Shown here: positions 1-63,208 of the stretch, piece after piece
Layout: each line of letters opens with the position of its first letter
Numbering within the stretch: position 1 is the first letter of the stretch
IMG/VR virus record: IMGVR_UViG_3300016457_001358
Location: 1-63,208 of that record
Length of the DNA stretch: 63,208 bases
Strand: one strand, 5' to 3'
Source of the DNA: a virus
Notes under the pieces: generated by a model
The model's input: only the letters and a program-made list of their open reading frames with translations
The model's database searches: none
What the model was told of the DNA's origin: nothing
Translations under genes and position numbers: made by a program

Positions 1-936
1 AAGAGGATAACTGTTCCAGACGATTTATTAAGACAGGACTTGGGAGACATAAACTCGCTGGTGGAATCCATAAAACGGTGCGGCCTCGACAACCCCATAA
101 CAATCCAGCAGGTCGGCGACAAGATAATATTGCGGAAGGGAAGGCGCAGGCTGGAGGCGTTCAGGCGCATGCGAAAGTCCAAAATACCATACAAGCTTGA
201 GAGTGAGACCAAGAGCGACGAGAGCAGATTAATAGTCCTTATGAAGCAGGCCGCCGAGAACAGGGCGAGGAAGGACTTCACGCCGGCGGAGGATTTGCGG
301 GCGGTTCTGGAATTGACGAAAGAGGCGGTCGAATACATCGACAATGACAGCGATGCGGGGGCATACATCGTGAACCTGCACATGAAATTGTGGAAAAAGG
401 AAAAACTGTATTCAGACGAAAAGAAACTTGTGGACATCCTCAAAGGGGCTGGATACTCGAATTTCAACTTCCTGTCAAAGCTCATGAGACTGCGAAAGCT
501 CAGTAAAAATATCCTCGAAAGGGTTGAATACGGAAACAGCAACACGATTAACGATATTTTTGAAAAGAAGAAAATCTCCTTCGGCCACGCGATAGAGCTG
601 TCGACCCTGAAAGCCGAGAAGCAGGAGATGATGTTCGAGAGAATATTCAAGGAAAAGATGAAAATCGTGCAATTGAGAAAGGAAATCAAAAAAGAAAAGC
701 ACGGGAATGAAAAGCACAAGGTGTGTGGCGCTCGCGGGTATCGCCCGCGGAGAAGCGGGTTAAAGATATTGGAGGAGCAGATGAAGAAAAAGCAGGAGGC
801 GAAAAAAGAGAAAGACGAGAATGAGGATGCAGAAAAAATCATTTTCAGCGAAGGGACGGTGGTCATCTGCCCGCATTGTCTTGAAACTTTCGAGCTCGAT
901 GCCTTCGAGCAGCACGAGTTAAAGGTGAGGGGATGA
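1..936 (+). CDS. ParB-like partition/nuclease-domain protein with C-terminal zinc ribbon; 5' end lies at 63082 across the circular junction
   Basis: ParB box motifs GLDNPITIQQVGDKIILRKGRRRLEAFRRM; C-terminal CPHC..H; frame continuous with 63082..63208. Confidence 0.65.
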   Translation, partial: KRITVPDDLLRQDLGDINSLVESIKRCGLDNPITIQQVGDKIILRKGRRRLEAFRRMRKSKIPYKLESETKSDESRLIVLMKQAAENRARKDFTPAEDLRAVLELTKEAVEYIDNDSDAGAYIVNLHMKLWKKEKLYSDEKKLVDILKGAGYSNFNFLSKLMRLRKLSKNILERVEYGNSNTINDIFEKKKISFGHAIELSTLKAEKQEMMFERIFKEKMKIVQLRKEIKKEKHGNEKHKVCGARGYRPRRSGLKILEEQMKKKQEAKKEKDENEDAEKIIFSEGTVVICPHCLETFELDAFEQHELKVRG

Positions 937-1331
937 AGAAAATCGATTTTGTAGGGGTTGGGCTGGTTATACTAACCATGGTCATGTCCTCATTTCTCGT
1001 ATTTAGTATAGCAAATATATTTTCCGAGATGAATAAGAATAATAAAATAGTGAGTGTTTTCGATTTTGCTAACAATTTATCCGAGGTTCAGGATTTCAAA
1101 TCAGGTTTGGACAGCTGGAGCATCCAGTATGATTTTTATTCAAAGGATGAAGCGTTAGAAAAGCAGGAAAAATATCCCGTCGTTTTCAATTGCAGTCGTC
1201 TAAGTTGCGACGAAGGGTTACACAAGATATTATATTACTCAAAGGACGGCAAGGGGCTTTTGGTGGTAATCCAACCCGATTTCAAAGAATATATGAGTTT
1301 CAGCTGGGCGGGCATCCAAATTAACTTGTGA
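933..1331 (+). CDS. hypothetical membrane/secreted protein
   Basis: 132 aa ORF with hydrophobic N-terminus; start overlaps ParB stop. Confidence 0.35.
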   Translation: MKKIDFVGVGLVILTMVMSSFLVFSIANIFSEMNKNNKIVSVFDFANNLSEVQDFKSGLDSWSIQYDFYSKDEALEKQEKYPVVFNCSRLSCDEGLHKILYYSKDGKGLLVVIQPDFKEYMSFSWAGIQINL

Positions 1332-1380
1332 TAAAAACTTTATAAATGAGAAAACCCATACCATTTTTAGGTAGGTAGAT

Positions 1381-1653
1381 ATGTTGGAAACGGTATTGGC
1401 GAACCTGCCTTTAGCAGCGATTTTGGGAGTTGTAGCAGGACTTCTCAGGAACGTCGGCGGATTTTTAGAGAACGCCCTCAAGGACGGACGGATAGACAGT
1501 TACGAGTGGAAGCAACTCGTGGGAACGATAGTGAAGTATTTCGTTGGCATCCTGCTATTGAGCATGGGAATGCCGATTGAGACCGCTGTGGCAGGAACAT
1601 TCGTCATGGACGTGTCCGCGTCAGCCGTTAAGAAGGCGGGCAGGAGAAAGTAA
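1381..1653 (+). CDS. small membrane protein, two predicted TM helices (holin-like topology, unproven)
   Basis: 90 aa, two hydrophobic segments, basic C-terminus; BRE/TATA-like aaaactttataaat about 35 nt upstream. Confidence 0.4.
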   Translation: MLETVLANLPLAAILGVVAGLLRNVGGFLENALKDGRIDSYEWKQLVGTIVKYFVGILLLSMGMPIETAVAGTFVMDVSASAVKKAGRRK

Positions 1654-1817
1654 AAGACCAATCTTTTAGGGTTTGATTCTTTTGTTTTGATTATTTTGGG
1701 CGAGATTTCAAATGAACAAGGAAGAGAGGATTGAACTCCTTGAAAACAACATCGCCAAACTGAAAGCCAAAATCAAGAGGATGAGGATGAGAATCAGAAA
1801 ACTGAAGGAGGATTAGA

Positions 1818-2102
1818 ATGCTTGATGTGCACGAAATTTTGGACGAGAAGGACTTCATAGAGATAGCCAAGAAGCAGCGAGACGGCCTGAAGAAAAAGTT
1901 CGAGGCGACGCATGACCAAAATTATATGAAGGCATACAGGCAGTTGAGCGGCCTCGTCAGGGAGTATGCGAAAAGGAGGGAATACTGCGTCCCGTTCATC
2001 GGGAGCGACCGCGAGCTCGGATTCCACGAGTTCTCGAACATCGACGACGCGAAAACATACAGGCTGGACGCGAGAAAGGAGAGGCTGATGAACTATGTCT
2101 GA
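1818..2102 (+). CDS. hypothetical protein
   Basis: 94 aa ORF; stop overlaps next start. Confidence 0.4.
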   Translation: MLDVHEILDEKDFIEIAKKQRDGLKKKFEATHDQNYMKAYRQLSGLVREYAKRREYCVPFIGSDRELGFHEFSNIDDAKTYRLDARKERLMNYV

Positions 2103-2568
2103 CGAGCTTTCTCTTGAGAAGAGAATCAGGATGTTCTACACGGGAGAGGGGATAGTCGGCAAGTCGGCCCTCGAGCTCGGACTGGAGCAGTTGGAGCCCT
2201 TTGATAATCTTATAGAGCAATACGAGGAGCAGGGACTGTTCGAGCCAGACTTGTTCAGATTGCCTGTTGTTATAACAGAAGCCCTGTATAAAGTCATGGA
2301 CGAATACTATCATGGTTTTTATAATGAGCTGAAGAAAAAAGGAAACAAAGAGATGCTCGGCGAGCTAATAGCCTATCATCACGACGTCGTCAGCACGCTG
2401 ACGGAGGAAATCATCACAAGAAAGAAGAGATACTTCGAGGCGAGAGGAAAATATTTCAGAAGAAAGAAACGAAACCCAGACGATGTCTATGATACGATTG
2501 AGAGGATGCACAAGCAGGACAGGGAAATGTGGAAGGATGTCGTGGGTGATGGAGATGATGAGCGATAA
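2095..2568 (+). CDS. hypothetical protein
   Basis: 157 aa ORF, charged/helical composition. Confidence 0.45.
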   Translation: MSDELSLEKRIRMFYTGEGIVGKSALELGLEQLEPFDNLIEQYEEQGLFEPDLFRLPVVITEALYKVMDEYYHGFYNELKKKGNKEMLGELIAYHHDVVSTLTEEIITRKKRYFEARGKYFRRKKRNPDDVYDTIERMHKQDREMWKDVVGDGDDER

Positions 2569-2695
2569 AGAATACGCCTATTTCAAGAAGGATATTGAAG
2601 TGTTCATAAAGGAAGTCATGGAAAAGTATCACCTGGACTTCGAGACAGCAAAGCACAATATAGAAAGGGAAATAGGTCTGTATGAGATGATTTAG
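2555..2695 (+). CDS. hypothetical small protein
   Basis: 46 aa from ATG inside frame 2483..2695. Confidence 0.3.
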   Translation: MMSDKEYAYFKKDIEVFIKEVMEKYHLDFETAKHNIEREIGLYEMI

Positions 2696-2697
2696 AC

Positions 2698-3030
2698 ATG
2701 CGAGTAAATTTTGACGCAGAGGTCAGAATCAGGGTTATTTGCGAGAACATTTTCGCGGCAATCTACGATGAGTTCAAGAGAGGCATGTGGAGCGGGGACG
2801 ATGCCGTAGAGCTCCTCGACAAGTATAAGGACATTGCCCTCGAACTGGTTGACAGTTTGCCCGACGAAGAAAGGGATGAGAAAACCAGATACATCAAACT
2901 GTCTTACGACGGCGTCAGGAAACTGATAGAGGACGATGAGATGCCGATGATAATGGACGGAAGGGAGTTCCTGAGGGAAAACGGCTATTATGCTTATTAC
3001 AACGGCAAGTTCCACAAGGACGATGATTGA
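2698..3030 (+). CDS. hypothetical protein
   Basis: 110 aa acidic ORF. Confidence 0.4.
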   Translation: MRVNFDAEVRIRVICENIFAAIYDEFKRGMWSGDDAVELLDKYKDIALELVDSLPDEERDEKTRYIKLSYDGVRKLIEDDEMPMIMDGREFLRENGYYAYYNGKFHKDDD

Positions 3031-3031
3031 C

Positions 3032-3226
3032 ATGAAGACCCTCACGCAGTTCATAGTCTACATGGTCAAGTGGATTCTGGCACCCGTGACAATAACATAC
3101 ATTATGCTGCACGACATAATGCAGTGGGACATAGTCTCAGCGTTTCTCGTGGCGAACGTTTTCTGGGGCGTCGTATATTTTTTCATAGACAAATATTGGC
3201 TGTTCGGGCGTGAGAGGAATGGTTAA
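3032..3226 (+). CDS. small membrane protein
   Basis: ATG at 3032 in frame 2990..3226; two hydrophobic segments. Confidence 0.3.
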   Translation: MKTLTQFIVYMVKWILAPVTITYIMLHDIMQWDIVSAFLVANVFWGVVYFFIDKYWLFGRERNG

Positions 3227-4025
3227 ACTTACATTAATTCAGGGGGATTGTTTGAAAATTTTGTCTAAAATTCCAGACGAGAGTGTGGATACAGTTATCA
3301 CAGACCCGCCTTATAATATATCGGAAGAAACCATCCCCATATATGATACCAAAAAAGGTAAGAGAGTAATTCAGTTAAATGAAAGTTGGGATAAGTTCAC
3401 GGATGAAGAATTTTTGGATATGATATATAGATTTATAAACGAAGTAAAAAGAATTTTAAAGTCTTCGGGAACATTTATTTGCTTTACTTCAGATAAATAT
3501 TTAAGCTATTTAAGAACATACATAAGGAAAATTGGAATGGTTTATCGCCAAACATGTGTATGGATAAAGTCGAACCCCGTTCCACAAATGCGTAAGGTTA
3601 AATTTATGTACGCTACCGAACTGTTTTTTCTTGTCCATAAAAAAAAGGGTTATGATAGTTTTAGATGGGAAAATGGACAACATCCAAATGTCTTTTACTA
3701 TCCAATTGTTGGGGGGAAAGAAAGATGCCATCCAACTCAAAAACCATTATGGTTAATAAAAGAATTGATAATATATTCAACTAAAGAGGGAGATACAGTC
3801 CTTGACCCATTTCTCGGCTCTGGAACAACTATGAAAGCGTGTTTGGAGTTAAATCGAAACTGTATCGGAATTGAAATTTCAAAAGATTATTGCGAGAATA
3901 TTGTAATTCCGAGACTAAAACCGTTAATCGCACAGTCAACGCTCACGAATACGCATCACAAATTTACATATCTCAACTTCGGCGAGAGCAGATCTTTCGA
4001 TATTTTCAAAAAGGGAGAAACATGA
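3210..4025 (+). CDS. DNA methyltransferase (beta-class N6-adenine or N4-cytosine)
   Basis: Motif IV ITDPPYN precedes motif I DPFLGSGTT. Confidence 0.8.
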   Translation: MRGMVKLTLIQGDCLKILSKIPDESVDTVITDPPYNISEETIPIYDTKKGKRVIQLNESWDKFTDEEFLDMIYRFINEVKRILKSSGTFICFTSDKYLSYLRTYIRKIGMVYRQTCVWIKSNPVPQMRKVKFMYATELFFLVHKKKGYDSFRWENGQHPNVFYYPIVGGKERCHPTQKPLWLIKELIIYSTKEGDTVLDPFLGSGTTMKACLELNRNCIGIEISKDYCENIVIPRLKPLIAQSTLTNTHHKFTYLNFGESRSFDIFKKGET

Positions 4026-4157
4026 CAAAAAGAGAGGCAGAATATCTGGCAAGAACTGTCAGGCTGATTAAGGATATAGTAAGTGACCCAGAACTAACCG
4101 ACAAACAAAAGATACGATTGATAGGCACGATACTTTGACTATGACAAGGGTGAATCG

Positions 4158-5066
4158 ATGAGCAAAAAAAAGAACAAAAAAATCATAAACATACTCCGGG
4201 ACAATCCCCTGACGCTGGGCGAACTTGCCGCCGAATTGAAACAATCCAAAACACAATGCAAGAGGGATTTGAGAGACCTGAAAATTCTCGGCGTCTATGT
4301 CGCCAGGGAAAGGATAGACAACAAGACGAAGTATTACATCCCGCTCAAGATGCCGACAACAGAGCCAAGAAAGGTGGACACGGACTACTTTGCCCTGATA
4401 GGGGACACCCACCTCGGCAGCAAATACGCGGAGGAGGAGTGCCTCAACGATTTCTTCGACATTTGCGACGAGAGCGGAATCAAGGACGTGTTCCACGCGG
4501 GAGACATCGGGGACGGGGTTATGGTTTACGACGGGCAGATTAACGACCTGCTACCCGAGGCGCTGACGTTGCAGGACCAAATACAGTATATTATAGAGCA
4601 CTACCCGAGAAAGAAGAACATAAAGCAAAAGCTCGTCAGCGGAAACCATGATACCAAACAGTTCAAGAGGCAAGGCGTCGACATAGCGAAATCAGTTGCT
4701 GATAGAAGAAAGGACATCGAGCACATCGGCCAGTCGTACGGAAGGATAAGGCTGAAGGACGATGTTTTATTAGAGATAGCTCACCCGACGGGCACCTGCC
4801 CGTATGCGAAGGACTACCGCTTCAGGACATATCTCCGGGAGAGGCCGATAAACAACTACCCGGACATCCTGGCGTTGGGGCACCTGCACAGCTCGATATT
4901 CACGGACATCCAGGGAACGCAGTCGTACATGGTCGGCTGCTTCCTCGGGGACACGGAGTTCACGAGGAGAAGAGGCCTCAACCCGGCGATAGGCGGGTGG
5001 ATAGTCGATTTGGACATCGAGGACGGGAAAATAAAGAGGAACAGAAGCGAGTGGGTGAAGTATTGA
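4158..5066 (+). CDS. calcineurin-like metallophosphoesterase with N-terminal winged-helix-like segment
   Basis: Phosphoesterase motifs GDTHLG, GDIGDG, GNHD, GHLH. Confidence 0.7.
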   Translation: MSKKKNKKIINILRDNPLTLGELAAELKQSKTQCKRDLRDLKILGVYVARERIDNKTKYYIPLKMPTTEPRKVDTDYFALIGDTHLGSKYAEEECLNDFFDICDESGIKDVFHAGDIGDGVMVYDGQINDLLPEALTLQDQIQYIIEHYPRKKNIKQKLVSGNHDTKQFKRQGVDIAKSVADRRKDIEHIGQSYGRIRLKDDVLLEIAHPTGTCPYAKDYRFRTYLRERPINNYPDILALGHLHSSIFTDIQGTQSYMVGCFLGDTEFTRRRGLNPAIGGWIVDLDIEDGKIKRNRSEWVKY

Positions 5067-5206
5067 TGGTCGAGTTCAAGAAGTTCCAAGACGCATACAT
5101 GGAGTTGAGGGAGCGATACATCAAGGACTTGGGCATGGATTCGTATTCGGCTTCGGACTTGGCCTACAAGGAGGCGAGGAAGATATATGATAGAGAAACT
5201 GCTTGA
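5066..5206 (+). CDS. hypothetical small protein
   Basis: ATG at 5066 in frame 4997..5206. Confidence 0.3.
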   Translation: MVEFKKFQDAYMELRERYIKDLGMDSYSASDLAYKEARKIYDRETA

Positions 5207-5390
5207 CGGGAAGGTCGCCAAGTATCACCCCGAGGAGGACAAGGTGTTTGTCCACGACAGGCTGAACGACAGATGCGAGGACATAGTGATGACCTTCACG
5301 AAGGAGGAAATAGAAAAACTCTACAGAATGTTCCCGGAAAGAAAAAAAGGGCTGAAGGAGTATCTGCAGGCAATCTTCCCCGTGCTTTGA
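5187..5390 (+). CDS. hypothetical protein
   Basis: 67 aa ORF. Confidence 0.3.
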   Translation: MIEKLLDGKVAKYHPEEDKVFVHDRLNDRCEDIVMTFTKEEIEKLYRMFPERKKGLKEYLQAIFPVL

Positions 5391-5464
5391 GAAACCAGAC
5401 CAGAACGAAGCGGTTAGCGTCCCTCCTCTGCTCTGCTTCTTTAGGTCTGGCTCGAAAAAGGCGG

Positions 5465-5683
5465 ATGGTTGAAATGGGTCAAGCAGACATCATTATGGTT
5501 CTGAAAGAGGCGAAAAGACCCTTGACGGTGCGGGAAATAGCGAAAAAATTGAACATTACTACAAGTAGCGTAGGAAAGTCGCTGAGGGGGCTGGTGCGGT
5601 TCGGCGAGGTGGAGGTGGCGGGAACAATCAGCAGGAGCAAGCATGCCAAATGCGTTAAAATATACAGACTGGTGAGAAAATGA
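5465..5683 (+). CDS. winged-helix DNA-binding protein
   Basis: MVEMGQADIIMVLKEAKRPLTVREIAKKLN; paralogous N-terminus to 50846..51046. Confidence 0.45.
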   Translation: MVEMGQADIIMVLKEAKRPLTVREIAKKLNITTSSVGKSLRGLVRFGEVEVAGTISRSKHAKCVKIYRLVRK

Positions 5684-5901
5684 GCTGGTATAGTTCGAAT
5701 CCGTACCAATCCTTCTGGGACTGGGTCATGGCAAGATGGAAATGCCCGAAGTGCGGAACAACGTGGGAATGTGTGACCTTGTTCGACGACTGCGTCGAGA
5801 CGGAGACGACGGGAAGCACGAGAACATTCTTCGTCGAATGCCCCGACCTGAAATGCAGACACAGGGAAATCTTGAAGGTCGAGAGGTTGAAAAAGGCATG
5901 A
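5680..5901 (+). CDS. zinc-ribbon protein
   Basis: CPKCG..C and CPDLKC..H cysteine pairs. Confidence 0.4.
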   Translation: MSWYSSNPYQSFWDWVMARWKCPKCGTTWECVTLFDDCVETETTGSTRTFFVECPDLKCRHREILKVERLKKA

Positions 5902-6038
5902 TGATGAAACTAAACTGTCCCCGTTGCGGTCACGAGCTCGAGGAGTGGCACGAGTATTTGAGGTGCCCAAAGTGCGGATGGATGTTCGACGATTCCAAAC
6001 CGCGCTCGCATTTCGGTTTGCAAAAAAGATACGGATAA
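5898..6038 (+). CDS. zinc-ribbon protein
   Basis: CPRCG...CPKCG in a 46 aa ORF. Confidence 0.4.
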   Translation: MMMKLNCPRCGHELEEWHEYLRCPKCGWMFDDSKPRSHFGLQKRYG

Positions 6039-6143
6039 TTCTGACCGAAAACTATTTAAATGTTTAAAACAATAAATAAATATCCAGGCGCAGGAGAGAT
6101 TTCAGCAGAGCCCATAATGGCATTGTATCTCTCCTAATTTCCT

Positions 6144-7724
6144 GTGATATTTATGGAATTTGAAAAAGTTATGGAAGATTTTGCAAGAAGCTTTATAGAG
6201 AGAAGAGCTAAAAACGAAAACTTCGATATGTCGGAGCACTCGTTTTATACTCACAGTCCGGAGCAAGATTTTCTATCAGTACTGTTCACGGGATATATTC
6301 AAAATTTTTACTACATGAGTTCTGCCGAAGTTTTCTCCTATTCCGTGCCGTTGCACAAAGAAATCATCAAAAAAGATATTGACTTTTACATTCAAAGTCT
6401 CCATGTCGCCAGAGAAATATCCGCAATGAAAGATCAGGTTTTAATAGGTTTGTTATTGCTGTCCAAATGCGAAATGAGAGACGATCTTTTTGATCTGTTG
6501 GTAGATTTGCTATCAACATTTCCGCCAAACCAGGTGGTTAGAAAGTTCGTCAATACAAAAAGAAAAGACAGATCTCTGTTCGGTGGTTTCGGCTCTTTTG
6601 AAAAAAGATTGATAGCCAAAGTTTTTGAAACATGGAAAGAAAAAGGATTGCTTGACTATTATTTCGCAAAGTATAGAAGATATGTCCAACAATTAGTGAA
6701 CCTTTCGCATATAAAAATCGAAAAAGAATTATTCGGATGGTTGAGTAGCCCGACCCAGTATCAAGGCAAAGAGGGGTATCTGAACAAAATAAAAGAGTTT
6801 TATCGTTCCAAAAATATACATGATCTGCCCGACAAGGCTCCCTTTGAAATAGTGAGAAGCTTCATCAAAAAAGATGATTGGAAGCCCGAGTTGCTGGAAA
6901 AATGCGACATCACGGCCAACACGGTAGTTTTGCAGGCGACAAGCCTTTACTCCGCATTTAAAAATGAGATGCTGCCGTATGTGAAAAGAGCGGTGAACAA
7001 AAAGGTTACCGCAGATAAGATACTCAAAGCCTTGATAATGGCAGAAATAAAAGAGCACCACGAACTGGCCGCGGAATTAGCCAAAGCTTATGCAGAAAAG
7101 GTTAAAACAACATACAAAGATCTGCTATTGCCCTTGGACAACGCAAGCATTTGCGTCGTTCTCGATGCTTCGGGAAGTATGGAACCCGAATCGTTAAGAG
7201 GCATGTTTTTAAAAGGTTTGAGTTGCATCGCGCCGTTTTCTCCGATAATAAAATCGTTAATATTGTTCAGCGATGAAGCGGGAGATGCGGATGTCAGATT
7301 CCTTTCGACGTGGGAAGGTTTATTGAAACTCATGCAACTTGCTGACAATTCATACAATAACTCTACCAACATAGTCGCCGGATTGTCACGCGCACTCGAA
7401 AAAGCCAAACAAAAAGAAATAAACGCGGTTATTTTAGTTACCGATGAGCAGGCAAACGTGGTTTCTTCGAGCGACACCGAAATGGATTTAATTAAAAAAT
7501 TGCTGGATATGGGCATCCAAGTAATCGTAATTAATCCAACGCCGTATCCGGTGAAGATAACGGATATTTCAGACAAGAGGCTCATTTATATTCCTTCTCC
7601 AAATCCCGAAGCATTGAAGGGGGCGCTGAGATTGTCTCAAATTGTAAATGCAAAATTGCAAGCCAAACCGTTGCTTGAAAAAATCGCAAGCGGCGCAAAG
7701 AAAAAGAAGAAAGAAAATGAATAG
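6144..7724 (+). CDS. vWA-domain protein with Ro60-like (TROVE + vWA) architecture
   Basis: C-terminal vWA with MIDAS (VVLDASGSM..NSTN..VTDEQ); ~330 aa helical N-domain with KYRRYVQQLVNLSHIK resembling the Ro60 TROVE segment. Confidence 0.55.
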   Translation: MIFMEFEKVMEDFARSFIERRAKNENFDMSEHSFYTHSPEQDFLSVLFTGYIQNFYYMSSAEVFSYSVPLHKEIIKKDIDFYIQSLHVAREISAMKDQVLIGLLLLSKCEMRDDLFDLLVDLLSTFPPNQVVRKFVNTKRKDRSLFGGFGSFEKRLIAKVFETWKEKGLLDYYFAKYRRYVQQLVNLSHIKIEKELFGWLSSPTQYQGKEGYLNKIKEFYRSKNIHDLPDKAPFEIVRSFIKKDDWKPELLEKCDITANTVVLQATSLYSAFKNEMLPYVKRAVNKKVTADKILKALIMAEIKEHHELAAELAKAYAEKVKTTYKDLLLPLDNASICVVLDASGSMEPESLRGMFLKGLSCIAPFSPIIKSLILFSDEAGDADVRFLSTWEGLLKLMQLADNSYNNSTNIVAGLSRALEKAKQKEINAVILVTDEQANVVSSSDTEMDLIKKLLDMGIQVIVINPTPYPVKITDISDKRLIYIPSPNPEALKGALRLSQIVNAKLQAKPLLEKIASGAKKKKKENE

Positions 7725-7742
7725 AATCAAGGCGCTTGGAGT

Positions 7743-7874
7743 ATGCTAACAACTATTGACATCGAAAGATTGAAAGAACTCAAAAAAATAGCAATTGATA
7801 GGAACATGACTCTGCGGGATCTTGTAAACAAAATCATCAACGATTATTTGGAGCGTGAGCAATATGGCGCGTAA
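7743..7874 (+). CDS. small ribbon-helix-helix-like protein
   Basis: 43 aa hand-delimited ORF; helical DNA-binding-like composition. Confidence 0.3.
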   Translation: MLTTIDIERLKELKKIAIDRNMTLRDLVNKIINDYLEREQYGA

Positions 7875-7968
7875 AAGATGCCCATACTGCAAGGACGGAA
7901 GAATAGTGAGAAGCCATGAAAAGCACATTGCGTTTTGCTCGTTGTGCGGTCACGAGTTCAAGTATTGA
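7864..7968 (+). CDS. zinc-ribbon protein
   Basis: MARKRCPYC...CSLCGH; overlaps previous stop. Confidence 0.35.
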   Translation: MARKRCPYCKDGRIVRSHEKHIAFCSLCGHEFKY

Positions 7969-8105
7969 GAAACCGAGCCAGACATTCACGCACCTCTGAC
8001 GAGTGGGTCGTCCCCGAAAGGGATTACTGCCCGTGAGTCCCATTCAAGCGTTCACCGTATTGACCTCTTTATTTCTGGCTCGGCTCAAAATGCCCATGAG
8101 GTGAT
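7966..8105. ncRNA. candidate structured non-coding element X, copy 1
   Basis: GC-rich island; shares 5' gagaaaccgag and 3' ttggctcggctcaaaatgccc with 53942..54031; GNRA-type hairpin ccc-gaaa-ggg. Confidence 0.25.
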
Positions 8106-8108
8106 ATA

Positions 8109-8234
8109 ATGGCAGAATTTTATGGAAGATGCGAACGTTGCGGAATGGAAGTCGATTGGGACGATATAGCAGGAGAAATAGCGAACGTGGGTTTTGTCTG
8201 TAGATTGTGCTGGGAAGAATTTAGAGAAAGATAG
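8109..8234 (+). CDS. zinc-ribbon protein
   Basis: CERCG...CRLC in a 41 aa ORF. Confidence 0.35.
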   Translation: MAEFYGRCERCGMEVDWDDIAGEIANVGFVCRLCWEEFRER

Positions 8235-8388
8235 GCTCAAAATGCCTCAAACAGCCCGCCCAAGTAGGCTCCAGCCGATTGCGGAGGGACGCCTCCGCCA
8301 GAGGGCGAAAAAAGTCTGCCATTGCCCTCGCAAGAGGTTAAGGGCCTGTCTCCCACAATGGCAGGGGCTTGGGAGAGATGGTGATAAA
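8235..8388. ncRNA. candidate structured non-coding element Y, copy 1
   Basis: GC-rich; inverted repeats ctgccattg/caatggcag and ggaggg-acg-cctcc; homologous to 54017..54180. Confidence 0.2.
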
Positions 8389-8868
8389 ATGAAAGATAGT
8401 GAGTTTAAACCTATTATTGATGAAATTAAAAGACAATATGACCTACAAATGAAAATGGACGATTCTCATGATACTAAAATAGGCATCATGCTTGGTTTTA
8501 TTCTTATTGTTCTTGCCCAAATAACTCTAAGTGAAACGTTTTTAAATGAGATAATAAAAAATCAGATTTCGTTAATTATTTTTACTGTTGGTCTATTGAG
8601 TATATTATGCGCAACTTATTTTGGAATAAGAGCATATTTTATTAGAAAATATAATGTCGGACCGAAAATTTTTGATTTGGTTGAGCAATATAGAAAAGGA
8701 GAAAAAAGAGATTATAATAAAGTAATTTCAAGAAAAATTTACGATGCTTTTGTTGAAAACACCAGCATCTCTCAAAATAAAGCAAACCGTATTAAGAAAA
8801 TGTTTGTTTCGTTTTTTGTAGGGTTTGTGTTGATAACAGTCTCGAAAATTATTTCGATGGTGATTTAA
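8389..8868 (+). CDS. membrane protein
   Basis: ATG at 8389 in frame 8194..8868; several hydrophobic helices. Confidence 0.45.
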   Translation: MKDSEFKPIIDEIKRQYDLQMKMDDSHDTKIGIMLGFILIVLAQITLSETFLNEIIKNQISLIIFTVGLLSILCATYFGIRAYFIRKYNVGPKIFDLVEQYRKGEKRDYNKVISRKIYDAFVENTSISQNKANRIKKMFVSFFVGFVLITVSKIISMVI

Positions 8869-8891
8869 GATGTCAGACAGGATATGGAGAG

Positions 8892-9059
8892 ATGATGAGA
8901 ATGGAATGTTACATTTGCGGAAAAGAAATTGATGAAGCAGCAGAAGAAGGCATAGATTATTGGAAGTGCTATGACGGAAAGTCTGTAATTTACATGAAGT
9001 GTTTTGAAAAACCAGAGGCGGGTAAAAGCGTGTCGAAAAAATCTGCTATTGGTCTCTAA
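8892..9059 (+). CDS. small zinc-binding protein
   Basis: CYICG...CYDG..C. Confidence 0.3.
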   Translation: MMRMECYICGKEIDEAAEEGIDYWKCYDGKSVIYMKCFEKPEAGKSVSKKSAIGL

Positions 9060-9077
9060 CGAGGCTGAGGTGATGGC

Positions 9078-9248
9078 ATGAAATGCCCATACTGCGGAAA
9101 CAGGCTGAAAACTTTATTTTACTATACGACAAAGCCCAAACACAAAAAGAACAACACAAAATTTGCATACTGCGAAAAATGTGATAAAGTCTTCAGAATA
9201 ATTGTTGCGGATACAGAAACAACTGAGAGGGTGAAAGAAAATGAGTGA
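9078..9248 (+). CDS. zinc-ribbon protein
   Basis: MKCPYCG...CEKC. Confidence 0.35.
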   Translation: MKCPYCGNRLKTLFYYTTKPKHKKNNTKFAYCEKCDKVFRIIVADTETTERVKENE

Positions 9249-9537
9249 AGAAAAACCTTTGAAATTGGAAGAATTAATTAAATTGATAGAAGAAGAATTT
9301 ACAGAGAAAATACAAAAGATAGATGCAAATCACGAAATAAGATGGTTATGTATTGATTATTATAGGTGGCAGACAATCAAAGACAAAATCAAACAACAAA
9401 ACAGATTAGCAGTTCAGGGATTGCTTGAGGATATTGATGAAGTAGAATTAAAAAACAAAACTTTGTTAGACTTACATTATGAAATTAGACAAAAAATCAA
9501 AAAATGGTTTCCTGTTGAAGAAGGCGAGAGAAAATGA
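9241..9537 (+). CDS. hypothetical protein
   Basis: 98 aa charged ORF. Confidence 0.4.
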   Translation: MSEEKPLKLEELIKLIEEEFTEKIQKIDANHEIRWLCIDYYRWQTIKDKIKQQNRLAVQGLLEDIDEVELKNKTLLDLHYEIRQKIKKWFPVEEGERK

Positions 9538-9611
9538 TAGGAGATGACCCTTTGATAAGAGATTGGATAGAGAAGATAAAAGAGGATACAAATAAAGGTG
9601 AAAGAAAGTGA
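9534..9611 (+). CDS. mini-ORF (MIGDDPLIRDWIEKI...) with a near-identical copy at 55669
   Basis: ~45 nt identical at 9534..9580 and 55669..55715. Confidence 0.25.
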   Translation: MIGDDPLIRDWIEKIKEDTNKGERK

Positions 9612-9718
9612 GTGAAACCAATATAATCACGAAAAGATGCCCATACTGCGGAAAATTATTCGACTGCTATTATGACATCGGATTTGCGATTCATAAAGCA
9701 TGGTGTAAAAAAAGGTGA
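9608..9718 (+). CDS. zinc-ribbon protein (GTG start)
   Basis: KRCPYCG..C..C; same motif family as 7864 and 9078. Confidence 0.25.
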   Translation: MSETNIITKRCPYCGKLFDCYYDIGFAIHKAWCKKR

Positions 9719-9725
9719 AAAGAAA

Positions 9726-10001
9726 ATGAGCGAAAAGAAAACACTCAAATTCGTTCACACAGCCTTTTGCTTAGAAATTCTCACAGAGCTCTTAAAAAAT
9801 GATTCGGTGCATTTCAAGATTGTGAATCCGCTTCCCAAAGATGCGAAGTTTTTCGATTTGAAATACGATTCTTCGACAAGAACCCTTCATCTATTCTTCA
9901 CGTCAGAAAAAGGCTACGAGCGAAAGGAGGGAGAGCTTCTTTCCTCAGTTCCAGTCACGGATATTTTATTCAAAACGGTGAAAAGCCATGAATTTAGATA
10001 A
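9726..10001 (+). CDS. hypothetical protein
   Basis: ATG at 9726 in frame 9672..10001 preceded by aaggtga. Confidence 0.4.
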   Translation: MSEKKTLKFVHTAFCLEILTELLKNDSVHFKIVNPLPKDAKFFDLKYDSSTRTLHLFFTSEKGYERKEGELLSSVPVTDILFKTVKSHEFR

Positions 10002-10164
10002 ACTTGTCGAAATGTGTTTTTTCATAGGGCTTCTCAGCCTTTTGTTATTCGTTGTCGGGGCATTGCTTTCGTCCGAGACGCTGGCGCTCCTTTTCTTTTG
10101 CCTGTTCATTTTCGCGACGGCGGTCGAAGTGGTGCTGATGATTTTCATCACCGCTACGAATTGA
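9988..10164 (+). CDS. small membrane protein (paralogue at 56291)
   Basis: 58 aa, two TM-like segments; ~200 nt similar to 56288..56490. Confidence 0.4.
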   Translation: MNLDKLVEMCFFIGLLSLLLFVVGALLSSETLALLFFCLFIFATAVEVVLMIFITATN

Positions 10165-10184
10165 GATGCTGAAGGCGAGAGAAA

Positions 10185-10382
10185 ATGAGTGAAAAACCGA
10201 AAGGCATAGCTTGCTTGTTTTGCGGAAAAGAGGTTTGGACGACCGACCCAAGCAAAAGCCCGGACGAATTGGCGAAGCAATACAAGTGGTGGAAAGTCAA
10301 GATTTCCAACGAAACCGACTCGTTTTCCGGCTATTGTTGCCGGGATTGTTTCAAAAAATTCGATACTGACTTACTGACTTAA
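10185..10382 (+). CDS. zinc-binding protein
   Basis: CLFCG...CCRDC. Confidence 0.4.
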   Translation: MSEKPKGIACLFCGKEVWTTDPSKSPDELAKQYKWWKVKISNETDSFSGYCCRDCFKKFDTDLLT

Positions 10383-10395
10383 CGAGGCGAAAAAT

Positions 10396-10542
10396 ATGGT
10401 ATACCATTTTCCAAAATGTATTTGTGGTGGAACGCTGTATCCTACTAAGGAAGAATACAGAGATAGTAGCGGGACTGGTCGCTATTACAAATGCGATAAA
10501 TGCGGAGCAAAGGTGGGTATAATTGAGAGCGTTTACGCGTAA
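10396..10542 (+). CDS. zinc-ribbon protein
   Basis: CICGG...CDKCG. Confidence 0.35.
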   Translation: MVYHFPKCICGGTLYPTKEEYRDSSGTGRYYKCDKCGAKVGIIESVYA

Positions 10543-10888
10543 ATCAGTTGGCAGCAAGAAGCAAGCAGCAATCTCCATAATCATAGGCGCTATCATAGGC
10601 GTTGCAATTGATTATGCTGTTTTTTCATCACTCATATACACCGACGGCGATTCGATGGAGCCCGCTCTCTCGCCGGGGTGGCATATATGCATCAAACAGC
10701 CCGAATACCGTATCGGCGACATAGTCCGATACAAAAACACCAACCCAGAAATCAATTGCTCGCACATTTGCCACAGGATCGTCGATGAAAACGAATATTA
10801 TTATAAGATATGCGGCGACAATCCGAAATACCCCGACAACTGCGAGAAGGTCGAAAAAAACAGGGTCGTGTGCAAGATTATTTTCTGA
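10523..10888 (+). CDS. signal peptidase I-like serine peptidase (S26 family)
   Basis: TM anchor then box B GDSMEPAL, box D RIGDIVRY, box E GDNPKYPDN. Confidence 0.6.
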   Translation: MRAFTRKSVGSKKQAAISIIIGAIIGVAIDYAVFSSLIYTDGDSMEPALSPGWHICIKQPEYRIGDIVRYKNTNPEINCSHICHRIVDENEYYYKICGDNPKYPDNCEKVEKNRVVCKIIF

Positions 10889-11338
10889 TCACATTATGAC
10901 AAGCCATCCTTTGTATTTTTTATTATTCGGTTCGTATACGGCATCGCTTTGGGGTTCGACCAAATAGAATTTGCGTTCATTTGAGATAAAGCAATTCAGC
11001 GCATGAGAATAGTTCTTTCCCGTAATCCAAATGATTCCGAACGCAAGATCGGCGTTCCAGTCCTGTATGTACCCCATCAGCCTGTATGAAAAATTATCGC
11101 AATCGAATCTCTCCGCCTTGTACTTCATTTCGTCGGTTTTGTCCTGCGCCAAAAACTCTTTCAATTTGCCGACCGATATCAGTTTGTATTTTTGGTCGCT
11201 CAAATAGATTTTTGCTCTAGGGAAAACTCTGGACACTATATCATACACTTCATTGTGGCTTATCTCCGAATACTCTTTCGTTTGCCTTCGTTTTCCGAAG
11301 AGCAATTCGACTACGAATTCCAGTATTTTTTTGAGCAT
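10889..11338 (-). CDS. hypothetical protein (last gene of structural operon)
   Basis: 149 aa ORF. Confidence 0.4.
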   Translation of the reverse strand: MLKKILEFVVELLFGKRRQTKEYSEISHNEVYDIVSRVFPRAKIYLSDQKYKLISVGKLKEFLAQDKTDEMKYKAERFDCDNFSYRLMGYIQDWNADLAFGIIWITGKNYSHALNCFISNERKFYLVEPQSDAVYEPNNKKYKGWLVIM

Positions 11339-11350
11339 CGTCGTTTCACT

Positions 11351-11602
11351 TCAAAATTCTTTGCCCACTAACTTGTCTATTTCATTTATTTCTTTGCCTT
11401 CATTTTTTAGATTTTCTTCTCGCTCTTTTAATCTGTTTTTTATATTTGTTATAAACCTGGGTTCTCCATTTACTTTTTTCTCCCAACCTTGCCCTCTGGG
11501 AAATGTGAACCCTTCTCTTTTTAAGTTTGGATACTCCACCATCACGGTGAATGTATTATCTCCTTTCAAGATTTCTACTATTTTAAATTTCATTCCAATC
11601 AC
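11351..11602 (-). CDS. hypothetical protein
   Basis: 83 aa ORF. Confidence 0.35.
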   Translation of the reverse strand: MIGMKFKIVEILKGDNTFTVMVEYPNLKREGFTFPRGQGWEKKVNGEPRFITNIKNRLKEREENLKNEGKEINEIDKLVGKEF

Positions 11603-11607
11603 CTCAT

Positions 11608-13449
11608 TTAATGCGTATGACCAGCATCTACCGGGCTATGCTGATGACTTGCGGCATTGCCTTCGAGGGCTGGCGATACTTCCGACTCTGATGGGCTATG
11701 CTGATGACTTGCGGCATTGCCTTCGAGATTTGGCGCATTCGGAGTAGCAGACACATTAGCACTAGCATCTTCAGCTGTATTTGTATCAATATCGTGTGTA
11801 TGTCCCGTACTCCACCATGTTTTCAGATGATAGTTAAAGTCAGCGGTTCCTGTTCCGGTATATCTACATCTTAAATACAAAGTTTCTCCTTCGCTAGGTT
11901 TCATTGAAGATATTTCTTTCCAAATTGCTGTTGTACCCATATTGTCAAGGAATATCTTTCTAGTACCCAGTCCATAAGAGTAACTTTCAAGCTTGTATTC
12001 AAAATATTCAGGAGATGGGCATGAAGTAATAACAATCTCTACTTCGTGTACCAGTATTGTACTTCTTCTTTTTTGGTTTTCAGAATAACCGGATGTATCA
12101 ACAGTATAGCTCGCGATATCTGTCCAGTCACTTCCTAAACCTGAATATGATCCATCTGATGTGTGGTTAGTGTCAGTCATCCATGAATCTCCTTTTATAT
12201 TTGTCGTCGTTGCTGATACTGTATGGCTATGGGTAGATGTATAGGATGAATGATCGTGACTTGCGGCATTGCCTTCGAGGGCTGGTGATACTTCCGACTC
12301 TGATGGGCTATGCTGATGACTTGCGGCATTGCCTTCGAGGGCTGGCGCTATATCTGATTCCGATACATCGGCAGTCCCGGTGTCGGTTCCGTGTTTGTAG
12401 CTTCCCAAATCCTGTAACTGCTCCTCGTTTCTCGCCAACTTGTCCAAGAATGTCGTTACTCTGTTCGATAGCTCCAGCTCCAGCCTGTTGGGTTTGGTCG
12501 CGTTCAAAATCACCCTCTTTTTGACTATTTTATATTCACCCGACATGCCGCTTCTCGTATCGTTGACCGTCACATCGTCGCCGACCGAAAATGTATAATC
12601 CGTTTCGACCGGCAATATGGAGATTCTGTAAAAAGGCTTTGGCGTGCCGTCCGGATATGTTCCCTCGTATCCGCTGTAAGTATCCAAAATCTGGTCGGCG
12701 AGCCTTTGGGCCGATGTCACATCGGCGATCGTCCTGTCTATGAATATCGCTTCCTTGGTGATCCCGTAATAACTTTGCGAATCGGTATTCTCTCTCCAGC
12801 CGGAATCGATTTGCTGCGTTCCGTCGCCCATGCCCAGCACCTTCACCTTGTTTATCAATGCTTCTCTATCCACCATTTTTTTGATATCCCAGCAGTTTGC
12901 AAGGCTGCCTCCCGTGTTGAATGTGGCTTGAGACGTGTCGTTTCCCACTCTTTCGGCTATATTGAACTGGTCGTTGTCGCTGGCGTCTTGATTCACTTTC
13001 CATTCGTAACCTATTTGCCTCGCCAGCTTAGCCAGTCCCAGCAACCTGGATTCATGGACGCTGAAATCGACATTCCCGTAGTTCGTGTTCGTTCCGACAT
13101 TGATTACTCCGCTGCACAGATCGGATACTATGGTGCTCGTTGCCGTGGCGGACCACGATCCATCGTAGGTTTTTTCGAGCAATTTGACGCTCATATCGTA
13201 GCCGTAGCATTTGACGATGCCGGTATCGCTGTACTGGGGCTTCTCCAGCCTGCCTTTGAACACGGTCGTCGAATTGAGCTGAAATTTAACTATATTGCCC
13301 GCTTGAACATTTGGATCGTCGTGATCTATGTCAAACAGTTCCAGCTCAAATGTGAAAGGTTCGTTGAGCTTCTCCGTGAACTCGGCTTTCAAGTAGTTAT
13401 CCGAATAGTCAACGCCGTTTATCAACAATGTCCATGTCAATTTGATCAC
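11608..13449 (-). CDS. tail/baseplate-associated protein with internal peptide repeats
   Basis: 613 aa downstream of tape-measure-like gene; four copies of PALEGNAASHQHSP from 60-nt tandem repeats. Confidence 0.5.
   Translation of the reverse strand: MIKLTWTLLINGVDYSDNYLKAEFTEKLNEPFTFELELFDIDHDDPNVQAGNIVKFQLNSTTVFKGRLEKPQYSDTGIVKCYGYDMSVKLLEKTYDGSWSATATSTIVSDLCSGVINVGTNTNYGNVDFSVHESRLLGLAKLARQIGYEWKVNQDASDNDQFNIAERVGNDTSQATFNTGGSLANCWDIKKMVDREALINKVKVLGMGDGTQQIDSGWRENTDSQSYYGITKEAIFIDRTIADVTSAQRLADQILDTYSGYEGTYPDGTPKPFYRISILPVETDYTFSVGDDVTVNDTRSGMSGEYKIVKKRVILNATKPNRLELELSNRVTTFLDKLARNEEQLQDLGSYKHGTDTGTADVSESDIAPALEGNAASHQHSPSESEVSPALEGNAASHDHSSYTSTHSHTVSATTTNIKGDSWMTDTNHTSDGSYSGLGSDWTDIASYTVDTSGYSENQKRRSTILVHEVEIVITSCPSPEYFEYKLESYSYGLGTRKIFLDNMGTTAIWKEISSMKPSEGETLYLRCRYTGTGTADFNYHLKTWWSTGHTHDIDTNTAEDASANVSATPNAPNLEGNAASHQHSPSESEVSPALEGNAASHQHSPVDAGHTH
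11633..11727. repeat. 60-nt tandem coding repeat, two units
   Basis: gggctatgctgatgacttgcggcattgccttcgag repeated. Confidence 0.8.
12250..12350. repeat. second pair of the same ~60-nt coding repeat
   Basis: gacttgcggcattgccttcgagggctgg occurs twice. Confidence 0.8.
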
Positions 13450-14093
13450 CTGTGCGATGCCTCGATTAGACTAAGCATAACCCCGATCGTTTTCGGTCTC
13501 GTCGCTTCGTATGTCATGTTGAATTTGTTCATTTGAACGGTGTGCGTTGATTCCAAAGCGCTCCCCAATCCTTTATTAAATTTGAAAGTGATGTCTCCCC
13601 CCTTTTCCATAAATCTGCCCAGAATGTTTGCCTGATTGACCGCAGATTTATCATAGTTGTATGATATGGTGCAGTCCTTTTCGGCATACGCCGAATCGAG
13701 TATCTTCAGCCTCCCATTTGCGTAATCAATGCTGTAGTCGGTGTCTTTGACCAATGTAGTGTCCCCGTATTTGATCGTCACATTGCTCAAACCGGTGGCC
13801 GGCAATGGCGCCCATTCATTTAATCTTCCCGTTTTGAACGATTCGTCGCTGACCACTCCGTCGCTGGTCAGTTGCTTCACGATCGCCGCTATTTCCCATG
13901 TTACCGTGATTTTTAGCATATCGAGAGCGGACACTTTGTTTCCCCTGTTCCAATGGTTTTTTGATCTGGGCTCGTGAATGAATGTGATTTTTTTGTCATA
14001 CGTCTTTTTCACTCGCTGGACTTTCAAATATATCTCGTTTCCGCCTGCTACTCCCGTTTTCGACAAAGTCGCTATTTGCGCCATAAAAATCAC
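13446..14093 (-). CDS. putative distal tail protein
   Basis: 215 aa immediately after tape-measure-like gene; position only. Confidence 0.35.
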   Translation of the reverse strand: MIFMAQIATLSKTGVAGGNEIYLKVQRVKKTYDKKITFIHEPRSKNHWNRGNKVSALDMLKITVTWEIAAIVKQLTSDGVVSDESFKTGRLNEWAPLPATGLSNVTIKYGDTTLVKDTDYSIDYANGRLKILDSAYAEKDCTISYNYDKSAVNQANILGRFMEKGGDITFKFNKGLGSALESTHTVQMNKFNMTYEATRPKTIGVMLSLIEASHR

Positions 14094-15247
14094 ATAGATA
14101 GTTTCCCCACTAAAGCGGATTTGAAATACTCGCCTGCCGAATTGATGAAACTCTTGGGGTCTTCGACCCCGGTCATCTCCACATTCATATCGGCATCAAT
14201 ATTATATGTATTGAACTGGGTGCCGGTCGTCAAAGCGCCGGCCGCAGGAGGCGGTGCGGTTATACTTTCCTCGGTTGAACCAAATACTTTAAGCGCTGAG
14301 AGCGGACCCGGAAATAAGCGCAAGCGCCCAAACACGCGCCCCATTAACTCAAGCAAGGGCTTTAATAAATTGAACAATCGTATGATTCTGTCGGCGATGA
14401 AATCAATTATTGGATCGACAATGCTCCATAACCATCTGAATACTTTTGCCAAATCTTTTATTATCGGAATCAACGCATCGGCGATGGCATCAACGACATC
14501 CCATATCGAAATGCCCATCTTATCCATGACCCTTTTGATAACCAAACCGACAAATATTAATATGCCTATCACGGCATACAGATCCCATCCGGCCAGTCCC
14601 ATGAATTTCAATCCGGTTCCTCCCAGTATCGAGGCTGCCCTCACGGATGCTATCACCATTTGCACGCCCTTCAATCCGAGCGCCAACTGGGAAAACATAT
14701 ATACCAAAAATCCTACTGCCGCTGCCACCATCACCGCAGTTCCGATGTGTTTCTTTTGCTCGTCGGACAAATTGGCAACCCAATCACTGAGTTTTAGCAC
14801 CCAATCCAGCACCCTTTCTGCCACCGGCATGAACAAAGATGCCAGAGTATCCGAAATCAGTTCGGTAATGCCATAAAGTTTAAACGCGGGCGTTAGCAAA
14901 TTCGTCATTGCCCTTTGCAATGCCATGCCAGCGAACATTGTCGAAAGCCACTCCATGTGAAACCTTTGCTGGGCAAATGTCAATTTATTAACAGCCCTGT
15001 TATAGCTAACCGACTTCCCGGTCGTTGTATCGATGATTCTGCCCTGTCTATCTATTGCCATATTTACTCCAGACAACGCGCCTCTCAACCTATCCATACC
15101 TATGTGCGAATCCGCCGCCAGCCGCATAAGCGTTTCTCTGGCCGCGGTCGATACCCTTTTTACCCGGCGCCCGGCCGCGTGCAAAGGCGCCTTTGTCTGA
15201 TCTATTGCTCTCAATATTATTGTTATCGTTTCGGTTGGTCCCGGCAT
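14090..15247 (-). CDS. putative tape measure protein
   Basis: 385 aa, helical with hydrophobic stretches, between chaperone-sized ORFs and distal tail genes. Confidence 0.45.
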   Translation of the reverse strand: MPGPTETITIILRAIDQTKAPLHAAGRRVKRVSTAARETLMRLAADSHIGMDRLRGALSGVNMAIDRQGRIIDTTTGKSVSYNRAVNKLTFAQQRFHMEWLSTMFAGMALQRAMTNLLTPAFKLYGITELISDTLASLFMPVAERVLDWVLKLSDWVANLSDEQKKHIGTAVMVAAAVGFLVYMFSQLALGLKGVQMVIASVRAASILGGTGLKFMGLAGWDLYAVIGILIFVGLVIKRVMDKMGISIWDVVDAIADALIPIIKDLAKVFRWLWSIVDPIIDFIADRIIRLFNLLKPLLELMGRVFGRLRLFPGPLSALKVFGSTEESITAPPPAAGALTTGTQFNTYNIDADMNVEMTGVEDPKSFINSAGEYFKSALVGKLSM

Positions 15248-15253
15248 AATATT

Positions 15254-15499
15254 TCACCCCAAAGTTGCCTCGCTGAATTCGTCGGCGTATGCGGATTCCC
15301 GCTTCTCGTATTTTTCTTTCAAATACTGCACGATATAATTGTAAACAACCGCGTCGAGCTCCAGCACCTCTTCGATTTTCATATTCATTTCCTGGGCTAC
15401 GAATATGGTTTCGAATACTATGTTCTTTTCCATTTCCGCCCTTTCGGCCATCATCTTCATTTTGAGCCTGAACAGCTCCATCTGCTCTCGCGGACTCAT
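15254..15499 (-). CDS. putative tail assembly chaperone
   Basis: 81 aa acidic ORF upstream of tape-measure-like gene. Confidence 0.35.
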   Translation of the reverse strand: MSPREQMELFRLKMKMMAERAEMEKNIVFETIFVAQEMNMKIEEVLELDAVVYNYIVQYLKEKYEKRESAYADEFSEATLG

Positions 15500-15500
15500 G

Positions 15501-15827
15501 CTACTTTTTTTTTTGCTCTATTTGGTTCAAGTTTATTTCTTCGAATCCGAACAGCGGCGCAATTTTGGCGACCAAACTTCCAAAATGCTCGGTCACATAA
15601 GCTTCGATATCCTCTACGGCAGCGCCCGGATTGGCTCTTTGGATCATGTTTATGAAGATATCGAACACTTTTTTAGCGTCTTGCTCGGAGAAAGTGTCTC
15701 TGCTCAAAGTGCAGAATATCTCCACATCCTTTCGCTTCGGTTTGATTTTCAGGCTCTCCCCGTCTATCTCTATCTCTTTGATTTTTTTGCTCAATCCTTC
15801 GAATCTCACTTCATTCATTTGTATCAC
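15501..15827 (-). CDS. putative tail assembly chaperone
   Basis: 108 aa ORF; position. Confidence 0.35.
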   Translation of the reverse strand: MIQMNEVRFEGLSKKIKEIEIDGESLKIKPKRKDVEIFCTLSRDTFSEQDAKKVFDIFINMIQRANPGAAVEDIEAYVTEHFGSLVAKIAPLFGFEEINLNQIEQKKK

Positions 15828-15838
15828 CTCGCAATCTT

Positions 15839-16141
15839 TTATTTCGCTTCGCCTCCCAGCGTTCGAACGCTGTCTTTGGGCTTTCCTTCCAAACTTTCGA
15901 TTCGTTTGCCCAAATATTCTATTTCCCTGAACAAAAAGTTAAGAATCTGGAGGCTTTGCGAACTTAAATGATCATGCCACATCTTCATCCATCTACAGTC
16001 CCCAAACTGTTCTTTGCAGCTTTTGTCCCACTCCAACCATAAAGAAAACGGAAAATCTGCTACGGTAACACCAACGGTAATTTTTTTCCGGTCTTCCTTT
16101 CGGTTCGTTTCATTGTCTTTTTTTACATCCATTTCGATCAA
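15839..16141 (-). CDS. hypothetical protein
   Basis: 100 aa ORF. Confidence 0.35.
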   Translation of the reverse strand: MIEMDVKKDNETNRKEDRKKITVGVTVADFPFSLWLEWDKSCKEQFGDCRWMKMWHDHLSSQSLQILNFLFREIEYLGKRIESLEGKPKDSVRTLGGEAK

Positions 16142-16183
16142 CCTAAATACCGCTAATTCGAGCGTTTCAATTCAACCGCAAAC

Positions 16184-16750
16184 TTAGCTCAGCTTCTTCA
16201 GTTCTATGTAAAAGTCTTTCGGCAGGCATACGATCGTGAAATCTTGCTCCCAATGTCCGTCCGGACCCGATATCCTTCTGTCGCCCAGCTTGGTAACCTT
16301 TGCGTTATCCAATACTATGTTGACTTCGTTTGTTCCGTCGCTTAAGTTAACCAAAATAGCGCAATCGACCCGGGTTTTTCCCGACTCGCTGCTTCCGGCC
16401 TGAAATCGCGTGTGGGTGGTGCTGATCGCGGTTCCGGCTCCGAATGCGAAATGCTCCAAGATATCTCCCGACGACGGTTCTCCTCCGATCTGAACCAAGG
16501 TCCCTGATATGCTTGCCAATCCGTAAGGTTTTTCATCGAGCTCTGCGTTCTGGAAGTTCGAAGTTTCGCCCAGCAAATCTATCTTTTCCACCGCTCCTTC
16601 CGGCTCCACGATAGTTACATTTTTCGCATACGCCGTTATCGCTGTTCCGTTATTGAAGAAGGTATCGAGTGCGGCAGTATTATCAATCGAAACATCGGCC
16701 GCCGCGTCAATTTTTATCACGGTTTCTCGAGCTTTCCATACCTTTGTCAT
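16184..16750 (-). CDS. putative major tail protein
   Basis: 188 aa beta-rich ORF upstream of chaperone/tape-measure genes; position only. Confidence 0.35.
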   Translation of the reverse strand: MTKVWKARETVIKIDAAADVSIDNTAALDTFFNNGTAITAYAKNVTIVEPEGAVEKIDLLGETSNFQNAELDEKPYGLASISGTLVQIGGEPSSGDILEHFAFGAGTAISTTHTRFQAGSSESGKTRVDCAILVNLSDGTNEVNIVLDNAKVTKLGDRRISGPDGHWEQDFTIVCLPKDFYIELKKLS

Positions 16751-16756
16751 TTATTT

Positions 16757-16927
16757 TCACCTCTTGGATTTTTTCTTTTTCGAATCCTTTTCGTCTTTTA
16801 TTTCAGCTCCAAAGTCAAACACGCTGAACTTGCTAAAGTCATCCAATTCGACAACTTCGCCGGGCTTAATCTGCCTCTTCAATTCATCAACATAAATTTT
16901 CCTGTTTCCTATGTATCTTCGCTTCAT
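16757..16927 (-). CDS. hypothetical small protein
   Basis: 56 aa hand-delimited ORF filling the gap between 16750 and 16930. Confidence 0.3.
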   Translation of the reverse strand: MKRRYIGNRKIYVDELKRQIKPGEVVELDDFSKFSVFDFGAEIKDEKDSKKKKSKR

Positions 16928-16929
16928 AT

Positions 16930-17424
16930 TTATCTACCAAACGATTCTCTCGTCGTTCTAATAACATCGCAGTTTTGAAGCTCTGACCTGATTTTTTTTC
17001 TTGCGTTATTCAACGGTCTCCTCATCCAAGGGTGAGGTTTGACCTCGATTAGCGGGGGAATTTTGCGCGTATCATCCCATTTGGCAATTATCCACTCCAT
17101 CAGTTCGGGATGGAGATACGGGCTTACCACATGCTTTGCCATGTGTTCCAAGTAATGACCATAAATTTTCATCGGTATCTGATAAACGGGGCGCCTGCCC
17201 TTCTTTATACATTGCGCCTTGATGCTCTCATACAATGCGCCCAAATGCCACAGTTCTCCTCCTTTGCTGGCTCTCAATGCTATTTCTTCTTTTAACGCGT
17301 TTTCGTACAATTTGGCGACATTTTTCAGCGTAATGTCAAGCGATCTCGGAAGTTTGCTCATGTATCTGCCCAATTTATCTCGCAGTTCTATATCTCCTTT
17401 AATATCAGCTCGCATTGTTATCAT
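16930..17424 (-). CDS. hypothetical virion-module protein
   Basis: 164 aa ORF. Confidence 0.4.
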   Translation of the reverse strand: MITMRADIKGDIELRDKLGRYMSKLPRSLDITLKNVAKLYENALKEEIALRASKGGELWHLGALYESIKAQCIKKGRRPVYQIPMKIYGHYLEHMAKHVVSPYLHPELMEWIIAKWDDTRKIPPLIEVKPHPWMRRPLNNARKKIRSELQNCDVIRTTRESFGR

Positions 17425-17428
17425 ATTT

Positions 17429-17959
17429 TCATTCCTCGAAGTACGTGCTAGTGATCCTCACCGATTTGAAATGAACTTTGATTCTGCCCCGCATATACAC
17501 GGTTGCGCCGGGGGCCGTTGTATCGAATTTTATGCCCCTGAATCCGCCGTCTTTGAATGTGGTCGTTCTCCTGTCTTCTATCAGTTTTATAATATCGTTT
17601 ATCAAACTGTCCGCGTATTTGGCGCTCAGGTTCCCTGCCGTATATACGTCGCAGTTCATACTCACCTCGATGCTTTTTTTATTGAAAGTGAAATTATCGG
17701 TGTAAATATCAGGGGAGTTGCAGACTATGATCGGATAGTCGTCCCTGTCTCTCCCCAAATTTTCGGGAAATGCCGAAAATACCCAGTTATCGGTATCTCT
17801 CGCGGGCGATTGCGTGTCGGCTATATCCTGCTTGATGCTGATAATCACCAGATTGTAAAAATCTGTTATTATGCTTTGCAATGTGGCCGGGCCGAACCGG
17901 CGCGAATCGAATGTATCAAAGTCAAAGATGCAAATCGGCACTTGGCTCATCGCGAACAC
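17429..17959 (-). CDS. hypothetical virion-module protein
   Basis: 176 aa ORF. Confidence 0.4.
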   Translation of the reverse strand: MFAMSQVPICIFDFDTFDSRRFGPATLQSIITDFYNLVIISIKQDIADTQSPARDTDNWVFSAFPENLGRDRDDYPIIVCNSPDIYTDNFTFNKKSIEVSMNCDVYTAGNLSAKYADSLINDIIKLIEDRRTTTFKDGGFRGIKFDTTAPGATVYMRGRIKVHFKSVRITSTYFEE

Positions 17960-17962
17960 ACC

Positions 17963-18379
17963 TCACGGAAGTATTATCTCGCCCGCGCGGTTGAGCGTTC
18001 CTTTGCACTTTGAATAAGCATGCAAAGGAATTTGGCATTGCCAGCATCCGTCTTTTCCACACACCTCCGCATATTCGTTTTCATAGCTGGATTTCACTAT
18101 GTCATTTATGCTGACATTGTTCATGCTGGCATACGTTCGTATGTCCATCCAAGGCGCGTATGTTCTGCCGGATCTGCACTTGACCCCAATTTCGGTTCCG
18201 TTCGTGTCATAGTAGTATCCCGTTTTTCCGCTGCTCGAAAGCCTGTCGAAAAACCCAATTTCTTTCGTCAACGGGCATACGTAAGCTCTGTCAAGTTCCT
18301 GAACCTCGAGGTACTGCGTTCCGCCGAACCCTGCCAGCACCAGAGTTATTATCCCCAGCACTCCAAGTTTTTTATCCAT
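17963..18379 (-). CDS. secreted cysteine-containing protein
   Basis: N-terminal signal-like MDKKLGVLGIITLVLAGFGG; CWQC motif. Confidence 0.4.
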   Translation of the reverse strand: MDKKLGVLGIITLVLAGFGGTQYLEVQELDRAYVCPLTKEIGFFDRLSSSGKTGYYYDTNGTEIGVKCRSGRTYAPWMDIRTYASMNNVSINDIVKSSYENEYAEVCGKDGCWQCQIPLHAYSKCKGTLNRAGEIILP

Positions 18380-18389
18380 TCAATCCACC

Positions 18390-18560
18390 CTACATCTCCA
18401 ATTTTGCCCCGCAGGGGCAGTGCTTGTGGTAATACGAGTCGCCGTAACTTATCGTTCCGCTCATCTTGACTTTTGACAGGTCTCGCCCGCAAAACGGGCA
18501 CCTGTCGCCGAGCAACTCGAACCTTAAAAGGTAATAGATTTTCTTCATTTTCTCAAGCAT
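18390..18560 (-). CDS. small zinc-binding protein
   Basis: CPFCG...HKHCPCG. Confidence 0.3.
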   Translation of the reverse strand: MLEKMKKIYYLLRFELLGDRCPFCGRDLSKVKMSGTISYGDSYYHKHCPCGAKLEM

Positions 18561-18565
18561 GGCTA

Positions 18566-20743
18566 TCAACCCAAAACAACCCAATCGGTTGAGTTGCATC
18601 CCAAAAATTGCTTTGATGATGAGTTGTAAACTATGATGCCTTCGTAAGACGATGAGCATGCTGGATATGACGAAGACGTGACATTCAGATAATAATCTGT
18701 ATTAAGATTCCCGCTCATTGTATCCCCGGTCTTCTTGACATAGTTTCCGCTCGCATCGTGGCTCGCCAAGCCGAGCAGATACTCTGCCCTGATTTCCTGC
18801 GCCGTCAGGCTTCGGTTGAATATTTTGACCTCGTCTATTGTGCCGTTGAAATAACTACTATATCCGTCCCATCCTATATGTAAGGGAGCATTATTTGCCT
18901 GAATTTGAAGATTTGGAACCGATATTGTGTTTTTCAAATCCGCATCTCGATAAAACCTGATTTCGTCATTACTATTATCTGCTACACCAACAAGATATAT
19001 CCACTGTCCAGTAGGGGTTGTTTCGTTGTCACCAACTACCCACCAGTTTCCATCTTGTTGTCGTATTTGGAATAATGCTCTACCAGGATATCCGCCCTTC
19101 AATTCCCCGTAGCCATCATTAGTCCACGAACCTTGTAATGAATAACTCTCTGAATTAGGAGATGCTCCGTTTAATTTTTTACACACAATCCCATCATTAT
19201 CGATGGCATCATTCAATTTTACCCATGCTGAAACCGTAATCCCATCAGTGATATCCAAACTCGCTGAATCGGGCACTCTCACATAATCATCCACTCCATC
19301 AAAACTCAAAGCGGTTCCAAACCGCCCAGAAACCCATTGTGGCGGGGTGTTTCCGTCGGCGTTGGTCGAGTTGGCGTCGTAAAGTGTGCCGTCGTTTCCC
19401 TCTCTTGAACTGTCGTAAGCGGTTGTTCCTGTATTTTCGTCAAACGCCCAGTAACCGACCAGACCCTCGCCGTTTGATTGAAGGGTGTTGTTGAAGCCGA
19501 GAATGGCGGAATCGAATGTCCAACTGCCCGTGATGGTCTCGCTCGCCGACTTGTCAACCAAATTTGTGGCGGCAATGCCGTCGACGGTTGACGATGAATC
19601 TAAGGTGAGGGTGTCGGCCACCTCGTCATCGGTCCAGTCAAACCCCAATGTTCCGGTGTTTGCCAGCGCTCCTTTGTCGACGGATGAACTTGAGTTAAGG
19701 GTTAAGGCGTCGGGAATGTCATCATCGGCGAGTGCCGAGCATTGAAGCGTGTCATTTACGCCTGTTACGAAATAGTGTGCGGAACAATATGCAGGGTAAT
19801 TTGTTAGTGCCGTGAAATCTACCGAACCTGTGTTATCTATAGTGAGACTATTGGAGATGTTGCCATCGTTGATCGGGTTCGTCATGTAAATATAATCTAT
19901 CCAGGCGCTGTTTATGTTCGTGAAGTTCGAATCCGACCAATCAAACACCGAGTTGGCAACTGCCGTGTCGCCGTCCACATCTATAAATGTATTCACATCT
20001 CCCTCGACATCCGACTTATCCACATCTCCCGTAAGTTTCGTTGCGCTTATCAAATTGGCTCCTGTTATATTATAATCATTCATATTCAGATTTCCGCTCA
20101 TCGTATCTCCAGAGACATCCACATAGTTATCATCCAAGAGAGCGGTCAGGTCCGACTCGGAATCAAAATATTGATCGTCCAGCGCATTGTCATCTATAAT
20201 AATATTGTTATAGGTTCCGGAAACCTCTCCGCCAAATGACGTGCCGGCGTCGAGAACCTTGTTTCCGTTTTGGTAAACATTCGTCGCATTGAGGTCCGTT
20301 ATGTTGATCAGGTTTGACAAAGCCCAGTTGAAAAGGGAGCCTGCCGAGACTGTGTCGCCGCCTTCGTCTATGAACTTATCGTTCAGGTTTGTCCCGTCGT
20401 CGTAAAAGTTCGATGCGTTGATGTTCTCCGCCACAATATCGTATCCCGTTCCGTCAAGGTTGGTTTCAAGATTTGTGGCATACAAATTGGTTGTATGAAC
20501 ATTGGTTGTGTTTACATTTGTTACATTAAAAACGTCTCTTTGCAACATGTTCAGAGAATCATTCAGGCTCATATTACCGTAAACGGTAAAACCATCCGAA
20601 TCGGTTATGTTTAGAATATTTTTGATGCCGTACCAGTTTTGTAAATCGATATCGGCCCCCGGTCTGAAATCGGTCAGAGCGTAAACTATGCTGCTCAAAG
20701 CCCACATTCCCAATAAAATAGTAAGTAGTTTTTTCACATCCAT
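18566..20743 (-). CDS. secreted LamG/ConA-like domain protein (fibre or surface adhesin)
   Basis: Signal peptide MDVKKLLTILLGMWALSSIVYA; Asn/Thr-rich repeats; LamG-type FDGVDDYVRVPDSASLDITDGITVSAWVKL and LTAQEIRAEY; many N-x-S/T sequons. Confidence 0.6.
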   Translation of the reverse strand: MDVKKLLTILLGMWALSSIVYALTDFRPGADIDLQNWYGIKNILNITDSDGFTVYGNMSLNDSLNMLQRDVFNVTNVNTTNVHTTNLYATNLETNLDGTGYDIVAENINASNFYDDGTNLNDKFIDEGGDTVSAGSLFNWALSNLINITDLNATNVYQNGNKVLDAGTSFGGEVSGTYNNIIIDDNALDDQYFDSESDLTALLDDNYVDVSGDTMSGNLNMNDYNITGANLISATKLTGDVDKSDVEGDVNTFIDVDGDTAVANSVFDWSDSNFTNINSAWIDYIYMTNPINDGNISNSLTIDNTGSVDFTALTNYPAYCSAHYFVTGVNDTLQCSALADDDIPDALTLNSSSSVDKGALANTGTLGFDWTDDEVADTLTLDSSSTVDGIAATNLVDKSASETITGSWTFDSAILGFNNTLQSNGEGLVGYWAFDENTGTTAYDSSREGNDGTLYDANSTNADGNTPPQWVSGRFGTALSFDGVDDYVRVPDSASLDITDGITVSAWVKLNDAIDNDGIVCKKLNGASPNSESYSLQGSWTNDGYGELKGGYPGRALFQIRQQDGNWWVVGDNETTPTGQWIYLVGVADNSNDEIRFYRDADLKNTISVPNLQIQANNAPLHIGWDGYSSYFNGTIDEVKIFNRSLTAQEIRAEYLLGLASHDASGNYVKKTGDTMSGNLNTDYYLNVTSSSYPACSSSYEGIIVYNSSSKQFLGCNSTDWVVLG

Positions 20744-21129
20744 AGCATCACTTCCAAATCCGAATCGTCCGCCAGCTTGCCCAAAAATGTGATGGTTGTC
20801 GGGGGACCGTGCGACACGGTATAGTCCTTGTCCTCGAGCAAAACGACCCTGTCTTTTATGACCATTACCATGGTCGAAGCGTGCGAAGTGTTGTCGCAGG
20901 TAAGCACCCTGTTTGTATCTCCGTCGCTTCCCGAGCAATCCGCTCCGGTTTTGTTTTTAACCTTGTGTGGATAAATGCCCGCTCCGCCGGAAGAAAAATC
21001 CAGCTCATCGCTTCCGCCGGGATTGTGCCTGGCGCTGTGATTTTTCAAGTCCGCAACCAGGTCATTCCAGTCAGACGATAACACAAGATTGGTGCTGTCT
21101 TTCGTATCATCAAACGCCATAGAAAACAC
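20734..21129 (-). CDS. hypothetical protein
   Basis: 131 aa ORF. Confidence 0.35.
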   Translation of the reverse strand: MFSMAFDDTKDSTNLVLSSDWNDLVADLKNHSARHNPGGSDELDFSSGGAGIYPHKVKNKTGADCSGSDGDTNRVLTCDNTSHASTMVMVIKDRVVLLEDKDYTVSHGPPTTITFLGKLADDSDLEVMLWM

Positions 21130-21213
21130 GCCCTTTACAAAGACGCAATTACGACCTTGGCACCGCCAAGCATCTGATTATTAGTTAGGATTATCGAACT
21201 TATATATTAATTA

Positions 21214-21585
21214 TTACTTGATTCGTTGCCCCCTCACTTCGAAGTGCGACCAAGTGTCTCCCGGATTCACGCCTTTCTCTTTGATGATGTCAACTATTTT
21301 GTATTCCGATCCGTTATAAACGAACCGGTTGTTGAGCTTGACATAGTCGATGTTTGCGTCGCTGGGACTGACATACAAAATCGCATCCCCTACGCTCAGC
21401 ACCCCCTCTTTCACTTCATCGCTCTCCGCATTCATGATCAGAACCAGCCCGGTAACAGTATGGCTTGTCGTCGATTCGGTTGGATGACCGTAATCATCAA
21501 AGCTTATCGAAATGTCCTTTACGGTGATCGTTTCTCCATGCTCCTCCAATATGCTGTTAATATCTTCGTTTGCCATAGAGATCAA
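21214..21585 (-). CDS. putative head-tail connector protein
   Basis: 123 aa; position between capsid and tail genes. Confidence 0.35.
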   Translation of the reverse strand: MISMANEDINSILEEHGETITVKDISISFDDYGHPTESTTSHTVTGLVLIMNAESDEVKEGVLSVGDAILYVSPSDANIDYVKLNNRFVYNGSEYKIVDIIKEKGVNPGDTWSHFEVRGQRIK

Positions 21586-22250
21586 AACGGCTTCATTATA
21601 TCGGTCACGGGCTCGCCTTTAACCATTGTGAGCGGTTTGTTTCGTATTTGGTTCACTATCTCTTTGTATTTGTCGTAGAATATTTTGAATCCTTGGGACT
21701 GCTGAGTGATTTTCAGCTTTCCTATCGAGTATTTCTGTATTTTTTTGACATCGATCTTGGTGAAGGCGTACGCGGCAGCCAGATACGCATTGGCGAGAGC
21801 AAGCAGATTGTCCGGGGTGGCAATTCTCACGGGAGAGTACACGTAAGTTACATACAATTTCGTCCCCGCGGCGGGAGCGCTCGACAGCACGAACTTGCAA
21901 TCGTCGTCATCAATCGAACTGACCGTGGCCGTTGTTTCTGTGCCGTCGGGATCCACCAAATACACGATTATATCATCCGTACCGACATCGCTATCGTCAT
22001 CCAGATCGCCGAGATAGTGTCCCTTCCAATTCTGGCAGTAAAAAGTTGTATTCGATCCGTTTATCAGGTTGCGTCTGGTATTGTCGATGTATTTGACCCG
22101 CTCCCTGACCACTTTGATTTGAATATCGTGGTTCAATTGATAAGCCGCCATGCTGATCAAAGTGTTCAAATCATCATCGGAAATATTGCTGGTTGTGAGC
22201 CCCGAGACTGCTCTAACCTGAGAAACGCTACAATAGCTAATAATGATCAC
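21582..22250 (-). CDS. putative head-tail adaptor protein
   Basis: 222 aa; position only. Confidence 0.35.
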   Translation of the reverse strand: MIIISYCSVSQVRAVSGLTTSNISDDDLNTLISMAAYQLNHDIQIKVVRERVKYIDNTRRNLINGSNTTFYCQNWKGHYLGDLDDDSDVGTDDIIVYLVDPDGTETTATVSSIDDDDCKFVLSSAPAAGTKLYVTYVYSPVRIATPDNLLALANAYLAAAYAFTKIDVKKIQKYSIGKLKITQQSQGFKIFYDKYKEIVNQIRNKPLTMVKGEPVTDIMKPF

Positions 22251-22281
22251 CTTTGCTTGGCTCGAAACATGGAGGGCTTTT

Positions 22282-22551
22282 TCACCAGAATGTTAACAGA
22301 TCCAGTTTGAGATACATCTTTTTTGACAGATTTTTTCGCCTCACAGCATTGTTATTGCACGCAGCCTCCCTTGAAAGCTCTTTGAAAAACGCCAACCCCG
22401 CTTGGATCGAAGCAACGAATACCGACACGCTTATTATCAATTTAATATCCAAACCACTCGAAACAACCGCTTCATAGCTCAACATCCCAGACAGCGTCGA
22501 AAAAAACGCCACTCCCGCGTTTCCAATCAATTTCAGCCAGTTGACGCACAT
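22282..22551 (-). CDS. small membrane protein
   Basis: 89 aa, two hydrophobic helices. Confidence 0.3.
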   Translation of the reverse strand: MCVNWLKLIGNAGVAFFSTLSGMLSYEAVVSSGLDIKLIISVSVFVASIQAGLAFFKELSREAACNNNAVRRKNLSKKMYLKLDLLTFW

Positions 22552-22557
22552 TCAGTT

Positions 22558-22962
22558 TCACCTTTTCTGAGCGTTCAAGATGTCGTTGATCAGCCCCGAT
22601 ATGCTTCGCCCGGTAACATGGAATGTTTTTTTAGCCCACCGTCTGAACTCTTTGAATCCCATCGAAGAAGCTTTGCTTTCGAGCTCTTCTTTGGTAAGCA
22701 CAGAACCGTTCTTTCGGGATGGTTCCTGCGCCGGTGAACCTTTGACCGGCTTCGGATGCTTGGTTAGGTCTATCGAGTCGATGAACTTTTGATCCACCGT
22801 TTTTCCATCTATTTTTATTCCGGGCAGAATGCCTTTGCGTCCCTCTGCCAGCACTTTGTCTTTGGCTGCGAGCCTGTCCGCGATCTTTTCCCTTACATCT
22901 TCGGGCAAATTGGCAAACCTGAACGGCTTGCCTCCCATTTTTATTCTAAAAGCCATTGACAC
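22558..22962 (-). CDS. hypothetical protein
   Basis: 134 aa basic ORF. Confidence 0.4.
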   Translation of the reverse strand: MSMAFRIKMGGKPFRFANLPEDVREKIADRLAAKDKVLAEGRKGILPGIKIDGKTVDQKFIDSIDLTKHPKPVKGSPAQEPSRKNGSVLTKEELESKASSMGFKEFRRWAKKTFHVTGRSISGLINDILNAQKR

Positions 22963-22966
22963 TCAC

Positions 22967-23167
22967 CTATGTTAAACTTACCGACTTTATGGTCCCTTCT
23001 TTGTTGATTTTGATTTTGTTATTTGTTACATCGAACCAAATCTCGCCGTCCATCGGTTTTGCAGGCGCGTTTGCGTATCTTGGTATGATCAAATGAGCGC
23101 ATTCAAACCTTCCTCCAGGACCTTTCTTTAAATCGGTATGCTTTGTCGTGTTTGCGATTTCTATCAC
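22967..23167 (-). CDS. hypothetical small protein
   Basis: 66 aa ORF. Confidence 0.3.
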   Translation of the reverse strand: MIEIANTTKHTDLKKGPGGRFECAHLIIPRYANAPAKPMDGEIWFDVTNNKIKINKEGTIKSVSLT

Positions 23168-23230
23168 CTCATGCCATCAGATATTTGGCTGGCCGAACGA
23201 AATATTTGTTTCGAATTTCGGCTTGAAGTA

Positions 23231-23581
23231 TCACTCCTGTTTGGCGTTCATGAACTCTTCTATCGCTTTCGAAATGTTGGGATTGAGCCCCCATGTTGAA
23301 GGGATTTCCTTTTCTATGCTGGATCGCAGGAACTCGTAATCGCCTTCTTCCAGCTCCAGAACCCCTGTTCGATCCGCTTTTTCGAAGGCTTTGCTGAGTC
23401 TGTTGAACAATCTGAACTTATCCAACCCTCTTGGAATCTGCTCCGGTCTTTTATTGGCTATAAGCACATTCAAAACCATGAGCAGATCCTCGTCTTGCAT
23501 CTTGAAATCTCCCGTGAACTCTCCCTTCTCATTTTTTATGGGCACCTTGCTTTTCCATCTTTCAATCTTTATTCTTCTCAT
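23231..23581 (-). CDS. hypothetical protein
   Basis: 116 aa ORF. Confidence 0.4.
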   Translation of the reverse strand: MRRIKIERWKSKVPIKNEKGEFTGDFKMQDEDLLMVLNVLIANKRPEQIPRGLDKFRLFNRLSKAFEKADRTGVLELEEGDYEFLRSSIEKEIPSTWGLNPNISKAIEEFMNAKQE

Positions 23582-23646
23582 TCTCCTTCACCGAAAATAA
23601 TGCTATTTACGGCTTCCTTTAACGAACCAAAATACAAATATTACAT

Positions 23647-24675
23647 TTATGCAACCGTTCCTACATGAATGTATCTCGTTCCGACTCCGTCGATGTTGAT
23701 CGCAATTTTATGCGTGGGCGTTAAACTTCCCGGTGTGTCGGATATGCATCCCTCGACTGCGTCGAAACTGAGCAAGTAAGTTCCGGCGCCCTCGATTCTA
23801 AGGGCAGCAGTTTGAGTTCCGCCTAACAGCACCCCGTTGGTAACATTTCCGCTGACATTAATGGCATTCGTACACGCCCCGATCTCTATTGCATCCGTAA
23901 CAGTTCCGCCAGATATCTTTATCCCGTCTGTGGCGTCTCCAGCAATGCTTATTCCGGTGGTCACCGCGCCAGAAAGACTTATACCGGTAGTGCATGCTCC
24001 GATTTCTATACCAGTATCTATGTATCTCATGTAAATACCGGTGCCTATGGATACCGAGCTCGTTCCCTCGATGTACGCGCCGTAACTGTTGGTTATGGTT
24101 CCGCTGTTATTGAGATTTGCGTGAATAAGAGCCGCCGTTGTTATCGTTCCTCCGCTGCTGACATCGATCGACGCTTCGATTCCGTACGCCGTTGTGACAG
24201 TAGCGTTTTTTGCATCGGCATTGCCGACCACTCCTTTGAGCAATCCCACAGTATAAGAGTTGTCGGTCGTGTGCCTCGCCTTGATCTCTGCTCCGATGAC
24301 GCTGTTGGTGGTGTTCGCCGAACCGTTGAAAGTTGATCGTATTTCAAGGCACGTCGCCCCTCCGCCACTCATATCGCCGGTGAGGGTGAATCGCCAGTAG
24401 TTCAATCTGCCTGGATTGGTGCTGGAGCTTGAAACATTCTCATTTATGGCCGCTCCGCATGTTCCGTCTATGTTAATAGCGGATGTGCTGTATGTTCCTC
24501 CCATATCAATGCCTATGGCGCTCGTTGTTCCCGACATATCTATTCCGCCAGTCACTCCCAACACTCCGGCGGAAACATCGCTGAATACTATATCATCTTG
24601 AATGTAAAGGTCTCCTTCCGCTTTGATATCTCGGCAAAGCAGCGTTCCGCTGTGCCAGCCAAATCGTCTTGACAT
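23647..24675 (-). CDS. Gly/Thr/Ile-rich beta-helix-like repeat protein (possible head fibre or decoration)
   Basis: Repeats TGISLSGAVTTGISIAGDATDGIKISGG; immediately downstream of putative capsid gene. Confidence 0.45.
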   Translation of the reverse strand: MSRRFGWHSGTLLCRDIKAEGDLYIQDDIVFSDVSAGVLGVTGGIDMSGTTSAIGIDMGGTYSTSAINIDGTCGAAINENVSSSSTNPGRLNYWRFTLTGDMSGGGATCLEIRSTFNGSANTTNSVIGAEIKARHTTDNSYTVGLLKGVVGNADAKNATVTTAYGIEASIDVSSGGTITTAALIHANLNNSGTITNSYGAYIEGTSSVSIGTGIYMRYIDTGIEIGACTTGISLSGAVTTGISIAGDATDGIKISGGTVTDAIEIGACTNAINVSGNVTNGVLLGGTQTAALRIEGAGTYLLSFDAVEGCISDTPGSLTPTHKIAINIDGVGTRYIHVGTVA

Positions 24676-24843
24676 TTAAATTATTCACCTCGCTCGTGAA
24701 AATTTAGGTAACAAAATAAAAATTTAGTTACCACCGCGAACCGAGTTTATCAACTGCGGTCGCGGATTAGGACTCTGGCGAGTCCCCTAACTAAATTATA
24801 GTGGAAACTAAAAAAATGCCGTTTCCAACCAAAAAATTAAATC

Positions 24844-26010
24844 TTACTCATCAGCTACTACGAGCCGGACAATTGCGTCTGGATGAACCGCCTTGGCCTC
24901 GTATGCGAGACTGAGTTTCATTCTTATTTGGTCTGCGTTAGGCCAGTCAAACACTTTGACCGTTGCTTGTCGTCCCCAAACTATCGCTCCGCACTTCTTT
25001 GCTTTTACCAGTCCGCAAATGTGACCGTTAACATCGGTGCTGACATTTGCTCCCTGTACTCTTATTACGCCCGCATTCGAAAATGCTGGAACTTTTGAGG
25101 TACAGACCACTTTAACTCCCAGGTATTGCCCTATTTCTCCATGCAATACCACTTCATCTGAACCGTATTCCGACGCATTGACGAACTGAGAATCGTCTTG
25201 CAATGCTTGTCTTTGCTCAGGCGCTATGAACAAAACAAACGGTTCGTCTGGCGTTGGTTCCCAAGCATTTTTGGTTACCGCTGATTTGGTGAATGTGTTG
25301 CTGCTCCAATAGTAACCGATATTGGAAGTCAGCAATCTGATCGCTTTCGAAATCATGCTCGTTGTCAGAATATCGCCTGCATCCAAAGAGTCGTCTGCAT
25401 TCGTTGCGTCTCCGCCGAATATTGTTTGCGCGCCGTTCACGGTATTGCTCATTGGCGTTGGTTCGGATGCGTCTTCTCCGCTCGCATCCGTTTTAAATGT
25501 TCCGAGCAATGCGTCTCTGATCGCGCTGTCGACGGAGTTTTCGTATTTGTAAGATAACTCCTCTCTACAGTATGTCACTTGATCCAGCGCATTGGTCATT
25601 ATTGCTTTGTTGGAAATTGCGACGCCGTAGTTGTAGTATGTTGGCGTGAACTGAACCGAATCGGCGGTGTCTATTTGCGTCCATGAAATCTCGCTGCCCG
25701 CCGAGTATTCTTCTGAACTCGATTCCCAGCTTGAATCAGCCAGGTATTTCTTTCTTTTAGCCATGAAGTAGTCTTTTGCTCTCTCTGCTAACTGAACCTG
25801 AGTAACCACGTCCAAGAATCTTAATCTCTCTCTCGCAGCATCAACGGCCTTTTTGGCATAAATCGCCGGAGTAAGACCGTAGATGTTGGTTCCCGCGCTA
25901 CCCTGAACGCTGGATACAGTAGTTACTGTGCTTGACAGTTCGAATGTCTTGAAGCCAAGTTTATCCATTCGCGGTACCATCGACAATTTATATGTTATTC
26001 CATTTTCCAT
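24844..26010 (-). CDS. putative major capsid protein
   Basis: 388 aa directly after scaffold-like gene in terminase-portal-scaffold order; no motif verified. Confidence 0.5.
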   Translation of the reverse strand: MENGITYKLSMVPRMDKLGFKTFELSSTVTTVSSVQGSAGTNIYGLTPAIYAKKAVDAARERLRFLDVVTQVQLAERAKDYFMAKRKKYLADSSWESSSEEYSAGSEISWTQIDTADSVQFTPTYYNYGVAISNKAIMTNALDQVTYCREELSYKYENSVDSAIRDALLGTFKTDASGEDASEPTPMSNTVNGAQTIFGGDATNADDSLDAGDILTTSMISKAIRLLTSNIGYYWSSNTFTKSAVTKNAWEPTPDEPFVLFIAPEQRQALQDDSQFVNASEYGSDEVVLHGEIGQYLGVKVVCTSKVPAFSNAGVIRVQGANVSTDVNGHICGLVKAKKCGAIVWGRQATVKVFDWPNADQIRMKLSLAYEAKAVHPDAIVRLVVADE

Positions 26011-26015
26011 TTAAA

Positions 26016-27221
26016 TCACCCGATTGGCAATCCCAAAAAGTTTTTCTGTATGAACTGAGCCATAGCTTCATCAACGTCTTCGATTTTCTCCTCGTTTAAT
26101 TCTGCCTTAACGCTGAGTCTTTCAGGCTTTGCCGACAGTTCGAATCTCTCGGCTTTCAATGCCTCGATTTCTTCTCTTAGTTCGGACAATTTTTCTTCCG
26201 CGGTCATGGATTTTTCCTTTTTCCATGCCTTGGCCGCGTCCGATATCGTCTTTCCTGGGTTCTTTTTGAGGAATTTCTTGATGAATTCGGTGTATTCGCT
26301 CAGTTCTTTTTCCTTCGCTTCCTCAAGATCCTGTTTTGAAATAGCCTTCATTTCCTGTTCGGTTAGTTTTTCAGGATAAGGATATTTCTTCTTTTTCATT
26401 TCTTCGTCTTCAGGATACGGATACTTTTTGTCTTTCTCTTTTGCCTTTTCGGTTTCAGGATAAGGATACTTTTTCTTTTTCAAAGCCTGCTCAACGGATT
26501 TCGCTATTATTTCTTCGAGCTCCTGTTTTGTCAGCGTTATTTTTTCTTCGAGGTTCTCCTCTTTTTGGTCTTTGCTTTGCTCCTCCGAAGAGCTCTGCTC
26601 TCCAGAAGATTCTGCTTTTGCTGGTTCAGCGTTTTCCGGTTCGTTTTCCGGCTGCTTATCTTCGTCTGCCATAGACTCACCTTTCACTCGTGAATCAACG
26701 GAATCAGCTACGCTGGTTCCGCTCTCATTAAGAGTATAAAACTGATTGGGGAACAAATACTTGCCATCATCCGAAGCATTGCTTCGATTGAGATAGGTGG
26801 TTTTGCATGCGGGATTGGTAACAAATGAGAAATTCTTATATACTATGTCTCTGACGCTGTTGCCAACCTGCCTTCCCACTATTTTCGGACTGATGCCCCA
26901 CTTCACGCCGACCAGCAGCGATTTCTGGGCTTTGTCGTCAACCACGTATAAATCTCCGACCAGGTTATTTTTTTCTATGCGAATGTTTTTAGCCATTCCC
27001 GCCCATTGCCACGCGGCGTCATCGTTGTGATCCCAGTAAAGATAAGTGTTCGTTTCATCGTCCCAATCGGTATTTATGTACCCTTGTTTGATGGTTTCGC
27101 TGTCATAGTAAAGGTTGTTCCAGATACCAGGGCTCATCAGTTTGCAGTCTTTGATAACCAATGTTTTCACACCATTTATATTTTTGAATTCAAATCTGGT
27201 ATTTTTGATGTTAGAATTCAT
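26016..27221 (-). CDS. putative scaffolding protein
   Basis: Acidic coiled-coil C-half with three KKYPYPE repeats; between large virion protein and capsid gene. Confidence 0.5.
   Translation of the reverse strand: MNSNIKNTRFEFKNINGVKTLVIKDCKLMSPGIWNNLYYDSETIKQGYINTDWDDETNTYLYWDHNDDAAWQWAGMAKNIRIEKNNLVGDLYVVDDKAQKSLLVGVKWGISPKIVGRQVGNSVRDIVYKNFSFVTNPACKTTYLNRSNASDDGKYLFPNQFYTLNESGTSVADSVDSRVKGESMADEDKQPENEPENAEPAKAESSGEQSSSEEQSKDQKEENLEEKITLTKQELEEIIAKSVEQALKKKKYPYPETEKAKEKDKKYPYPEDEEMKKKKYPYPEKLTEQEMKAISKQDLEEAKEKELSEYTEFIKKFLKKNPGKTISDAAKAWKKEKSMTAEEKLSELREEIEALKAERFELSAKPERLSVKAELNEEKIEDVDEAMAQFIQKNFLGLPIG
26370..26481. repeat. three ~27-nt tandem units inside the scaffold gene
   Basis: tcaggataaggatatttcttctttttc-like unit x3. 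Confidence 0.7.
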
Positions 27222-27267
27222 AATTTAGTTATTGGATTATCGAACTTATATATTAATTATTATGCTT

Positions 27268-30200
27268 TCAAATGAGTTTGAGAATCTTTTGATACCGATA
27301 CACGGTGTTTTTTGACAGTCCAGTCGCCAGACTGATGCTTCTTCTGGATTCGTTTTTTGCCGTGAGCTCGATTATCTGCTTCAATATTTTGCCCGTAACC
27401 TTCACGGGCTGACCGGCTTTTTTGATTTTGTCGAAAAGCATGATCCACGTTTGAGGCCCGATGTGCGCGATGTGGAATGAATACTCGCCCGTCATATCGA
27501 TCAGCTTCTTTGGCGGTTTAACCAGCACTGGAGCTCCCTCTTTTTTCGCCATTTGCAAAGGCTTCAGGTTAACATCGCCCTTGTCCGATCTGAACTCTAT
27601 TCTTATTTTGTGATCGGTCACTTCGTGGATGGTGTACACGCCTCTGGAAATTATGATAAAGACCCCGGGATAGCGCGTTTTAGCCGTGCCGATCTTATGC
27701 GTGACCCCGTCGAAGAACAGCCAGTCCACCGGCTCCGTCAGCTTGATCGTTCCTCTGACATGCGAACTGTCGGCATAGTTCGATTCTTCCACCGTTGCGG
27801 GAGTGAACAGCGTTATCCCTTCGAGGCAACCCTTGAGTTTGCCTTTTTTGAACAATGCCAGCGCGTCATCGTAGGTCAAGACTTTGCAAGTTACTTCGTC
27901 GGGAACAAACAACCTGACATCCCGGTGCGTTTTTCGCCCTATGCTGTGCAGGTGGATGACATAAGGCATCCACAGATTGTTGTTCATGATTTTTTTGAAA
28001 TTTCTCTGCATTCTCTCCGGGAAGTCCCTGATTATTTTGACTTCTTTGGCTTCCTCCGGCTCTTTTTTCAACTCTTCGTGCTTCACCGCAACGCCGATCG
28101 CGGTGACTATGTCCTCGAGTTCGTCTATTGTCGAAGTTTCCTTTTTTTCCGTAATATGATTGACCCTTGGCTTGTGAATCGAGTACCACCTGCCTTTGTC
28201 CGATTCGTGCCTCCAAACCTCTTCGACCAAAATGCTCAGTATGGCTCCCTCTTCGTATTTTTCGGATGTGTTGAACGTTTTGCCGAGAACCAGCACCTTT
28301 TTTCCTTTGAAATCGGTTATCTTGTCGGGGTTGATGCCGGCGTCCTTTTCCCTCAGATAGACTCCCACGAGATAGTTGTAAAGATTCTTTTCCTTGGGAA
28401 TTCGGTCCAGTATCACCACATCTATATCGACGAGGTTGCGAAATTTCAGCCACGACTTATGCTCTCCGAAATGATACTTTGCCGACAGGTCTTTGATCAC
28501 GGCCCCTTCCGAGTAAGGCAGATTCTTTGCCCACTCTATCGCCTTTCTGACTTCATCGACCCCTTTCGCAAACTTTCTCTGAATGAGCAAGGTTCTGGGA
28601 CCGAAGTTCAATTTATTCAAATATTTGATGCGCTCGTGTAAGCTCAGGTTCGTGATATCATTATCGAAGTAAACGATGTCCCATATAAATATCTTAATGT
28701 TTTTGTCGTCCACCTTTTTTCCGCTTTCGATCGCTCCTATGAATTTCATCAATGTGTTTCTTCCGAGCTGCTTGCCGTCGTCGAAAGGAACTATCTCGCC
28801 GTCCACTATGAAATTAGCATCGCTCATCTTCGATATCGCATCGCACAGAGTCGGAAACGCAAACGTCAGCTCTTTTTTTTGCTCTGAAAATATCTTCACT
28901 TCGCTTCCCTTTTTGTGGCAGCACACGTGAAATCCGTTTATCTTTTTCTCTACGGAGTATTCGATATCATTCCTGATCTTTGCCATTATGTCATCGATTT
29001 TGTAATAAGCCGAGCCCAGCGGTTTTTGAGGAAGATAAGGCTCGAACAGCCGAACCGAATCTCCGAGAATTATTTCGTTCATTTCCACTATTTTGGTCGG
29101 TTTGATGCGCTCCAGTTTCAAATCGTAAAGCGGAATGAATGAGTCGTGGCTGCCCTCCGCATCTCCCCATATCATGTGAATCTTCGGTATCAACTCGGCG
29201 TAGCCGTTTTCTTCGAGCATTTTCAGCAGCCTGACTTCGATCGCCCTTCTTATATACGAGTTCTTCTCCGCTCGCAATCTGATTTGCAAGTCCACATCGT
29301 TCGGTATGTGACCCTTTGGTCTTTTCACGGTAGAACCGACCAGAGAAATGCAGTCCTTGACTATTTTGAAGTCCTTGAATGCGTCCAGAAAATCGAGATT
29401 CGTCAAATCAACTTTCTTGTGTATCATCTCCTTTTCTCCGGTTATTCGCTTATACAGATCCAATGACCATTTCTTGTAGGTTTCCGGGTGAAACTCAATG
29501 CCCCTTTTCTTGAGCTCCTCGTATATCATTTTGGCGAGATTGACGAGAGTTTCTTCCGAATACGGTGTTTTCTCTCCTCTTTTCAGCTTGCTGTAATGGG
29601 CGCACACCAGTCTGTAATCGTCCTTCAAAACATCCGTGCTCAACTTTTTGGGATCATACGTCTCCGGGTTCTGTATCAAATTCGCTTCGACGTTCTGGAA
29701 CTCAAATTTTTCCAACACGCTTTCGATTTTTTCGGCGAGCGAATCCCACCAGCTTTCCCAACCTTTCTCGCCGTACCACACTTTGCCCGCAACGACCACT
29801 CTTGGTCTGTTCTCGGCGCCGATGTCGCATTTGGAATACAAGCCGTCCTGCTTGTCCAGCTCTTTGCTGATATCTTCGGCTTTGTCATCGTCGGCCGGGT
29901 TCGCCATCCTGAACACTATGAAGGCGACCCTCTCGGGCGACTTTCCCTCGTCGCTCGCCCTTATCTCTATCTCCTTGATCCCGTTCAGTTGCTCGAGCCA
30001 CTCGTCCTTTATATGAACATCGATATCGTTGAAACCGTTCCACGACTTCTTCGGACCGTCCGTGCGGCCGCTCAACCAGCCTCCCGGCGGCAATTTGTTG
30101 TATACCGCGTAGTATGCGAATGTGGGCGAATTCATTTTCGGCGTGTAATCCGCATTCAAAAATTCGATATCCTTCACGAATGTTTGCGTGCCTTTTTTAA

Positions 30201-32106
30201 ACTTCCACCTTCGCGGAGCTGAAAACTTCGTGATCCATTCAAACGAGAATTCGTAAAAATGCTTTTTGTCTTTCCATCCCCATTTTTCAATCTCGCTCTC
30301 GCTGATCAAATGAAGATTCGCCCTCTCGTCGAACTGCTTTTTCGTGATTTTGTTTGGCGCATGAAGCCTGATAACGCCGTAAACAAACTCTTTGTCCACG
30401 ACATAAAGAGCTTTGTCCACCATCTCGGGATAAGGTCTCGTCTTTATTATCAGCGATTTTTTTCCGCCCCATAACCATCTGGCGTGAGGCGACGGCAAAT
30501 AAATTCCCTCTCTCTGCTCGAACAGTTGCAACTCCACCAACTTCTGACTCGCGTCAATTGAATCGGGATCGTAGTTGCTGAATACCAGCTCGTATTCGGG
30601 CTTGTCGTTCTTGGCGAAGGTTCTTTTGTGGAGCATCTTTTTCATGTAAAAATCTTTGAACAAATCCCTTATCCAGTCGGCATCATTCAATGTTAAAAGA
30701 AACTTTCCCTTCACCGATTTCAAAATGTCGCGGAGCTCCCGCAGGTTTTCTTTCGTGAATTTCAAACCGTTTTTTTCGAACTTCCACTCGTCGGGATAAG
30801 GGGGATCGACAAAGAAAAACGTCTGCGAGGAGTCGAACCTCTTTATGATCGATTTGTAGTCCTGGTTGTATATCTTCACGCCCTTCAATCTGTTCCTCAG
30901 CGCGTCCCATCTGTTCAAAATCCCGAGCAACTTTTCTTTGTTGAACCAGCCGTATGTTTCTCTGTCTATTCCGTAAGAGTATCTCGTGAGATACAAAAAT
31001 TTGGCGAATCTCTCGGCATCGTTCTTCGGCTTCAATTCTTTGATCCTGAAAAAAGTCGGTTTGTCGTTTTTCCATGCGTATTGCCTGAGCCTTTGGGCAT
31101 CTTCGGCGCTCGTGCTTTGTATGAATTTGTACGCGAACGCGATCTCTGGATCGAGATCGTTTAAAACCTCGATTTCGCTCGGGCTCTTTCTCCAGAACAC
31201 CGCAGCTCCGCCGGCGAACGGCTCGCAGTAAATTTTGTGCTGTGGCATCATCTTGATCAATTTTTCCGCGACCCTGCTCTTGCCGCCCGGGCTGCCGAAC
31301 GCCTGTTGCATGAGTTCATGATCTTTGTATAGCACCATGCCGTCGTAAGACAAAATGATTTCGCTGCTCGATTTCCCCTTTATCTGGTTCCAGTATCGCC
31401 GAATCTGTTTTTCGGCCTCGTGATGGTCGGGATACGAGCGCCCCGCTTGTATCAGCACGAATTTGTCTGGATTGTATGCTTGAGCGTATGCCAGCGAATT
31501 GGCGACATTCAGATGCCCTCTCAACATCTTGCCCGTGGCAACTATCTCGCCTCCCCTTTCTTCCAAATTGTAAATGGCCGCATCCAGAATCATTATGTCC
31601 GCGTTTTTGAGATAGCGCTCGTTTTCTGCGGGGACCGATTCCATGTCCTCGGCATAAACCAAGCCGTCGATCCTGTACCCGTAGCAGGGAAATTTCTTGC
31701 CGGTCGGAAACGCCTCCGCGTGAATCACCCTGAAAGGAATTATCTTGAATCCCATTATTTCGTTCGTCTGGCGAGGAGTTATCGGTTTGAGAACGATGTT
31801 TTTGAACTTCTTTTGTAGCCTTTCGTTCGCCAGCACATCCGGGGGAGCGTAAACGTTTATGGGCTCGGTCAGCCACTTGTCCAGATCGGGCAGACCGCCA
31901 ATGCAGTCGGCGTGAGCGTGCGTCAGCAGGCAGAAGTCTATTTTCTCGATGCCGTTCTTCTCCGCTTGCTCCCTGAAGTGCTTGGTGACATCGATTATGA
32001 AGGATTTTCCGCCCTTTTCTACATAGATGGAGCTATTGGTGCGCCTGTTTTTTCCTCTTCCTTCAACTAACTGAGTCGGACCCGAGCCCAGCACAACTAT
32101 TTTCAT
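27268..32106 (-). CDS. giant multi-domain (polyvalent-type) virion-module protein: MBL-fold hydrolase + Dam-like N6-adenine MTase + ligase-like nucleotidyltransferase
   Basis: LLTHAHADCIGG; GGKSRVAEKL..YCEPFAGGAAVF..FFFVDPPYPDEW; EKKINGFHV..FIVDGEIV..SWLKFRN; likely start MKIVVLGSG at 32106. Confidence 0.75.
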   Translation of the reverse strand: MKIVVLGSGPTQLVEGRGKNRRTNSSIYVEKGGKSFIIDVTKHFREQAEKNGIEKIDFCLLTHAHADCIGGLPDLDKWLTEPINVYAPPDVLANERLQKKFKNIVLKPITPRQTNEIMGFKIIPFRVIHAEAFPTGKKFPCYGYRIDGLVYAEDMESVPAENERYLKNADIMILDAAIYNLEERGGEIVATGKMLRGHLNVANSLAYAQAYNPDKFVLIQAGRSYPDHHEAEKQIRRYWNQIKGKSSSEIILSYDGMVLYKDHELMQQAFGSPGGKSRVAEKLIKMMPQHKIYCEPFAGGAAVFWRKSPSEIEVLNDLDPEIAFAYKFIQSTSAEDAQRLRQYAWKNDKPTFFRIKELKPKNDAERFAKFLYLTRYSYGIDRETYGWFNKEKLLGILNRWDALRNRLKGVKIYNQDYKSIIKRFDSSQTFFFVDPPYPDEWKFEKNGLKFTKENLRELRDILKSVKGKFLLTLNDADWIRDLFKDFYMKKMLHKRTFAKNDKPEYELVFSNYDPDSIDASQKLVELQLFEQREGIYLPSPHARWLWGGKKSLIIKTRPYPEMVDKALYVVDKEFVYGVIRLHAPNKITKKQFDERANLHLISESEIEKWGWKDKKHFYEFSFEWITKFSAPRRWKFKKGTQTFVKDIEFLNADYTPKMNSPTFAYYAVYNKLPPGGWLSGRTDGPKKSWNGFNDIDVHIKDEWLEQLNGIKEIEIRASDEGKSPERVAFIVFRMANPADDDKAEDISKELDKQDGLYSKCDIGAENRPRVVVAGKVWYGEKGWESWWDSLAEKIESVLEKFEFQNVEANLIQNPETYDPKKLSTDVLKDDYRLVCAHYSKLKRGEKTPYSEETLVNLAKMIYEELKKRGIEFHPETYKKWSLDLYKRITGEKEMIHKKVDLTNLDFLDAFKDFKIVKDCISLVGSTVKRPKGHIPNDVDLQIRLRAEKNSYIRRAIEVRLLKMLEENGYAELIPKIHMIWGDAEGSHDSFIPLYDLKLERIKPTKIVEMNEIILGDSVRLFEPYLPQKPLGSAYYKIDDIMAKIRNDIEYSVEKKINGFHVCCHKKGSEVKIFSEQKKELTFAFPTLCDAISKMSDANFIVDGEIVPFDDGKQLGRNTLMKFIGAIESGKKVDDKNIKIFIWDIVYFDNDITNLSLHERIKYLNKLNFGPRTLLIQRKFAKGVDEVRKAIEWAKNLPYSEGAVIKDLSAKYHFGEHKSWLKFRNLVDIDVVILDRIPKEKNLYNYLVGVYLREKDAGINPDKITDFKGKKVLVLGKTFNTSEKYEEGAILSILVEEVWRHESDKGRWYSIHKPRVNHITEKKETSTIDELEDIVTAIGVAVKHEELKKEPEEAKEVKIIRDFPERMQRNFKKIMNNNLWMPYVIHLHSIGRKTHRDVRLFVPDEVTCKVLTYDDALALFKKGKLKGCLEGITLFTPATVEESNYADSSHVRGTIKLTEPVDWLFFDGVTHKIGTAKTRYPGVFIIISRGVYTIHEVTDHKIRIEFRSDKGDVNLKPLQMAKKEGAPVLVKPPKKLIDMTGEYSFHIAHIGPQTWIMLFDKIKKAGQPVKVTGKILKQIIELTAKNESRRSISLATGLSKNTVYRYQKILKLI

Positions 32107-33380
32107 TCGCGATCTCCATGAATTTTGGGCATGCCCTCTATCTCCCTGATGTAATCCTCGGTTTCCGGATTGGGAGTTATCAAACCATGCTTCGCGCATC
32201 TCGCTATTCTCTCCATCTTCGAATCGAGCTCCTCCAGAGAAATCTCCCCCCACTGTATTTTCACGGGCGGAACGCGGTTAACCTGGGAAATCCTTCTTAT
32301 CACTTTGGATTCGAGAACTCCCACCGTTCTCTCTATTATGTCCTTGAGCCTTATCTTGAAAATGTACTCCTGCCTGTTGAGAGTGGATCGGTTGGTCGTT
32401 TCTCCGAGCCCCGTCGCGAACGCTTTGGGTATGCCCATGCCGGTGATCATGACATCCATCCAGTAGTCGAGAAAGTTTCTTATTTTGGCGGACTGCCTCG
32501 ATTCCAGCAGACCGATCTTCAACCAGCTGGGATGGGAGAACGCGGTCAGGCTGTTGATGTCCTTCAGCTGCTCCGCAACCTTGGTTATCTGCTCCGGCGT
32601 GGCATCGTGAGTTTCGTCGCCCACCGACGCGTCGATCAGCGGAAAGCCGACCCTGTAGCTGGCGTTGGCGAAACCGTCCTCGACCGCCAGCTGCCTGAGA
32701 TACGACTTGTAAATCGGCTCGATCAATCCGATTCCGTAGAAGCCGTCCCCGACCTCGTACAGCTTGAAATGGGCGACCCTTTCCGGTGGCAGAAATATCT
32801 TGTTGCCCTGCAAAGAAACCTGGGGCGGGGGAGCGATTTTGTTGTTCACCCTTTCCATCGACGGAACCGACTGCGTGTATCCGACCGGGTTCCCGTAATC
32901 ATCCAGAGCGATTCTGTCCGAGCTGTCCTTCGCGTAGTCGAACCTTTTCGGATCTATGATGTCCAGATCGACTATCGCGCTCTTTTTCAAGCTCCCCTTC
33001 TCGATCGTGCCGTAGATTATCTCCCAAGGGCAGAACCCGTAGATGAACTGGTACTGAAATGTTTTTGTGAGAATGTTCCGCCAGTTCGTTTCTCCGCCCG
33101 TGTATCCGACATTGTCGAAAAACTCCGAAAAGTATTCGACGGCCTCTTTGCTGCCCTTCAAAGAGTACCCGGCGCTCATGATGATCTGGGTCAGCACGTT
33201 GATCGAGTTGTGTATTATTCCGTTTTTCGTGTAGCATTGCTCGAGCTCCTTCAGCTGGCCGGGAACCATCCTTTCCAATTCCGGCGTCGCTTTCTTGGCG
33301 ACGGGGACCGGCGAAATCTTCGAAACGGCCGAAGCCAGATTGAAGGACCTTCTGCCTCCGAACAAATCCGACAGCAGCAT
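32103..33380 (-). CDS. putative portal protein
   Basis: 425 aa immediately downstream of terminase large subunit; position and size only. Confidence 0.5.
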   Translation of the reverse strand: MLLSDLFGGRRSFNLASAVSKISPVPVAKKATPELERMVPGQLKELEQCYTKNGIIHNSINVLTQIIMSAGYSLKGSKEAVEYFSEFFDNVGYTGGETNWRNILTKTFQYQFIYGFCPWEIIYGTIEKGSLKKSAIVDLDIIDPKRFDYAKDSSDRIALDDYGNPVGYTQSVPSMERVNNKIAPPPQVSLQGNKIFLPPERVAHFKLYEVGDGFYGIGLIEPIYKSYLRQLAVEDGFANASYRVGFPLIDASVGDETHDATPEQITKVAEQLKDINSLTAFSHPSWLKIGLLESRQSAKIRNFLDYWMDVMITGMGIPKAFATGLGETTNRSTLNRQEYIFKIRLKDIIERTVGVLESKVIRRISQVNRVPPVKIQWGEISLEELDSKMERIARCAKHGLITPNPETEDYIREIEGMPKIHGDRE

Positions 33381-33389
33381 TCAACCACC

Positions 33390-33626
33390 TTATTTCTGCC
33401 TCATCTTCTTTACCAGCGCTGGAAATTCCTCGAAGCAAAGATAGTATAAGAATCCGCACGCGAACACGCTCACGATGTCGAACCTGAAATCGGCAAACGC
33501 CGAAAGTATCACGTTCAAAATGAAACCGTACGCCAAGGAATACAGAATGAAATTTTTGATGACGCCGAGCGATTCCGAAACCGATTTCCGCTTCAAAAAC
33601 CTGCGCAAAGAATCGAGCATTTTCAT
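33390..33626 (-). CDS. small membrane protein
   Basis: 78 aa, two hydrophobic segments. Confidence 0.3.
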   Translation of the reverse strand: MKMLDSLRRFLKRKSVSESLGVIKNFILYSLAYGFILNVILSAFADFRFDIVSVFACGFLYYLCFEEFPALVKKMRQK

Positions 33627-33628
33627 AA

Positions 33629-35149
33629 TTATAATATTATCGCTTTAGTATTTAAAGTTTTGTTTTCGATCGCTTTAGTGTTTAAAGTTTTGTCTTCGGG
33701 CTTGCTCTCCCTCTTGGTCCCGATCAACAGATCGCCCTTGGCATGCACCTTCACGGGAACTGCGCTGACGGCTAAAGCGAGCGCCATCACCATGTCGTCG
33801 TGGGCCGCGCTCGACTGGTAGCTCGTGATTCCCGACTGGGTCTTGACCTTTCTCATCGCCGTGAGCTCCTTGTAGAGCTCGTCCGTCAAATGCTCCGCGC
33901 GCGAGCCGGGCTTGTGAGGAAATATGATCTTCCTCTCCTCTATTATCCTCCTCAGGTTCATGAGATAGTTGATTCTCCTCTTGTAATCGAACCTGCAGCC
34001 GACGGCCCGAAGCCCCTGCATCCTCAGATCCTGTATGAAGTTCGACCCGAACAGGCTCTCGTCGATGAGAACCGCCTTCGGATGAAACGTTTCGCTCAAC
34101 TTTATCAGCTCCTTTCTCTGAATCGGGATTGCAACCCCCCTCATCCTCACGATCCTCCTCACCACGGCCGCCGCGCCCACATTGTCAACGACGACGAAAA
34201 CCGTGTAGTCGGCATCCTTGCCGGTCGAGTACGCCAGGTCGCAGCCGATGTAGCACGCCCCCTCCACATTGTCCGAGAAATCTATTTTGTCGTCCCAGCA
34301 GTTCAGCACCATGTTCGGGGGGAACAGCGCGTCCTCGACCGCGAGCGTATCCACCATGTACTCCCTGTCGAACTTTATGCTCCCCATCGATTCCCTTATT
34401 TCGGCAAGCCTTTCCGGGGGATAAAGCTCGGGAAATATCGACTCCCCGTACTTCATTCTCTTGTAAATCGGGCTGTCGAACCCCTTCCTCCCCTCGTACT
34501 TCCTGCTCTTCATCGCGGGATAGAACCGCGTGACGAACTGCTTGTTCTCCAGAAGCTTGTGGGGGATGTCGGTCTCCGATTCCGGCGTCGTTATTCCCAC
34601 GAGCTTGCCCCTCTCCGCCGTGACCCTGGTCAAAACATACCTGAAAAAGATGTCGTGGTTCGCGTAAGACGCCAGCTCGTCCGCCACGACGTAGTTCAAG
34701 TGAAACCCCTTTATGCTCTCCGTGTAAGGCCGGCAAAACAGCCTCGATCCGTTCGCCGTCTCGATCTTGGTCTTAGTCCACGTGACCTTGAGCCTCTCCT
34801 CGGGCTCAAGCTCCCTCAGCAGCTCGTTCTTCAGTATCATGTCCTTGTTTCTCTCGAGCAGCTTGGTCGCGTGCTCCATGATCTTCGATATGACCAGAAC
34901 CTCGGACCCCGGCTTGTAGTACAGTATCCACAGCGGAATCCCGACCCCGAATATGCACGTCTTTCCGAAGCCCGTCGGCGCAACTATGCAAACCCTGTCG
35001 TGCCTGCGCCACAGATCTATCCACTCCCTGTGGCACGGCTTGATGTGCCAGCCAAACACCCTCTCTATCCAGAATGCGGGATCCTTTTTGCCGCGCAGAT
35101 AAAACGCGTCGATGCTATCCCCCTTCAGTATTTGCTCCATCGTCCTCAT
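33629..35149 (-). CDS. terminase large subunit
   Basis: Walker A IVAPTGFGKT, Walker B YVVADE, C-terminal nuclease-like IGCDLAYSTGKDADYTVFVVVD. Confidence 0.85.
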   Translation of the reverse strand: MRTMEQILKGDSIDAFYLRGKKDPAFWIERVFGWHIKPCHREWIDLWRRHDRVCIVAPTGFGKTCIFGVGIPLWILYYKPGSEVLVISKIMEHATKLLERNKDMILKNELLRELEPEERLKVTWTKTKIETANGSRLFCRPYTESIKGFHLNYVVADELASYANHDIFFRYVLTRVTAERGKLVGITTPESETDIPHKLLENKQFVTRFYPAMKSRKYEGRKGFDSPIYKRMKYGESIFPELYPPERLAEIRESMGSIKFDREYMVDTLAVEDALFPPNMVLNCWDDKIDFSDNVEGACYIGCDLAYSTGKDADYTVFVVVDNVGAAAVVRRIVRMRGVAIPIQRKELIKLSETFHPKAVLIDESLFGSNFIQDLRMQGLRAVGCRFDYKRRINYLMNLRRIIEERKIIFPHKPGSRAEHLTDELYKELTAMRKVKTQSGITSYQSSAAHDDMVMALALAVSAVPVKVHAKGDLLIGTKRESKPEDKTLNTKAIENKTLNTKAIIL

Positions 35150-35429
35150 AATCGGTCACCAACCCAAGCCTCTCTTTCAAATAGCCGAGAATCATCTCAT
35201 CGCTGACCTCGATGATGGCGTAATCGTCGTGGAATCCCTTTCCCAAATAAACCAACCCGAGCCTGCAGCGATACACCTTTCTCTCGACCCACTCATCGCC
35301 GACCTTGACCTTCACGCGCTTCCCTATGAAGTACCCGGGCAAATTCACGGTCTTGACGATCAGCCTCTTTACTCTTCCCTTGCTCGTCCAAATAACCTCC
35401 CTTTCGGTAACTCTTCTTTTTATATACAT
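35115..35429 (-). CDS. small basic protein upstream of terminase (possible small terminase subunit)
   Basis: 104 aa; position only. Confidence 0.3.
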   Translation of the reverse strand: MYIKRRVTEREVIWTSKGRVKRLIVKTVNLPGYFIGKRVKVKVGDEWVERKVYRCRLGLVYLGKGFHDDYAIIEVSDEMILGYLKERLGLVTDYEDDGANTEGG

Positions 35430-36174
35430 ACTATAAAAATACGCTCAAAAATATAAAAACCTTGCGATGACACACCAGCGCCCAAAATGTCTTACTCTAC
35501 AGATACCGCTAAGGCAGTTCATTAAGATTACGGTAAGGAAGAACGCTTCGGTGCGGATTCGACATTCTCCCATCCCGCATGTCAGAGATATCCATTTTAC
35601 TTATGTTATTTGAATTCATAAGGAAGCGCTCAATTTCCAACAGACGCACAAAGTTGGATGTGCGAGGCCGATACCGGCAATTTTATCTCATTCACCGCCG
35701 CTTACCATCGATTCACAAAGCGGGCGGCAGTTTTGTAAAATCCTTGCGAGCTCAATCTCATTTTTTGCCCGGTCCCGTTGCAACAGCTCATCATCAGCAT
35801 CTCGCCAGTACAGCAAACAAATATTCGCGCGGGGATAAATGCGGTCGCTTTGGTAGCAAATGCGATATTTATGCAATATTGTTTTACAAACAGCAAATAT
35901 GCTATTCAGAACTAACGGATGCAATATCTATTTTGTAGGATATATGTTTTCGACTGTAAAATTTTGGGGAAAATAGCGAGGGCTGGCACTATACCCATTT
36001 ATCAAAAAATTTCTCGTGAATCCAAAATTCCGATATACAAATGCTTATATTACTATTGTGGCATATAAAACCAGATATAGATTATATTATAACAATACAG
36101 ACATATAAAATAGAAATTGCGACATAAAAATAAGAAAATGAAAAATAAAGAATATAAAAAAGAAAATAAAAAAA

Positions 36175-36894
36175 TCAAATATACATTTTTGCTAATGCTT
36201 GTATTTTCTGCATATCAATATGCTTTATTGTTGTTTGTGTTCTGTTTCTGTTTGTTTGTGTTTTCTGTTGTTTCTGATAAACAAATTTGTATATGTAAAA
36301 TATCTTTTGTCTCTGTAATTTCGCTATCTTCTCTCTCATCCATGCTAATAATATTTTTCTTCTTCTCTCATATTCTCTGTATTCTGTTATGCTCATATTC
36401 ATTTCTTTTGCTTCTGTGTGTTCTGTTATTCTTCTATGCTTCATTATTATGTTTCTAATATCAAAGAGATAATTGCTATTCAATTCATCGATCAATTTTT
36501 TTATTTCTCTGTTTATTCTGTTTATTCTTGATATTCTTGATTTGTAATTGTATATTGTTCTTATGTCATTATTTTTCTTCATTTCTTTTATTGTCGCATT
36601 TATTTGCTTGATTCTATGTAATGCTAATGTATAAATTCTGTCTGATGTTGTTGTTTTTTTTGCGATTTTTTGGCATTCTCGTCTTTCTTTCAATAATTGA
36701 TAATATTTGTTGTTTTGCTCTAAATCTCTTAATAATGTTGCTCTTATGTCTATGATTTCTTTATATTTTTCTGTTATCTCTATTATTCTTTTTGCTATTA
36801 ATAAATTTCTGTAATCTCTTGACATTCCATATCTGTTTTTTGCTGTTTCTTTTATTTCTCCAATTAACTCCTGATATGTTGCCATATTCATCAA
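36175..36894 (-). CDS. hypothetical K/R/I/N-rich protein in AT-rich island
   Basis: 239 aa; purine-rich coding strand; composition unlike the rest of the replicon. Confidence 0.3.
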   Translation of the reverse strand: MMNMATYQELIGEIKETAKNRYGMSRDYRNLLIAKRIIEITEKYKEIIDIRATLLRDLEQNNKYYQLLKERRECQKIAKKTTTSDRIYTLALHRIKQINATIKEMKKNNDIRTIYNYKSRISRINRINREIKKLIDELNSNYLFDIRNIIMKHRRITEHTEAKEMNMSITEYREYERRRKILLAWMREKIAKLQRQKIFYIYKFVYQKQQKTQTNRNRTQTTIKHIDMQKIQALAKMYI

Positions 36895-37140
36895 ATATTA
36901 TTATGCATTATGTATATAAAAAGATTATTGCCATTCTTTTATCATTATATAATATAAGCATCCAAAAATCTTAATTTGTTTCTCCAAAATATAAATTCTA
37001 ATCGCCAAATTGTAAAATATGAGATCAAATCGCTATTTATGATGGACCTGATTATAATCGCTATGATGCAACAAATATATTGATGAATATAATTGATGTA
37101 TGCTATTTTTACAATATATATAGAAACAATAAAAAGAGTG

Positions 37141-37350
37141 ATGCAAATGGACATAAACAAATTAATAGAACAAGCAAAGAATACAAGCACAAAAAGAGTC
37201 TCAAAAGATAAATATTTGTGCTTGTATTGGAATAAAGAGAAAGAACCCGAAAACTACAGAGTTGTGAAAGAATTCATGAAAAAACATGATTTGACACCCA
37301 CAGAATTGAAATTATTCCTTATTCAGATAATAAAGAGTAAAAACAATTGA
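37141..37350 (+). CDS. hypothetical small protein
   Basis: ATG at 37141 in frame 37093..37350. Confidence 0.3.
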   Translation: MQMDINKLIEQAKNTSTKRVSKDKYLCLYWNKEKEPENYRVVKEFMKKHDLTPTELKLFLIQIIKSKNN

Positions 37351-37359
37351 TTGCGGGTT

Positions 37360-37450
37360 CTTTCTTTTTGATTTGTTTGTTTTTGCTTTTTTTTATATTC
37401 TTTTATTTTTACTGTTTTAAAAGCGTTTAAAGGTTTTTAAGGGTGCTTGT
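37360..37450. promoter_or_regulatory. AT-rich upstream repeat, copy 1 of 3
   Basis: ttttaaaagcgtttaaaggtttttaagggt recurs at ~37735 and ~38050, each before a small ORF. Confidence 0.4.
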
Positions 37451-37684
37451 ATGAAGGAGAAAATTGAATGGAAAGAGTTTGAAATCGCGGGTAGCAAGTT
37501 CTATGCGGCAGTTGTGGGTATGGCGGTCATCGGAAACGAAACTCAAGTCATCGTTAGCGATGAAATTCATGCCATCAAGGGGGTCGCTTTTATACACGCC
37601 GACGGCAGCTTCACTTGGTTGAACCCGCCAGACAACTTCAAAGCCGATGTTGAAAAGAAGTTGCTCGAGTTGTATCCGCGATAG
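37451..37684 (+). CDS. hypothetical small protein
   Basis: 77 aa ORF behind repeat copy 1. Confidence 0.35.
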   Translation: MKEKIEWKEFEIAGSKFYAAVVGMAVIGNETQVIVSDEIHAIKGVAFIHADGSFTWLNPPDNFKADVEKKLLELYPR

Positions 37685-37799
37685 GATCTCTTTTTAATTT
37701 ATTTGTTTTTATTTATATTTTTTTATATTCATCATTTTAAAAGCGGTTTTTAAATGGGTCGTATATCGTTCATTTTAAATCTTTAAAAGTGTTGAAAAA

Positions 37800-37922
37800 T
37801 GACAAAAGAAACAAAATTCTTGGTAAGAGTGAATACAGGAGATACAAAGGTAGTATCTGAAAAAGAGATTGAAGAACTCGCTAAAAGCATTGAGTATAGT
37901 GTACTGGATGTCTATTTTTAGA
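37800..37922 (+). CDS. hypothetical small protein
   Basis: ~40 aa ORF behind repeat copy 2. Confidence 0.25.
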
Positions 37923-37952
37923 GTGGTTTAAGGATCGGACCCTTACCACTCT
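37918..37952. repeat. conserved hairpin after cassette ORF
   Basis: agagtggtttaaggatcggacccttaccactct; near-identical copy at 38268..38300. Confidence 0.5.
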
Positions 37953-38087
37953 CTGGGTGGGTCATACGGGTGGGGAGTTGATTACTAGAAGCGGTCAATT
38001 CCGCTTTAATTTTATTTTTATATTTTTATTTATATTTTTATATTTCTATTTTTAAACGATTTTAAATGGGTCACATAGGTGAATTAA

Positions 38088-47587: not shown

Positions 47588-47606
47588 ATGATGAGGTGAA
47601 TATAAG

Positions 47607-47753
47607 ATGAACTGGGACAAAGTGAGCGATTGGGATATGGAAAACGGCGAAGTCAGGTTTTTTGACGACGAAGGCAAATTGATAAATACCGCTTGGCTTG
47701 ACGACATAATAGACAGTTACATAGAACATATGAAAGAATTGGATAGGCGATGA
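47607..47753 (+). CDS. hypothetical small protein
   Basis: 48 aa hand-delimited ORF. Confidence 0.25.
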   Translation: MNWDKVSDWDMENGEVRFFDDEGKLINTAWLDDIIDSYIEHMKELDRR

Positions 47754-47755
47754 AA

Positions 47756-47881
47756 ATGTCATACTTTAGTTGCGATTGCGGTTGCGATGACTGGAAGTTA
47801 AAAGAGGACGGTAACAAACTGATTGTGGTGTGTAAGAATTGTGGAGAAGTATTTGACGAAAATTTGTTTGTTTATAAGTGA
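47756..47881 (+). CDS. zinc-ribbon protein
   Basis: CDCGC...CKNCG. Confidence 0.3.
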   Translation: MSYFSCDCGCDDWKLKEDGNKLIVVCKNCGEVFDENLFVYK

Positions 47882-47960
47882 TGTATATACAATAAAAACG
47901 AAACTAATCTAAAGAAGAATCACGGCTTTGTCGGTTGCGATGTGCCGACAGGTGGTAAAA

Positions 47961-48182
47961 ATGGTGGAAAATTTAGATGTATTGTTGGGCATGTTGGAAA
48001 AACTGAAATACAATATTGAGGAAGCAATTGACGAGGTAATAAATGAAGAATTGGATAAAATAACAAATTATGACATACAAGTACAGCTGAATTCTGTAAG
48101 ACACAAACTCGTAAGCAAACTGAAAGACATTGAAACTATGAAAGAAATAGAGGAATTTTTAATGGAGAGACCTGTTTTGTGA
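47961..48182 (+). CDS. hypothetical protein
   Basis: ATG preceded by aggtggtaaaa in frame 47928..48182. Confidence 0.35.
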   Translation: MVENLDVLLGMLEKLKYNIEEAIDEVINEELDKITNYDIQVQLNSVRHKLVSKLKDIETMKEIEEFLMERPVL

Positions 48183-48237
48183 ATGTTTTTTTGTTGTTTT
48201 ATTAAATTGATTCAGATGAAATTGGGGTGGTTAGGAG

Positions 48238-48474
48238 ATGGCAACCCATGTAGAGATAATTATTAAACTTAAAAGGAAAAAACTCAGATTTACAGTCAAT
48301 GCATTAAATATCACCAAATTTTTTAATAATAAAAAACGCAATATTAACGATACTCTTCTTGAGATAGAGAAAGCGTTTGTAGATGCTTATGAGAGAGGAA
48401 CTGCGATATGGATTATAGCGGATGATATGAAATTGGTAGGACCTTGTAGAAAAAAGAAGAAAAATTTATTATGA
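48238..48474 (+). CDS. hypothetical protein
   Basis: 78 aa ORF. Confidence 0.35.
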   Translation: MATHVEIIIKLKRKKLRFTVNALNITKFFNNKKRNINDTLLEIEKAFVDAYERGTAIWIIADDMKLVGPCRKKKKNLL

Positions 48475-48491
48475 CAGGCAGTAGAAGGTGA

Positions 48492-48806
48492 TTGAAAATG
48501 ACAACCCATGTTGGTGTAGTAGTTAGGACTTCAGATGATAAGGTGTTAAAGAAAACATTTTACGTAGATGACTTCAGTGAAATATTCGCTAAATTCAAGG
48601 ATGAAAGGGACTTTTTAAGAAGATTTAGAACAACAAGGGAAGGAAGACCATGGGATTGGATAGATGGATACACCGTTATAGATTTCAAAGGAAAATTGAT
48701 GACTACATTCAAAAATGCTTTATGGTGGGATTGGCAGGAAGTAATCGACAAAATGACTGTGATGAAAGAAAGGGGTTGGAAAATAATTTTACAATATTCA
48801 CCATAG
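48492..48806 (+). CDS. hypothetical protein
   Basis: 104 aa ORF. Confidence 0.4.
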   Translation: MKMTTHVGVVVRTSDDKVLKKTFYVDDFSEIFAKFKDERDFLRRFRTTREGRPWDWIDGYTVIDFKGKLMTTFKNALWWDWQEVIDKMTVMKERGWKIILQYSP

Positions 48807-48877
48807 TAAGATTTTGTCTCTACAGCAAAAATTAAATTGATGATTTGTATTCAAGGTGATGAAATATAAGGAAAGTA

Positions 48878-49108
48878 TTGAAACCAGTTAGATTCTCTTC
48901 GACTGGAGAGTTTGTATTTAAGGATTTGGATGATAAAAGGTATTATGCGGTGATATGTGCCAACCAAAAAACCAAAAAGAGTTTTATTTGGAATAGTTGG
49001 AGAGTTTACATTCCAGTAAAAATATTAAAAAGAGGAAAAGAGGGGGCGAAGATAATTTTACCATATGAAAAATTTTCAATAAACTTTTCTGTTTTTAAGA
49101 GGATTTAA
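48878..49108 (+). CDS. hypothetical protein
   Basis: 76 aa ORF. Confidence 0.3.
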   Translation: MKPVRFSSTGEFVFKDLDDKRYYAVICANQKTKKSFIWNSWRVYIPVKILKRGKEGAKIILPYEKFSINFSVFKRI

Positions 49109-49117
49109 GGTGACTGT

Positions 49118-49435
49118 ATGACATCTGAAATGCCAAAAAGGAAAACGAAAACAAAAGCGCCGAAAATAAAAGAAAAATATCTCAACACATACGAGGATAT
49201 ACCTTTGGTAGAAGATGGCGGTCTGGAGGCGTATTGGTGCGGGTCGTATAAAGAAATTAGAGTTATCCGCAGAGTTTCAGTTGGGATCGATTCTGTAGTG
49301 GCTACTTATGATCCCAATATAAATAACAAATTTTTTTCGAGAGTATCAATACACGCCAATACACTGTCAGACGCCGAAAGAATTGTAAAATTACTGAAGC
49401 GGGCGTGTAACAAGGTATTGGAAAAGTATTCATAA
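49118..49435 (+). CDS. hypothetical protein
   Basis: 105 aa ORF. Confidence 0.4.
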   Translation: MTSEMPKRKTKTKAPKIKEKYLNTYEDIPLVEDGGLEAYWCGSYKEIRVIRRVSVGIDSVVATYDPNINNKFFSRVSIHANTLSDAERIVKLLKRACNKVLEKYS

Positions 49436-49450
49436 AAACAAGAATGCGAA

Positions 49451-49846
49451 GTGAACCGGGTGAGAGGTATGAAGAAAAGATGGGATAAAGGAAATAAGAT
49501 TTATTGGGTAGTTGTCGACGAGGACGGAGTGGTGGCAGGAATTTTTACAAAGGCGCTAGGAGACGGATACGGAAACGGCTATGGAACGCAGCACATAGTA
49601 GATTTGAGCATAAACAGCAAAAAATATGCAAGCGTTAAAGTAAACTGTTACAACTCCTCATGGGCGTGCAGAGGACATGGAATGAACGATGAGTGGATAG
49701 AAGCAGAAGACAATATTGGAAAAGAAGAAGCGATTGAATTCGTGAATGAAATTAAAAGAGAACTTGAAGATGCAGAAGACGAAACAAAAGATGTAGAGGA
49801 GTTATATGAAAAAATCAAAGAGTTTGTAGAAGAGAATTTGAGGTGA
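49451..49846 (+). CDS. hypothetical protein
   Basis: 131 aa ORF. Confidence 0.4.
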   Translation: MNRVRGMKKRWDKGNKIYWVVVDEDGVVAGIFTKALGDGYGNGYGTQHIVDLSINSKKYASVKVNCYNSSWACRGHGMNDEWIEAEDNIGKEEAIEFVNEIKRELEDAEDETKDVEELYEKIKEFVEENLR

Positions 49847-50253
49847 GAGCGATGGAAGTCGATTTCAGCTTGAATTTTCCTGAAATAAGAACAGGCTGGT
49901 ATACCGCTGAGTTCAGCAACCCTTCAGAAGTCAAGTATAGCATCGGTGAAATCGAAAGAATCCAGCAGTTGTTTACCGATGCTGAATTTCTCAAGAACGC
50001 CATTCAGTATTCACTTGCCCCGAGATATGACAGGAACAAAATCAAAAATATTATCAATACGTTCCTTATTATCAGTAACCTGACAAAGACGCCTATTAAA
50101 TCGGCGTGTCTCAAGTTGCTGCTCCAGTGGTATTTCGGATATGTTAGTAATCGCTATAGGTCAAGAATTAACATTGATGAAGTGCTGGTCTTCGACCTGA
50201 CAGGCGAAGACGCAAAGGTCTACACAAAACTTTCATCAATGGCTGATCAGTAA
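49843..50253 (+). CDS. hypothetical protein
   Basis: 136 aa ORF, start overlaps previous stop. Confidence 0.4.
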   Translation: MRAMEVDFSLNFPEIRTGWYTAEFSNPSEVKYSIGEIERIQQLFTDAEFLKNAIQYSLAPRYDRNKIKNIINTFLIISNLTKTPIKSACLKLLLQWYFGYVSNRYRSRINIDEVLVFDLTGEDAKVYTKLSSMADQ

Positions 50254-50288
50254 CTTCGAGAGCCTTTCGATGACGAGCGTCAAATCAG

Positions 50289-50591
50289 GTGAGGAAGATG
50301 GGAAAAAATCTTGAAAGATTTATAGAAATGTTGCTCAATACGCAACGCAATTGGAGAGAAACGGCTTTAACTGACAGTATTGGAAACCAAACCATAGATA
50401 CATGCTACGCCCCCGACACTCAAAAATGGGAGACGGGAATTGAAAGAGATGGTAAATGGATTATCGTTGAGCAATATGGAGATGAAGAAGAAGCCAGAAA
50501 GGGACATAATAAATGGGTCAAAAAGATCAAGCATAGCCCCAAAATGCCGCTCAAAGAATGCCAAACGGCCGAAGAGTGGTTTTTTGGTTAG
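50289..50591 (+). CDS. hypothetical protein
   Basis: 100 aa ORF. Confidence 0.4.
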   Translation: MRKMGKNLERFIEMLLNTQRNWRETALTDSIGNQTIDTCYAPDTQKWETGIERDGKWIIVEQYGDEEEARKGHNKWVKKIKHSPKMPLKECQTAEEWFFG

Positions 50592-50834
50592 ATGGGTGTT
50601 TTTATGAGTTACAGCGTATGGATAGTTATTAAAAAATGCAAAAATAATGAATATAAGAACATTTTGGCGGAGAAAATAGCGGAATTTGAGAGCGAAAGGA
50701 TGGCGTTGAATTACGCAAAAAAGGCAATCAATTCAAAGAACCAGACGGAGGACAAATGGCTTAGCGTGGAGCAAGTCACGGAATTGCTGGAAAACACATT
50801 GCTCGAACGCGCATTTGATCTGAAAGCGAATTAA
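50592..50834 (+). CDS. hypothetical protein
   Basis: 80 aa ORF. Confidence 0.35.
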   Translation: MGVFMSYSVWIVIKKCKNNEYKNILAEKIAEFESERMALNYAKKAINSKNQTEDKWLSVEQVTELLENTLLERAFDLKAN

Positions 50835-50845
50835 AGGTCGATGCT

Positions 50846-51046
50846 ATGGGTCAAGCAGACGTTTTGAAGATAGTGAAAAAGCATCCGGACAAGTGGTTTA
50901 GCGTGAGCGCGTTGGCAAACGCGCTCGGCGTTTCGCCGGCCAGGATCAAGATATGGGTCACCAAACTTTACAGGCATTGGGACCTGATCGAGGTCAGGCG
51001 GGACAGAGCGGTTCCAGAAACATTCGTAAAATACAAGCAAAAATGA
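50846..51046 (+). CDS. winged-helix DNA-binding protein
   Basis: MGQADVLKIVKKHPDKWFSVSALANALGVSPARIK; paralogue of 5465..5683. Confidence 0.45.
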   Translation: MGQADVLKIVKKHPDKWFSVSALANALGVSPARIKIWVTKLYRHWDLIEVRRDRAVPETFVKYKQK

Positions 51047-51052
51047 TGCGGT

Positions 51053-51241
51053 ATGGTTGGAGAATTTTTGAAAGTCAGGTGCAAAGCGTGCAAAAACGAG
51101 CAAATAATCTTTGGGAGAGCCACTTCGGTGGTCAGATGCCTCGTTTGCGGAAACATTCTGGCGGTCCCGACGGGAGGAAAATGCAAAATTATTTCCGCCA
51201 GGCTGAAAAAGGTTATTCCGAACGATGATGATGCTTCTTGA
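51053..51241 (+). CDS. ribosomal protein S27e (eS27) homologue
   Basis: [42 protein letters not shown] matches the eS27 C4 zinc-finger signature. Confidence 0.7.
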
Positions 51242-51265
51242 TTGTAAATCAGATACATTTATCTA

Positions 51266-51345
51266 ACAGAATATATATGTTTCATCAAACAATTGGTGTA
51301 TACCATTCTTCTATATATAATGTAGAGAATTTGGCGATATGCTAT
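51266..51345. promoter_or_regulatory. conserved promoter/operator region, copy 2 (upstream of wHTH and P-loop genes)
   Basis: cagaatatatatgtttcatcaaacaattggtgtataccattcttctatatataatgtagagaatttggcgat. Confidence 0.5.
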
Positions 51346-51631
51346 GGAAACAGTAAAAGACTACATAAGCAGAGTGGCGCTGTTCAAAATAGCGGTTTAC
51401 CTTCATCGCAATCAAGGACGGCGCTTGAATATCACGACCATATCCAAGAGGTGCGATATAACATTCGCACACACGGTGAAAATGATAAGATTGATGCACG
51501 CGAACGGATTCGTAGTTATGGCAAGGCGTGGAAGGGAAGTGGCGGTGTTTCTGACCGACGATGGAAAGGAATTCGTGGAGTGCGTCGCAAATATGTTCAG
51601 GATTCTCAACATAGACTCGGAATCGGCGTGA
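51344..51631 (+). CDS. winged-helix transcription regulator
   Basis: 95 aa, wHTH-like core ISKRCDITFAHTVKMIRLMHANGFVVMARRGREV. Confidence 0.5.
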   Translation: METVKDYISRVALFKIAVYLHRNQGRRLNITTISKRCDITFAHTVKMIRLMHANGFVVMARRGREVAVFLTDDGKEFVECVANMFRILNIDSESA

Positions 51632-51640
51632 GACACTCTT

Positions 51641-52543
51641 TTGAGTGTGATTTCTATGGCGATAGCGGGCAGACGATATTACCAGCAACTGATCAGAGGC
51701 GTTGAATACCTAATCAGGGGAGATTTCAACAGCCTCTGGGTCCTGGGTCCGGGCGGAATCGGAAAATCTATGGTGATCGACAGCGTTTTGGACGAAAACA
51801 AATTGAAAGAGGGCAGAGACTACACCATATTCAGGGGAAACATATCCGATGCTTATTTGTATGAGTTCATCTATAACAACAGGGACAGGATTATAATTTT
51901 CAGGGATGTTGCCAAACTGATACGCAGGTTGAACACGATCGACACGTTCAAAAGTTTGACCGAGGAAAGGGGCAGAAGGATCATCAGCAACAAAACTTAC
52001 GCCGAGCACGATGTCCCGGACACATTCGAATTCACCGGAAGGATCATTTTTGAAATCAACGACATCATGAAGAAATACGAAGCGGATCTGAAGGCGCTGT
52101 TCAGCAGGGGATTGTTCGTTGAAATAATACTCTCCTACGATGACATCAAAAACATTATGTACGAAAGATGCGACACCGAAGTCAAAAAGCAGATAACAAA
52201 AATGCTGATAAGCAACTTCAACTACCTTGGAAGGAGCGGGTTCAATCTGCGAACCCAAAATATATGTTTCAAAATATACGAGGCGTGCATCCGGGACAAA
52301 AAAGACTGGAAGCGGGAGATCGACATGTTTCTCAAAAGTCAGATGAGCGAGCCCAGAAAACTGCTGTACGAATGCGCCGGGTTCAAGCCGGTCAAGCGGA
52401 TGGATTTCGTCAAATTCTTGATGAGCCGGAAGGGATACTCTTATTCAAGTTGCCAGAGAAGAATCAAGGACTATCTCATAATGGGAGAGATATTCAGCAA
52501 CGGTTTGAAAAAGCAGTCCCTCTTGAAATTGACCCCGTTTTGA
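51641..52543 (+). CDS. P-loop NTPase
   Basis: Walker A GPGGIGKS; Walker B-like RIIIFRDV. Confidence 0.55.
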   Translation: MSVISMAIAGRRYYQQLIRGVEYLIRGDFNSLWVLGPGGIGKSMVIDSVLDENKLKEGRDYTIFRGNISDAYLYEFIYNNRDRIIIFRDVAKLIRRLNTIDTFKSLTEERGRRIISNKTYAEHDVPDTFEFTGRIIFEINDIMKKYEADLKALFSRGLFVEIILSYDDIKNIMYERCDTEVKKQITKMLISNFNYLGRSGFNLRTQNICFKIYEACIRDKKDWKREIDMFLKSQMSEPRKLLYECAGFKPVKRMDFVKFLMSRKGYSYSSCQRRIKDYLIMGEIFSNGLKKQSLLKLTPF

Positions 52544-52614
52544 GCAATCGAATCTCTGAATTCGAGCATGGAAAAATGGGTCAAATGTATCAAATATTCG
52601 CATACAATATCTCG

Positions 52615-53301
52615 ATGATTGCTATGGAATACGAGATTGGAATAGACGAAACGGCAAGGTGCCCGTGCTTGGGTCCGCTGTATATACTGGGGTTGATGGC
52701 CCCGAAAACCAAATTGAAAGAGATGCAAAAGCATCTGGTGATAAAGGATTCCAAAATCACCACCTCGGCACAAAGAGAAAGGGCGTTCAACTGCGTCATA
52801 GATGATTCGGATTTCACGGTCAAATTGATTGAAATATGGCCGCCGGTGATAGACATGGCAGTAACTCGCCAGATGAAATGGAATTTGAACGACTTGGAAG
52901 CCATATTTTTTGCCAAAATAATATTATCTATGTTATCTATGTTGGATAAAAAAAGCGCGGCGGTTTATGTCAATAACTTTGAGAGAAAAAGATCGCAGTT
53001 AATTGAAAGATGGAAGCGAATAGGTTGCTGGGAATCGCTCAAAGATGCGGAGATCCACATCACGCACAGATACAACGCCGTTGTCGGACTCGCGTCGATG
53101 CTGTGCAAGTACATCGAGGACGCGGAAACATGGTTGTGGAAAAATGTTGTTTACGGGTTTGACTTTGGTTCAAAGAATCCAAACGATGCCAAAACCCAAG
53201 AATTCGTGAGAAAGCGCCCCGACAGCCAACTTATCCGCAGAAATTGGGGCACCGTCGTGCCTCGGATTTTGTTTGCCGGAAGATTCGGCGCAAAGTATTA
53301 A
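52615..53301 (+). CDS. rnhB: ribonuclease HII
   Basis: GIDETARCPCLGPL; KDSKITTSAQRERAF; ASMLCKYIED; start at ATG inside frame 52168..53301. Confidence 0.75.
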   Translation: MIAMEYEIGIDETARCPCLGPLYILGLMAPKTKLKEMQKHLVIKDSKITTSAQRERAFNCVIDDSDFTVKLIEIWPPVIDMAVTRQMKWNLNDLEAIFFAKIILSMLSMLDKKSAAVYVNNFERKRSQLIERWKRIGCWESLKDAEIHITHRYNAVVGLASMLCKYIEDAETWLWKNVVYGFDFGSKNPNDAKTQEFVRKRPDSQLIRRNWGTVVPRILFAGRFGAKY

Positions 53302-53325
53302 TATTTTTCTACTATAAATAAATAT

Positions 53326-53511
53326 ATGAACGACATAACAACCATAGTCATTGAGAGAGAAACGAGAGATAAATTAAAAAAGATCGGCAAAAAGGGAGAA
53401 ACCTACAACGATATAATAAAAAGGCTGATCGAAAACAATGAGACCAAACAATACTACAGAAACGGATTTTGGATTGAAACAGATGCTGCACCTCCATTGA
53501 TGCGTGATTGA
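53326..53511 (+). CDS. ribbon-helix-helix-like small protein
   Basis: ITTIVIERETRDKLKKIGKKGETYNDIIKRLIE. Confidence 0.35.
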   Translation: MNDITTIVIERETRDKLKKIGKKGETYNDIIKRLIENNETKQYYRNGFWIETDAAPPLMRD

Positions 53512-53929
53512 AATGAGCGAAGTTAAAACCATACAAGGAAAGGTTATCGCAAGCACCTTTAAAGGCGAAAACAAGTGGGTAATAAAGATAGGCGACATTT
53601 TTATATGGGGATTCGGAAAGAAGCCGGAAGTGGGGCAGAAAATAGAAATGAAATACATCGAGAAACCGAAGAACGGAATGGTATGGAACAATGCCAAGGA
53701 ATGGAAAGTGGTAAATGAGCAAGAAAAGAGCGTGGAACCGCGACTGAAGCAGGCGTCGGATATAAAGGAAATCGAGATACTCGAGCATCAAAAATTGCTG
53801 GAGATACGAAGAATGAGCAGTATAAAGTCGGCAATCGCTTTTTTGGAAGTGAAAGGCAGCGACATAACAGTTGATACGATGATAAGTATAGCGAAACGCA
53901 TAGAGCAGTATTTATCGACCGGCGATTGA
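53504..53929 (+). CDS. hypothetical protein
   Basis: 141 aa ORF. Confidence 0.4.
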   Translation: MIEMSEVKTIQGKVIASTFKGENKWVIKIGDIFIWGFGKKPEVGQKIEMKYIEKPKNGMVWNNAKEWKVVNEQEKSVEPRLKQASDIKEIEILEHQKLLEIRRMSSIKSAIAFLEVKGSDITVDTMISIAKRIEQYLSTGD

Positions 53930-53941
53930 TACATGCTGGTA

Positions 53942-54180
53942 TGAGAAACCGAGTCAAATATCCATCTACAAGCGGGAAAGTCCTAGCCTCTCACCTACAT
54001 CACCTTTTCTTGCTTGGCTCGGCTCAAAATGCCCTAAACAGTTCGCCATAGAGTATGCGGGTTCGATTCCCGCTGCAAAGGAATGGTGACCACTATGGCG
54101 AATCGCGGCGATCTCCTGCTTCCTGCCGGACGCGCCAGAGAAGCTCGCCGCGAGGCTGGGGGAGAGAAGTAAAGCCGGTG
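53942..54180. ncRNA. candidate structured non-coding element (X+Y fused copy) with tRNA T-arm-like hairpin
   Basis: GC-rich island; gcggg-ttcgatt-cccgc hairpin; 8-bp stem cgcggcga/tcgccgcg; homologous to 7966..8105 and 8235..8388. Confidence 0.3.
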
Positions 54181-54185
54181 GTTAT

Positions 54186-54464
54186 GTGGCAAAAAGAAAA
54201 AAATTAGAAAAAAAATACAAGGAGCGCGAAGTTCTTGAACGCGAATTAAAGCGATTGGTTATACCTAACAAAAAATTGAAACAAGAAGCAGAAAGCGTAG
54301 GATTGGAATGGAGAAGCGGACAATATGAAGGTGTCGTGGGTACGTTTACAGACAAAGAGTTTTTCATGAAGAAATTTGGAGAACAAGCCATGCTTGCTAC
54401 AGTTTTGAAACTAATCGAGGAATGGAAAAACAAAATAGAAAAAATAGAGAAGCAAACAAAATAA
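54186..54464 (+). CDS. hypothetical protein
   Basis: 92 aa K/E-rich ORF, GTG start. Confidence 0.4.
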   Translation: MAKRKKLEKKYKEREVLERELKRLVIPNKKLKQEAESVGLEWRSGQYEGVVGTFTDKEFFMKKFGEQAMLATVLKLIEEWKNKIEKIEKQTK

Positions 54465-54491
54465 TTAAAAAAAGAAATTATGGACATCAAT

Positions 54492-54563
54492 AGGCGGTTG
54501 GTGAAATCAGGCATCATAATAGGCTCATAACCTATTGTTTCGGTTCAAATCCGAAACCGCCTA
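54492..54563 (+). tRNA. tRNA with anticodon CAU (Met or Ile2)
   Basis: Hand-folded cloverleaf: 7-bp acceptor aggcggt/accgcct, D-loop with GG, anticodon loop cuCAUaa, T-arm ttcgg-ttcaaat-ccgaa; no encoded CCA. Confidence 0.55.
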
Positions 54564-54573
54564 TGGTAATGGA

Positions 54574-54693
54574 ATGGAAGAATACAAAAAGGTTCAATGT
54601 AAAATTTGCGGTGAAATATTACTTAATGAGAGCATATCCGAGCATAGGGTCGCAACAGGACATGAAGAATTTGAAAGCATCTCGGAGAGGTGA
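54574..54693 (+). CDS. C2H2-type zinc-finger mini-protein
   Basis: MEEYKKVQCKICGEILLNESISEHRVATGH (C-x2-C-x12-H-x5-H). Confidence 0.4.
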   Translation: MEEYKKVQCKICGEILLNESISEHRVATGHEEFESISER

Positions 54694-54782
54694 GAACATA
54701 GAAGAAAACAAGAATCTGATAATAAGCAAATACAAATGCGGAAGGCAATGGACATATCGCATAGTTATAGAACCGTTAGATT

Positions 54783-55031
54783 TTGCTATTCTGCTATCAG
54801 ACAATCAACTTCGCAAGATTCGTAAAGAGAAAAGAGGAAGATTACATATTGATTTTGAACCTGCTGTGGAATGAGCCGCACCGCAGAGGCTGCATGGGGA
54901 AGATGATAAAAATGGAAGGCGAAATATTAGACATTAAACAGTTCGGTAAATATCTCATAATCTCTTATAAGGGGGCATGGGGGATTTCATTTCAACAAAT
55001 CAGGCTCGATGACGGAAAGCTCAAAAAATGA
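54783..55031 (+). CDS. hypothetical protein
   Basis: 82 aa ORF. Confidence 0.3.
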   Translation: MLFCYQTINFARFVKRKEEDYILILNLLWNEPHRRGCMGKMIKMEGEILDIKQFGKYLIISYKGAWGISFQQIRLDDGKLKK

Positions 55032-55034
55032 CAT

Positions 55035-55185
55035 GCGTGGGTAGTCTAAGGCAGGACGCCCCAAAGCGATGCCGTGAGGGTGGCAGGGGAGTGCGAGCGT
55101 CGTGTTAGTGGGGCGATGCGGGTGAAAATCCCGCCCCGCGCTTGGTGATGAGAAATGACCGCGCTCAACTGGCCGAGGTGAGGAG
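55035..55185. ncRNA. candidate structured RNA in GC-rich island
   Basis: Much higher GC than flanks; hairpin gcggg-tgaaaat-cccgc; no convincing ORF on either strand. Confidence 0.2.
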
Positions 55186-55187
55186 AA

Positions 55188-55478
55188 GTGAGTAAGAGCA
55201 GGACTATAGTTTTCCAAATGACAGGACTTCAATTAGCCGGCATTTGGCTAAAGGCACGGATAGCTGGCATCCAACTCAATGAAGCTATCGTCTGTGAGTT
55301 TGCTGATTTGATTCGAAAAAGAACAAATGCTGAAAGAATAATTCCAAAAATTTCCGGTGTCTCTCAACTCATAGCAGAAACCATTGTTGGGGCGAACTTA
55401 GACGAATATTTCGTAAGCAATCCAGCCAGATATATGCGGATAGATGTGCGACCTCCTCGTCGGAAAAATGAATGGTGA
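55188..55478 (+). CDS. hypothetical protein
   Basis: 96 aa ORF, GTG start. Confidence 0.35.
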   Translation: MSKSRTIVFQMTGLQLAGIWLKARIAGIQLNEAIVCEFADLIRKRTNAERIIPKISGVSQLIAETIVGANLDEYFVSNPARYMRIDVRPPRRKNEW

Positions 55479-55484
55479 AAGAAA

Positions 55485-55676
55485 ATGAAGAAAATTAAAT
55501 CCGGACTCGAAAAACATTTCAAAATTGAGACTTGGGTCGAGAAAAATCAATATGGCTATCTGATAAAGCAAAAACATGAATCAGAAGATTACCCCAATCT
55601 TTTCGTGGAAGAAACAGTCATTCTAACTCCGAGAGTCATTAAAAAACTAAAAGTGAAAGAAAATGATAGGAGATGA
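55485..55676 (+). CDS. hypothetical protein
   Basis: 63 aa ORF preceded by ggtgaaagaaaatg. Confidence 0.35.
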   Translation: MKKIKSGLEKHFKIETWVEKNQYGYLIKQKHESEDYPNLFVEETVILTPRVIKKLKVKENDRR

Positions 55677-55740
55677 CCCTTTGATAAGAGATTGGATAGA
55701 GAAGATAAACGAAACCACAGGAAATTAAAGGCGATGAAGA

Positions 55741-55956
55741 ATGGAATTCAGCTTAAACCTTGCTTGTATTTTAGAAAAGATGGGAAACGAATTTGATGAG
55801 ACATTAGAAGATTTGGGAGTAGGGTGGAGAAAAGTTGCAGAGATGATAGTTAAAGGAGAGATGGAGTTAAGAATAAAATCTACTCCGATTGGAGATTATC
55901 TTGTGATAGAAGTTCCAGATAAGTTTATTAATGCTCAAAGTGAAAGAAATGAATGA
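55741..55956 (+). CDS. hypothetical protein
   Basis: 71 aa ORF. Confidence 0.3.
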   Translation: MEFSLNLACILEKMGNEFDETLEDLGVGWRKVAEMIVKGEMELRIKSTPIGDYLVIEVPDKFINAQSERNE

Positions 55957-56206
55957 ACCAAAGCCTCTTAGTTTGGATAAAGAGAGTCCATATCCAGAGG
56001 ATATATTTCCAGAAATAACAAAAGAGGAATGGGAGAGAATAGATAAACTGCTGAAAAAGGAGATGGGCTTTTCACTCGACAGAGTTGCTGGAAACATAAA
56101 CAGAAAGATGTGGAATAATATGAAGGAATGGTTTACGGAACGCATCAAATCCGCAGTCCAGGGATTGAAACAGGATATCGAAAAGAGGAAAGGAGATAAC
56201 TGCTGA
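55931..56206 (+). CDS. hypothetical protein
   Basis: 91 aa ORF. Confidence 0.3.
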   Translation: MLKVKEMNEPKPLSLDKESPYPEDIFPEITKEEWERIDKLLKKEMGFSLDRVAGNINRKMWNNMKEWFTERIKSAVQGLKQDIEKRKGDNC

Positions 56207-56290
56207 TGAAGGCAAAAGATACACATACGATTATTGTATTCATTTAATCAAAAAATGGTTTCCTGATGCTCTTGGAGACGGTGAAAAGCC

Positions 56291-56476
56291 ATGAATTTAG
56301 ATAAAATTGTCGAAATCTGTTTTCTCATAGGGTTTCTCAGTCTTCTGTTATTCGTTGTCGGGGGCATCGCTTTCGTTCCAGACGCTGACGGTCCTTTCAT
56401 TCTGCTTATTCATTTTTGTAACAGCAGTCGTTATAGTGCTGATGATTTTCATCACCGCTACGAATTGAGATGCTGA
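56291..56476 (+). CDS. small membrane protein, diverged paralogue of 9988..10164 (3' end in a different frame; possibly decayed)
   Basis: N-terminal MNLDKIVEICFLIGFLSLLLFVVGG nearly identical to first copy. Confidence 0.3.
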   Translation: MNLDKIVEICFLIGFLSLLLFVVGGIAFVPDADGPFILLIHFCNSSRYSADDFHHRYELRC

Positions 56477-56488
56477 AGGTGAAAAAAA

Positions 56489-56857
56489 ATGGAATGTAAA
56501 GCAAAATTCGATTCAAAAGAAATAAAGAACCAATTGGTGCTGGCTGCTGGAACATATAACGGAGAGCTATATTTTCCACCCGAAACAATCAAAAAAACAG
56601 TTTCACTTACAAAACGAATACCCGTTTATTTGAATTCCACACAAGACAACAAACATTTAGTAGGTGCGGCAACAAATTTCAGATTAAAAAATAACAAAAT
56701 GTATTGTGATGTAAAAATTGAACCTGAATATTTTGAATCATTTGCCTTAGATTTAAAAAACGGAGAATCTAACGGCGCAACAATAAAAAGGATTGAAATT
56801 GCAGGTTTAAGCATAATACCGAACAAAAAAGTAATTAAGAAAGAGCGAGCGAAATGA
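56489..56857 (+). CDS. hypothetical protein
   Basis: 122 aa ORF. Confidence 0.4.
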   Translation: MECKAKFDSKEIKNQLVLAAGTYNGELYFPPETIKKTVSLTKRIPVYLNSTQDNKHLVGAATNFRLKNNKMYCDVKIEPEYFESFALDLKNGESNGATIKRIEIAGLSIIPNKKVIKKERAK

Positions 56858-56925
56858 TGAAAGAAAGAAACGCTTATACAGGAAGTTCGTTTGCCGTTTT
56901 TGGTTCATGATGTGGTGAGAAAAAA

Positions 56926-57108
56926 ATGGTTAAATCAACCCAAAGACATTTCAGACTTGAACCGGGAGAGTATATAATAACACCAGACCATCCGGACGCA
57001 CGAGATTACAAAGTGCTGTTCAAAGGAAAAGATGTGGGTAGGACCACAACCGCAATTGTCAGAATAAATATTGAAGCATTAAAAAAGCGACAAAAAAGTA
57101 AAAATTGA
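56926..57108 (+). CDS. hypothetical protein
   Basis: 60 aa ORF. Confidence 0.3.
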   Translation: MVKSTQRHFRLEPGEYIITPDHPDARDYKVLFKGKDVGRTTTAIVRINIEALKKRQKSKN

Positions 57109-57120
57109 CGCTCGATTGAA

Positions 57121-57477
57121 ATGAGGAAAATAAACAAGAACAGAAAGGGGCTGTATGCCGAGAACCAGGTCAGGGAGCATCTGGAGGCGCGGGGATATCT
57201 GGTATGGAAGCCCAGCAGGAGCAGGTTCAACTCCAACGACATCTTCGGGCTCTTCGACATGCTCGCCGTGCATCCGGCCAGAAAAACACTCTGGATACAG
57301 GTAAAGCACAAGAGTTCATACTCCTCCAAAGTCAAGGAAAGTATCCAGAGATTCGCGGACGAATACATGTCGCCGTATGATATCGCGGAAATATGGGTGA
57401 AGAACCGTCCCAAGACATTCATCGTCCGCAGATACTATCCCCATACCGTATGGGAAAGCATGCTGATAGCGGTCTGA
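57121..57477 (+). CDS. PD-(D/E)xK-fold nuclease, Holliday-junction-resolvase (Hjc)-like
   Basis: KGLYAENQVREHLEARGYLV ... DIFGLFDMLAV ... LWIQVKHKS (E / D / Q-x-K layout). Confidence 0.5.
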   Translation: MRKINKNRKGLYAENQVREHLEARGYLVWKPSRSRFNSNDIFGLFDMLAVHPARKTLWIQVKHKSSYSSKVKESIQRFADEYMSPYDIAEIWVKNRPKTFIVRRYYPHTVWESMLIAV

Positions 57478-57659
57478 AGAGGTGAATAAAAAATGACCAG
57501 GAAGAAAAAAATTAAAGTAGAAGATGCTCCAACAATGAAGCCCGGAAGTATCCGCGATGGTGGAAGAGTCTTTGCTGTTTTGTGTATCATACTATGGGGT
57601 TTCATTTTGTGCGGCTTGATCATGCTTGTGACAAAATAAGAATCGAGAGGTGAGATTGT

Positions 57660-57887
57660 ATGAAACAACTCAAAAAAATCGTAACCAAACCGGTGAGATA
57701 TTGCGAAAAACACAAAATCCACTATAAAAAGGGGGAAGAATGTCCGAAATGCAAAGAGGAACGAGAAGCAACCAAGACAACCATTGTACTGGGTCCGGAT
57801 GTTATGAAGAAATTGCTTGCCATTATGAAGAGAAAGGGATTCAAAACAAAAGAAGAAGCGATCAAAGAGACCATTATGAGATACTGA
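57660..57887 (+). CDS. zinc-ribbon protein
   Basis: CEKHKIHYKKGEECPKCKEE. Confidence 0.35.
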   Translation: MKQLKKIVTKPVRYCEKHKIHYKKGEECPKCKEEREATKTTIVLGPDVMKKLLAIMKRKGFKTKEEAIKETIMRY

Positions 57888-57992
57888 TGCGGTACAAATC
57901 ATCATAACCCCCCCCCCAAGTCAAAAGTTTGAGTTGCGGCTTTCATAGGTTGGCAATCCAACCAACACTTTACATTTGGATTACAGCATTCT

Positions 57993-58241
57993 TTGGTGGT
58001 ACAGATGAAACCGGTAGATTGGAACGAAATGGACAAAAAAGAAAAAGAGGCGTTGGCGTTAAAGTTATTACATAGCGTAAGAGGCGAATATATAATAAGT
58101 CAAGCACTTGTGAAGGCAATCGAAGCGATGCAATCGGAAAAATATCCCGAAACAAGCAATATACAGGATATGGAAATGCTGCTCGAACTGTTTCCGATAT
58201 ATAAACTAGTTCAAGCAGCGAACAAAAAGCGATTGAAATGA
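57993..58241 (+). CDS. hypothetical protein
   Basis: 82 aa ORF. Confidence 0.35.
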   Translation: MVVQMKPVDWNEMDKKEKEALALKLLHSVRGEYIISQALVKAIEAMQSEKYPETSNIQDMEMLLELFPIYKLVQAANKKRLK

Positions 58242-58339
58242 AATGCCCTGTTTGCGGATCTACCAGAATCAAAGGAAATAAAAACAAATGGAAGTGCATG
58301 AGATGCGGTTTCAAACACATAGGAATCAAATCATTGTGA
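58238..58339 (+). CDS. zinc-ribbon protein
   Basis: MKCPVCG...CMRCG. Confidence 0.3.
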   Translation: MKCPVCGSTRIKGNKNKWKCMRCGFKHIGIKSL

Positions 58340-58351
58340 GGGGAGAAGATT

Positions 58352-58498
58352 ATGCCGCGATTAACAAAAAGGCAGAAAGTGATTCCGCAAGAACATGGCT
58401 ATTACAAATGTCCGTACTGTAACCATATCTGGAAAAGCAAGCTGAAAAGCAGGAAACCCAAAGAGTGCCCGTTTTGCCGCAAATATTTTATACCGTGA
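58352..58498 (+). CDS. zinc-ribbon protein
   Basis: CPYC...CPFC. Confidence 0.3.
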   Translation: MPRLTKRQKVIPQEHGYYKCPYCNHIWKSKLKSRKPKECPFCRKYFIP

Positions 58499-58501
58499 TG
58501 T

Positions 58502-59074
58502 GTGATGATCAAGGCGCAAATAGATGGCAAATCATTGGGCAATCCCGGACGAGCATACTGGATAGCATTATTTGACCGAAAACTGGGAGAGTCCAACAGA
58601 TATTACGGCGAAGGCGACGACCTCACCAACAACGAGGCGGAGTATAACGGTTTGATATTGGCTTTGGAAAAAGCGCCCGAAAACTGCGAGCTCGAAATCG
58701 AAACCGACAGCAAATTGCTGGTCGGCCAGATGACGCAAAACTGGAGAATAAACTACCCCCATCTGTACGAGCTCAATCAAAGAGCGAACGATCTGATCAG
58801 ACGCAAGTGCATCAAATTGAATCTCAAATGGATTCCGCGCGAGAAAAATATATCGGATTTGGTGCTTAACAGGCACCTTCGAAAGACGGGGATACTGGAA
58901 ATAAGGTGCCCGCTGTGCGGAGGAAATGGTTATTTCAAACAGGAAAAGTGGTTGACGGATTTCAAATGTTTCCTTTCGAAAAGGGAACGCGACATAGCAT
59001 CTTCCGAAGATTATAAAGATCTCAGAGGCATTTTTGTCAAAATCTTCGGAAGAGAGCCAAAAAAAGGTGGTTGA
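58502..59074 (+). CDS. ribonuclease HI-like protein with C-terminal zinc ribbon
   Basis: IDGKSLGNPG, NNEAEYNGLILAL, ETDSKLLVGQ, WIPREKNISDLVLNRH; C-terminal CPLCGG. Confidence 0.7.
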   Translation: MMIKAQIDGKSLGNPGRAYWIALFDRKLGESNRYYGEGDDLTNNEAEYNGLILALEKAPENCELEIETDSKLLVGQMTQNWRINYPHLYELNQRANDLIRRKCIKLNLKWIPREKNISDLVLNRHLRKTGILEIRCPLCGGNGYFKQEKWLTDFKCFLSKRERDIASSEDYKDLRGIFVKIFGREPKKGG

Positions 59075-59075
59075 T

Positions 59076-59273
59076 ATGAACGTAAACGCGATGCTGGACA
59101 AAATGCTTTGGCTGTGTGAGGTATTGGCTTTGGATTTGAAAATGATGGTGGAGCTGAAGCAATTGAACGACGCGAGAGTGGATGAAATACTGGCAAAGTA
59201 TGCGGAAAAGCAGGAGGCACTAAACTCTTCGTTTGGCTTTGATTTGAATAAATTGGTTCGCGATTCGAGGTGA
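59076..59273 (+). CDS. hypothetical protein
   Basis: ATG preceded by aaggtggttga in frame 59034..59273. Confidence 0.3.
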   Translation: MNVNAMLDKMLWLCEVLALDLKMMVELKQLNDARVDEILAKYAEKQEALNSSFGFDLNKLVRDSR

Positions 59274-59506
59274 TCGCGGTGCCTTATCGAAGGGAATGGT
59301 CGAACAACGAGCAAAAAATATTGGATGCGCTACGCGGGGATGCGTATGGAAAAACATTCACGGAAATTGCTTCAAAAACGAATATTAAAACAATTGCTTT
59401 GAAATATGCACTCGAATTGCTGATCAAACAAGGCAAAGTGGAATGTCGCATGATTTCCGCAACAATCAAATTATACAGAATAAAGCAGAAACAGCGCCCG
59501 CGCTAA
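59270..59506 (+). CDS. winged-helix DNA-binding protein
   Basis: GKTFTEIASKTNIKTIALKYALELLIKQGKVE. Confidence 0.4.
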   Translation: MIAVPYRREWSNNEQKILDALRGDAYGKTFTEIASKTNIKTIALKYALELLIKQGKVECRMISATIKLYRIKQKQRPR

Positions 59507-60195
59507 AAGGTTTCTCTGAGTATCTCGACCTCCCCTTCCTTTTCCTTTTCTTCGATGAGCTTTTGGAACGCTTCAGTTTTTGGTTTGATAAACATAAATC
59601 CGTATCTTTTTTCCATATCGCTGACTATTTTAATCGCGTTCATGTTGATCTGCAGCACCTTTTGCTCTTTGATTTCGGCCGGTTGTTGGTCCCTGAACAA
59701 CAATCTTGAATAGAATTCCATATTTTTCAGCATCGTATTGTTGAAAGATTCCAGAATGGCAACGCTTTTTTCAAGGGACCCTTTTATTGCGTCTATGTCT
59801 CTGATGTCTATTTTGTTTTTGTCGAGTCTTTGATAGTAGTTCAAAGTGTCGTTTTCAAGCACCTCTATCCATTTGAATACCTTGTCTTTGTAAGCGTTCA
59901 GCCTTTTGTTTATTTCCCGGAGGCTGTCATGCAGTATCATTATTTCGTTTTTCATTTTTTCAACTATCATCTTTGTCGTTTGGTCTTTGTCCACCAGCAA
60001 ATCCTTGTTATCGAAACTCATATTGTATTTTGCTATTTCGTTCTTGATCACATTGTTGATCGTTGCATAATTGGCTTTGATGCCAAACTCCTTGCTGATC
60101 GTTTCGGCAATTTTGCTGATCGGATACTGCTGAATCTTAAGTTGCAGCATTCTTTTTACCACTTCGGGTTGTCTCAATTCAAAATTTACAGCCAT
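59503..60195 (-). CDS. hypothetical protein
   Basis: 230 aa ORF convergent with + block. Confidence 0.4.
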   Translation of the reverse strand: MAVNFELRQPEVVKRMLQLKIQQYPISKIAETISKEFGIKANYATINNVIKNEIAKYNMSFDNKDLLVDKDQTTKMIVEKMKNEIMILHDSLREINKRLNAYKDKVFKWIEVLENDTLNYYQRLDKNKIDIRDIDAIKGSLEKSVAILESFNNTMLKNMEFYSRLLFRDQQPAEIKEQKVLQINMNAIKIVSDMEKRYGFMFIKPKTEAFQKLIEEKEKEGEVEILRETF

Positions 60196-60356
60196 ATGCC
60201 ATCATCTTCGTAAATCTTTTTCAAACCGAGTTTGGCATCGATCTCTTCCAGCTCGGTTCTTATTTTTCTAACTTCGCTGAGTTTGCTTTTCAAGGATTTA
60301 TCCAAATAGGCTCGTCTCGCAATGAGATGAGATGTTTCATCGTTTTGCATCCATAA

Positions 60357-60767
60357 TCACCCCACTATCTCGAATATTTCGCCTTTTTTTGAATGAGGCT
60401 TTATCAGTCCGCTCTTGATGAACTCTTTGAACCATTTCTTAACGGTTCTCTTGTCGTTGCCCCTAACGCTTTCTATGGCTTTTTTAATGTGGAAGGAGTG
60501 CGACTGCATCTCTATGCCGTATTCGCTCTTAAGGTATTCCTTCACAGATCTGAACACCATGTTGACTTTGAGGTTGGGATTTCTCTTAAAAACATGCTCG
60601 CTTTGTGCATGTTGTGCTATCCAGCTCTTGATGGCCGATTCGACCTCGAAGGACAGAAAAGAGTGCTTATTGCCGTATTTTTTAGTTACTAAATCCGTCA
60701 ATCGTCGATAAGTTTCGTCTTCGAGGCGGAAATGTCTGACTTTCCTTGCCATGAGGAGCTTCACCAT
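60357..60767 (-). CDS. ribbon-helix-helix-like regulator
   Basis: N-terminal KVRHFRLEDETYRRLTDLV; start abuts iteron region. Confidence 0.4.
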   Translation of the reverse strand: MVKLLMARKVRHFRLEDETYRRLTDLVTKKYGNKHSFLSFEVESAIKSWIAQHAQSEHVFKRNPNLKVNMVFRSVKEYLKSEYGIEMQSHSFHIKKAIESVRGNDKRTVKKWFKEFIKSGLIKPHSKKGEIFEIVG

Positions 60768-60785
60768 GCAAAAGACATTAGCATC

Positions 60786-60818
60786 TGTGTATCAAATGTG
60801 TATCAATCGTGTATCAAG
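60786..60818. repeat. three direct GTGTATCAA repeats at 10-11 nt spacing (iteron/operator-like)
   Basis: tgtgtatcaa atgtgtatcaa tcgtgtatcaag. Confidence 0.7.
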
Positions 60819-60866
60819 TTTTGCATATATACATATTTATTGTAAAAATATTTAAATTTATCTTCA

Positions 60867-60893
60867 TCTACTCCAACATTTAATTGGAGTAGA
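60867..60893. promoter_or_regulatory. perfect 10-nt inverted repeat with 7-nt spacer
   Basis: tctactccaa-catttaa-ttggagtaga. Confidence 0.7.
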
Positions 60894-60932
60894 GAGGCAT
60901 TTTTTAATAGCAACGTGTGTCAATCCTCGCCG

Positions 60933-60950
60933 CGCACAAAGTGCACAAAG
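60933..60950. repeat. tandem direct repeat gcacaaagt x2
   Basis: gcacaaagtgcacaaagt followed by BRE/TATA-like gaaaactatttaaat. Confidence 0.6.
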
Positions 60951-61011
60951 TCGACACGAATTTGACGGAAAACTATTTAAATACCAAAAACAATATATAT
61001 ATTTGATAGAA

Positions 61012-61182
61012 ATGACTGTTACGAAATCGAAAAAAGGCAGATGGATAGTGCTTGTGAGCGATGCGTCGTCCGCGTCAGCCGTTGCACAGGATTTGGCCGA
61101 CGCATTGAACGATGAAGATGTGCCTCTTTCGCAATTTGTTTTGTTCGATGTCACAAACAAGATCGCGGTTTTTAAAAGATAG
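61012..61182 (+). CDS. hypothetical small protein
   Basis: 56 aa hand-delimited ORF; gaaaactatttaaat upstream (also at ~6047). Confidence 0.3.
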   Translation: MTVTKSKKGRWIVLVSDASSASAVAQDLADALNDEDVPLSQFVLFDVTNKIAVFKR

Positions 61183-61191
61183 GTAGTTTGA

Positions 61192-61608
61192 ATGGCACTC
61201 ACTCGCTTTGTCGTGGACATGAGGACATATCAAATAGACGAGTCGTTGTCGTCAACCCCCGAAACATTCAGGGAAACCCAGATAAAGCACAAAATCTCAT
61301 CCTTGTCGGACGGCTCCCACACGGAAACAATCACATTGTCAAAGGGAACATACCGTGCGGTAACCGAGGTGGGAGTGTCGGTTGGCTCGAACGGAAATGA
61401 GTGGGGCAGCGACGGATACATCGAAATCCACAGAACGGACGACACGCCAGACAGCTCTTCCAAAATTGCGGAGGGCTACCTGAATGTTTCGAGCGTTGTC
61501 CTGATAGACGAGATTCTGTTCTCCAAAAAGAAATTGAAGATAGTCATAGACCACAATGCGGGGACGGCGAAGGACGTGCATTTGAACATCAGATACAAAT
61601 ATTTTTAA
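61192..61608 (+). CDS. hypothetical protein
   Basis: 138 aa ORF. Confidence 0.4.
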   Translation: MALTRFVVDMRTYQIDESLSSTPETFRETQIKHKISSLSDGSHTETITLSKGTYRAVTEVGVSVGSNGNEWGSDGYIEIHRTDDTPDSSSKIAEGYLNVSSVVLIDEILFSKKKLKIVIDHNAGTAKDVHLNIRYKYF

Positions 61609-61623
61609 TCTGCGTGAGACGCA

Positions 61624-63078
61624 ATGAAGGTCTTCTTGGAGGCAACGGCGTTCGTTTTGATATTGCTTGCATGCTGTGTTGTTTTTGCCGATGCCGTGTC
61701 CCAGCACAGCGGAGAGCACTTTAACATGAACCTGACAATATCCACGAGGCCGCCCCTCACGGCTCCGGCGAACTTCACCCACACGAACAAGAACGCCTCG
61801 ACGAACTTCACGTGGAACGCGTCGAGCCACCACATCAGCGATGCCGGTTTCTACGGATACTTCAAACTGCAATTGGACAACGACACCGACTTCAGCTCCC
61901 CGGTATTTAACATAACCATTAATGGGACGGATTCTTGCTCGAACGGCGTCTGTAACTACACATACGAGCCAGAGTTGCCAGACAGCTGGTATTACTGGAG
62001 AGTCGCCCATCTCGAGAGATACAACTGCAGCGACGTGAACTGCTCCCGCGTGGCGGACTACAGAGGGGAGCCGGAGTTCGTGGAGGGAGACTTCAGCTAC
62101 TGGGGGACGGGGGTGAACAACGATACCGACTGGTCGACGCGGACGCTGGTAATCGACACGGTGAACCCCATACCATACTGCTATCTGCCGTCCTACATGC
62201 ACCCGCACACGTGCGACGAGAACATAACGGAATTCGACAGGAGATGGTATCTGAACCTCTCGTGCAACGATTACAATCTGTATGGAATGTTCGTGAACAT
62301 AACGAGTTCTAACGGAACGCAGAAGTTCACCTACTCGAAGGAGGGCATCTCCGGGAACGAGTACAACTACGTACACGGCGTCAACACGGGAAAGTGGCCG
62401 GAGGGCGAGTATTTCCTGAAACTGGTCTGCAGCGACGACCACACGGCGATGAAAATCGCGGACATACCCTACAGGACGTGGGGAAACAAGGTCATATTCA
62501 ACATAACGCCGAAGCACGGAAAAAGAGACGTCTCATTCTCGATAACGCCGATGCTCCCCGTGAGCAAGGAGGACGTGACGGTGAGCAGGAACATATATCC
62601 GAACATCGTGAAGAAAAAATACAAGTATGAGATAGGATACAACTTCAGCGAGGTCGTCGACCCGAAAGAAAAACTGCACGAGTATAAATTCATCATCCTG
62701 TCGGACTACAAAATCCGCTACAGGGAAAAGTCGAAATACAAAGGGCACTTCGTCATCGGCAGGCATTGCTACGACGAGGGCTCGAACTGCAAGTGGCTGG
62801 ACTTCCACAAGGAGGCGGAAGGCGGAGCCATGATAAAGGTTCAGAAGCTCGACAAAAAGTCGGGATACGCATACGAAGTGACCCTAATCACGAACAGGAC
62901 ATACATAGACCCCGAAATCGGCGGTTTGAACTACGCGACAAAATACTGGAAGGTGAGAATCAAGCACAAGCAAACGCCCCTCGGCTCGAAAAAACTGCTT
63001 GTTCTGGCGGGAGCGATTACAACCGGGATAGGGGTTTATGCTTATTACAGGCGAAGGAGGAGACGCAGGCGGCGATGA
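61624..63078 (+). CDS. membrane-anchored, sequon-rich glycoprotein with poly-Arg tail
   Basis: Signal peptide MKVFLEATAFVLILLACCVVFADA; at least 14 N-x-S/T sequons; C-terminal TM helix then RRRRRRRRR. Confidence 0.55.
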   Translation: MKVFLEATAFVLILLACCVVFADAVSQHSGEHFNMNLTISTRPPLTAPANFTHTNKNASTNFTWNASSHHISDAGFYGYFKLQLDNDTDFSSPVFNITINGTDSCSNGVCNYTYEPELPDSWYYWRVAHLERYNCSDVNCSRVADYRGEPEFVEGDFSYWGTGVNNDTDWSTRTLVIDTVNPIPYCYLPSYMHPHTCDENITEFDRRWYLNLSCNDYNLYGMFVNITSSNGTQKFTYSKEGISGNEYNYVHGVNTGKWPEGEYFLKLVCSDDHTAMKIADIPYRTWGNKVIFNITPKHGKRDVSFSITPMLPVSKEDVTVSRNIYPNIVKKKYKYEIGYNFSEVVDPKEKLHEYKFIILSDYKIRYREKSKYKGHFVIGRHCYDEGSNCKWLDFHKEAEGGAMIKVQKLDKKSGYAYEVTLITNRTYIDPEIGGLNYATKYWKVRIKHKQTPLGSKKLLVLAGAITTGIGVYAYYRRRRRRRRR

Positions 63079-63081
63079 AGC

Positions 63082-63208
63082 ATGAAAAAACTGAAACCTT
63101 TCGGCGAAATCGAAATCAAGAGGATAACTGTTCCAGACGATTTATTAAGACAGGACTTGGGAGACATAAACTCGCTGGTGGAATCCATAAAACGGTGCGG
63201 CCTCGACA
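63082..63208 (+). CDS. 5' portion of the ParB-like gene (continues at position 1)
   Basis: ATG at 63082 followed by MKKLKPFGEIEIKRITVPDDLLRQDLGDINSLVESIKRCGLD in frame with 40..936. Confidence 0.6.
   Translation, partial: MKKLKPFGEIEIKRITVPDDLLRQDLGDINSLVESIKRCGLD
63118..63208. repeat. terminal redundancy: identical to 1..91 (circular closure)
   Basis: 91/91 nt identity with the window start. Confidence 0.9.

What the first reader, a model, noticed from the sequence alone, without database searches (positions are those of the whole stretch)
6144..8390. Ro60-like TROVE/vWA protein followed by GC-rich structured non-coding elements
6144..7724 has a C-terminal vWA domain with an intact MIDAS motif and a ~330 aa helical N-domain including KYRRYVQQLVNLSHIK, which resembles the conserved TROVE segment of Ro60; length and order match Ro60/Rsr. 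Within 250 nt downstream lie two GC-rich islands (7966..8105, 8235..8388) in an otherwise AT-richer small-gene region; their ends (gagaaaccgagcc ... ggctcggctc) can pair, and they recur far away at 53942..54180. Ro60 proteins bind Y RNAs typically encoded next to the gene, so these are candidate Y-RNA-like partners. This is a hypothesis from sequence inspection only.
Basis: partly seen in the sequence, partly recalled or inferred. Interest (0 to 1): 0.75.

Follow-up and report, generated by a model that had tools for sequence, protein, structure and literature searches.

The report
Archaeal-virus Ro60 protein with upstream Y-like RNA
A tailed virus that probably infects archaea encodes a very divergent copy of the RNA-quality-control protein Ro60. 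Its likely partner RNA is a previously undescribed, conserved stem-loop just upstream of the gene, not the GC-rich islands downstream that were first flagged.

Summary

The RNA call is misplaced. The downstream islands are real, but only their 13-21 nt ends recur at 53.9 kb, as part of a patchy segmental duplication. They match no Rfam family and do not occur in any non-identical related locus. Each sits directly before a ribosome-binding site and an ORF.

The conserved element is a ~60-nt stem-loop at 6085..6145, which I call R1. It starts about 28 nt after a BRE/TATA box and ends 7 nt before the ATG. A covariance model finds 42 copies in 33 loci, and 40 of them lie within 450 nt of the homologous gene. 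Most are upstream on the same strand, but some are on the opposite strand, downstream or in tandem. Covariation is strong: 94% of cells paired against 53-68% in slid controls.

In four relatives the apical loop carries a tRNA-like module, as in bacterial YrlA. The best reading is a Ro60/Y-RNA-like RNP of archaeal viruses. Binding was not tested.

The parts
6047..6061 (+). Archaeal-type BRE/TATA promoter (GAAAACTATTTAAAT) in front of the R1 RNA; predicted transcription start about 6081-6086
   Evidence: The same kind of box (AAAnnTTTAAATA / TTTATATA) sits 22-35 nt before the first R1 unit in nearly all related loci. The 40-mer 6042-6081 recurs at 60963-61002 (83% identity), about 12 nt before an ATG. 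The start site is inferred, not measured.
6085..6145 (+). R1: conserved structured RNA, the candidate Y-RNA-like partner. P1 6085-6088/6141-6144. Internal loop CGC 6089-6091 / AAUUU 6136-6140. P2 6092-6100/6127-6135. Invariant UUCAGC 6101-6106. Variable apical hairpin 6105-6126.
   Evidence: Covariance model R1: 54.2 bits, E 4e-13, and the only copy in the window even with filters off. Covariation of P1/P2. MFE fold -23.9 kcal/mol, z -3.7. No Rfam match.
6153..7724 (+). Ro60-like protein gene (523 aa from ATG 6153; the mechanical ORF starts at GTG 6144). The hhalign-aligned span, residues 34-490 in 526-aa numbering, is 6243-7613. I divide it by eye into a TROVE/HEAT-repeat ring (about 6243-7133) and a Ro60-type vWA domain (about 7146-7613).
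7164..7445 (+). MIDAS residues of the vWA domain: D341-x-S343-x-S345 (7164-7178), T408 (7365-7367), D434 (7443-7445)
   Evidence: All five are invariant in 31 homologues. Weak VWA_CoxE/VWA Pfam hits cover the same region.
7966..8095 (+). Island A1: intergenic element closed by a 13-bp stem with an AAA bulge. It lies between a 33-aa Zn-ribbon ORF (stop at 7964) and a 41-aa Zn-ribbon ORF (8109-8234, preceded by GAGGTGAT).
   Evidence: Not conserved in relatives. Function unresolved.
8234..8388 (+). Island B1: GC-rich (0.57) intergenic stretch that starts with GGCTCAAAATGCCTCAAACAG and ends in GGGAGAGATGGTGAT just before ATG 8389
   Evidence: Probably a structured 5' leader or small RNA; not linked to the Ro60-like gene in relatives.
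53942..54034 (+). Island A2: paralogue of A1. It has the same closing stem, with one compensatory and one wobble change, and an unrelated interior.
   Evidence: (D18).
54021..54185 (+). Island B2: paralogue of B1. It contains a tRNA T-arm-like hairpin GCGGG-UUCGAUU-CCCGC (54057-54073) inside a 10-bp stem (TTCGCCATAG/CTATGGCGAA) and is followed by GGTGG + GTG 54186.
   Evidence: ARAGORN and Rfam do not call it a tRNA.
55018..55187 (+). Island B3: a third GC-rich intergenic island. It is preceded by GGCTCG..GCTCAAAAAATGAC, contains GCGGG-UGAAAAU-CCCGC, and is followed by GAGGTGAGGAG + GTG 55188.

Best explanation
The window is the complete genome (63,117 bp plus a 91-bp terminal overlap) of a tailed virus that probably infects archaea.

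Gene 6153..7724 encodes a highly divergent Ro60: a TROVE/HEAT-repeat ring closed by a vWA domain with an intact MIDAS site.

Its most likely RNA partner is R1 (6085..6145), a roughly 60-nt RNA transcribed from a BRE/TATA promoter. The 5' and 3' ends of R1 pair into a bipartite stem:
- P1;
- an internal loop, 5'-CGC / AAUUU-3', next to an invariant GG(C/U)G;
- P2;
- an invariant UUCAGC bulge;
- a variable apical module on top.

By analogy with bacterial and phage Y RNAs, the conserved stem and loop would dock the Ro60-like ring. The apical module would act as a gate or tether for host factors. In four related viruses that module is expanded into a tRNA-like cloverleaf with a T-arm and a closed acceptor-like hairpin.

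In this virus R1 is also the 5' end of the Ro60-like mRNA, with the ATG 7 nt after it and no Shine-Dalgarno sequence. It is therefore either cut off, leaving a near-leaderless mRNA, or it also mediates autoregulation.

Shown: homology and fold of the protein; conservation, covariation, position and promoter context of R1.
Inferred: protein-RNA binding, processing and effector recruitment.

The downstream GC-rich islands are separate, genome-specific elements. They are most likely structured leaders of paralogous small-gene cassettes.
For: Protein:
- AF2 model with pLDDT 87.5.
- The top 10 Foldseek PDB hits are all full-length Ro60/TROVE, E 1e-9 to 3e-11.
- The family profile retrieves proteins that Pfam calls TROVE + vWA_Ro60.
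- hhalign gives 99.9%, E 1.5e-35 over 417 columns.
- MIDAS residues are invariant.

R1:
- 42 covariance-model hits in 33 loci. 40 lie within 450 nt of the gene. This holds down to about 33% protein identity.
- There are no hits in 89.5 kb of unrelated viral DNA that carries the 5' motif.
- 92.6% and 94.2% of cells are paired, against 53-68% when partners are slid. The covariation score is 0.63 against 0.08-0.26. 10 of 13 pairs show compensatory changes.
- MFE folds of single copies give the same P1/P2 structure, with z from -3.3 to -4.4.
- Copies occur on the opposite strand (L023, L027, L038/39), downstream (L027, L051), separated from the gene by another ORF (L032/33) and in tandem (L011, L035, L028, L029, L018, L020). 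This argues for an RNA gene rather than an obligate leader.
- A BRE/TATA box lies 22-35 nt upstream, and T-tracts follow the stand-alone copies.
- Four loci carry tRNA-like inserts, with sub-threshold tRNA (27.8 bits) and mascRNA (27.9 bits) hits and a cloverleaf MFE.

Precedent: Y RNAs are encoded next to Ro60. They carry the binding site in a stem formed by the 5' and 3' ends, and they mimic tRNA (PMC4201824; 10.1101/312249). Phage phiLo has two Y-like RNAs upstream of its Ro60 gene (PMC12135203).
Against: - No binding, expression or processing data exist.
- R1 matches no Rfam Y_RNA or YrlA model.
- The bacterial 5' motif GNCGAAN0-1G is present in full in only 1 of 40 aligned copies. Only GG(C/U)G is shared.
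- The invariant UUCAGC has no counterpart in described Y RNAs.
- In the window and 16 other copies, R1 ends 3-11 nt before the start codon on the same strand. A purely cis-acting leader is therefore possible.
- In L026 a weaker R1-like copy with the same promoter heads a different operon.
- The window's own R1 has only a small hairpin as its apical module and no tRNA-like domain.
- The host is not identified. The archaeal assignment rests on promoter motifs, a PCNA gene and the source names of two homologues.
Confidence: 0.65

Rival explanations
1. R1 is only a cis-acting 5' leader of the Ro60-like mRNA. It would be an operator for autoregulation, or a stability or translation element, and not a separate trans-acting RNA.
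For: In the window and in L007-L010, L018b, L020b, L022, L024, L030, L034, L036 and L043, R1 ends 3-11 nt before the start codon, on the same strand. The only recognisable promoter there lies in front of R1. In L026 an R1-like copy with an identical promoter precedes a different operon.
Against: Copies lie on the opposite strand (L023, L027, L038/39), downstream of the gene (L027, L051), 400 nt away behind another ORF (L032/33), or in tandem arrays of two or three with tRNA-like inserts. In L013 a T-tract and a second TATA box lie between R1 and the gene. A leader role and a released RNA are not mutually exclusive: M. smegmatis Y RNAs are processed from a precursor upstream of rsr (PMC4201824).
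Confidence: 0.2
2. One reading: the downstream GC-rich islands (7966..8105, 8235..8388) and their copies at 53942..54185 are the Y-RNA-like partners of the Ro60-like protein.
For: A1 and A2 are closed by a conserved 13-bp bulged stem formed by their ends, with one compensatory change. B2 contains a good T-arm mimic inside a 10-bp stem, an order reminiscent of YrlA (stem, variable region, T-arm). The conserved ends with unrelated interiors suggest selection on the ends.
Against: Nothing similar occurs in any of the 47 related loci. The 76-77% identical relatives have different genes and no GC-rich island downstream. The islands do not match the R1 model, even with filters off, or any Rfam family. 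B1, B2 and B3 share no convincing fold. Copies 2 and 3 lie 46 kb from the gene, or about 15 kb the other way round the circle. Every island directly precedes a Shine-Dalgarno sequence and an ORF. Fold z-scores are modest.
Confidence: 0.1
3. The islands A1/B1, A2/B2 and B3 are structured 5' untranslated leaders, or promoter/operator modules, of paralogous small-gene cassettes. They are unrelated to Ro60. The shared motif GGCTC(GGCTC)AAAATGCC would be a common transcription-start or regulator-binding signal.
For: The recurrences are colinear with a patchy duplication of 8.0-10.2 kb and 54.0-56.5 kb. The motif occurs three times exactly and once in a variant form, each time at the 5' edge of an island. 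T-rich TATA-like tracts lie 20-27 nt before it in A1 and A2 (D18). Each island ends in an SD-like GGTGAT/GGTGG/GAGGTGA plus a start codon.
Against: No transcription data exist. The TATA-like tracts are weaker than the clear BRE/TATA in front of R1. This reading does not explain the T-arm mimic in B2 or the conserved closing stem of A.
Confidence: 0.45
4. The protein is a generic vWA/CoxE-type protein with an unrelated helical N-domain, not an RNA-binding Ro60.
For: On its own the sequence hits only VWA_CoxE/VWA, below Pfam cut-offs, and no TROVE family. A family-profile search of PDB sequences finds only vWA domains.
Against: Full-length structural matches to three independent Ro60 structures score far above vWA-only matches. 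Profile-profile homology to TROVE-positive proteins extends through the N-domain.
Confidence: 0.03

Closest known systems
Bacterial Ro60 (Rsr) with Y RNAs Yrn1/YrlA (Deinococcus, Salmonella, Mycobacterium and mycobacteriophages)
   Same: Both have a ring-shaped TROVE + vWA protein. A small RNA is encoded next to the gene, usually upstream on the same strand, and often in several copies made from one precursor. The RNA is closed by a stem formed by its 5' and 3' ends, with a conserved bulge or loop near the 5' end that begins GNCG. The apical module is variable and can mimic tRNA, with a T-arm followed by a closed acceptor-like hairpin (PMC4201824; 10.1101/312249).
   Different: Protein identity to solved Ro60 structures is 13-17%, and there is no direct Pfam TROVE hit. 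R1 matches no Rfam Y RNA or YrlA model. The full GNCGAAN0-1G motif is absent in 39 of 40 copies. R1 has its own invariant UUCAGC and a 3' AAUU(U)CC loop. In relatives the tRNA-like module is opened at the D-loop side, whereas YrlA is opened at the anticodon stem. Promoters are archaeal BRE/TATA.
Thermus phage phiLo Ro60 with Yrl1/Yrl2 (PDB 9KOP, 9L5Y; PMC12135203)
   Different: It is a bacterial virus. The phiLo RNAs were picked by the CGAA motif, which R1 mostly lacks. phiLo is proposed to use host PNPase, which archaea lack (established knowledge: archaea have an exosome instead). Binding is shown for phiLo and untested here.
Ro60/TROVE proteins reported in the Asgard-archaeal virus 'Nidhogg' and in Borg elements
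   Same: Both are archaeal mobile elements from sediments that encode a TROVE + vWA protein. Nidhogg also carries an RNA ligase, an ATP-dependent DNA ligase and a D12 methyltransferase, as this genome does (10.1101/2021.07.29.454249; PMC11208441).
   Different: Those reports annotate only the protein and describe no partner RNA. I could not establish whether this window is one of those viruses. I saw no PolB-sized ORF, which the Nidhogg viruses are reported to encode.

Membership tests
Ro60 / TROVE protein family | TROVE domain recognised by the Pfam model (PF05731) on the protein itself | tested here: not met
   Pfam lists only VWA_CoxE (18.7 bits), DUF7951, VWA and ATPase_2, all below their cut-offs. 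NCBIfam gives nothing relevant.
Ro60 / TROVE protein family | Sequence homology to TROVE + Ro60-vWA proteins over the whole length | tested here: met
   The family profile finds 312 proteins at E <= 0.001. Of 14 distant hits, 13 carry Pfam TROVE and all 14 carry vWA_Ro60. hhalign of A1 against A7 gives 99.9%, E 1.5e-35, 417 columns, residues 34-490.
Ro60 / TROVE protein family | HEAT-repeat fold joined to a vWA domain, superposing on solved Ro60 structures over most of its length | tested here: met
Ro60 / TROVE protein family | Intact MIDAS motif in the vWA domain | tested here: met
   D341, S343, S345, T408 and D434 are invariant in 31 homologues.
Ro60 / TROVE protein family | Binds Y RNA and misfolded RNAs | not testable with these tools
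   This needs EMSA, RIP or a structure.
Y RNA (applied to R1, 6085..6145) | Bound by the Ro60 protein | not testable with these tools
   There is only genomic linkage: 40 of 42 copies lie within 450 nt of the gene.
Y RNA (applied to R1, 6085..6145) | Long stem formed by pairing of the 5' and 3' ends, interrupted by a conserved bulge or internal loop | tested here: met
   P1 (4 bp), loop and P2 (9 bp). 92.6-94.2% of cells are paired, against 53-68% in slid controls. 10 of 13 pairs show compensatory changes. MFE folds agree.
Y RNA (applied to R1, 6085..6145) | Encoded next to the Ro60 gene | tested here: met
   In the window it lies 7 nt upstream. In related loci it lies 3-420 nt upstream, or 57-109 nt downstream in two loci.
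Y RNA (applied to R1, 6085..6145) | 5'-strand recognition motif GNCGAAN0-1G (bacteria) or GGUCCGA (animals) | tested here: not met
   The full motif occurs in 1 of 40 aligned copies. Only GG(C/U)G is shared, in 36 of 40.
Y RNA (applied to R1, 6085..6145) | Match to the Rfam Y RNA or YrlA covariance models | tested here: not met
   No hit at gathering thresholds, nor at E <= 5 over the whole window.
YrlA-type Y RNA (tRNA mimic) | Apical module with a T-arm, a closed acceptor-like stem and D-arm features | tested here: inconclusive
   The window's R1 has only a small hairpin. In L011, L035, L028 and L029 an R1 unit carries a T-arm (UUCGAAU or UUCGACU loop) followed by a 9-14-bp closed hairpin (my reading of the sequences). 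Sub-threshold hits were found: tRNA 27.8 bits against a cut-off of 29, and mascRNA 27.9 bits. The topology differs from YrlA.
Y RNA (applied to the downstream islands A/B) | Conserved association with the Ro60 gene and a conserved structure | tested here: not met
   There is no counterpart in 47 related loci. B1-B3 share no fold. A1 and A2 share a closing stem, but only two copies exist.

The most novel reading that the evidence does not exclude
R1 defines the first Y-RNA class of the archaeal domain. In this reading, a viral Ro60 ring docks on the GG(C/U)G / UUCAGC / AAUUUCC stem. The exchangeable apical module, in some viruses a D-loop-permuted tRNA mimic, recruits host tRNA-handling or RNA-decay machinery such as the archaeal exosome, RNase P or the CCA-adding enzyme. 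Together with the virus's own T4-type RNA ligase and tRNA, this could repair or remodel RNAs cleaved by host defences. R1 would also be released from the 5' end of the Ro60 mRNA, coupling RNA and protein production.
Probability: 0.35. Interest if true: 0.8.

Novelty: new variant of a known kind. Interest (0 to 1): 0.7.

Why it matters
Ro60-Y RNA particles are known in animals, in about 5% of bacteria and in some phages. In archaeal elements only the protein has been noted, and no partner RNA has been described in the papers I could search.

A covarying RNA family is tied to a Ro60 clade that Pfam does not recognise. It has its own invariant motifs and, in some members, an independently built tRNA mimic. 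This gives a concrete, testable handle on three questions:
- what Ro60 recognises in its RNA partners;
- why tRNA mimicry keeps arising in these RNAs;
- what viruses use the system for.

It also shows that structure and profile searches recover Ro60 homologues that ordinary annotation misses. The R1 model can be used to find more of them.

Tried and rejected
- Direct sequence searches of the protein (Pfam, NCBIfam, PDB phmmer, and a family profile against PDB) gave only weak vWA hits and a spurious Cas1 match.
- Rfam found only tRNA-Met, at gathering thresholds and at E <= 5-10, on the window and on both island loci. The snoRNA, ffh and plastid hits are chance-level.
- Hammerhead idea for A1: CUGACGAG ... 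CGAAA is present, but by eye the obligatory A15.1-U16.1 pair is A·A, and Rfam gives no hammerhead hit. Rejected.
- B2 as a tRNA or tRNA fragment: neither ARAGORN nor Rfam calls it, and the flanks do not form anticodon or acceptor stems. Only the T-arm is tRNA-like.
- A/B as members of the R1 family: no hit even with filters off.
- A/B in other genomes:
  - blastn and motif scans of 47 related loci were negative.
  - tblastn of 11 flanking small proteins was negative.
  - IMG/VR had no match to the B 5' motif.
  - The GTDB genome scan gave 7 bacterial hits. About 4 are expected by chance (my arithmetic), so I treat them as chance.
- A common fold for B1/B2/B3 was not convincing.
- Relatives of the virus in IMG/VR or GenBank phages:
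  - The Ro60-like family was not found.
  - The RNase HII-domain protein (52168..53301) had no relatives.
  - The terminase has only three IMG/VR relatives and distant Bacteroides phage hits. The host therefore stays unassigned.
- R1 5' motif in IMG/VR: 13 pattern hits, none of which is an R1 unit.
- MAFFT/RNAalifold on the four tRNA-like units misaligned the T-arm, so I relied on single-sequence folds and manual parsing.
Full report
**Setting.** The window is a complete viral genome.
- Its first 91 bases repeat exactly at 63118-63208.
- It encodes a large terminase, a Mu-like portal and tail proteins.
- It also encodes PCNA, RNase HII, a T4-type RNA ligase, and a 1661-aa fusion of a metallo-beta-lactamase, a Dam methylase and an ATP-dependent DNA ligase.
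- One tRNA-Met is present.
- Identical copies of the focal protein occur on hydrothermal-sediment metagenome contigs.
- An archaeal host is inferred, not shown. The evidence is the BRE/TATA boxes, the PCNA gene and two homologues that their sources name as Altiarchaeales and Thermoprotei.

**The observation.**
- ORF 6144..7724 is real. Homologues and the identical database protein start at ATG 6153.
- The two GC-rich islands exist (GC 0.52 and 0.57, against 0.38-0.42 locally).
- The quoted ends pair, but only within island 1.
- At 53.9 kb only the ends recur. There is a 13-mer, an exact 20-mer and a 21-nt motif, and the interiors are unrelated.
- These recurrences are colinear with a patchy duplication of 8.0-10.2 kb and 54.0-56.5 kb.
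- A third island of the same style lies at 55032..55187.

**The protein.**
- Taken alone, the sequence gives only sub-threshold vWA hits and no TROVE hit. A profile of 31 homologues against PDB sequences also finds only vWA domains.
- An AlphaFold model built on that alignment is confident (pLDDT 87.5, pTM 0.82).
- Its ten best Foldseek matches in the PDB are all Ro60/TROVE structures aligned over 510-544 columns. The Thermus phage phiLo Ro60 comes first.
- An exhaustive profile search finds 312 relatives. Distant ones carry Pfam TROVE and vWA_Ro60.
- Profile-profile alignment between the two groups gives 99.9% probability, E 1.5e-35, over residues 34-490.
- The MIDAS residues are invariant.

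The protein is therefore a true, very divergent Ro60 homologue.

**The islands as partners.** I fetched 47 loci that encode homologues at 32-77% identity.
- None contains anything resembling the islands, by blastn or by motif.
- The small proteins that flank the islands have no homologues in those loci.
- The closest relatives have no GC-rich island after the gene.
- Rfam has no match.
- B1, B2 and B3 share no convincing fold.
- A1 and A2 share a 13-bp bulged closing stem with one compensatory change, but two copies cannot carry a covariation argument.
- B2 does hold a good T-arm mimic (GCGGG-UUCGAUU-CCCGC) inside a 10-bp stem. By my arithmetic this is unlikely by chance.
- Every island ends in a Shine-Dalgarno-like sequence and a start codon.

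I conclude that the islands are real, genome-specific elements. Most likely they are structured leaders or promoter-proximal modules of paralogous small-gene cassettes. Their position after the Ro60-like gene is not a conserved feature.

**What is conserved with the gene.** Scanning the related loci for tRNA-like T-arms turned up several just upstream of the gene that ARAGORN does not call as tRNAs.
- Around them lies a repeated unit: 5'-(G/C)AGG-CGC(U)-[8-10 nt]-UUCAGC ... [complement]-AAUU(U)-CCU(C/G)-3'.
- The window has one such unit at 6085..6145: CAGGCGCAGGAGAGAUUUCAGCAGAGCCCAUAAUGGCAUUGUAUCUCUCCUAAUUUCCUGU.
- In a 20-sequence alignment, 92.6% of cells in the two helices are paired, against 53-66% when partners are slid. 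The covariation score is 0.632 against 0.16-0.26. Ten of 13 pairs show double changes.
- A covariance model built on this alignment finds 42 copies in 33 of the 48 sources searched. The window's copy scores 54.2 bits, E 4e-13.
- With filters off there is no second copy in the window, and the islands do not score.
- On the 42 hits, pairing is 94.2% and the covariation score 0.627. This alignment is fitted to the model, so it leans that way.
- Single-sequence folds independently give P1, the loop and P2, with z from -3.3 to -4.4.
- UUCAGC is invariant in 39 of 40 distinct copies. MFE folds mostly leave UUC(A) unpaired and pair the GC into the apical helix.
- Thirteen unrelated IMG/VR stretches that contain the 5' motif give no model hit.

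**Position and transcription of R1.**
- Forty of the 42 copies lie within 450 nt of the gene.
- Most are upstream on the same strand, 3-420 nt away. L023 and L038/39 are divergent, L027 is downstream and convergent, and L051 is downstream on the same strand.
- L011, L035 and L029 have three copies. L017, L018, L020, L026 and L028 have two.
- Most loci without a hit lack upstream sequence. By eye, L045 and L047 carry variants.
- A BRE/TATA box lies 22-35 nt before the first unit almost everywhere. Stand-alone units are followed by T-tracts. In L013 a second TATA box lies between the unit and the gene.
- In the window the box is GAAAACTATTTAAAT at 6047-6061. Its 40-nt context recurs at 60963-61002, in front of another gene.
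- The window's R1 ends 7 nt before the ATG, with no Shine-Dalgarno sequence. R1 is therefore the 5' end of the mRNA. Whether it is cut off is not known.
- In L026 a weaker copy with the same promoter heads a different operon. This keeps a cis-acting role in play.

**tRNA-like modules.** In L011, L035, L028 and L029, one R1 unit carries a small 7-nt-loop hairpin in place of the simple apical hairpin. A T-arm (UUCGAAU or UUCGACU loop) follows, and then immediately a 9-14-bp closed hairpin.
- L035 folds into a clean cloverleaf by MFE.
- Rfam scores L011 4706-4768 at 27.8 bits against the tRNA model (cut-off 29). It scores a separate mini-element, L035 4839-4885, at 27.9 bits against mascRNA.
- The order of a T-arm followed by a closed acceptor-like stem is that of YrlA (PMC4201824; 10.1101/312249). 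By my parsing, however, the cloverleaf here is opened on the D-loop side rather than at the anticodon stem.

**Comparison with what is known.** All characterised Y RNAs have a stem formed by the 5' and 3' ends that holds the Ro60 site. They are encoded near the gene, and in bacteria they often mimic tRNA (PMC4201824; 10.1101/312249). Phage phiLo has two Y-like RNAs upstream of its Ro60 gene (PMC12135203).
- R1 shares the placement, the bipartite end-stem with a conserved loop, the modular apical region and, in relatives, the tRNA mimicry.
- R1 fails the sequence-level criteria. The full GNCGAAN0-1G motif occurs in 1 of 40 copies, and there is no Rfam Y RNA or YrlA match.
- I therefore file R1 as something that looks and probably works like a Y RNA, not as a member of the described families.
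- Ro60/TROVE proteins have been noted in the Asgard virus Nidhogg and in Borgs, without any partner RNA.
- Searches of the held literature found no archaeal or archaeal-virus Y RNA.

**Verdict.**
- The protein is a Ro60 homologue (about 0.95).
- R1 is a conserved structured RNA genetically tied to the gene (about 0.95).
- R1 is the protein's RNA partner in a Y-RNA-like particle (about 0.65, inferred).
- The downstream islands are that partner (about 0.1).
- This is a new variant of a known kind of system.

Noticed in passing
window 1-91 and 63118-63208: An exact 91-nt repeat sits at both ends. The contig is therefore a circular or terminally redundant complete genome of 63,117 bp.
   Followed up: partly
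window 36200-38100: A very AT-rich stretch (GC 0.24-0.34) with many T-tract repeats. It lies exactly where gene orientation and GC skew switch sign, so it may be a replication origin or a divergent promoter region.
   Followed up: no
window 27268-32253 (-): A single 1661-aa ORF fuses a metallo-beta-lactamase-fold nuclease, a D12 (Dam-type) adenine methyltransferase and an ATP-dependent DNA ligase domain.
   Followed up: no
window 39700-40746 (+) and 54491-54564 (+): A T4 Rnl1-type RNA ligase gene and a tRNA-Met(CAT) gene occur in the same genome as the Ro60-like gene. This toolkit is reminiscent of RNA-repair and counter-defence systems.
   Followed up: no
window 42132-44562 (+): Three adjacent genes encode Amidoligase_2, class-II glutamine amidotransferase and RimK-like ATP-grasp domains. 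This could be a peptide-ligation or modification cassette.
   Followed up: no
window 8000-10200 versus 54000-56500: There is a patchy, colinear duplication of a block of small genes: 9526-9583 matches 55655-55712 at 97%, and 9975-10187 matches 56278-56491 at 86%. The recurring island ends belong to it.
   Followed up: partly
window 55018-55187: A third GC-rich intergenic island. It is preceded by a variant of the GGCTCGGCTCAAAATGCC motif and contains GCGGG-UGAAAAU-CCCGC, the same stem as the T-arm mimic of island B2.
   Followed up: partly
window 7863-7964 and 8109-8234: Two tiny Zn-ribbon ORFs (33 and 41 aa, CxxC...CxxC) flank island A1. The stop codon of the first lies in the first bases of the A1 stem. 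Several more Zn-ribbon mini-ORFs lie between 5.7 and 10.5 kb.
   Followed up: no
window 60963-61002: An 83% copy of the promoter-like 40-mer that precedes R1. Here it lies about 12 nt before an ATG at 61013, which suggests a near-leaderless gene under the same promoter type.
   Followed up: partly
L011 4826-4890 and L035 4835-4890: Between two R1 units lies a free-standing mini tRNA-like element with an acceptor stem, a small D-like hairpin and a T-arm but no anticodon arm. It scores sub-threshold against the mascRNA model.
   Followed up: partly
L026 2991-3062: A weaker R1-like unit with a promoter identical to that of the unit before the Ro60-like gene. It heads a different operon (a 316-aa protein and a 252-aa protein), which hints that R1-type leaders may control more than one gene.
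   Followed up: partly
L017 127-777: About 650 nt of GC-rich sequence lies between two R1 units, with no convincing ORF. It could hold further non-coding RNAs.
   Followed up: no
window 11638-12408 (-): About 60-nt repeats at 93% identity lie inside the tail-protein gene 11608-13449.
   Followed up: no

What the first reader, a model, noticed from the sequence alone, without database searches (positions are those of the whole stretch)
18566..20743. Secreted LamG-domain protein embedded in the tail module
The 725 aa protein has a signal peptide, Asn/Thr-rich repeats and a clear LamG-type segment (FDGVDDYVRVPDSASLDITDGITVSAWVKL). Many N-x-S/T sequons suggest N-glycosylation, as for archaeal surface proteins. 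It is a candidate receptor-binding fibre or a host-surface remodelling factor.
Basis: partly seen in the sequence, partly recalled or inferred. Interest (0 to 1): 0.45.

Follow-up and report, generated by a model that had tools for sequence, protein, structure and literature searches.

The report
Signal-peptide LamG fibre in archaeal virus
A complete 63-kb head-tailed archaeal virus encodes, among its head-to-tail connector genes, a sugar-binding fibre protein that carries a classic export signal, which is odd because tailed-virus particles are built inside the cell.

Summary
A 725-aa gene lies on the minus strand (18566-20743). It has an N-terminal Sec-type signal peptide, an Asp/Asn/Ser/Thr-rich shaft with dispersed repeats, a confident LamG/ConA-like lectin domain (aa 425-660), and N-x-S/T sequons in modest excess.

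The window is a complete archaeal head-tailed virus genome (TerL, portal, MCP, PCNA, PolD-small-subunit-like protein, 91-bp terminal repeat).

The gene is not in the distal tail cluster. It sits among the head-tail connector genes. Eleven divergent lineages keep the same design: a non-conserved hydrophobic leader, an Ala at the cleavage position, then a near-invariant mature motif, DFTPQGDINLR.

The fibre travels with two partners. One is a small N-terminally membrane-anchored, mostly Cys-rich protein (p138 here). The other is a small domain (p131) that is fused to the adaptor, and probably to the head-closure protein, in other viruses. Close relatives have swapped the LamG core between identical flanks.

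Best reading: a Sec-exported, probably N-glycosylated, glycan-binding fibre that acts at the host envelope. Whether it ends up on the virion neck is unresolved. The LamG domain is ordinary. The conserved export signal on a connector-linked fibre is not.

The parts
20678..20743 (-). Signal peptide, aa 1-22: n-region MDVKK, h-region L6-V20, c-region V-Y-A. Predicted SPase I cleavage is after A22.
   Evidence: Hydropathy. AF2 models an isolated helix at aa 3-24 with pLDDT 85-88. The same design occurs in 11 lineages, with a non-conserved h-region and an Ala 0-4 residues before the conserved mature motif. The leader is 77% identical to P0002, against 93-97% for the adjacent mature part.
20594..20677 (-). 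Conserved mature N-terminal motif, aa 23-50 (LTDFRPGADIDLQNWYGIKNILNITD). The family consensus is DFTPQGDINLRxxYxIKNxxNIT. Inferred to be a docking or oligomerisation module. It contains a recurrent sequon.
   Evidence: This is the most conserved part of the fibre across divergent viruses (alignment A7; A1).
19472..20593 (-). Shaft, aa 51-424. It is D/N/S/T-rich and carries dispersed repeats: NYVxxxGDTMSGNLN at 205 and 666, GDT..A.S.F.W at 129 and 258, and DD..D.LTL.SSS.VD at 340 and 372. A 44-aa module with a Cys pair (aa 301-345) is shared with P0057.
   Evidence: Repeat scores are 57-66 against a shuffle maximum of 43. AF2 as a monomer leaves the region unresolved (pLDDT below 50). A 65-aa stretch is 65% identical to P0077, a bona fide tail fibre with a Peptidase_S74 C-terminus.
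18764..19471 (-). LamG / ConA-like lectin jelly-roll domain, aa 425-660.
   Evidence: Pfam PF13385, E 2.9e-25. AF2 pLDDT is mostly above 90. Foldseek: 5hon_A, the carbohydrate-binding domain 4 of AbnA, TM 0.80, and the lectin-like subdomains of clostridial neurotoxins. There are many viral LamG proteins in BFVD. PDB sequence hit 4qvs, an S-layer domain protein, E 2.6e-6. It is 41% identical over 236 aa to the secreted archaeal MAG protein P0025.
18566..18763 (-). C-terminal module, aa 661-725, plus the stop codon. It holds a second GDTMSGNLN motif and a small beta knob ending in YNSSSKQFLGCNSTDWVVLG.
   Evidence: AF2 models strands at 704-723 with pLDDT 77-85. The motif is shared with P0043 (YNTTDNEFYGCNSTNW). 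This module is only 35% identical to P0002, so it has been swapped.
20734..21120 (-). p131 (128 aa from its ATG). Its C-terminal domain carries the motif CSGSDGxxNRVLT. It is translationally coupled to the fibre gene. It has no signal peptide.
   Evidence: Homologous domains are fused to a head-tail adaptor in L007 (phrog_442, E 1.6e-10) and to an Hc1-like head-closure protein in L010 (phrog_161, E 0.0026, weak). The motif is present in every lineage that has enough flanking sequence.
18390..18560 (-). 56-aa ORF between the fibre and p138, with a CPFC...CPC pattern (zinc-ribbon-like).
   Evidence: Read directly from the sequence. A 56-aa gene is called at this position in L004. A 46-aa CxxC...CxxC protein lies in the same cluster in L007.
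17963..18379 (-). p138: an N-terminal membrane anchor (MDKK + LGVLGIITLVLAGFGG) followed by a domain with six invariant Cys. It is the conserved partner of the fibre.
   Evidence: It is 51% identical (E 3e-52) to the protein just downstream of the fibre in L009, although the two fibres are only about 28% identical. Analogous N-terminally anchored proteins, mostly Cys-rich, follow the signal-bearing proteins in L007/L015, L019, L020, L021 and L010.
21214..22250 (-). Connector genes just upstream: an adaptor-like protein (21582-22250) and head-closure Hc1 (21214-21585).
   Evidence: SU10_adaptor, weak. phrog_161 Hc1, E 1.1e-5.
16930..17424 (-). Tail-completion / Neck1 protein, downstream boundary of the connector cluster.
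   Evidence: phrog_5, E 7.8e-10.

Best explanation
The gene encodes a modular, glycan-binding fibre (adhesin) of a complete, roughly 63-kb archaeal head-tailed virus.

SHOWN:
- It is a late-operon gene embedded among the head-tail connector genes.
- It carries a textbook Sec/SPase-I-type leader whose design, not its sequence, is conserved in 11 divergent lineages. The leader is followed directly by a near-invariant mature N-terminal motif.
- It ends in a confident LamG lectin domain. Close relatives have exchanged the core of that domain between identical flanks.
- It co-occurs with an N-terminally membrane-anchored, usually Cys-rich protein.

INFERRED MECHANISM:
- Late in infection the precursor is exported through the host Sec system, N-in and C-out.
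- The leader is removed after Ala22.
- The shaft is N-glycosylated by the host oligosaccharyltransferase.
- The fibre is held at the outer face of the membrane, possibly through p138.
- The LamG head binds glycans of the host envelope (S-layer, sheath or surface glycoproteins).

I commit to an envelope-directed role in the infected cell: receptor masking, protection of progeny from debris, or loosening of the envelope for egress. I do not think it is the tail-tip receptor binder.

My estimates: about 75-80% that it is exported, and about 45-50% that it stays off the virion.
For: Leader. The n/h/c anatomy is standard and this is the only hydrophobic segment in the protein. AF2 models it as an isolated helix. 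An Ala with a small or aliphatic residue at -3 lies 0-4 residues before DFTPQGDINLR in 11 of 11 lineages, while the h-region has no conserved residue. The leader diverges faster than the mature N-terminus among close relatives, 77% against 93-97% identity. Charges obey the positive-inside rule for an N-in, C-out topology (direct reading).

Sequons. N-x-S/T is in excess in the target (21 against 14.1, p about 0.03) and in almost every signal-bearing relative (p from 0.03 to below 0.0005). The mirror pattern S/T-x-N is mostly not enriched. The signal-less tail fibre P0077 shows no excess. Cytoplasmic structural proteins of the same virus have 0.2-1.5 sequons per 100 aa, against 2.9 here. A second signal-bearing protein (61624-63078) has 19 sequons against 4.6 expected.

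Partner. An N-terminally anchored protein, with six Cys in five of the seven lineages checked, is conserved next to the signal-bearing protein(s).

LamG. The domain is closest to LamG domains of secreted archaeal and CPR surface proteins and to carbohydrate-binding modules.

Precedent. Head-tailed viruses of sheathed archaea encode signal-peptide proteins that were proposed to be secreted and to act on the host envelope for egress (PMC11576556). The egress machinery of archaeal tailed viruses is otherwise unknown (PMC10791045).

The tail tip has its own Tal and a lectin.
Against: No signal-peptide predictor was available, and neither export nor cleavage has been shown.

The gene is interleaved with adaptor and head-closure genes, in different orders, in viruses whose MCPs are only 16-21% identical. 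It is translationally coupled to the preceding connector-type gene.

Its conserved N-terminus with a mosaic distal part is the hallmark of virion fibres. It shares a shaft module with a genuine tail fibre.

Its neighbour p131 is a neck-associated domain by gene fusion.

All of this points to a virion neck fibre. Such a fibre would have to be cytoplasmic, or would have to be loaded onto the particle after lysis.

The sequon excess in the target itself is modest (1.5-fold).
Confidence: 0.45

Rival explanations
1. Exported, then loaded onto the virion. The fibre is exported and glycosylated as above. Its conserved mature N-terminus then docks onto the p131-type domain on the neck of cytoplasmically assembled particles once the membrane ruptures at lysis. 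This would give a glycosylated collar or whisker fibre used for first, reversible adhesion to host glycans.
For: This reading reconciles the export evidence with the connector linkage.
- The fibre N-terminal motif and the p131 motif are the two near-invariant elements of the cassette, and they co-occur in all 5 lineages that have enough flank.
- p131-type domains are fused to the adaptor and, more weakly supported, to Hc1.
- There is translational coupling.
- The mosaicism is RBP-like.
- Capsid-borne glycan-binding modules that mediate reversible adhesion are documented for the archaeal virus HFTV1 (PMC12494034).
- Fibre-less T4 particles can be completed by adding fibres in vitro (my own knowledge).
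Against: No tailed virus is known to add an extracytoplasmic component. The docking contact is inferred only from co-conservation, which is confounded by shared ancestry. The AF2 model of p131 failed, so no interface could be examined.
Confidence: 0.27
2. Conventional neck or head fibre assembled in the cytoplasm. The hydrophobic N-terminal helix is not a secretion signal. It is a structural anchor buried in the connector, as the hydrophobic N-terminus of reovirus sigma1 is in its turret. The sequons are a by-product of fibre composition.
For: Connector-cluster position and coupling. RBP-like mosaic architecture. A shaft module shared with a genuine tail fibre. All known Caudoviricetes assemble in the cytoplasm (established knowledge).
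Against: A buried structural anchor should conserve its sequence. Here only hydrophobicity, the N-terminal K/R residues and the -3/-1 small residues are conserved, and the leader evolves faster than the neighbouring residues. The sequon excess is directional and is absent from the signal-less fibre P0077. The co-conserved partner is itself membrane-anchored.
Confidence: 0.2
3. Primary tail-tip receptor-binding fibre, which is the reader's 'tail module' reading.
For: The LamG lectin head and the fibre-like shaft.
Against: The gene is separated from TMP/Dit/Tal by the tail-completion, tube and chaperone genes. Tal (Prophage_tail) and a 149-aa Agglutinin_C lectin occupy the distal-tail positions. 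In relatives the gene lies before the tail-tube genes.
Confidence: 0.04
4. Host-derived surface adhesin carried as a moron (lysogenic conversion), unrelated to the virus life cycle.
For: The LamG domain is 41% identical to secreted archaeal MAG proteins.
Against: Only the LamG domain is shared with cellular proteins. The N-terminal motif and the cassette are conserved, in the same slot, across very divergent viral contigs. The gene is coupled within the late operon. No integrase or lysogeny module was seen near it.
Confidence: 0.04

Closest known systems
LamG-like jelly-roll proteins of archaeal and bacterial tailed viruses (e.g. HHTV-1 R4TGC8, HVTV-1 L7TI36, cyanophage S-PM2 structural proteins)
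   Same: A ConA/LamG lectin domain on a large viral protein. Foldseek E-values are 1e-15 to 1e-12.
   Different: I did not check whether those proteins have signal peptides. There is no sequence-level match in the phage collection (tblastn, no hit). The N-terminal DFTPQG motif and the cassette partners are specific to the group found here.
Virus-encoded SH-like (sheath-like) secreted proteins of head-tailed viruses of Methanothrix, Methanospirillum and ANME-1 (Medvedeva, Borrel, Gribaldo 2024, PMC11576556)
   Same: Proteins of archaeal head-tailed viruses that bear signal peptides and are proposed to be exported and to act on the host envelope.
   Different: SH-like proteins are 159-288 aa with an amyloid-like double beta-sheet core and usually no extra domain. 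This protein is 725 aa, fibre-like, LamG-tipped and mosaic, and it is linked to connector genes.
Neck appendages of bacterial phages: T4 fibritin whiskers, phi29 gp12 pre-neck appendages, collar proteins of phages Milano and Bas63
   Same: Fibres encoded beside, and attached to, the head-tail connector. They assist adsorption (for the literature; details from my own knowledge).
   Different: None has a secretion signal. Fibritin is a coiled coil with a foldon, whereas no helices are predicted in aa 25-424 here. There is no sequence or fold match.
HFTV1 turret head protein with an N-terminal carbohydrate-binding module (PMC12494034)
   Same: An archaeal tailed virus that places a glycan-binding module away from the tail tip, for reversible first contact with the glycosylated host surface.
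   Different: It is capsid-vertex located, has no reported signal peptide and has a different fold.
Exported receptor-blocking proteins encoded next to phage adsorption genes (T5 Llp, Cor of phi80/N15)
   Same: Sec-exported phage proteins encoded inside the morphogenesis region. They act on the infected cell's surface to block the receptor (my own knowledge, not tested here).
   Different: They are small lipoproteins, not 725-aa mosaic fibres. They are bacterial and show no homology.
Secreted DUF2341 + LamG surface proteins of archaeal MAGs (P0022-P0049, e.g. P0025)
   Same: A Sec signal and a LamG domain 41% identical over 236 aa.
   Different: They lack the shaft, the DFTPQG motif and the viral context.

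Membership tests
Laminin_G_3 / ConA-like lectin superfamily (PF13385) | HMM match above the curated gathering score | tested here: met
   89.6 bits against a cutoff of 27.6, E 2.9e-25, aa 482-651
Laminin_G_3 / ConA-like lectin superfamily (PF13385) | Two-sheet jelly-roll beta-sandwich fold | tested here: met
   AF2 pLDDT is mostly above 90 over aa 425-660. Foldseek gives TM 0.80 to 5hon_A and 0.81 to a viral ConA-like protein.
Laminin_G_3 / ConA-like lectin superfamily (PF13385) | Carbohydrate or Ca2+ binding | not testable with these tools
   Would need glycan arrays or a structure with ligand.
Sec / signal peptidase I signal peptide | Positively charged n-region, uninterrupted hydrophobic h-region of about 10-20 aa, and small residues at -3 and -1 | tested here: met
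   MDVKK / L6-V20 / V-Y-A. The pattern holds in 11 of 11 lineages. This was judged by inspection, because no dedicated predictor was available.
Sec / signal peptidase I signal peptide | Actual export and cleavage | not testable with these tools
   Needs reporter fusions or N-terminal sequencing.
Archaeal class III (type IV pilin-like) signal peptide | [K/R]-[G/A] cleavage site immediately before the hydrophobic stretch | tested here: not met
   The residue before the h-region is K5 (KK|LL). There is no G/A in the target or in the 10 relatives.
Lipoprotein signal (lipobox) | A Cys at +1 after the h-region | tested here: not met
   There is no Cys in the first 300 residues of the target.
Phage tail fibre / receptor-binding protein | Encoded in the late morphogenetic operon | tested here: met
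   It is co-directional with, and coupled to, the genes from TerL through to the lectin.
Phage tail fibre / receptor-binding protein | Conserved N-terminal attachment part and mosaic distal binding part | tested here: met
   Against P0002, aa 23-300 are 93-97% identical, the LamG core 481-632 is 27%, the flank 633-668 is 100% and the C-terminus is 35%.
Phage tail fibre / receptor-binding protein | Homology to annotated tail fibres | tested here: inconclusive
   Only a 65-aa shaft module (65% identity) and a second short stretch are shared with P0077, which is a PHROG tail fibre with Peptidase_S74. The target's own PHROG hit is a family of unknown function.
Phage tail fibre / receptor-binding protein | Gene next to the distal tail / baseplate genes (Dit, Tal) | tested here: not met
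   It lies between Hc1 and the tail-completion protein. Dit and Tal are at 11608-14093.
Phage tail fibre / receptor-binding protein | Presence in the virion | not testable with these tools
   Needs virion proteomics or cryo-EM.
Neck fibre / whisker (fibritin-like) | Gene adjacent to connector genes | tested here: met
   plus the p131 domain fusions to the adaptor and to Hc1.
Neck fibre / whisker (fibritin-like) | Trimeric coiled-coil shaft with a C-terminal foldon | tested here: not met
   AF2/DSSP shows almost no helix in aa 25-424, and the C-terminus is a LamG domain plus a beta knob.
Viral SH-like sheath proteins (PMC11576556) | Signal peptide | tested here: met
   See above.
Viral SH-like sheath proteins (PMC11576556) | Length 159-288 aa with an amyloid-like core of two six-stranded sheets | tested here: not met
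   The protein is 725 aa. No such core appears in the AF2 model, although the shaft is unresolved.

The most novel reading that the evidence does not exclude
A broad group of archaeal head-tailed viruses finishes its virions outside the cytoplasm. Connector-linked fibres would be exported by Sec, N-glycosylated by the host and parked on a viral membrane-anchored Cys-rich protein. They would be loaded onto a dedicated neck domain (p131 type) only when the cell lyses. That would be the first extracytoplasmic assembly step, and the first host-glycosylated component, in Caudoviricetes.
Probability: 0.25. Interest if true: 0.85.

Novelty: new variant of a known kind. Interest (0 to 1): 0.55.

Why it matters
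Tailed viruses are thought to assemble entirely in the cytoplasm. How archaeal tailed viruses cross and leave the glycosylated archaeal envelope is an open question, and a 2024 review says the egress players are 'completely uncharacterized' (PMC10791045).

The finding is a three-part cassette kept next to the connector genes in many divergent uncultured archaeal viruses. It consists of a neck domain, one or more signal-peptide fibres, and a membrane-anchored Cys-rich protein. This gives concrete candidates to test by proteomics, glycoprotein staining and cryo-EM.

There are two possible outcomes:
- Infected cells display viral lectin fibres on their surface, for receptor masking or egress.
- Virions carry host-glycosylated fibres added after export.

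Either would extend what is known about virus-envelope interplay in archaea. The mature N-terminal motif DFTPQGDINLR may also serve as a search marker for this viral group.

Tried and rejected
1. Plus-strand reading of the given coordinates gives only stop-ridden frames. The gene is on the minus strand.
2. Halophile host. This was suggested by the acidic protein but rejected, because proteome pI values are mixed and many proteins are basic.
3. ANME-1 host. The samples are Guaymas/Pescadero-type sediments, but the relative's contig is not in the ANME-1 mobile-element tables that are held. The host stays unassigned.
4. CPR-bacterial host. A 49%-identical MCP lies on a contig binned as Ca. Paceibacterota. 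I judge this to be mis-binning, given the archaeal PCNA and the PolD-small-subunit-like protein.
5. PCNA homologue search for host clues returned only near-identical viral copies.
6. A profile of the fibre N-terminus against the 5.8-billion-protein set returned one hit. The IMG/VR pattern scan worked better.
7. My query for the representative-library search (aa 1-480) accidentally included the first LamG strands, so the hit list is dominated by multi-LamG proteins.
8. tblastn of the fibre against 50,697 phage records gave no match.
9. I suspected a pectate-lyase-like beta-helix in the extra modules of P0003 and P0043. Pfam, PHROGs and PDB sequence searches give no support, so I do not claim it.
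10. AF2 leaves the shaft unresolved as a monomer. AF2 of p131 without an alignment failed (pLDDT 34).
11. Pilin-type and lipoprotein signals were rejected by inspection.
12. Profile searches of p131 and p138 against PDB sequences gave nothing significant.
Full report
OBSERVATION. The stated coordinates hold a real gene, but on the minus strand. Its ATG is at 20743 and its stop at 18568-18566, giving 725 aa; the plus strand is full of stops.

The long start is the right one, for four reasons. It overlaps the TGA of the upstream gene by 10 nt. An SD-like AAGTGAT lies 4 nt upstream, a variant of the GGTGA motif that precedes most genes of the window. Met13, which database gene callers used for the identical protein P0001, has no such motif. 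Relatives P0002 and P0003 were called with the long start.

The quoted LamG segment is residues 481-510. Pfam Laminin_G_3 matches aa 482-651 at E 2.9e-25. The protein is rich in D, N, S and T. It carries dispersed motif repeats that score well above shuffles, not tandem repeats.

CONTEXT. The window is a complete viral genome. Its first 91 bases recur at its end.

The minus-strand block 35149-10889 is a siphovirus-type morphogenetic operon. In order it encodes:
- TerL, then portal;
- a 1661-aa protein fusing an MBL-fold hydrolase, a Dam methylase and an ATP-dependent ligase;
- a 401-aa protein, the MCP, and several small head proteins;
- an adaptor-like protein (21582-22250) and head closure Hc1 (21214-21585);
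- p131, THE FIBRE, a 56-aa Zn-ribbon-like ORF, p138 and p176;
- the tail-completion/Neck1 protein (16930-17424), a 188-aa probable tube protein and chaperones;
- TMP, a Dit-like protein, Tal (Prophage_tail) and a 149-aa Agglutinin_C lectin.

So the gene sits in the connector cluster, not in the distal tail cluster.

The virus is archaeal. Its PCNA is closest to Thermococcales PCNAs (E about 1e-23; archaeal sliding-clamp models). It has a protein related to the PolD small subunit. The MCP's only match among 50,697 phage records is an Altiarchaeum virus. A 49%-identical MCP on a contig binned as a CPR bacterium is most simply mis-binning. Relatives come from Guaymas-type hydrothermal sediment. 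The host is not assigned.

ANATOMY. AF2 with a 40-sequence alignment gives four regions:
- an isolated helix at aa 3-24 (pLDDT 85-88);
- an unresolved shaft at aa 53-423, as expected for a fibre modelled as a monomer;
- a confident jelly roll at aa 425-660;
- a small beta knob at aa 690-725.

The jelly roll matches carbohydrate-binding LamG-type modules: AbnA domain 4 (TM 0.80) and the lectin-like subdomains of clostridial neurotoxins. It also matches many viral LamG proteins, including those of haloarchaeal tailed viruses. At sequence level it is 41% identical over 236 aa to secreted DUF2341-LamG proteins of archaeal MAGs. The LamG domain itself is therefore ordinary.

THE LEADER. MDVKK-LLTILLGMWALSSIVYA-LTDF has the n/h/c anatomy of a Sec/SPase I signal. 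It is the only hydrophobic stretch in the protein.

The decisive evidence is comparative. Full-length relatives at 27-31% identity (P0057, P0043, P0097), a fragment (P0261) and six further IMG/VR lineages bring the total to eleven lineages, and all share the same design:
- K/R residues at the N-terminus;
- 12-20 hydrophobic residues with no conserved position;
- an Ala, with a small or aliphatic residue at -3, placed 0-4 residues before the mature motif;
- the near-invariant mature motif DFTPQGDINLRxxYxIKNxxNIT.

Even among close relatives the leader is less conserved (77%) than the adjacent mature segment (93-97%). This is how signal peptides evolve. It is not how buried structural anchors evolve. 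The charge distribution predicts an N-in, C-out topology. Pilin-type and lipoprotein signals are excluded by inspection.

SEQUONS. The target has 21 N-x-S/T against 14.1 +/- 3.2 expected (p about 0.03). Taken alone this is weak. The excess recurs, however, in nearly every signal-bearing relative, up to 3.7-fold with p below 0.0005. The mirror pattern S/T-x-N is mostly not enriched. The one relative without a leader, P0077, a genuine tail fibre with a Peptidase_S74 C-terminus, shows no excess. Cytoplasmic structural proteins of this virus are sequon-poor. A second signal-bearing protein (61624-63078) has 19 sequons against 4.6 expected. This directional bias fits selection for N-glycosylation, which in archaea takes place outside the membrane.

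THE CASSETTE. In viruses whose MCPs are only 16-21% identical to this one, the homologous fibre occupies the same slot. It lies after the head genes and before the tail-tube genes. It is often immediately downstream of, and overlapping, a gp6-like adaptor gene. Two partners travel with it.

(i) p138 (17963-18379) has an N-terminal membrane anchor and six invariant Cys. It is 51% identical to its counterpart in L009, although the two fibres are only about 28% identical. Analogous N-terminally anchored proteins, mostly small and Cys-rich, follow the signal-bearing protein(s) in L007/L015, L019, L020, L021 and L010.

(ii) p131 (20734-21120) carries the motif CSGSDGxxNRVLT. The same domain is fused to a head-tail adaptor in L007 (phrog_442, E 1.6e-10). 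It is fused, with weaker support, to an Hc1-like head-closure protein in L010 (phrog_161, E 0.0026). It is present in all five lineages that have enough flanking sequence. These fusions place the p131 domain on the neck.

MOSAICISM. Against P0002, which comes from an otherwise near-identical genome, identity varies sharply by region:
- aa 23-300: 93-97%
- LamG core 481-632: 27%
- flank 633-668: 100%
- C-terminal knob: 35%

There are also whole-module insertions and deletions, and P0003 carries an extra module of about 390 aa. A 65-aa shaft module is 65% identical to the tail fibre P0077. This is the pattern of host-recognition proteins.

MECHANISM. Two bodies of evidence pull in different directions.
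- Export is supported by the leader design, the directional sequon bias, the membrane-anchored Cys-rich partner, and the kinship of the LamG domain with secreted surface proteins.
- A virion (neck) location is suggested by the interleaving with connector genes, the translational coupling, the neck-domain partner, and the RBP-like mosaicism.

I estimate export at 75-80%.

Given export, the conservative reading is a fibre displayed at the outer face of the infected cell's membrane. Its LamG head would bind envelope glycans. Possible purposes are receptor masking, protection of progeny from debris, or loosening of the envelope for egress. There is a published precedent. Head-tailed viruses of sheathed archaea encode signal-peptide proteins that were proposed to be secreted and to weaken the sheath (PMC11576556). 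The egress machinery of archaeal tailed viruses is otherwise unknown (PMC10791045).

The more novel reading has about 25% probability. The exported, glycosylated fibre would dock through its invariant N-terminal motif onto the p131 neck domain when the cell lyses.

A conventional cytoplasmic neck fibre with a non-secretory hydrophobic anchor has about 20% probability. It explains the synteny but not the way the leader evolves or the sequon bias.

A primary tail-tip RBP is unlikely, because Tal and a lectin occupy that position.

COMPARISON AND NOVELTY. The LamG domain is a clear member of PF13385. The protein is not a member of the fibritin family, the SH-like family, the pilin family or the lipoprotein family, because defining features were tested and not met. 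It works like a phage adhesin fibre, but it carries an export signal, for which I found no precedent among tailed-virus fibres in the literature searched.

I rate it a new variant of a known kind. It would be categorically new only if exported fibres prove to be loaded onto virions.

CAVEATS. No signal-peptide predictor, multimer modelling or experimental data were available. The host is unknown. Co-occurrence of the cassette parts is partly confounded by shared ancestry. The sequon excess in the target itself is modest.

Noticed in passing
window 22282-22551 (-): An 89-aa protein with two hydrophobic segments and a basic C-terminus (…RRKNLSKKMYLK…), which is a holin-like architecture. It sits inside the head/connector gene block and is conserved as an 89-aa gene in relatives L001-L006. 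Holins have not been established for archaeal tailed viruses.
   Followed up: partly
window 27268-32253 (-): A 1661-aa protein between the portal and scaffold/MCP genes. It fuses an MBL-fold hydrolase (weak Anti-Pycsar Apyc1 hit in precomputed Pfam), a D12/Dam adenine methyltransferase and an ATP-dependent DNA ligase, plus about 900 aa of unassigned sequence. Its position suggests a head-packaged or ejected multi-enzyme protein. It is conserved as a 1612-aa gene in relatives.
   Followed up: partly
window 61624-63078 (+): A 484-aa protein with a signal-like N-terminus (MKVFLEATAFVLILLACCVVFADA), 12 Cys and 19 N-x-S/T sequons against 4.6 expected. It has no Pfam or NCBIfam hit. It is probably a second secreted glycoprotein of the virus.
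   Followed up: partly
window 10889-11338 (-): A 149-aa protein at the very end of the tail module with Agglutinin_C / ricin-type lectin C-terminal domain hits (E 1.6e-7). It is conserved in relatives. Together with Tal (11608-13449) it is the better candidate for the tail-tip receptor binder.
   Followed up: partly
window 1-91 and 63118-63208: The first 91 bases are repeated at the end of the window. This indicates a circularly closed or terminally redundant assembly, meaning a complete viral genome of about 63.1 kb.
   Followed up: yes
window 36000-37500: A sharp GC trough (22-29%, against about 45% elsewhere) at the point where transcription diverges. A-rich and T-rich short tandem repeats lie at 36124-36276 and 38005-38054. 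This is a candidate replication origin or regulatory region.
   Followed up: partly
window 42132-44562 (+): A cluster of amidoligase-like, class-II glutamine amidotransferase-like and ATP-grasp (RimK-like) genes, with a T4 Rnl1-type RNA ligase nearby (39700-40746). It may be a peptide-ligation or RNA-repair (counter-defence) module.
   Followed up: no
window 4158-5066 (+), 46374-47096 (+), 52168-53301 (+), 54491-54564 (+): A phosphoesterase related to the PolD small subunit with an N-terminal wHTH, an archaeal-type PCNA, an RNase HII with a 150-aa N-terminal extension, and a tRNA-Met. No DNA polymerase catalytic subunit was identified among the ORFs I scanned.
   Followed up: partly
L011 (JBAZJW010000003.1, 85-kb contig): A related virus (MCP 49% identical, same TerL-portal-scaffold-MCP order) sits on a contig binned into a 'Candidatus Paceibacterota' (CPR bacterium) MAG. 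This is probably a mis-binned archaeal virus, but it conflicts with the archaeal host signal.
   Followed up: partly
L019 5467-8189 and L020 3462-4582: In more distant viral contigs, one to three consecutive signal-bearing proteins of 197-368 aa are followed by a roughly 100-aa N-terminally anchored, six-Cys protein. The 197-272-aa proteins fall in the size range reported for viral SH-like sheath proteins. This was not tested structurally.
   Followed up: no
window 18390-18560 (-): A 56-aa ORF with a CPFC…CPC pattern (zinc-ribbon-like) fills the apparent gap between the fibre and p138. A 46-aa CxxC…CxxC ORF lies in the equivalent cluster of L007.
   Followed up: partly

Follow-up and report, generated by a model that had tools for sequence, protein, structure and literature searches.

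Results

The window, a stretch of 63,208 nucleotides, is a complete tailed-virus genome of ~63 kb whose host is probably an archaeon. Its head module lies on the minus strand and comprises, in the direction of transcription, genes for a large terminase (TerL; 33629-35149; Terminase_6N / Terminase_6C, PHROG_38 5e-46), a Mu-type portal protein (32103-33380; PF06074 1.3e-12, PHROG portal), a giant multi-module protein of 1,612 aa encoded by a single intact open reading frame (27268..32106), a scaffold-like protein of 401 aa (26016-27221) and the major capsid protein (24844-26010; PHROG major head protein 1.7e-12). The scaffold-like protein matches residues 5-374 of its counterpart in the related locus L005 (blastp 1e-67) and represents the N-terminal half of a fused scaffold-capsid protein of 766-789 aa found in relatives; the Phage_capsid_4 proteins of L005 and of a further related locus, L006, have C-terminal halves that are 60-63% identical to the major capsid protein. 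With these four neighbours identified, the giant gene does lie in the head module between portal and scaffold genes, as the first-pass annotation had proposed. The terminase is of the T4 type and the assembly closes circularly, which together suggest headful packaging; if so, there would be no cohesive ends in need of a ligase. A T4 Rnl1-like RNA ligase is also encoded in the genome. No family match to Ku was obtained in the ~50 ORFs scanned, which comprise every ORF of at least 140 aa, a scan of GTDB species genomes returned no close relative, and a PCNA homology search led to no named organism.

The longest frame of the giant gene extends over 27268..32253 on the minus strand, and its actual start is the ATG at 32106. 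This codon overlaps the portal stop codon as ATGA, with a GGAG 8 nt upstream, and the two genes are translationally coupled. The same start is used in gene calls from four independent metagenome contigs and agrees with the homologues, which begin MKIVVLGSGPT or MKLIVLGSGPT. An identical 1,612-aa ORF is present on at least 16 contigs. Compared with a 93%-identical homologue, the whole gene has a dN/dS of 0.068, with values of 0.016-0.108 over all nine modules of the protein at a dS of 0.51; every module is under purifying selection.

From N to C terminus these nine modules, at least five of which are enzymatic and two nucleic-acid-binding, are a metallo-beta-lactamase (MBL) fold, a Dam-class methyltransferase (MTase), an ASCH domain, an alpha/beta module, a helical module, a Pol-beta-type nucleotidyltransferase (NTase), a ligase, a LigD-type 3'-phosphoesterase (PE) and a helix-turn-helix (HTH). 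An MBL hydrolase, a Dam-like methyltransferase and a ligase had been named earlier on the basis of short motifs, all of which are found in the protein: LLTHAHADCIGG at residues 60-71, GGKSRVAEKL at 274-283, FAGGAAVF at 297-304 and DPPYPDEW at 434-441, together with the ligase strings EKKINGFHV at 1053-1061, FIVDGEIV at 1099-1106 and SWLKFRN at 1218-1224. Pfam searches recover the same three domains (Lactamase_B_2 1.4e-18, MethyltransfD12 1.4e-20 and DNA_ligase_A_M 1.9e-24), in each case above the gathering cut-off and in concordance with PHROGs, PDB and NCBIfam. The concern raised in the first-pass annotation, that the MTase and MBL motifs might be chance matches, is thereby removed, both domains scoring far beyond chance. 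Its account of the domain content was correct for the three domains that it named and incomplete for the rest, having overlooked the ASCH, alpha/beta, helical, Pol-beta-type NTase, LigD-type PE and C-terminal HTH modules.

Module A (aa 1-262; 31321..32106; this and all module coordinates below are on the minus strand) is an MBL-fold phosphodiesterase of the PhnP / RNase Z / Lactamase_B_2 clade. Its motif reads H63xH65xD67-C68, with the usual fourth His replaced by Cys at a position that is A, C or H across the module A family, and the metal ligands H63, H65, D67, H129, D154 and H198 are kept. Comparison with the PDB gave 6b9v (2e-17) and PhnP (4e-3), and NCBIfam matches were to PRK02113, PhnP and RNase Z. 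Apyc1 (anti-Pycsar) is likewise a virus-encoded MBL-fold phosphodiesterase of the Lactamase_B_2 clade; module A differs from it in carrying HxHxDC and in showing weak direct similarity. Matches to Apyc1 structures are marginal (7u2r, E=0.32; 7t28, E=0.17), the precomputed match to PF23023 (Apyc1) is weak in the giant protein and stronger in its relative P0002, and a local Pfam scan gave no Apyc1 family match to the giant protein. We dropped the Apyc1 label because of this marginal direct similarity.

Module B (aa 263-515; 30562..31320) is a D12-class (Dam/DpnIIA-like) N6-adenine DNA methyltransferase, scoring 74.5 bits against PF02086 (cut-off 22), 8.5e-47 against PHROG_56 and 6e-26 against TIGR00571. 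It carries the FxGxG site at 297-301 (reading F297-x-G299-x-A), D317 and DPPY at 434-437, and these motifs are kept in 190-197 of 198 copies of the domain. The ASCH (PUA-like) domain, module C (aa 526-650; 30157..30531), has a PUA-like beta-barrel fold matching ASCH structures, its ASCH relatives including a ribonuclease and the ac4C amidohydrolase YqfB. It is followed by an alpha/beta module, D (aa 651-805; 29692..30156), marked by NSPTFAY...RPRVVVAGK, which is rare (6 of 120 relatives), also occurs as stand-alone proteins of 183-201 aa and has a dN/dS of 0.035; fold searches with module D gave no significant match, and the gene contexts of the stand-alone homologues gave no functional clue. 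The helical module E (aa 806-900; 29407..29691) is present in 49/120 relatives, has a dN/dS of 0.041 and obtained no decisive match in fold searches. At the C terminus, module I (aa 1546-1612; 27271..27471) is a resolvase-type HTH with three predicted helices, for which the HTH_7 score is weak in the giant protein (0.005-0.05) and reaches 2e-6 in the 59%-identical P0002.

The remaining modules form a contiguous cassette centred on module G (aa 1011-1340; 28087..29076), an ATP-dependent ligase with adenylation and OB domains and with K1055 in a KxNG motif I. Its matches include the PDB entries 3gde (1.6e-16) and 9df9, the latter with an alignment that extends through the OB domain, and the NCBIfam models dnl1 (4e-22) and NHEJ_ligase_lig (8e-17); it fits DNA-ligase models, including the OB domain, and not RNA-ligase models. 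The first-pass annotation had suggested that N in place of D in motif I marks a divergent or inactive ligase. This is countered by the catalytic Lys1055, kept in 55/57 aligned ligase sequences, by the retention of motifs III, IIIa, IV and V (D1102/E1104, D1143, E1200-G-x3-K1205 and K1221 are kept in 49-60 of 57-60 aligned sequences), by the even division of relatives between N (27) and D (27) two residues after the catalytic Lys, and by a dN/dS of 0.051 for the ligase segment. The active ligases Trl1-LIG and MthRnl moreover have KxNG as their own motif I, and on all these grounds we rejected the N as the mark of a dead enzyme. KxNG being better known from RNA ligases, the substrate of module G may not be DNA.

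Downstream of the ligase in the protein, module H (aa 1341-1545; 27472..28086) adopts a predicted LigD-type 3'-phosphoesterase fold with the motif Q-x-H1387-x6-H1394-x-D1396-x-R1398, of which H1387, H1394 and D1396 are invariant in the family and Q and R are kept in at least 90%. Sequence profiles barely link module H to LigD_N, Pfam LigD_N matching 2 of the 19 members of the family, and a search of the module H profile against PDB sequences found nothing; the PE assignment was consequently based on structure prediction and Foldseek. With an AF2 model of pLDDT 84.6, the five best and sole significant Foldseek matches are all LigD PE structures (3p43, 3n9b chains A and B, 3p4h and 3n9d; E 8e-6 to 4e-5, TM 0.64-0.79). 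Module H differs from LigD PE in one extra residue in the HxnH loop, in large insertions and in its second-shell motif, which in a comparison by eye reads E-P-x2-W against E-x-H-x3-Y in LigD.

Module F (aa 901-1010; 29077..29406), immediately upstream of the ligase and marked by LVGS...NDVDLQI, is a probable Pol-beta-superfamily nucleotidyltransferase, judging from an invariant G-[GS] and DxD, the hG[GS]-x9-13-DhD motif of the superfamily with D937 and D939 as its DxD pair (in A2, G23 and D38 are invariant and D36 nearly so), and from a predicted order of strands and helices that fits this fold. Among the 24 members of the family, NTP_transf_2 matches 7 (best 5e-4), Polbeta 4 and DNA_pol_B_palm 2, and the NTase of one relative exceeds the family HMM cut-off. 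Weak PDB profile matches were to the AF0614 NTase and ASFV Pol X, and the NTase fold was recovered for module F by neither of two fold searches. The cassette recurs as a unit: 64/68 ligase-bearing relatives also have PE and 57/68 have NTase, ligase and PE together, with the NTase directly upstream of the ligase in 43 relatives and PE directly downstream in 40.

Approximately 120 relatives of the giant protein shuffle the same modules, and in nearly all instances the cassette is joined to DNA methyltransferases, present in up to five copies. Additional 2H phosphoesterase or NUDIX modules occur in some relatives, and some relatives of the giant gene hold inteins and homing endonucleases. In all nine loci compared (9/9), drawn from diverged viruses and proviruses, the portal gene is followed directly, or after an intervening MuF gene, by the giant gene; these loci span bacterial and probably archaeal viruses with differing portal and capsid families. 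All eight related loci (8/8) have TerL, portal, (MuF) and giant gene in that order. In six of these eight, one of the next one or two genes encodes a scaffold/protease or capsid protein, no annotated capsid gene being present downstream of the giant gene in the other two (L007 and L008). Local HMM searches identified an XkdF/Peptidase_S78_2 prohead-protease domain in 70/120 relatives, at the extreme C-terminus in 67, and relatives bearing it stand where the protease gene belongs, after MuF and before the capsid gene. The same searches found no XkdF domain in the giant protein itself, and the 401-aa neighbour does not resemble the XkdF domains of relatives. Pfam likewise gave no match in the giant protein to MuF (PF04233, E<=1) or to another capsid-targeting element.

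Discussion

The portal-adjacent synteny of the giant gene and the XkdF fusions of its relatives provide contextual support for packaging, and the PE and NTase that flank the ligase move the likely function away from methylation purely against restriction and towards the healing and sealing of DNA ends. Our preferred reading, which we advance tentatively and at somewhat below an even chance, is that the giant protein is a polyvalent enzyme of the head module that combines a LigD-like healing and sealing cassette with a Dam domain, and that it is packaged and would protect or repair viral DNA. The protein would enter the procapsid and accompany the genome. In most relatives the C-terminal XkdF prohead-protease domain would offer the loading route; for the giant protein another contact may serve, possibly the helical module or the DNA-binding HTH. 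Action on the viral DNA would take place at entry and possibly also at packaging, with the Dam module methylating adenines and so blunting restriction, an anti-restriction function that the presence of this domain would make plausible. Damaged 3' ends, nicks or genome termini would be the targets of the cassette, which would share out healing and sealing much as LigD does: extension would fall to the NTase, a Pol-beta-type enzyme in the place of the AEP polymerase of LigD, PE would convert 3'-phosphate or ribonucleotide ends into 3'-OH by trimming, and the ligase would seal. The MBL phosphodiesterase may act on cyclic-phosphate ends or on nucleotide second messengers. Module identities, motif conservation, selection, synteny and the protease fusions of relatives are observed; we infer encapsidation, delivery, the DNA substrate of the cassette, the timing and the anti-defence benefit. 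Counting against this reading are the missing XkdF domain in the giant protein and its lack of a Pfam match to a capsid-targeting element, the lack of a Ku match among the ORFs scanned, the signs of headful packaging, the differing second shell of PE and its faint profile link to LigD_N, the missing fourth His of MBL, the NTase fold that neither fold search recovered, and the association of KxNG with RNA ligases.

Both the synteny and the coupling of translation to the portal gene would also be explained if the protein were never ejected and served instead as a DNA maturation factor coupled to packaging, docking at the portal or procapsid to methylate and nick-seal concatemers before or during packaging, or controlling packaging initiation through its Dam domain, with no part in the next infection. 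We consider this somewhat unlikely. The packaging of phage DNA is hindered by nicks, cleavage at P1 pac requires Dam methylation, and both the late-operon position and the C-terminal DNA-binding HTH fit such a factor; however, the C-terminal prohead-protease fusion in 67 relatives would put the enzymes inside the procapsid rather than at the motor, and the MBL phosphodiesterase and ASCH domain are without an obvious packaging role. Improbable in our estimation is a counter-defence effector directed at RNA, one that mends tRNA or rRNA after cleavage by anticodon nucleases of the host or by CRISPR-associated RNases. Here MBL and PE would heal 2',3'-cyclic-phosphate or 3'-phosphate RNA ends, the NTase would rebuild 3' ends, the KxNG ligase would seal RNA, ASCH would bind RNA, and MBL would degrade cyclic-nucleotide alarm signals. 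Such a role would suit a motif I characteristic of the RNA ligases Trl1 and MthRnl, an MBL domain in the PhnP / RNase Z clade with its weak precomputed Apyc1 family match, the ribonuclease and YqfB among ASCH relatives, the 2H phosphoesterase or NUDIX modules of some relatives and the T4 Rnl1-like ligase of the same genome. That last enzyme also weighs in the opposite direction, the virus already possessing a dedicated RNA ligase, as do the fit of module G to DNA-ligase and not RNA-ligase models, the lack of a polynucleotide kinase module for 5'-phosphates and the near-constant fusion of the cassette to DNA methyltransferases.

More doubtful still is an ordinary cytoplasmic replication or repair polyprotein, inserted into the structural operon in the manner of a moron and without any link to the capsid. 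In its favour, every recognised module is a nucleic-acid enzyme of a kind that also occurs in viruses as a separate early gene; one example, the 866-aa ANMV-1 ligase that corresponds to modules F and G, sits outside an obvious head module. The inteins and homing endonucleases of relatives also indicate that mobile elements visit the giant gene. Against this stand the portal-adjacent position in 9/9 loci with differing portal and capsid families, the covalent XkdF fusions and the coupling of the start to the portal stop. That the domains are chance motif matches, or the gene a decaying pseudogene, is scarcely credible given HMM E-values of 1e-18 to 1e-47, the identical ORF on at least 16 contigs and the dN/dS of 0.068.

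If our preferred reading of a packaged repair enzyme is correct, some tailed viruses, probably including archaeal ones, would themselves supply the enzymes that repair and seal DNA ends, taking them either into the cell or to where packaging occurs. This would bear on the survival of linear viral genomes against host nucleases and on their circularisation, on the loading of cargo enzymes into capsids, for which prohead-protease fusions represent a candidate route, and on the origin of LigD-like modules; the cassette could in addition serve as a compact source of end-healing and ligation enzymes. A bolder form of the proposal, which we regard as unlikely, holds that the cassette is a self-contained, virion-delivered end-joining machine, a functional analogue of LigD that is tethered inside the capsid by protease fusions and would circularise or repair the entering linear genome without host repair enzymes while Dam marks the DNA, and that it is widespread in tailed viruses of bacteria and archaea, represented by ~1,100 protein clusters that carry the PE-like module.

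Giant proteins of several enzyme domains that travel with phage DNA already form a known class. Polyvalent proteins of phages and conjugative elements carry two to fifteen distinct, mostly enzymatic domains in one polypeptide; where their genes adjoin those for portal and terminase, the prediction is that they are packaged, injected and active in the first minutes of invasion (Iyer, Burroughs, Anand, de Souza, Aravind 2017; PMC5512222). With nine modules in one polypeptide and a gene beside the portal-terminase genes, the giant protein merits the polyvalent-type label given to it initially, and it shares with this class its many enzyme domains, an N6-adenine methylase and extreme domain shuffling among orthologues. 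The hub domains of the class are MPTase, SNF2 ATPase, ArdC, ART, MuF and N6A methylase (PMC5512222); Pfam found no match in the giant protein to the first five, and its N6-adenine methylase is of the D12 class. DNA ligase, ASCH and metallo-beta-lactamase modules are absent from the text of PMC5512222. Unlike the proteins described there, the giant protein has a core of NTase, ligase and LigD-PE, often with XkdF as the vehicle in relatives, and probably comes from an archaeal virus. Known delivered giant phage proteins centre on methylase-helicase pairs, peptidases, ADP-ribosyltransferases and RNases. One of them, the head component P1 DarB, is a methylase whose protection of incoming DNA works in cis (PMC5512222); like the giant protein, it is very large and has an adenine methyltransferase. 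DarB pairs its methylase with a SWI2/SNF2-type helicase, in contrast to the D12/Dam-class methylase of the giant protein, in which Pfam and PHROGs revealed no helicase domain; no homology between the two was detected outside the MTase fold, and we rejected a DarB-like filing since the methylase-helicase pair is absent. MuF / SPP1 gp7 minor head proteins fused to effectors occupy the same slot directly after a Mu-type portal. A separate MuF gene is absent from the window virus, L005 and L006, and in distant relatives MuF is a gene of its own upstream of the giant gene; derivation from MuF was rejected on this ground and on the absence of a PF04233 signal.

Bacterial LigD (POL-LIG-PE) resembles the giant protein in the covalent joining of an ATP-dependent ligase to PE (H...HxDxR) and a nucleotide-adding domain, and stand-alone archaeal Lig, PE and Pol NHEJ proteins belong to the same comparison. 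LigD has an AEP primase-polymerase and a Ku partner, whereas the giant protein has a Pol-beta-type NTase, with no match to an AEP or LigD POL domain in Pfam or NCBIfam and no Ku match among the ~50 ORFs scanned; its gene, unlike that of LigD, lies within a virus head operon and is fused to Dam, MBL and ASCH. We rejected identity with bona fide LigD on the lack of the AEP POL domain and of a Ku match among those ORFs. A precedent for a tailed phage whose entering genome depends on LigD-type end joining comes from mycobacteriophages Omega and Corndog, which require it for genome circularisation (PMC12848934, citing Pitcher et al. 2006). These phages supply Ku and borrow host LigD; the window virus encodes ligase and PE, Ku not being detected among the ORFs scanned.

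In an annotated phage collection we found no full-length relative, the matches being to Dam-only proteins and to the 866-aa 'ATP-dependent DNA ligase' of the archaeal (ANME-1) virus ANMV-1 (KP703175, AJP62006). The latter, the best match in that collection, is much shorter than the giant protein, is without Dam or MBL, and has as neighbours not portal and capsid genes but those for a MutT-like hydrolase and a hypothetical protein of 1,166 aa. Its alignment covers residues 900-1336 of the giant protein, that is the NTase-like module and the ligase, at 24.6% identity (4e-19).

Modular architecture of the giant protein

The giant gene lies in a single minus-strand open reading frame that runs without interruption at 27268..32253, and begins at an ATG at position 32106 that is preceded by GGAG and overlaps the TGA of the portal gene (ATGA). 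This start was also chosen in the gene calls of four independent metagenome contigs encoding an identical 1,612-aa protein (16 contigs read), and the N-termini of homologues share the motif MK(I/L)(V/I)xLGSGPT with the window protein. The first-pass annotation had described an MBL-fold hydrolase, a Dam-like methyltransferase and a ligase-like nucleotidyltransferase segment; every motif string it quoted was found at its expected place, and the three domain matches are much too strong to be accidental, all well above Pfam gathering thresholds (Lactamase_B_2, aa 44-219, 1.4e-18; MethyltransfD12, aa 273-495, 1.4e-20; DNA_ligase_A_M, aa 1034-1222, 1.9e-24). Searches of PDB sequences and NCBIfam agree, as do PHROGs matches to DNA methyltransferase (8.5e-47), metal-dependent hydrolase (8e-19) and ATP-dependent DNA ligase (2.5e-15).

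Iterative HMMs of successive segments, applied to 120 homologues, resolved nine modules (A to I). Module A (aa 1-262) is an MBL phosphodiesterase belonging to the clade of PhnP and RNase Z, conserved at H63, H65, D67, H129, D154 and H198; at the fourth position of the HxHxDH motif the window protein has Cys and the family as a whole A, C or H, and the module's similarity to Apyc1 is marginal. Module B (aa 263-515) is a Dam/DpnIIA-class methyltransferase with conserved FxGxG, D317 and DPPY. Module D (aa 651-805) is predicted with confidence to adopt an alpha/beta fold, has no recognisable relative, and occurs in just 6 of the 120 homologues, as well as in freestanding form, in proteins 183-201 aa long that share 61-68% identity (homologues P0265 and P0267-P0269; related loci L015:4450-5028 and L016:3706-4257). 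These stand-alone versions are found within dense arrays of virus-like genes without annotation, with transglutaminase-core proteins adjoining in L015. Helical module E (aa 806-900) is present in 49 of 120 relatives, and module I (aa 1546-1612) is a resolvase-type HTH matched weakly here and at 2e-6 in the 59%-identical relative P0002.

Relatives range from 900 to 2,600 aa and shuffle these modules into many different orders; Dam is present in one to five copies, and some proteins add C5 methylase, NUDIX, UDG, 2H phosphoesterase or inteins. The inteins, which carry LAGLIDADG or HNH endonucleases, were seen in homologues P0010, P0022 and P0064, in P0022 inside the ligase module; the large terminase of one related locus (L005:3711-6119) is also intein-bearing.

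A conserved cassette with a proposed role in DNA end healing and sealing

Amid this reshuffling, the stable core of the family is a cassette of nucleotidyltransferase (NTase, module F), ligase (module G) and phosphoesterase (PE, module H). Among 68 ligase-bearing relatives, 64 possess the PE module and 57 all three, with the NTase directly upstream of the ligase in 43 relatives and the PE directly downstream in 40. This core matches the division of labour between healing and sealing in LigD.

The structure model of module H (aa 1341-1545; pLDDT 84.6) identifies it as a LigD-type 3'-phosphoesterase: the top five Foldseek matches, and the only significant ones, are LigD phosphoesterase structures (3p43, two chains of 3n9b, 3p4h and 3n9d; E 8e-6 to 4e-5, probability 1.0, target TM 0.64-0.79). 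Its family motif, Q-x-H-x6-H-x-D-x-R (H, H and D invariant; Q and R in at least 90%), is the LigD metal-site motif with one extra loop residue, a relationship that sequence profiles alone nearly missed. Searching 1.84 billion representatives with the PE module profile gave 1,109 clusters (50% identity), 817 of them at E<=1e-10, and the best 150 of these 1,109 are for the most part 600-2,100 aa long. In many distant relatives the PE-module HMM also matches a further, shorter module (P0060 aa 1965-2101, for example ...FKGPTVVREGPSKELWH...; P0021 aa 1321-1510; P0059 aa 1514-1668). The window protein lacks this further module, which could be a copy of the PE barrel that has diverged or lost activity.

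Module F (aa 901-1010) is a probable Pol-beta-type nucleotidyltransferase, judging from its strand and helix order and an invariant G-[GS]...D-x-D, as in that superfamily. Of 24 family members compared with Pfam, 7 matched NTP_transf_2, 4 Polbeta and 2 the Pol-beta palm, and PDB profile matches (AF0614 NTase, ASFV Pol X) were weak; the assignment is moderate because neither of two fold searches recovered an NTase.

Module G (aa 1011-1340) comprises adenylation and OB domains, and the earlier suspicion that it is divergent or inactive does not hold. The catalytic lysine K1055 is kept in 55 of 57 aligned sequences, and motifs III, IIIa, IV and V are conserved. Two positions beyond the lysine, Asn and Asp occur equally often (27 of these sequences each), so Asn is a clade trait; KxNG also serves as motif I in Trl1-LIG and MthRnl, both active ligases, in which the Asn is dispensable (PMC6379707, PMC4797309). 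In a codon comparison with a 93%-identical copy from another metagenome (dS = 0.51), dN/dS was 0.051 for the ligase and 0.016-0.108 over all nine modules, including D and E.

Linkage to head assembly

The giant protein is a strongly constrained multi-enzyme protein, and it is genetically tied to head assembly. In the window's late operon, whose genes all run in one direction, a large terminase (33629-35149) is followed by a 78-aa ORF, a Mu-type portal (32103-33380), then the giant gene itself, a 401-aa scaffold-like protein (26016-27221, minus strand), the major capsid protein (24844-26010) and tail genes. The label of scaffold given to the 401-aa protein on first reading is reasonable, since this protein and the capsid protein correspond to two halves of one 766-789-aa Phage_capsid_4 protein in the closest relatives. 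Three KKYPYPE repeats lie inside its Lys/Glu-rich region. No prohead protease was recognised in the window genome.

The order terminase, portal, optional MuF and giant gene recurs in all eight related loci inspected, which differ in their portal and capsid families and some of which come from Myxococcales and Dehalococcoidia assemblies. In 6/8 a scaffold/protease gene and a capsid gene come next; no capsid gene is annotated downstream in L007 and L008. An XkdF/Peptidase_S78_2 domain is present in 70 of 120 relatives, at the extreme C-terminus in 67, and in loci L010 and L011 such giant proteins fill the exact prohead-protease slot between MuF and capsid genes.

Architecture and context place the protein among the phage-type polyvalent proteins, which it also resembles in behaviour, as initially proposed. 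Its module set is missing from the catalogue published for them: the 2017 polyvalent-protein paper (PMC5512222) makes no mention of DNA ligase, ASCH or MBL modules, nor does a follow-up jumbo-phage survey mention LigD. Searches of an incomplete body of literature for LigD phosphoesterases with phage virions, or for XkdF-methyltransferase fusions, yielded nothing relevant; an earlier description may exist. The window protein is not a LigD, as it lacks an AEP polymerase and no Ku was detected among the genome's ORFs of at least 140 aa; unlike DarB it has no helicase; and we rejected derivation from MuF, no MuF domain having been found in it.

Possible roles during infection

We tentatively favour a protein incorporated into the procapsid, through the protease domain in relatives and some other contact in the window protein, that would act on viral DNA at entry. 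Dam methylation would counter restriction; NTase, PE and ligase could turn 3' ends that are damaged or incompatible, nicks, or the termini of the genome into sealed DNA; and the MBL module may handle cyclic-phosphate ends or nucleotide alarm signals. Each step has a precedent: polyvalent proteins that are injected, DarB as a methylase carried in the head (both PMC5512222), and mycobacteriophages needing LigD-type joining for circularisation (PMC12848934). Several observations count against this reading. Neither an XkdF nor a MuF domain was found in the window protein, and no Ku among approximately 50 ORFs scanned (every ORF of at least 140 aa); the T4-type terminase and the circular closure of the assembly point to headful packaging rather than cohesive ends; one MBL metal ligand is variable; the NTase fold was unconfirmed by fold searches; and the PE second-shell motif, compared by eye, differs from that of LigD.

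The main rival, a DNA maturation factor coupled to packaging that stays in the producer cell, appears less probable than action at entry. An effector of RNA repair or anti-signalling is improbable; it draws support from the KxNG motif of the ligase, from ASCH (module C) and MBL, and from the 2H and NUDIX additions seen in relatives. That the gene's location is incidental is less probable still, disfavoured by both synteny and fusions.

Genome setting and probable host

Positions 1-91 and 63118-63208 are an exact 91-bp terminal overlap, so that the window represents a complete genome, either circular or circularly permuted, of ~63.1 kb. That the host is probably archaeal is suggested by a genome-encoded PCNA (46311-47096, plus strand; relatives metagenomic only), archaeal best PDB matches of the ligase, the ANME-1 virus ANMV-1 as best match in an annotated phage collection, and a Heimdallarchaeota label on one relative. 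Also on the plus strand are an RNase HII with a ~150-aa N-terminal extension (52168-53301), a glutamine amidotransferase adjacent to a RimK-like ATP-grasp (42743-44562) and a single tRNA-Met (CAT; 54491-54564). A T4 Rnl1-family RNA ligase (39700-40746), a PF0610-like HTH fused to a metallophosphoesterase (4158-5066) and a second DNA methyltransferase of the N6/N4 class (3210-4025), all plus strand, suggest that the virus has a distinct capacity for RNA repair and a second specificity of methylation.

Some 4-bp palindromes are strongly avoided across the window (observed/expected: CTAG 0.05, ACGT 0.27, GTAC 0.28, GGCC 0.49), which suggests that restriction by the host exerts pressure on the genome; for GATC, which the Dam-class enzyme is likely to target, depletion is only mild (0.73). 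Coding strand and GC skew both switch at an AT-rich stretch (~35500-38000, GC 0.29) that is a candidate for a replication origin or for a region of divergent promoters. Two lectin-like proteins in the tail region (10889-11338 and 18566-20938, both minus strand), with domains comprising an agglutinin / ricin-type C-terminal domain and, in a 790-aa protein, a concanavalin-A-like Laminin_G_3 domain, are candidate glycan-recognising receptor-binding proteins.

Follow-up and report, generated by a model that had tools for sequence, protein, structure and literature searches.

Genome organization and location of the S27e gene

The window (the whole stretch of DNA that was analysed, 63,208 nt) carries on its plus strand, at 51053..51241, a short ORF of 62 codons coding for a homolog of the ribosomal protein eS27 (S27e). 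The genome around it has the following terminal and virion features.

1..91, no strand: direct terminal repeat, copy 1, 100% identical to 63118..63208
63118..63208, no strand: direct terminal repeat, copy 2, an exact 91-bp match to 1..91
24844..26010, minus strand: HK97-type major capsid protein, a viral hallmark
32103..33380, minus strand: portal protein of the Mu type, a viral hallmark
33629..35149, minus strand: large terminase, a viral hallmark

An exact direct terminal repeat is the usual signature of a complete viral genome that is circularly permuted or terminally redundant, and from the exact 91-bp repeat the window is therefore taken to be one complete viral genome of approximately 63.1 kb. 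There is also a separate public contig of 63,226 nt that carries the same PCNA. The minus-strand block at 11.6-35.1 kb possesses neck and tail proteins in addition to the large terminase, the Mu-type portal and the HK97-type major capsid protein, the only named relative of the latter being the major capsid protein of an Altiarchaeum virus (33% identity). The plus-strand block at 38.8-60 kb begins with a T4 Rnl1-type RNA ligase, an amidoligase/GATase/ATP-grasp trio, PCNA and many small ORFans, and continues with S27e, a winged-helix regulator, an ATPase, RNase HII, a tRNA gene and RNase H. The window is thus a complete tailed-virus genome, a more exact description than the mobile element to which the sequence-only reading had assigned the gene.

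Two contigs of a JGI metagenome (L001 and L002) represent the same virus with 99.8-100% identity, while a third, L003, a 15.8-kb contig placed in the NCBI MAG GCA_964610485.1, belongs to a relative at approximately 84% DNA identity. Gene order in L003 is as in the virus, namely orf66, S27e, wHTH, an insertion, ATPase, RNase HII and DUF7557. Three partial relatives were found by means of the large terminase, these having no coverage of the S27e region, and no related virus was found in IMG/VR by means of the neighbouring ATPase.

The S27e gene lies 12 kb from the nearest genome end amid virus-only ORFans, with no cellular genes on either side. This bears on the question of whether host DNA was misassembled onto viral DNA, or whether the gene sits in the host flank of a provirus. 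The ribosomal proteins S6e, L15, L15e and L30 reported in predicted archaeal proviruses (PMC13573593) could in principle be such boundary errors. In the present case, however, the exact terminal repeat bounds the window, which also holds the terminase, portal, capsid and tail genes, and the viral arrangement recurs in independent assemblies (L001, L002) as well as in the diverged relative L003. Cellular S27e loci differ from it, having L44e or S3Ae upstream and aIF2alpha downstream. An artefact is accordingly considered extremely unlikely.

The features of the region surrounding S27e are as follows.

46234..46296, plus strand: promoter-like element, copy 1, of approximately 60 nt with two TATA-like boxes, upstream of PCNA; putative start of the block
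46377..47096, plus strand: viral PCNA (sliding clamp; PCNA_N, E=1.4e-10), opening gene of the block closed by S27e
50846..51046, plus strand: gene for a 66-aa protein, conserved beside S27e in L003 and 91% identical to the L003 copy
51053..51241, plus strand: viral eS27/S27e gene, 62 aa, with the C4 zinc ribbon residues C10, C13, C29 and C32 and a derived acidic C-terminal tail (NDDDAS)
51068..51241, plus strand: alternative TTG start for the same gene (57 aa, beginning LKVRC, as in public gene calls); the ATG at 51053 is considered the more likely start
51257..51319, plus strand: promoter-like element, copy 2, 16 nt past the S27e stop; putative end of the S27e block and start of the next
51344..51631, plus strand: winged-helix transcriptional regulator directly downstream of S27e, an adjacency that is conserved
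54492..54563, plus strand: tRNA(CAU) with an A1:U72 pair (55.1 bits), an accessory gene absent from L003

The stop codon of the 66-aa gene lies 6 nt before the ATG of S27e, a spacing compatible with translational coupling, and the two genes are probably coupled in this manner. The genome has exactly two copies of the promoter-like element, against a chance expectation of none; both copies are found at matching places in L003, and within each genome they co-vary. S27e would appear to be the last gene of a block opening at the element before PCNA, the next block holding the wHTH regulator, the ATPase and RNase HII. No other translation genes were identified among the block mates of S27e with Pfam and PHROGs, and its viral neighbours (ORFans, the wHTH regulator, the ATPase and RNase HII) are replication and regulatory genes rather than translation genes. 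The operon context L44e-S27e-aIF2alpha(-Nop10), which is seen at the cellular loci L004, L024 and L063, is absent from the virus; it is a feature of the cellular orthologue and not of the protein family.

The tRNA(CAU) had been taken to fit a translation theme together with S27e. The tRNA itself is real, but the thematic link is weak, since no tRNA occurs in the corresponding region of L003, which keeps S27e. The gene is therefore best described as a variable accessory gene, giving little support for a joint translation module. Archaeal initiator tRNA-Met has an A1:U72 pair and three consecutive G:C pairs (29-31:39-41) in its anticodon stem. An Rfam structural alignment shows the viral tRNA to have A1 paired with U72 and the discriminator A73, as in initiators, while its anticodon stem (AUAGG/CCUAU) has just two G:C pairs. 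Judged from these features it may be an initiator Met, elongator Met or Ile2 tRNA; none of the 48 cellular loci supplied a tRNA(CAU) for comparison.

Identity and conservation of the viral eS27

The 62-aa product scores 66.9 bits (E=1.3e-18, residues 3-47) against the Pfam family Ribosomal_S27e (PF01667), for which the gathering score is 24.5, and 77.2 bits against the NCBIfam equivalog NF001629 PRK00415 (30S ribosomal protein S27e), which has a cut-off of 70 bits. Generic zinc-ribbon families, which would have been the best matches had the protein been an unrelated zinc ribbon, reach only 11-16 bits in Pfam and stay under their own thresholds. The best 58 matches of a PDB sequence search are nearly all eS27 chains, with those of archaea first (E~1e-13). 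The motifs FLKVRC-x2-C-x-NEQIIF, ATSVVRC-x2-CG and PTGGK, from which the sequence-only reading had named the protein, are all present, and as a set they are far above what is expected of such a sequence by chance. In an alignment of 36 diverse S27e proteins the viral protein retains all seven invariant columns (C10, C13, Q17, C29, C32, G41 and G42) along with all five near-invariant ones (F5, N15, F20, P39 and K43), and its two CxxC pairs lie approximately 15 residues apart, the pattern of a C4 zinc ribbon.

An AlphaFold model of the protein has a mean pLDDT of 85.2, and in a Foldseek search all of its top 50 matches are eS27; it superimposes on eS27 of archaeal 70S and 30S ribosome structures with an rmsd of 0.8 Å and a TM score of 0.80-0.81. 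The protein is thus predicted to fold as a normal C4 zinc ribbon. With profile searches, alignment and modelled fold in agreement, the sequence evidence identifies 51053..51241 as coding for a true eS27/S27e homolog, and the original assignment is upheld.

With regard to the start codon, the ATG at 51053 is preferred over the TTG at 51068 because it is conserved in the diverged relative L003, because the longer reading takes in the near-invariant F5, and because the resulting N-terminus matches the form M-x-G-x-F-L-K-V of several cellular S27e proteins. A viral truncation of the N-terminus was also considered and ruled out, as the short N-terminus of four residues is common to the cellular proteins L004, L024 and L063 and to several cluster representatives. 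The C-terminus, on the other hand, is specific to the virus, with a one-residue insertion, RLKKV replacing [RK][IV]LEVLE, and an acidic DDD tail which is modelled at low confidence. The net charge of the viral protein is +6 vs +13 for its closest cellular homolog, L004.

Comparison with L003 provides information on how the gene has been maintained. Between the two viruses, S27e has a protein identity of 85% overall, rising to 90% in the core, and the S27e region has a DNA identity of 93%, above the approximately 84% of the surrounding blocks. The dN/dS ratio is 0.22 for the full length and 0.15 for residues 1-55, the latter from 6 nonsynonymous and 10 synonymous changes (Fisher p=4e-4); neighbouring genes range from 0.05 to 0.29. 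On this single pairwise comparison, with 16 substitutions in the core, S27e is under purifying selection in the virus lineage. The substitutions between the two viral proteins are confined to positions at which cellular S27e varies as well.

Such data bear directly on the possibility that S27e is a neutral passenger, a host gene taken up by illegitimate recombination and having no viral role. The gene is certainly small and rare (approximately 3 protein clusters on approximately 9 contigs), and the accessory ORFans that make up its region differ from one relative to another. However, its dN/dS is low, and both the reading frame and the start codon are preserved in two viruses whose DNA differs by approximately 16%, in a region better conserved than its surroundings. 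Its composition is also ameliorated, and it has diverged by at least 33% from all cellular copies. The passenger explanation is largely refuted by the selection data and is regarded as very unlikely.

Rarity, origin and host

The sequence-only reading had considered ribosomal protein genes to be uncommon in viruses, and for S27e this is borne out. No S27e was found in the 2.9 million contigs of IMG/VR (by a single-protein scan and family-level patterns), nor by tblastn in the 50,697 GenBank phage and archaeal-virus genomes of INPHARED or the 72,556 plasmids of PLSDB, and a literature search gave no relevant report of S27e in viruses or archaeal viruses. The survey of virus-encoded ribosomal proteins by Mizuno et al. 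(2019) lists 14 proteins and never mentions S27 (PMC6375957), while a 2026 survey of archaeal proviruses reports S6e, L15, L15e and L30 in five predicted proviruses, with S27e not mentioned (PMC13573593).

A search of 5.8 billion proteins places the viral protein in a group of approximately 3 protein clusters on approximately 9 contigs, other matches being cellular S27e with at most 74% identity over partial lengths. An exhaustive search of cluster representatives describes S27e as a compact family of 238 clusters, none of which is closer than approximately 60% to the viral protein. Overall, the viral eS27 is approximately 62-67% identical to any cellular S27e, with a maximum of 67% in the core. 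As this contrasts with the 90% core identity between the two viruses, and as the GC and GC3 of the gene are like those of neighbouring viral genes, the sequence comparisons indicate that its capture from an archaeal host is old.

The best 80 loci among GTDB species genomes, a candidate set biased by the word pattern (CKNEQIIF) of the scan, are labelled as Woesearchaeota, Nanoarchaeota, Aenigmatarchaeota, "uncultured archaeon" and "uncultured Methanosarcinales". The last of these labels is doubtful, as the S27e proteins concerned are near-identical to those of Nanoarchaeota and unlike the eS27 of Methanosarcina acetivorans. The best cellular match is L004 (67% core identity), where S27e stands in the context S3Ae, S27e, aIF2alpha and uL16, and the uL16 of this locus groups only with Aenigmatarchaeota. 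As a donor, however, L004 is not well supported: it is the nearest neighbour in just 18% of column resamplings (L020 and L005 in 11% each), and its tetranucleotide correlation with the virus is r=0.05, which amounts to no similarity. The best tetranucleotide correlations of the virus (r=0.66-0.75) are with loci of the Nanoarchaeota/Woesearchaeota type, and the S27e C-termini of these loci have the viral KISAR motif in common. Taken together, the weak composition and similarity signals suggest that donor and host are probably DPANN-type archaea.

The protein eS27 is specific to archaea and eukaryotes, and from its presence an archaeal host had already been proposed. The wider genome points in the same direction, with its PCNA, RNase HII and TATA-box-type promoter elements, and the nearest relatives of the viral S27e are all archaeal; these features indicate that the host is an archaeon.

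Possible roles of the viral eS27 and comparison with known systems

The reading that is favoured, at a rough probability of 0.55 from sequence, model and analogy, is that the gene encodes a functional viral eS27, the product of an old archaeal capture, which is built into host 30S subunits during infection. An ancestor of this tailed-virus lineage would have captured eS27 from its archaeal host, probably of the DPANN type, and the gene would have been kept under purifying selection since then. The gene would be expressed together with those for replication and early functions, closing the block served by the putative PCNA promoter. As host 30S subunits are assembled during infection, the protein could then take up the eS27 position in them, replacing the host eS27 or existing beside it, as might be expected since the normal zinc-ribbon fold is predicted and all of the family-invariant residues are kept. 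Its effect might be either to sustain production of the small subunit or, through the derived C-terminus, to give ribosomes customised by the virus; the manipulation of host translation suggested in the sequence-only reading would thus be a reasonable expectation. Eukaryotic eS27 is among the proteins contacted by the HCV IRES (PMC9932298), and it is modelled beside the eIF3 core in the 48S structures 8rg0_H and 6ybd_H, so that a modified copy could plausibly affect initiation. Yeast eS27 joins the pre-40S particle early, in the nucleolus (PMC9932298); because it assembles early and is not loosely bound, exchange of the viral protein into mature ribosomes seems doubtful by analogy. The genomic setting also counts against this reading, given that the neighbours serve replication and regulation and that the one other translation-related gene in the vicinity, the tRNA, is not conserved along with S27e.

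A bolder form of this reading has the viral protein replace host eS27 and remodel the ribosome, at the 30S face that contacts eIF3 and viral IRES elements in eukaryotes, with the C-terminal tail biasing initiation toward viral mRNAs; a variant of it supposes that the position of S27e at the end of the PCNA block reflects a real coupling of eS27 to DNA replication, such as has been proposed on the basis of the conserved archaeal supercluster of PCNA, primase and GINS with S27e. Remodelling, together with its variant, is considered improbable. If true, it would provide an archaeal counterpart of phage bS21, and for the first time a virus would be seen to reprogram ribosomes in an ultra-small archaeon of the DPANN type.

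The possibility of a role outside the ribosome should also be mentioned, in which the eS27 zinc ribbon would bind nucleic acids or serve as a regulator in connection with the replication or transcription of the genome. S27e closes the block that PCNA opens and adjoins two winged-helix-like genes, the ATPase and RNase HII, and its C-terminus departs from the cellular consensus. The L44e-S27e-aIF2alpha-Nop10 cluster of cellular archaea nearly always adjoins PCNA, PriS and Gins15, and DNA binding as well as extra-ribosomal roles have been reported for eukaryotic S27 (PMC2643942); both observations are counted in favour of such a role. However, all of the invariant and near-invariant residues of ribosomal S27e are kept and the changes between the viruses fall only at positions variable in cells, as continued constraints from rRNA and the ribosome would predict. 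Nor is the proximity of PCNA and S27e a preserved host supercluster, given that about a dozen ORFans stand between them and that the viral PCNA shares only approximately 31% identity with its cellular counterparts. In L003 the PCNA is missing an internal segment and S27e is intact; the two are therefore not functionally inseparable. A role of this kind is possible, though on balance unlikely. A recent event in which PCNA and S27e were taken together from the host supercluster was likewise considered and rejected, since identity between the viral PCNA and its cellular equivalents does not exceed 31%.

Finally, the viral protein could be a decoy or inhibitor, competing with host eS27 either for rRNA or for a regulatory site that the host L44e-S27e-aIF2alpha mRNA would carry, and contributing to host shut-off by stalling ribosome biogenesis or the synthesis of initiation factors. 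Many ribosomal proteins autoregulate their own operons, which would favour regulation of this type, but no autoregulatory site is known for archaeal S27e, which counts against it. The rRNA-binding core of the viral protein is conserved while the C-terminal strand and tail are altered and the net charge is lowered relative to L004, as might suit an inhibitor, and in a heterologous assay ribosomes with a phage bS21 showed almost no activity (PMC6375957). On the other hand, the virus has many structural genes of its own to be translated and depends on functional host ribosomes for this, and the same sequence features fit productive incorporation equally well. The decoy explanation is consequently regarded as quite improbable, and incorporation into the host 30S subunit remains the preferred reading.

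Virus-encoded ribosomal proteins are known mainly from bacteriophages and are of the bacterial type and loosely bound. With the viral eS27, whose gene lies in a complete archaeal virus genome and shows evidence of long-term selection, the phenomenon is extended to a zinc-binding protein that only archaea and eukaryotes possess. Its length of 62 residues makes for easy synthesis and tagging, and it may serve as a practical probe of how archaeal viruses customise host ribosomes. It likewise lends itself to testing whether S27e is linked to DNA replication in archaea, as has been proposed, and if the host is of the DPANN type it would offer a rare look at viruses exploiting cells with a minimal translation capacity.

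The viral eS27 joins a known class of virus-encoded ribosomal proteins. Those of phages (bS21, bL12, bL9, bS6, uS9, uS15, bL31, bL33 and others) are likewise small proteins captured from the host by tailed viruses with genomes of modest size, and like eS27 they are under purifying selection with entry into ribosomes presumed; for phage-encoded bS21 and bL12, purifying selection and entry into ribosomes have been reported (PMC6375957), which serves as a precedent for the proposed incorporation of the viral eS27. [quoted passage not shown] The phage set is of the bacterial type and mostly of this loosely bound kind, whereas eS27 is specific to archaea and eukaryotes, assembles early in yeast and has an archaeal host. 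The proteins of the archaeal provirus survey (PMC13573593) are, like eS27, archaeal-type translation components attributed to archaeal viruses; however, their report takes up one sentence and concerns predicted integrated proviruses, while eS27 is found in a genome bounded by a terminal repeat and in a second, diverged virus.

In relation to cellular archaeal eS27 (PDB 9e71_BY of Pyrobaculum, 9o17_AX of Methanosarcina and 7zhg_W of Pyrococcus), the viral protein has the family, fold and invariant residues in common and is of similar length, with a short N-terminus of four residues as in the cellular L004, L024 and L063. It differs in lying outside the L44e-S27e-aIF2alpha-Nop10 operon, in its core identity of at most 67% and in its derived C-terminus. 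As regards the supercluster of PCNA-PriS-Gins15 and L44e-S27e-aIF2alpha-Nop10 (Berthon et al., 2008; PMC2643942), the virus too has S27e and PCNA co-oriented in one block, but 4 kb of sequence with about a dozen ORFans lies between the two, and L44e, aIF2alpha, Nop10, PriS and GINS are all absent. With its PCNA only approximately 31% identical to cellular PCNAs, the viral arrangement is therefore not a copied host supercluster.

Promoter-like elements and PCNA in the region of the S27e gene

A promoter-like element of about 60 nt, with two TATA-like boxes, is present in exactly two copies per genome, one upstream of the gene for the sliding clamp PCNA and one upstream of the winged-helix regulator gene that directly follows S27e. 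The copies are located as follows:

46234-46296, window, upstream of PCNA
51257-51319, window, upstream of the winged-helix gene
~2428-2488 and ~4766-4825, counterparts in L003, the contig of a diverged viral relative

Within each genome the two copies co-vary: both have GTATACCATTC in the window and both have GTAGGGTATTC in L003, and this suggests either concerted evolution of the element or its co-evolution with a regulator, for example the adjacent winged-helix protein. The PCNA gene of L003 (2047-2390) has lost an internal segment of approximately 350 nt (window 46589-46943) when compared to window 46367-47081, and what remains is a short ORF. S27e, which lies 4 kb downstream of PCNA, is intact in L003.

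Structural module, strand switch and repeats

The structural genes and the region that borders them possess the following features:

11608-13449 (-), 613-aa tail protein with a Prophage_tail domain
27268-32253 (-), 1661-aa multidomain ORF
35900-38300, AT-rich region (24-28% GC) at the divergent strand switch

The 1661-aa ORF joins a domain of the metallo-beta-lactamase fold to an adenine methyltransferase of the D12 class (Dam) and an ATP-dependent DNA ligase. It lies within the head-morphogenesis module, flanked by the portal gene and by scaffold-like and capsid genes, which is an unusual site, and its product may be a protein packaged in the virion. The ORF of the tail protein contains repeated units of ~60-99 nt (11638-12408, minus strand), which encode histidine-rich repeats of the 'EGNAASHQHSPSESEVSPAL' type.

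The AT-rich region separates the structural from the replication modules and coincides with the minimum of the cumulative GC skew. It contains T-rich repeats spaced at ~306-320 nt and an exact 25-nt repeat at 37917 and 38265 (348 nt apart), and could be an origin of replication or hold divergent promoters. A segment of ~1 kb carrying several small genes is also duplicated in the window (9228-10187 and 55464-56491; repeat families D3, D4, D6, and D9), its copies sharing 83-94% identity and lying one at each end of the plus-strand gene sets.

Cellular S27e loci

Many 'binchicken' TPA MAGs, among them those of the cellular loci L005, L013, L014, and L027 on GTDB genome contigs, carry the label 'uncultured Methanosarcinales archaeon'. 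Their S27e genes are almost the same as those in MAGs of Nanoarchaeota and Woesearchaeota, and do not resemble the eS27 of Methanosarcina acetivorans (PDB 9o17); the NCBI organism label of these records looks unreliable. One further cellular genome departs in gene order:

L024 6131-8053 (-), putative surface protein of 640 aa with a poly-Gly tract, on a 248-kb contig

This gene sits between S27e and aIF2alpha on the opposite strand, breaking the otherwise conserved L44e-S27e-aIF2alpha operon.

Viral tRNA and genes with possible ties to translation

39700-40746 (+), RNA ligase of the T4 Rnl1 family (PF09511, E=1.6e-23)
42132-44562 (+), three adjacent genes, for an Amidoligase_2 protein, a class-II glutamine amidotransferase and a RimK-like ATP-grasp protein
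54492-54563 (+), tRNA(CAU)

The tRNA(CAU) combines identity features of different kinds. Its acceptor end has the A1:U72 pair and discriminator A73 of an archaeal or eukaryotic initiator. Of the three G:C pairs in an initiator's anticodon stem, its own stem (AUAGG/CCUAU) has only two, and U11:A24 is present. It could be an initiator Met, elongator Met or Ile2 tRNA, and is missing from L003.

In bacteria the target of RimK is the ribosomal protein bS6, to whose acidic C-terminus it adds glutamates. The tail of viral eS27, DDD, is acidic too; a tie between this tail and the RimK-like gene trio is pure speculation. With regard to the RNA ligase, T4 Rnl1 mends tRNAs cleaved by host anticodon nucleases and, by analogy with this repair, the viral enzyme may be a second gene with which the virus guards the translation apparatus.
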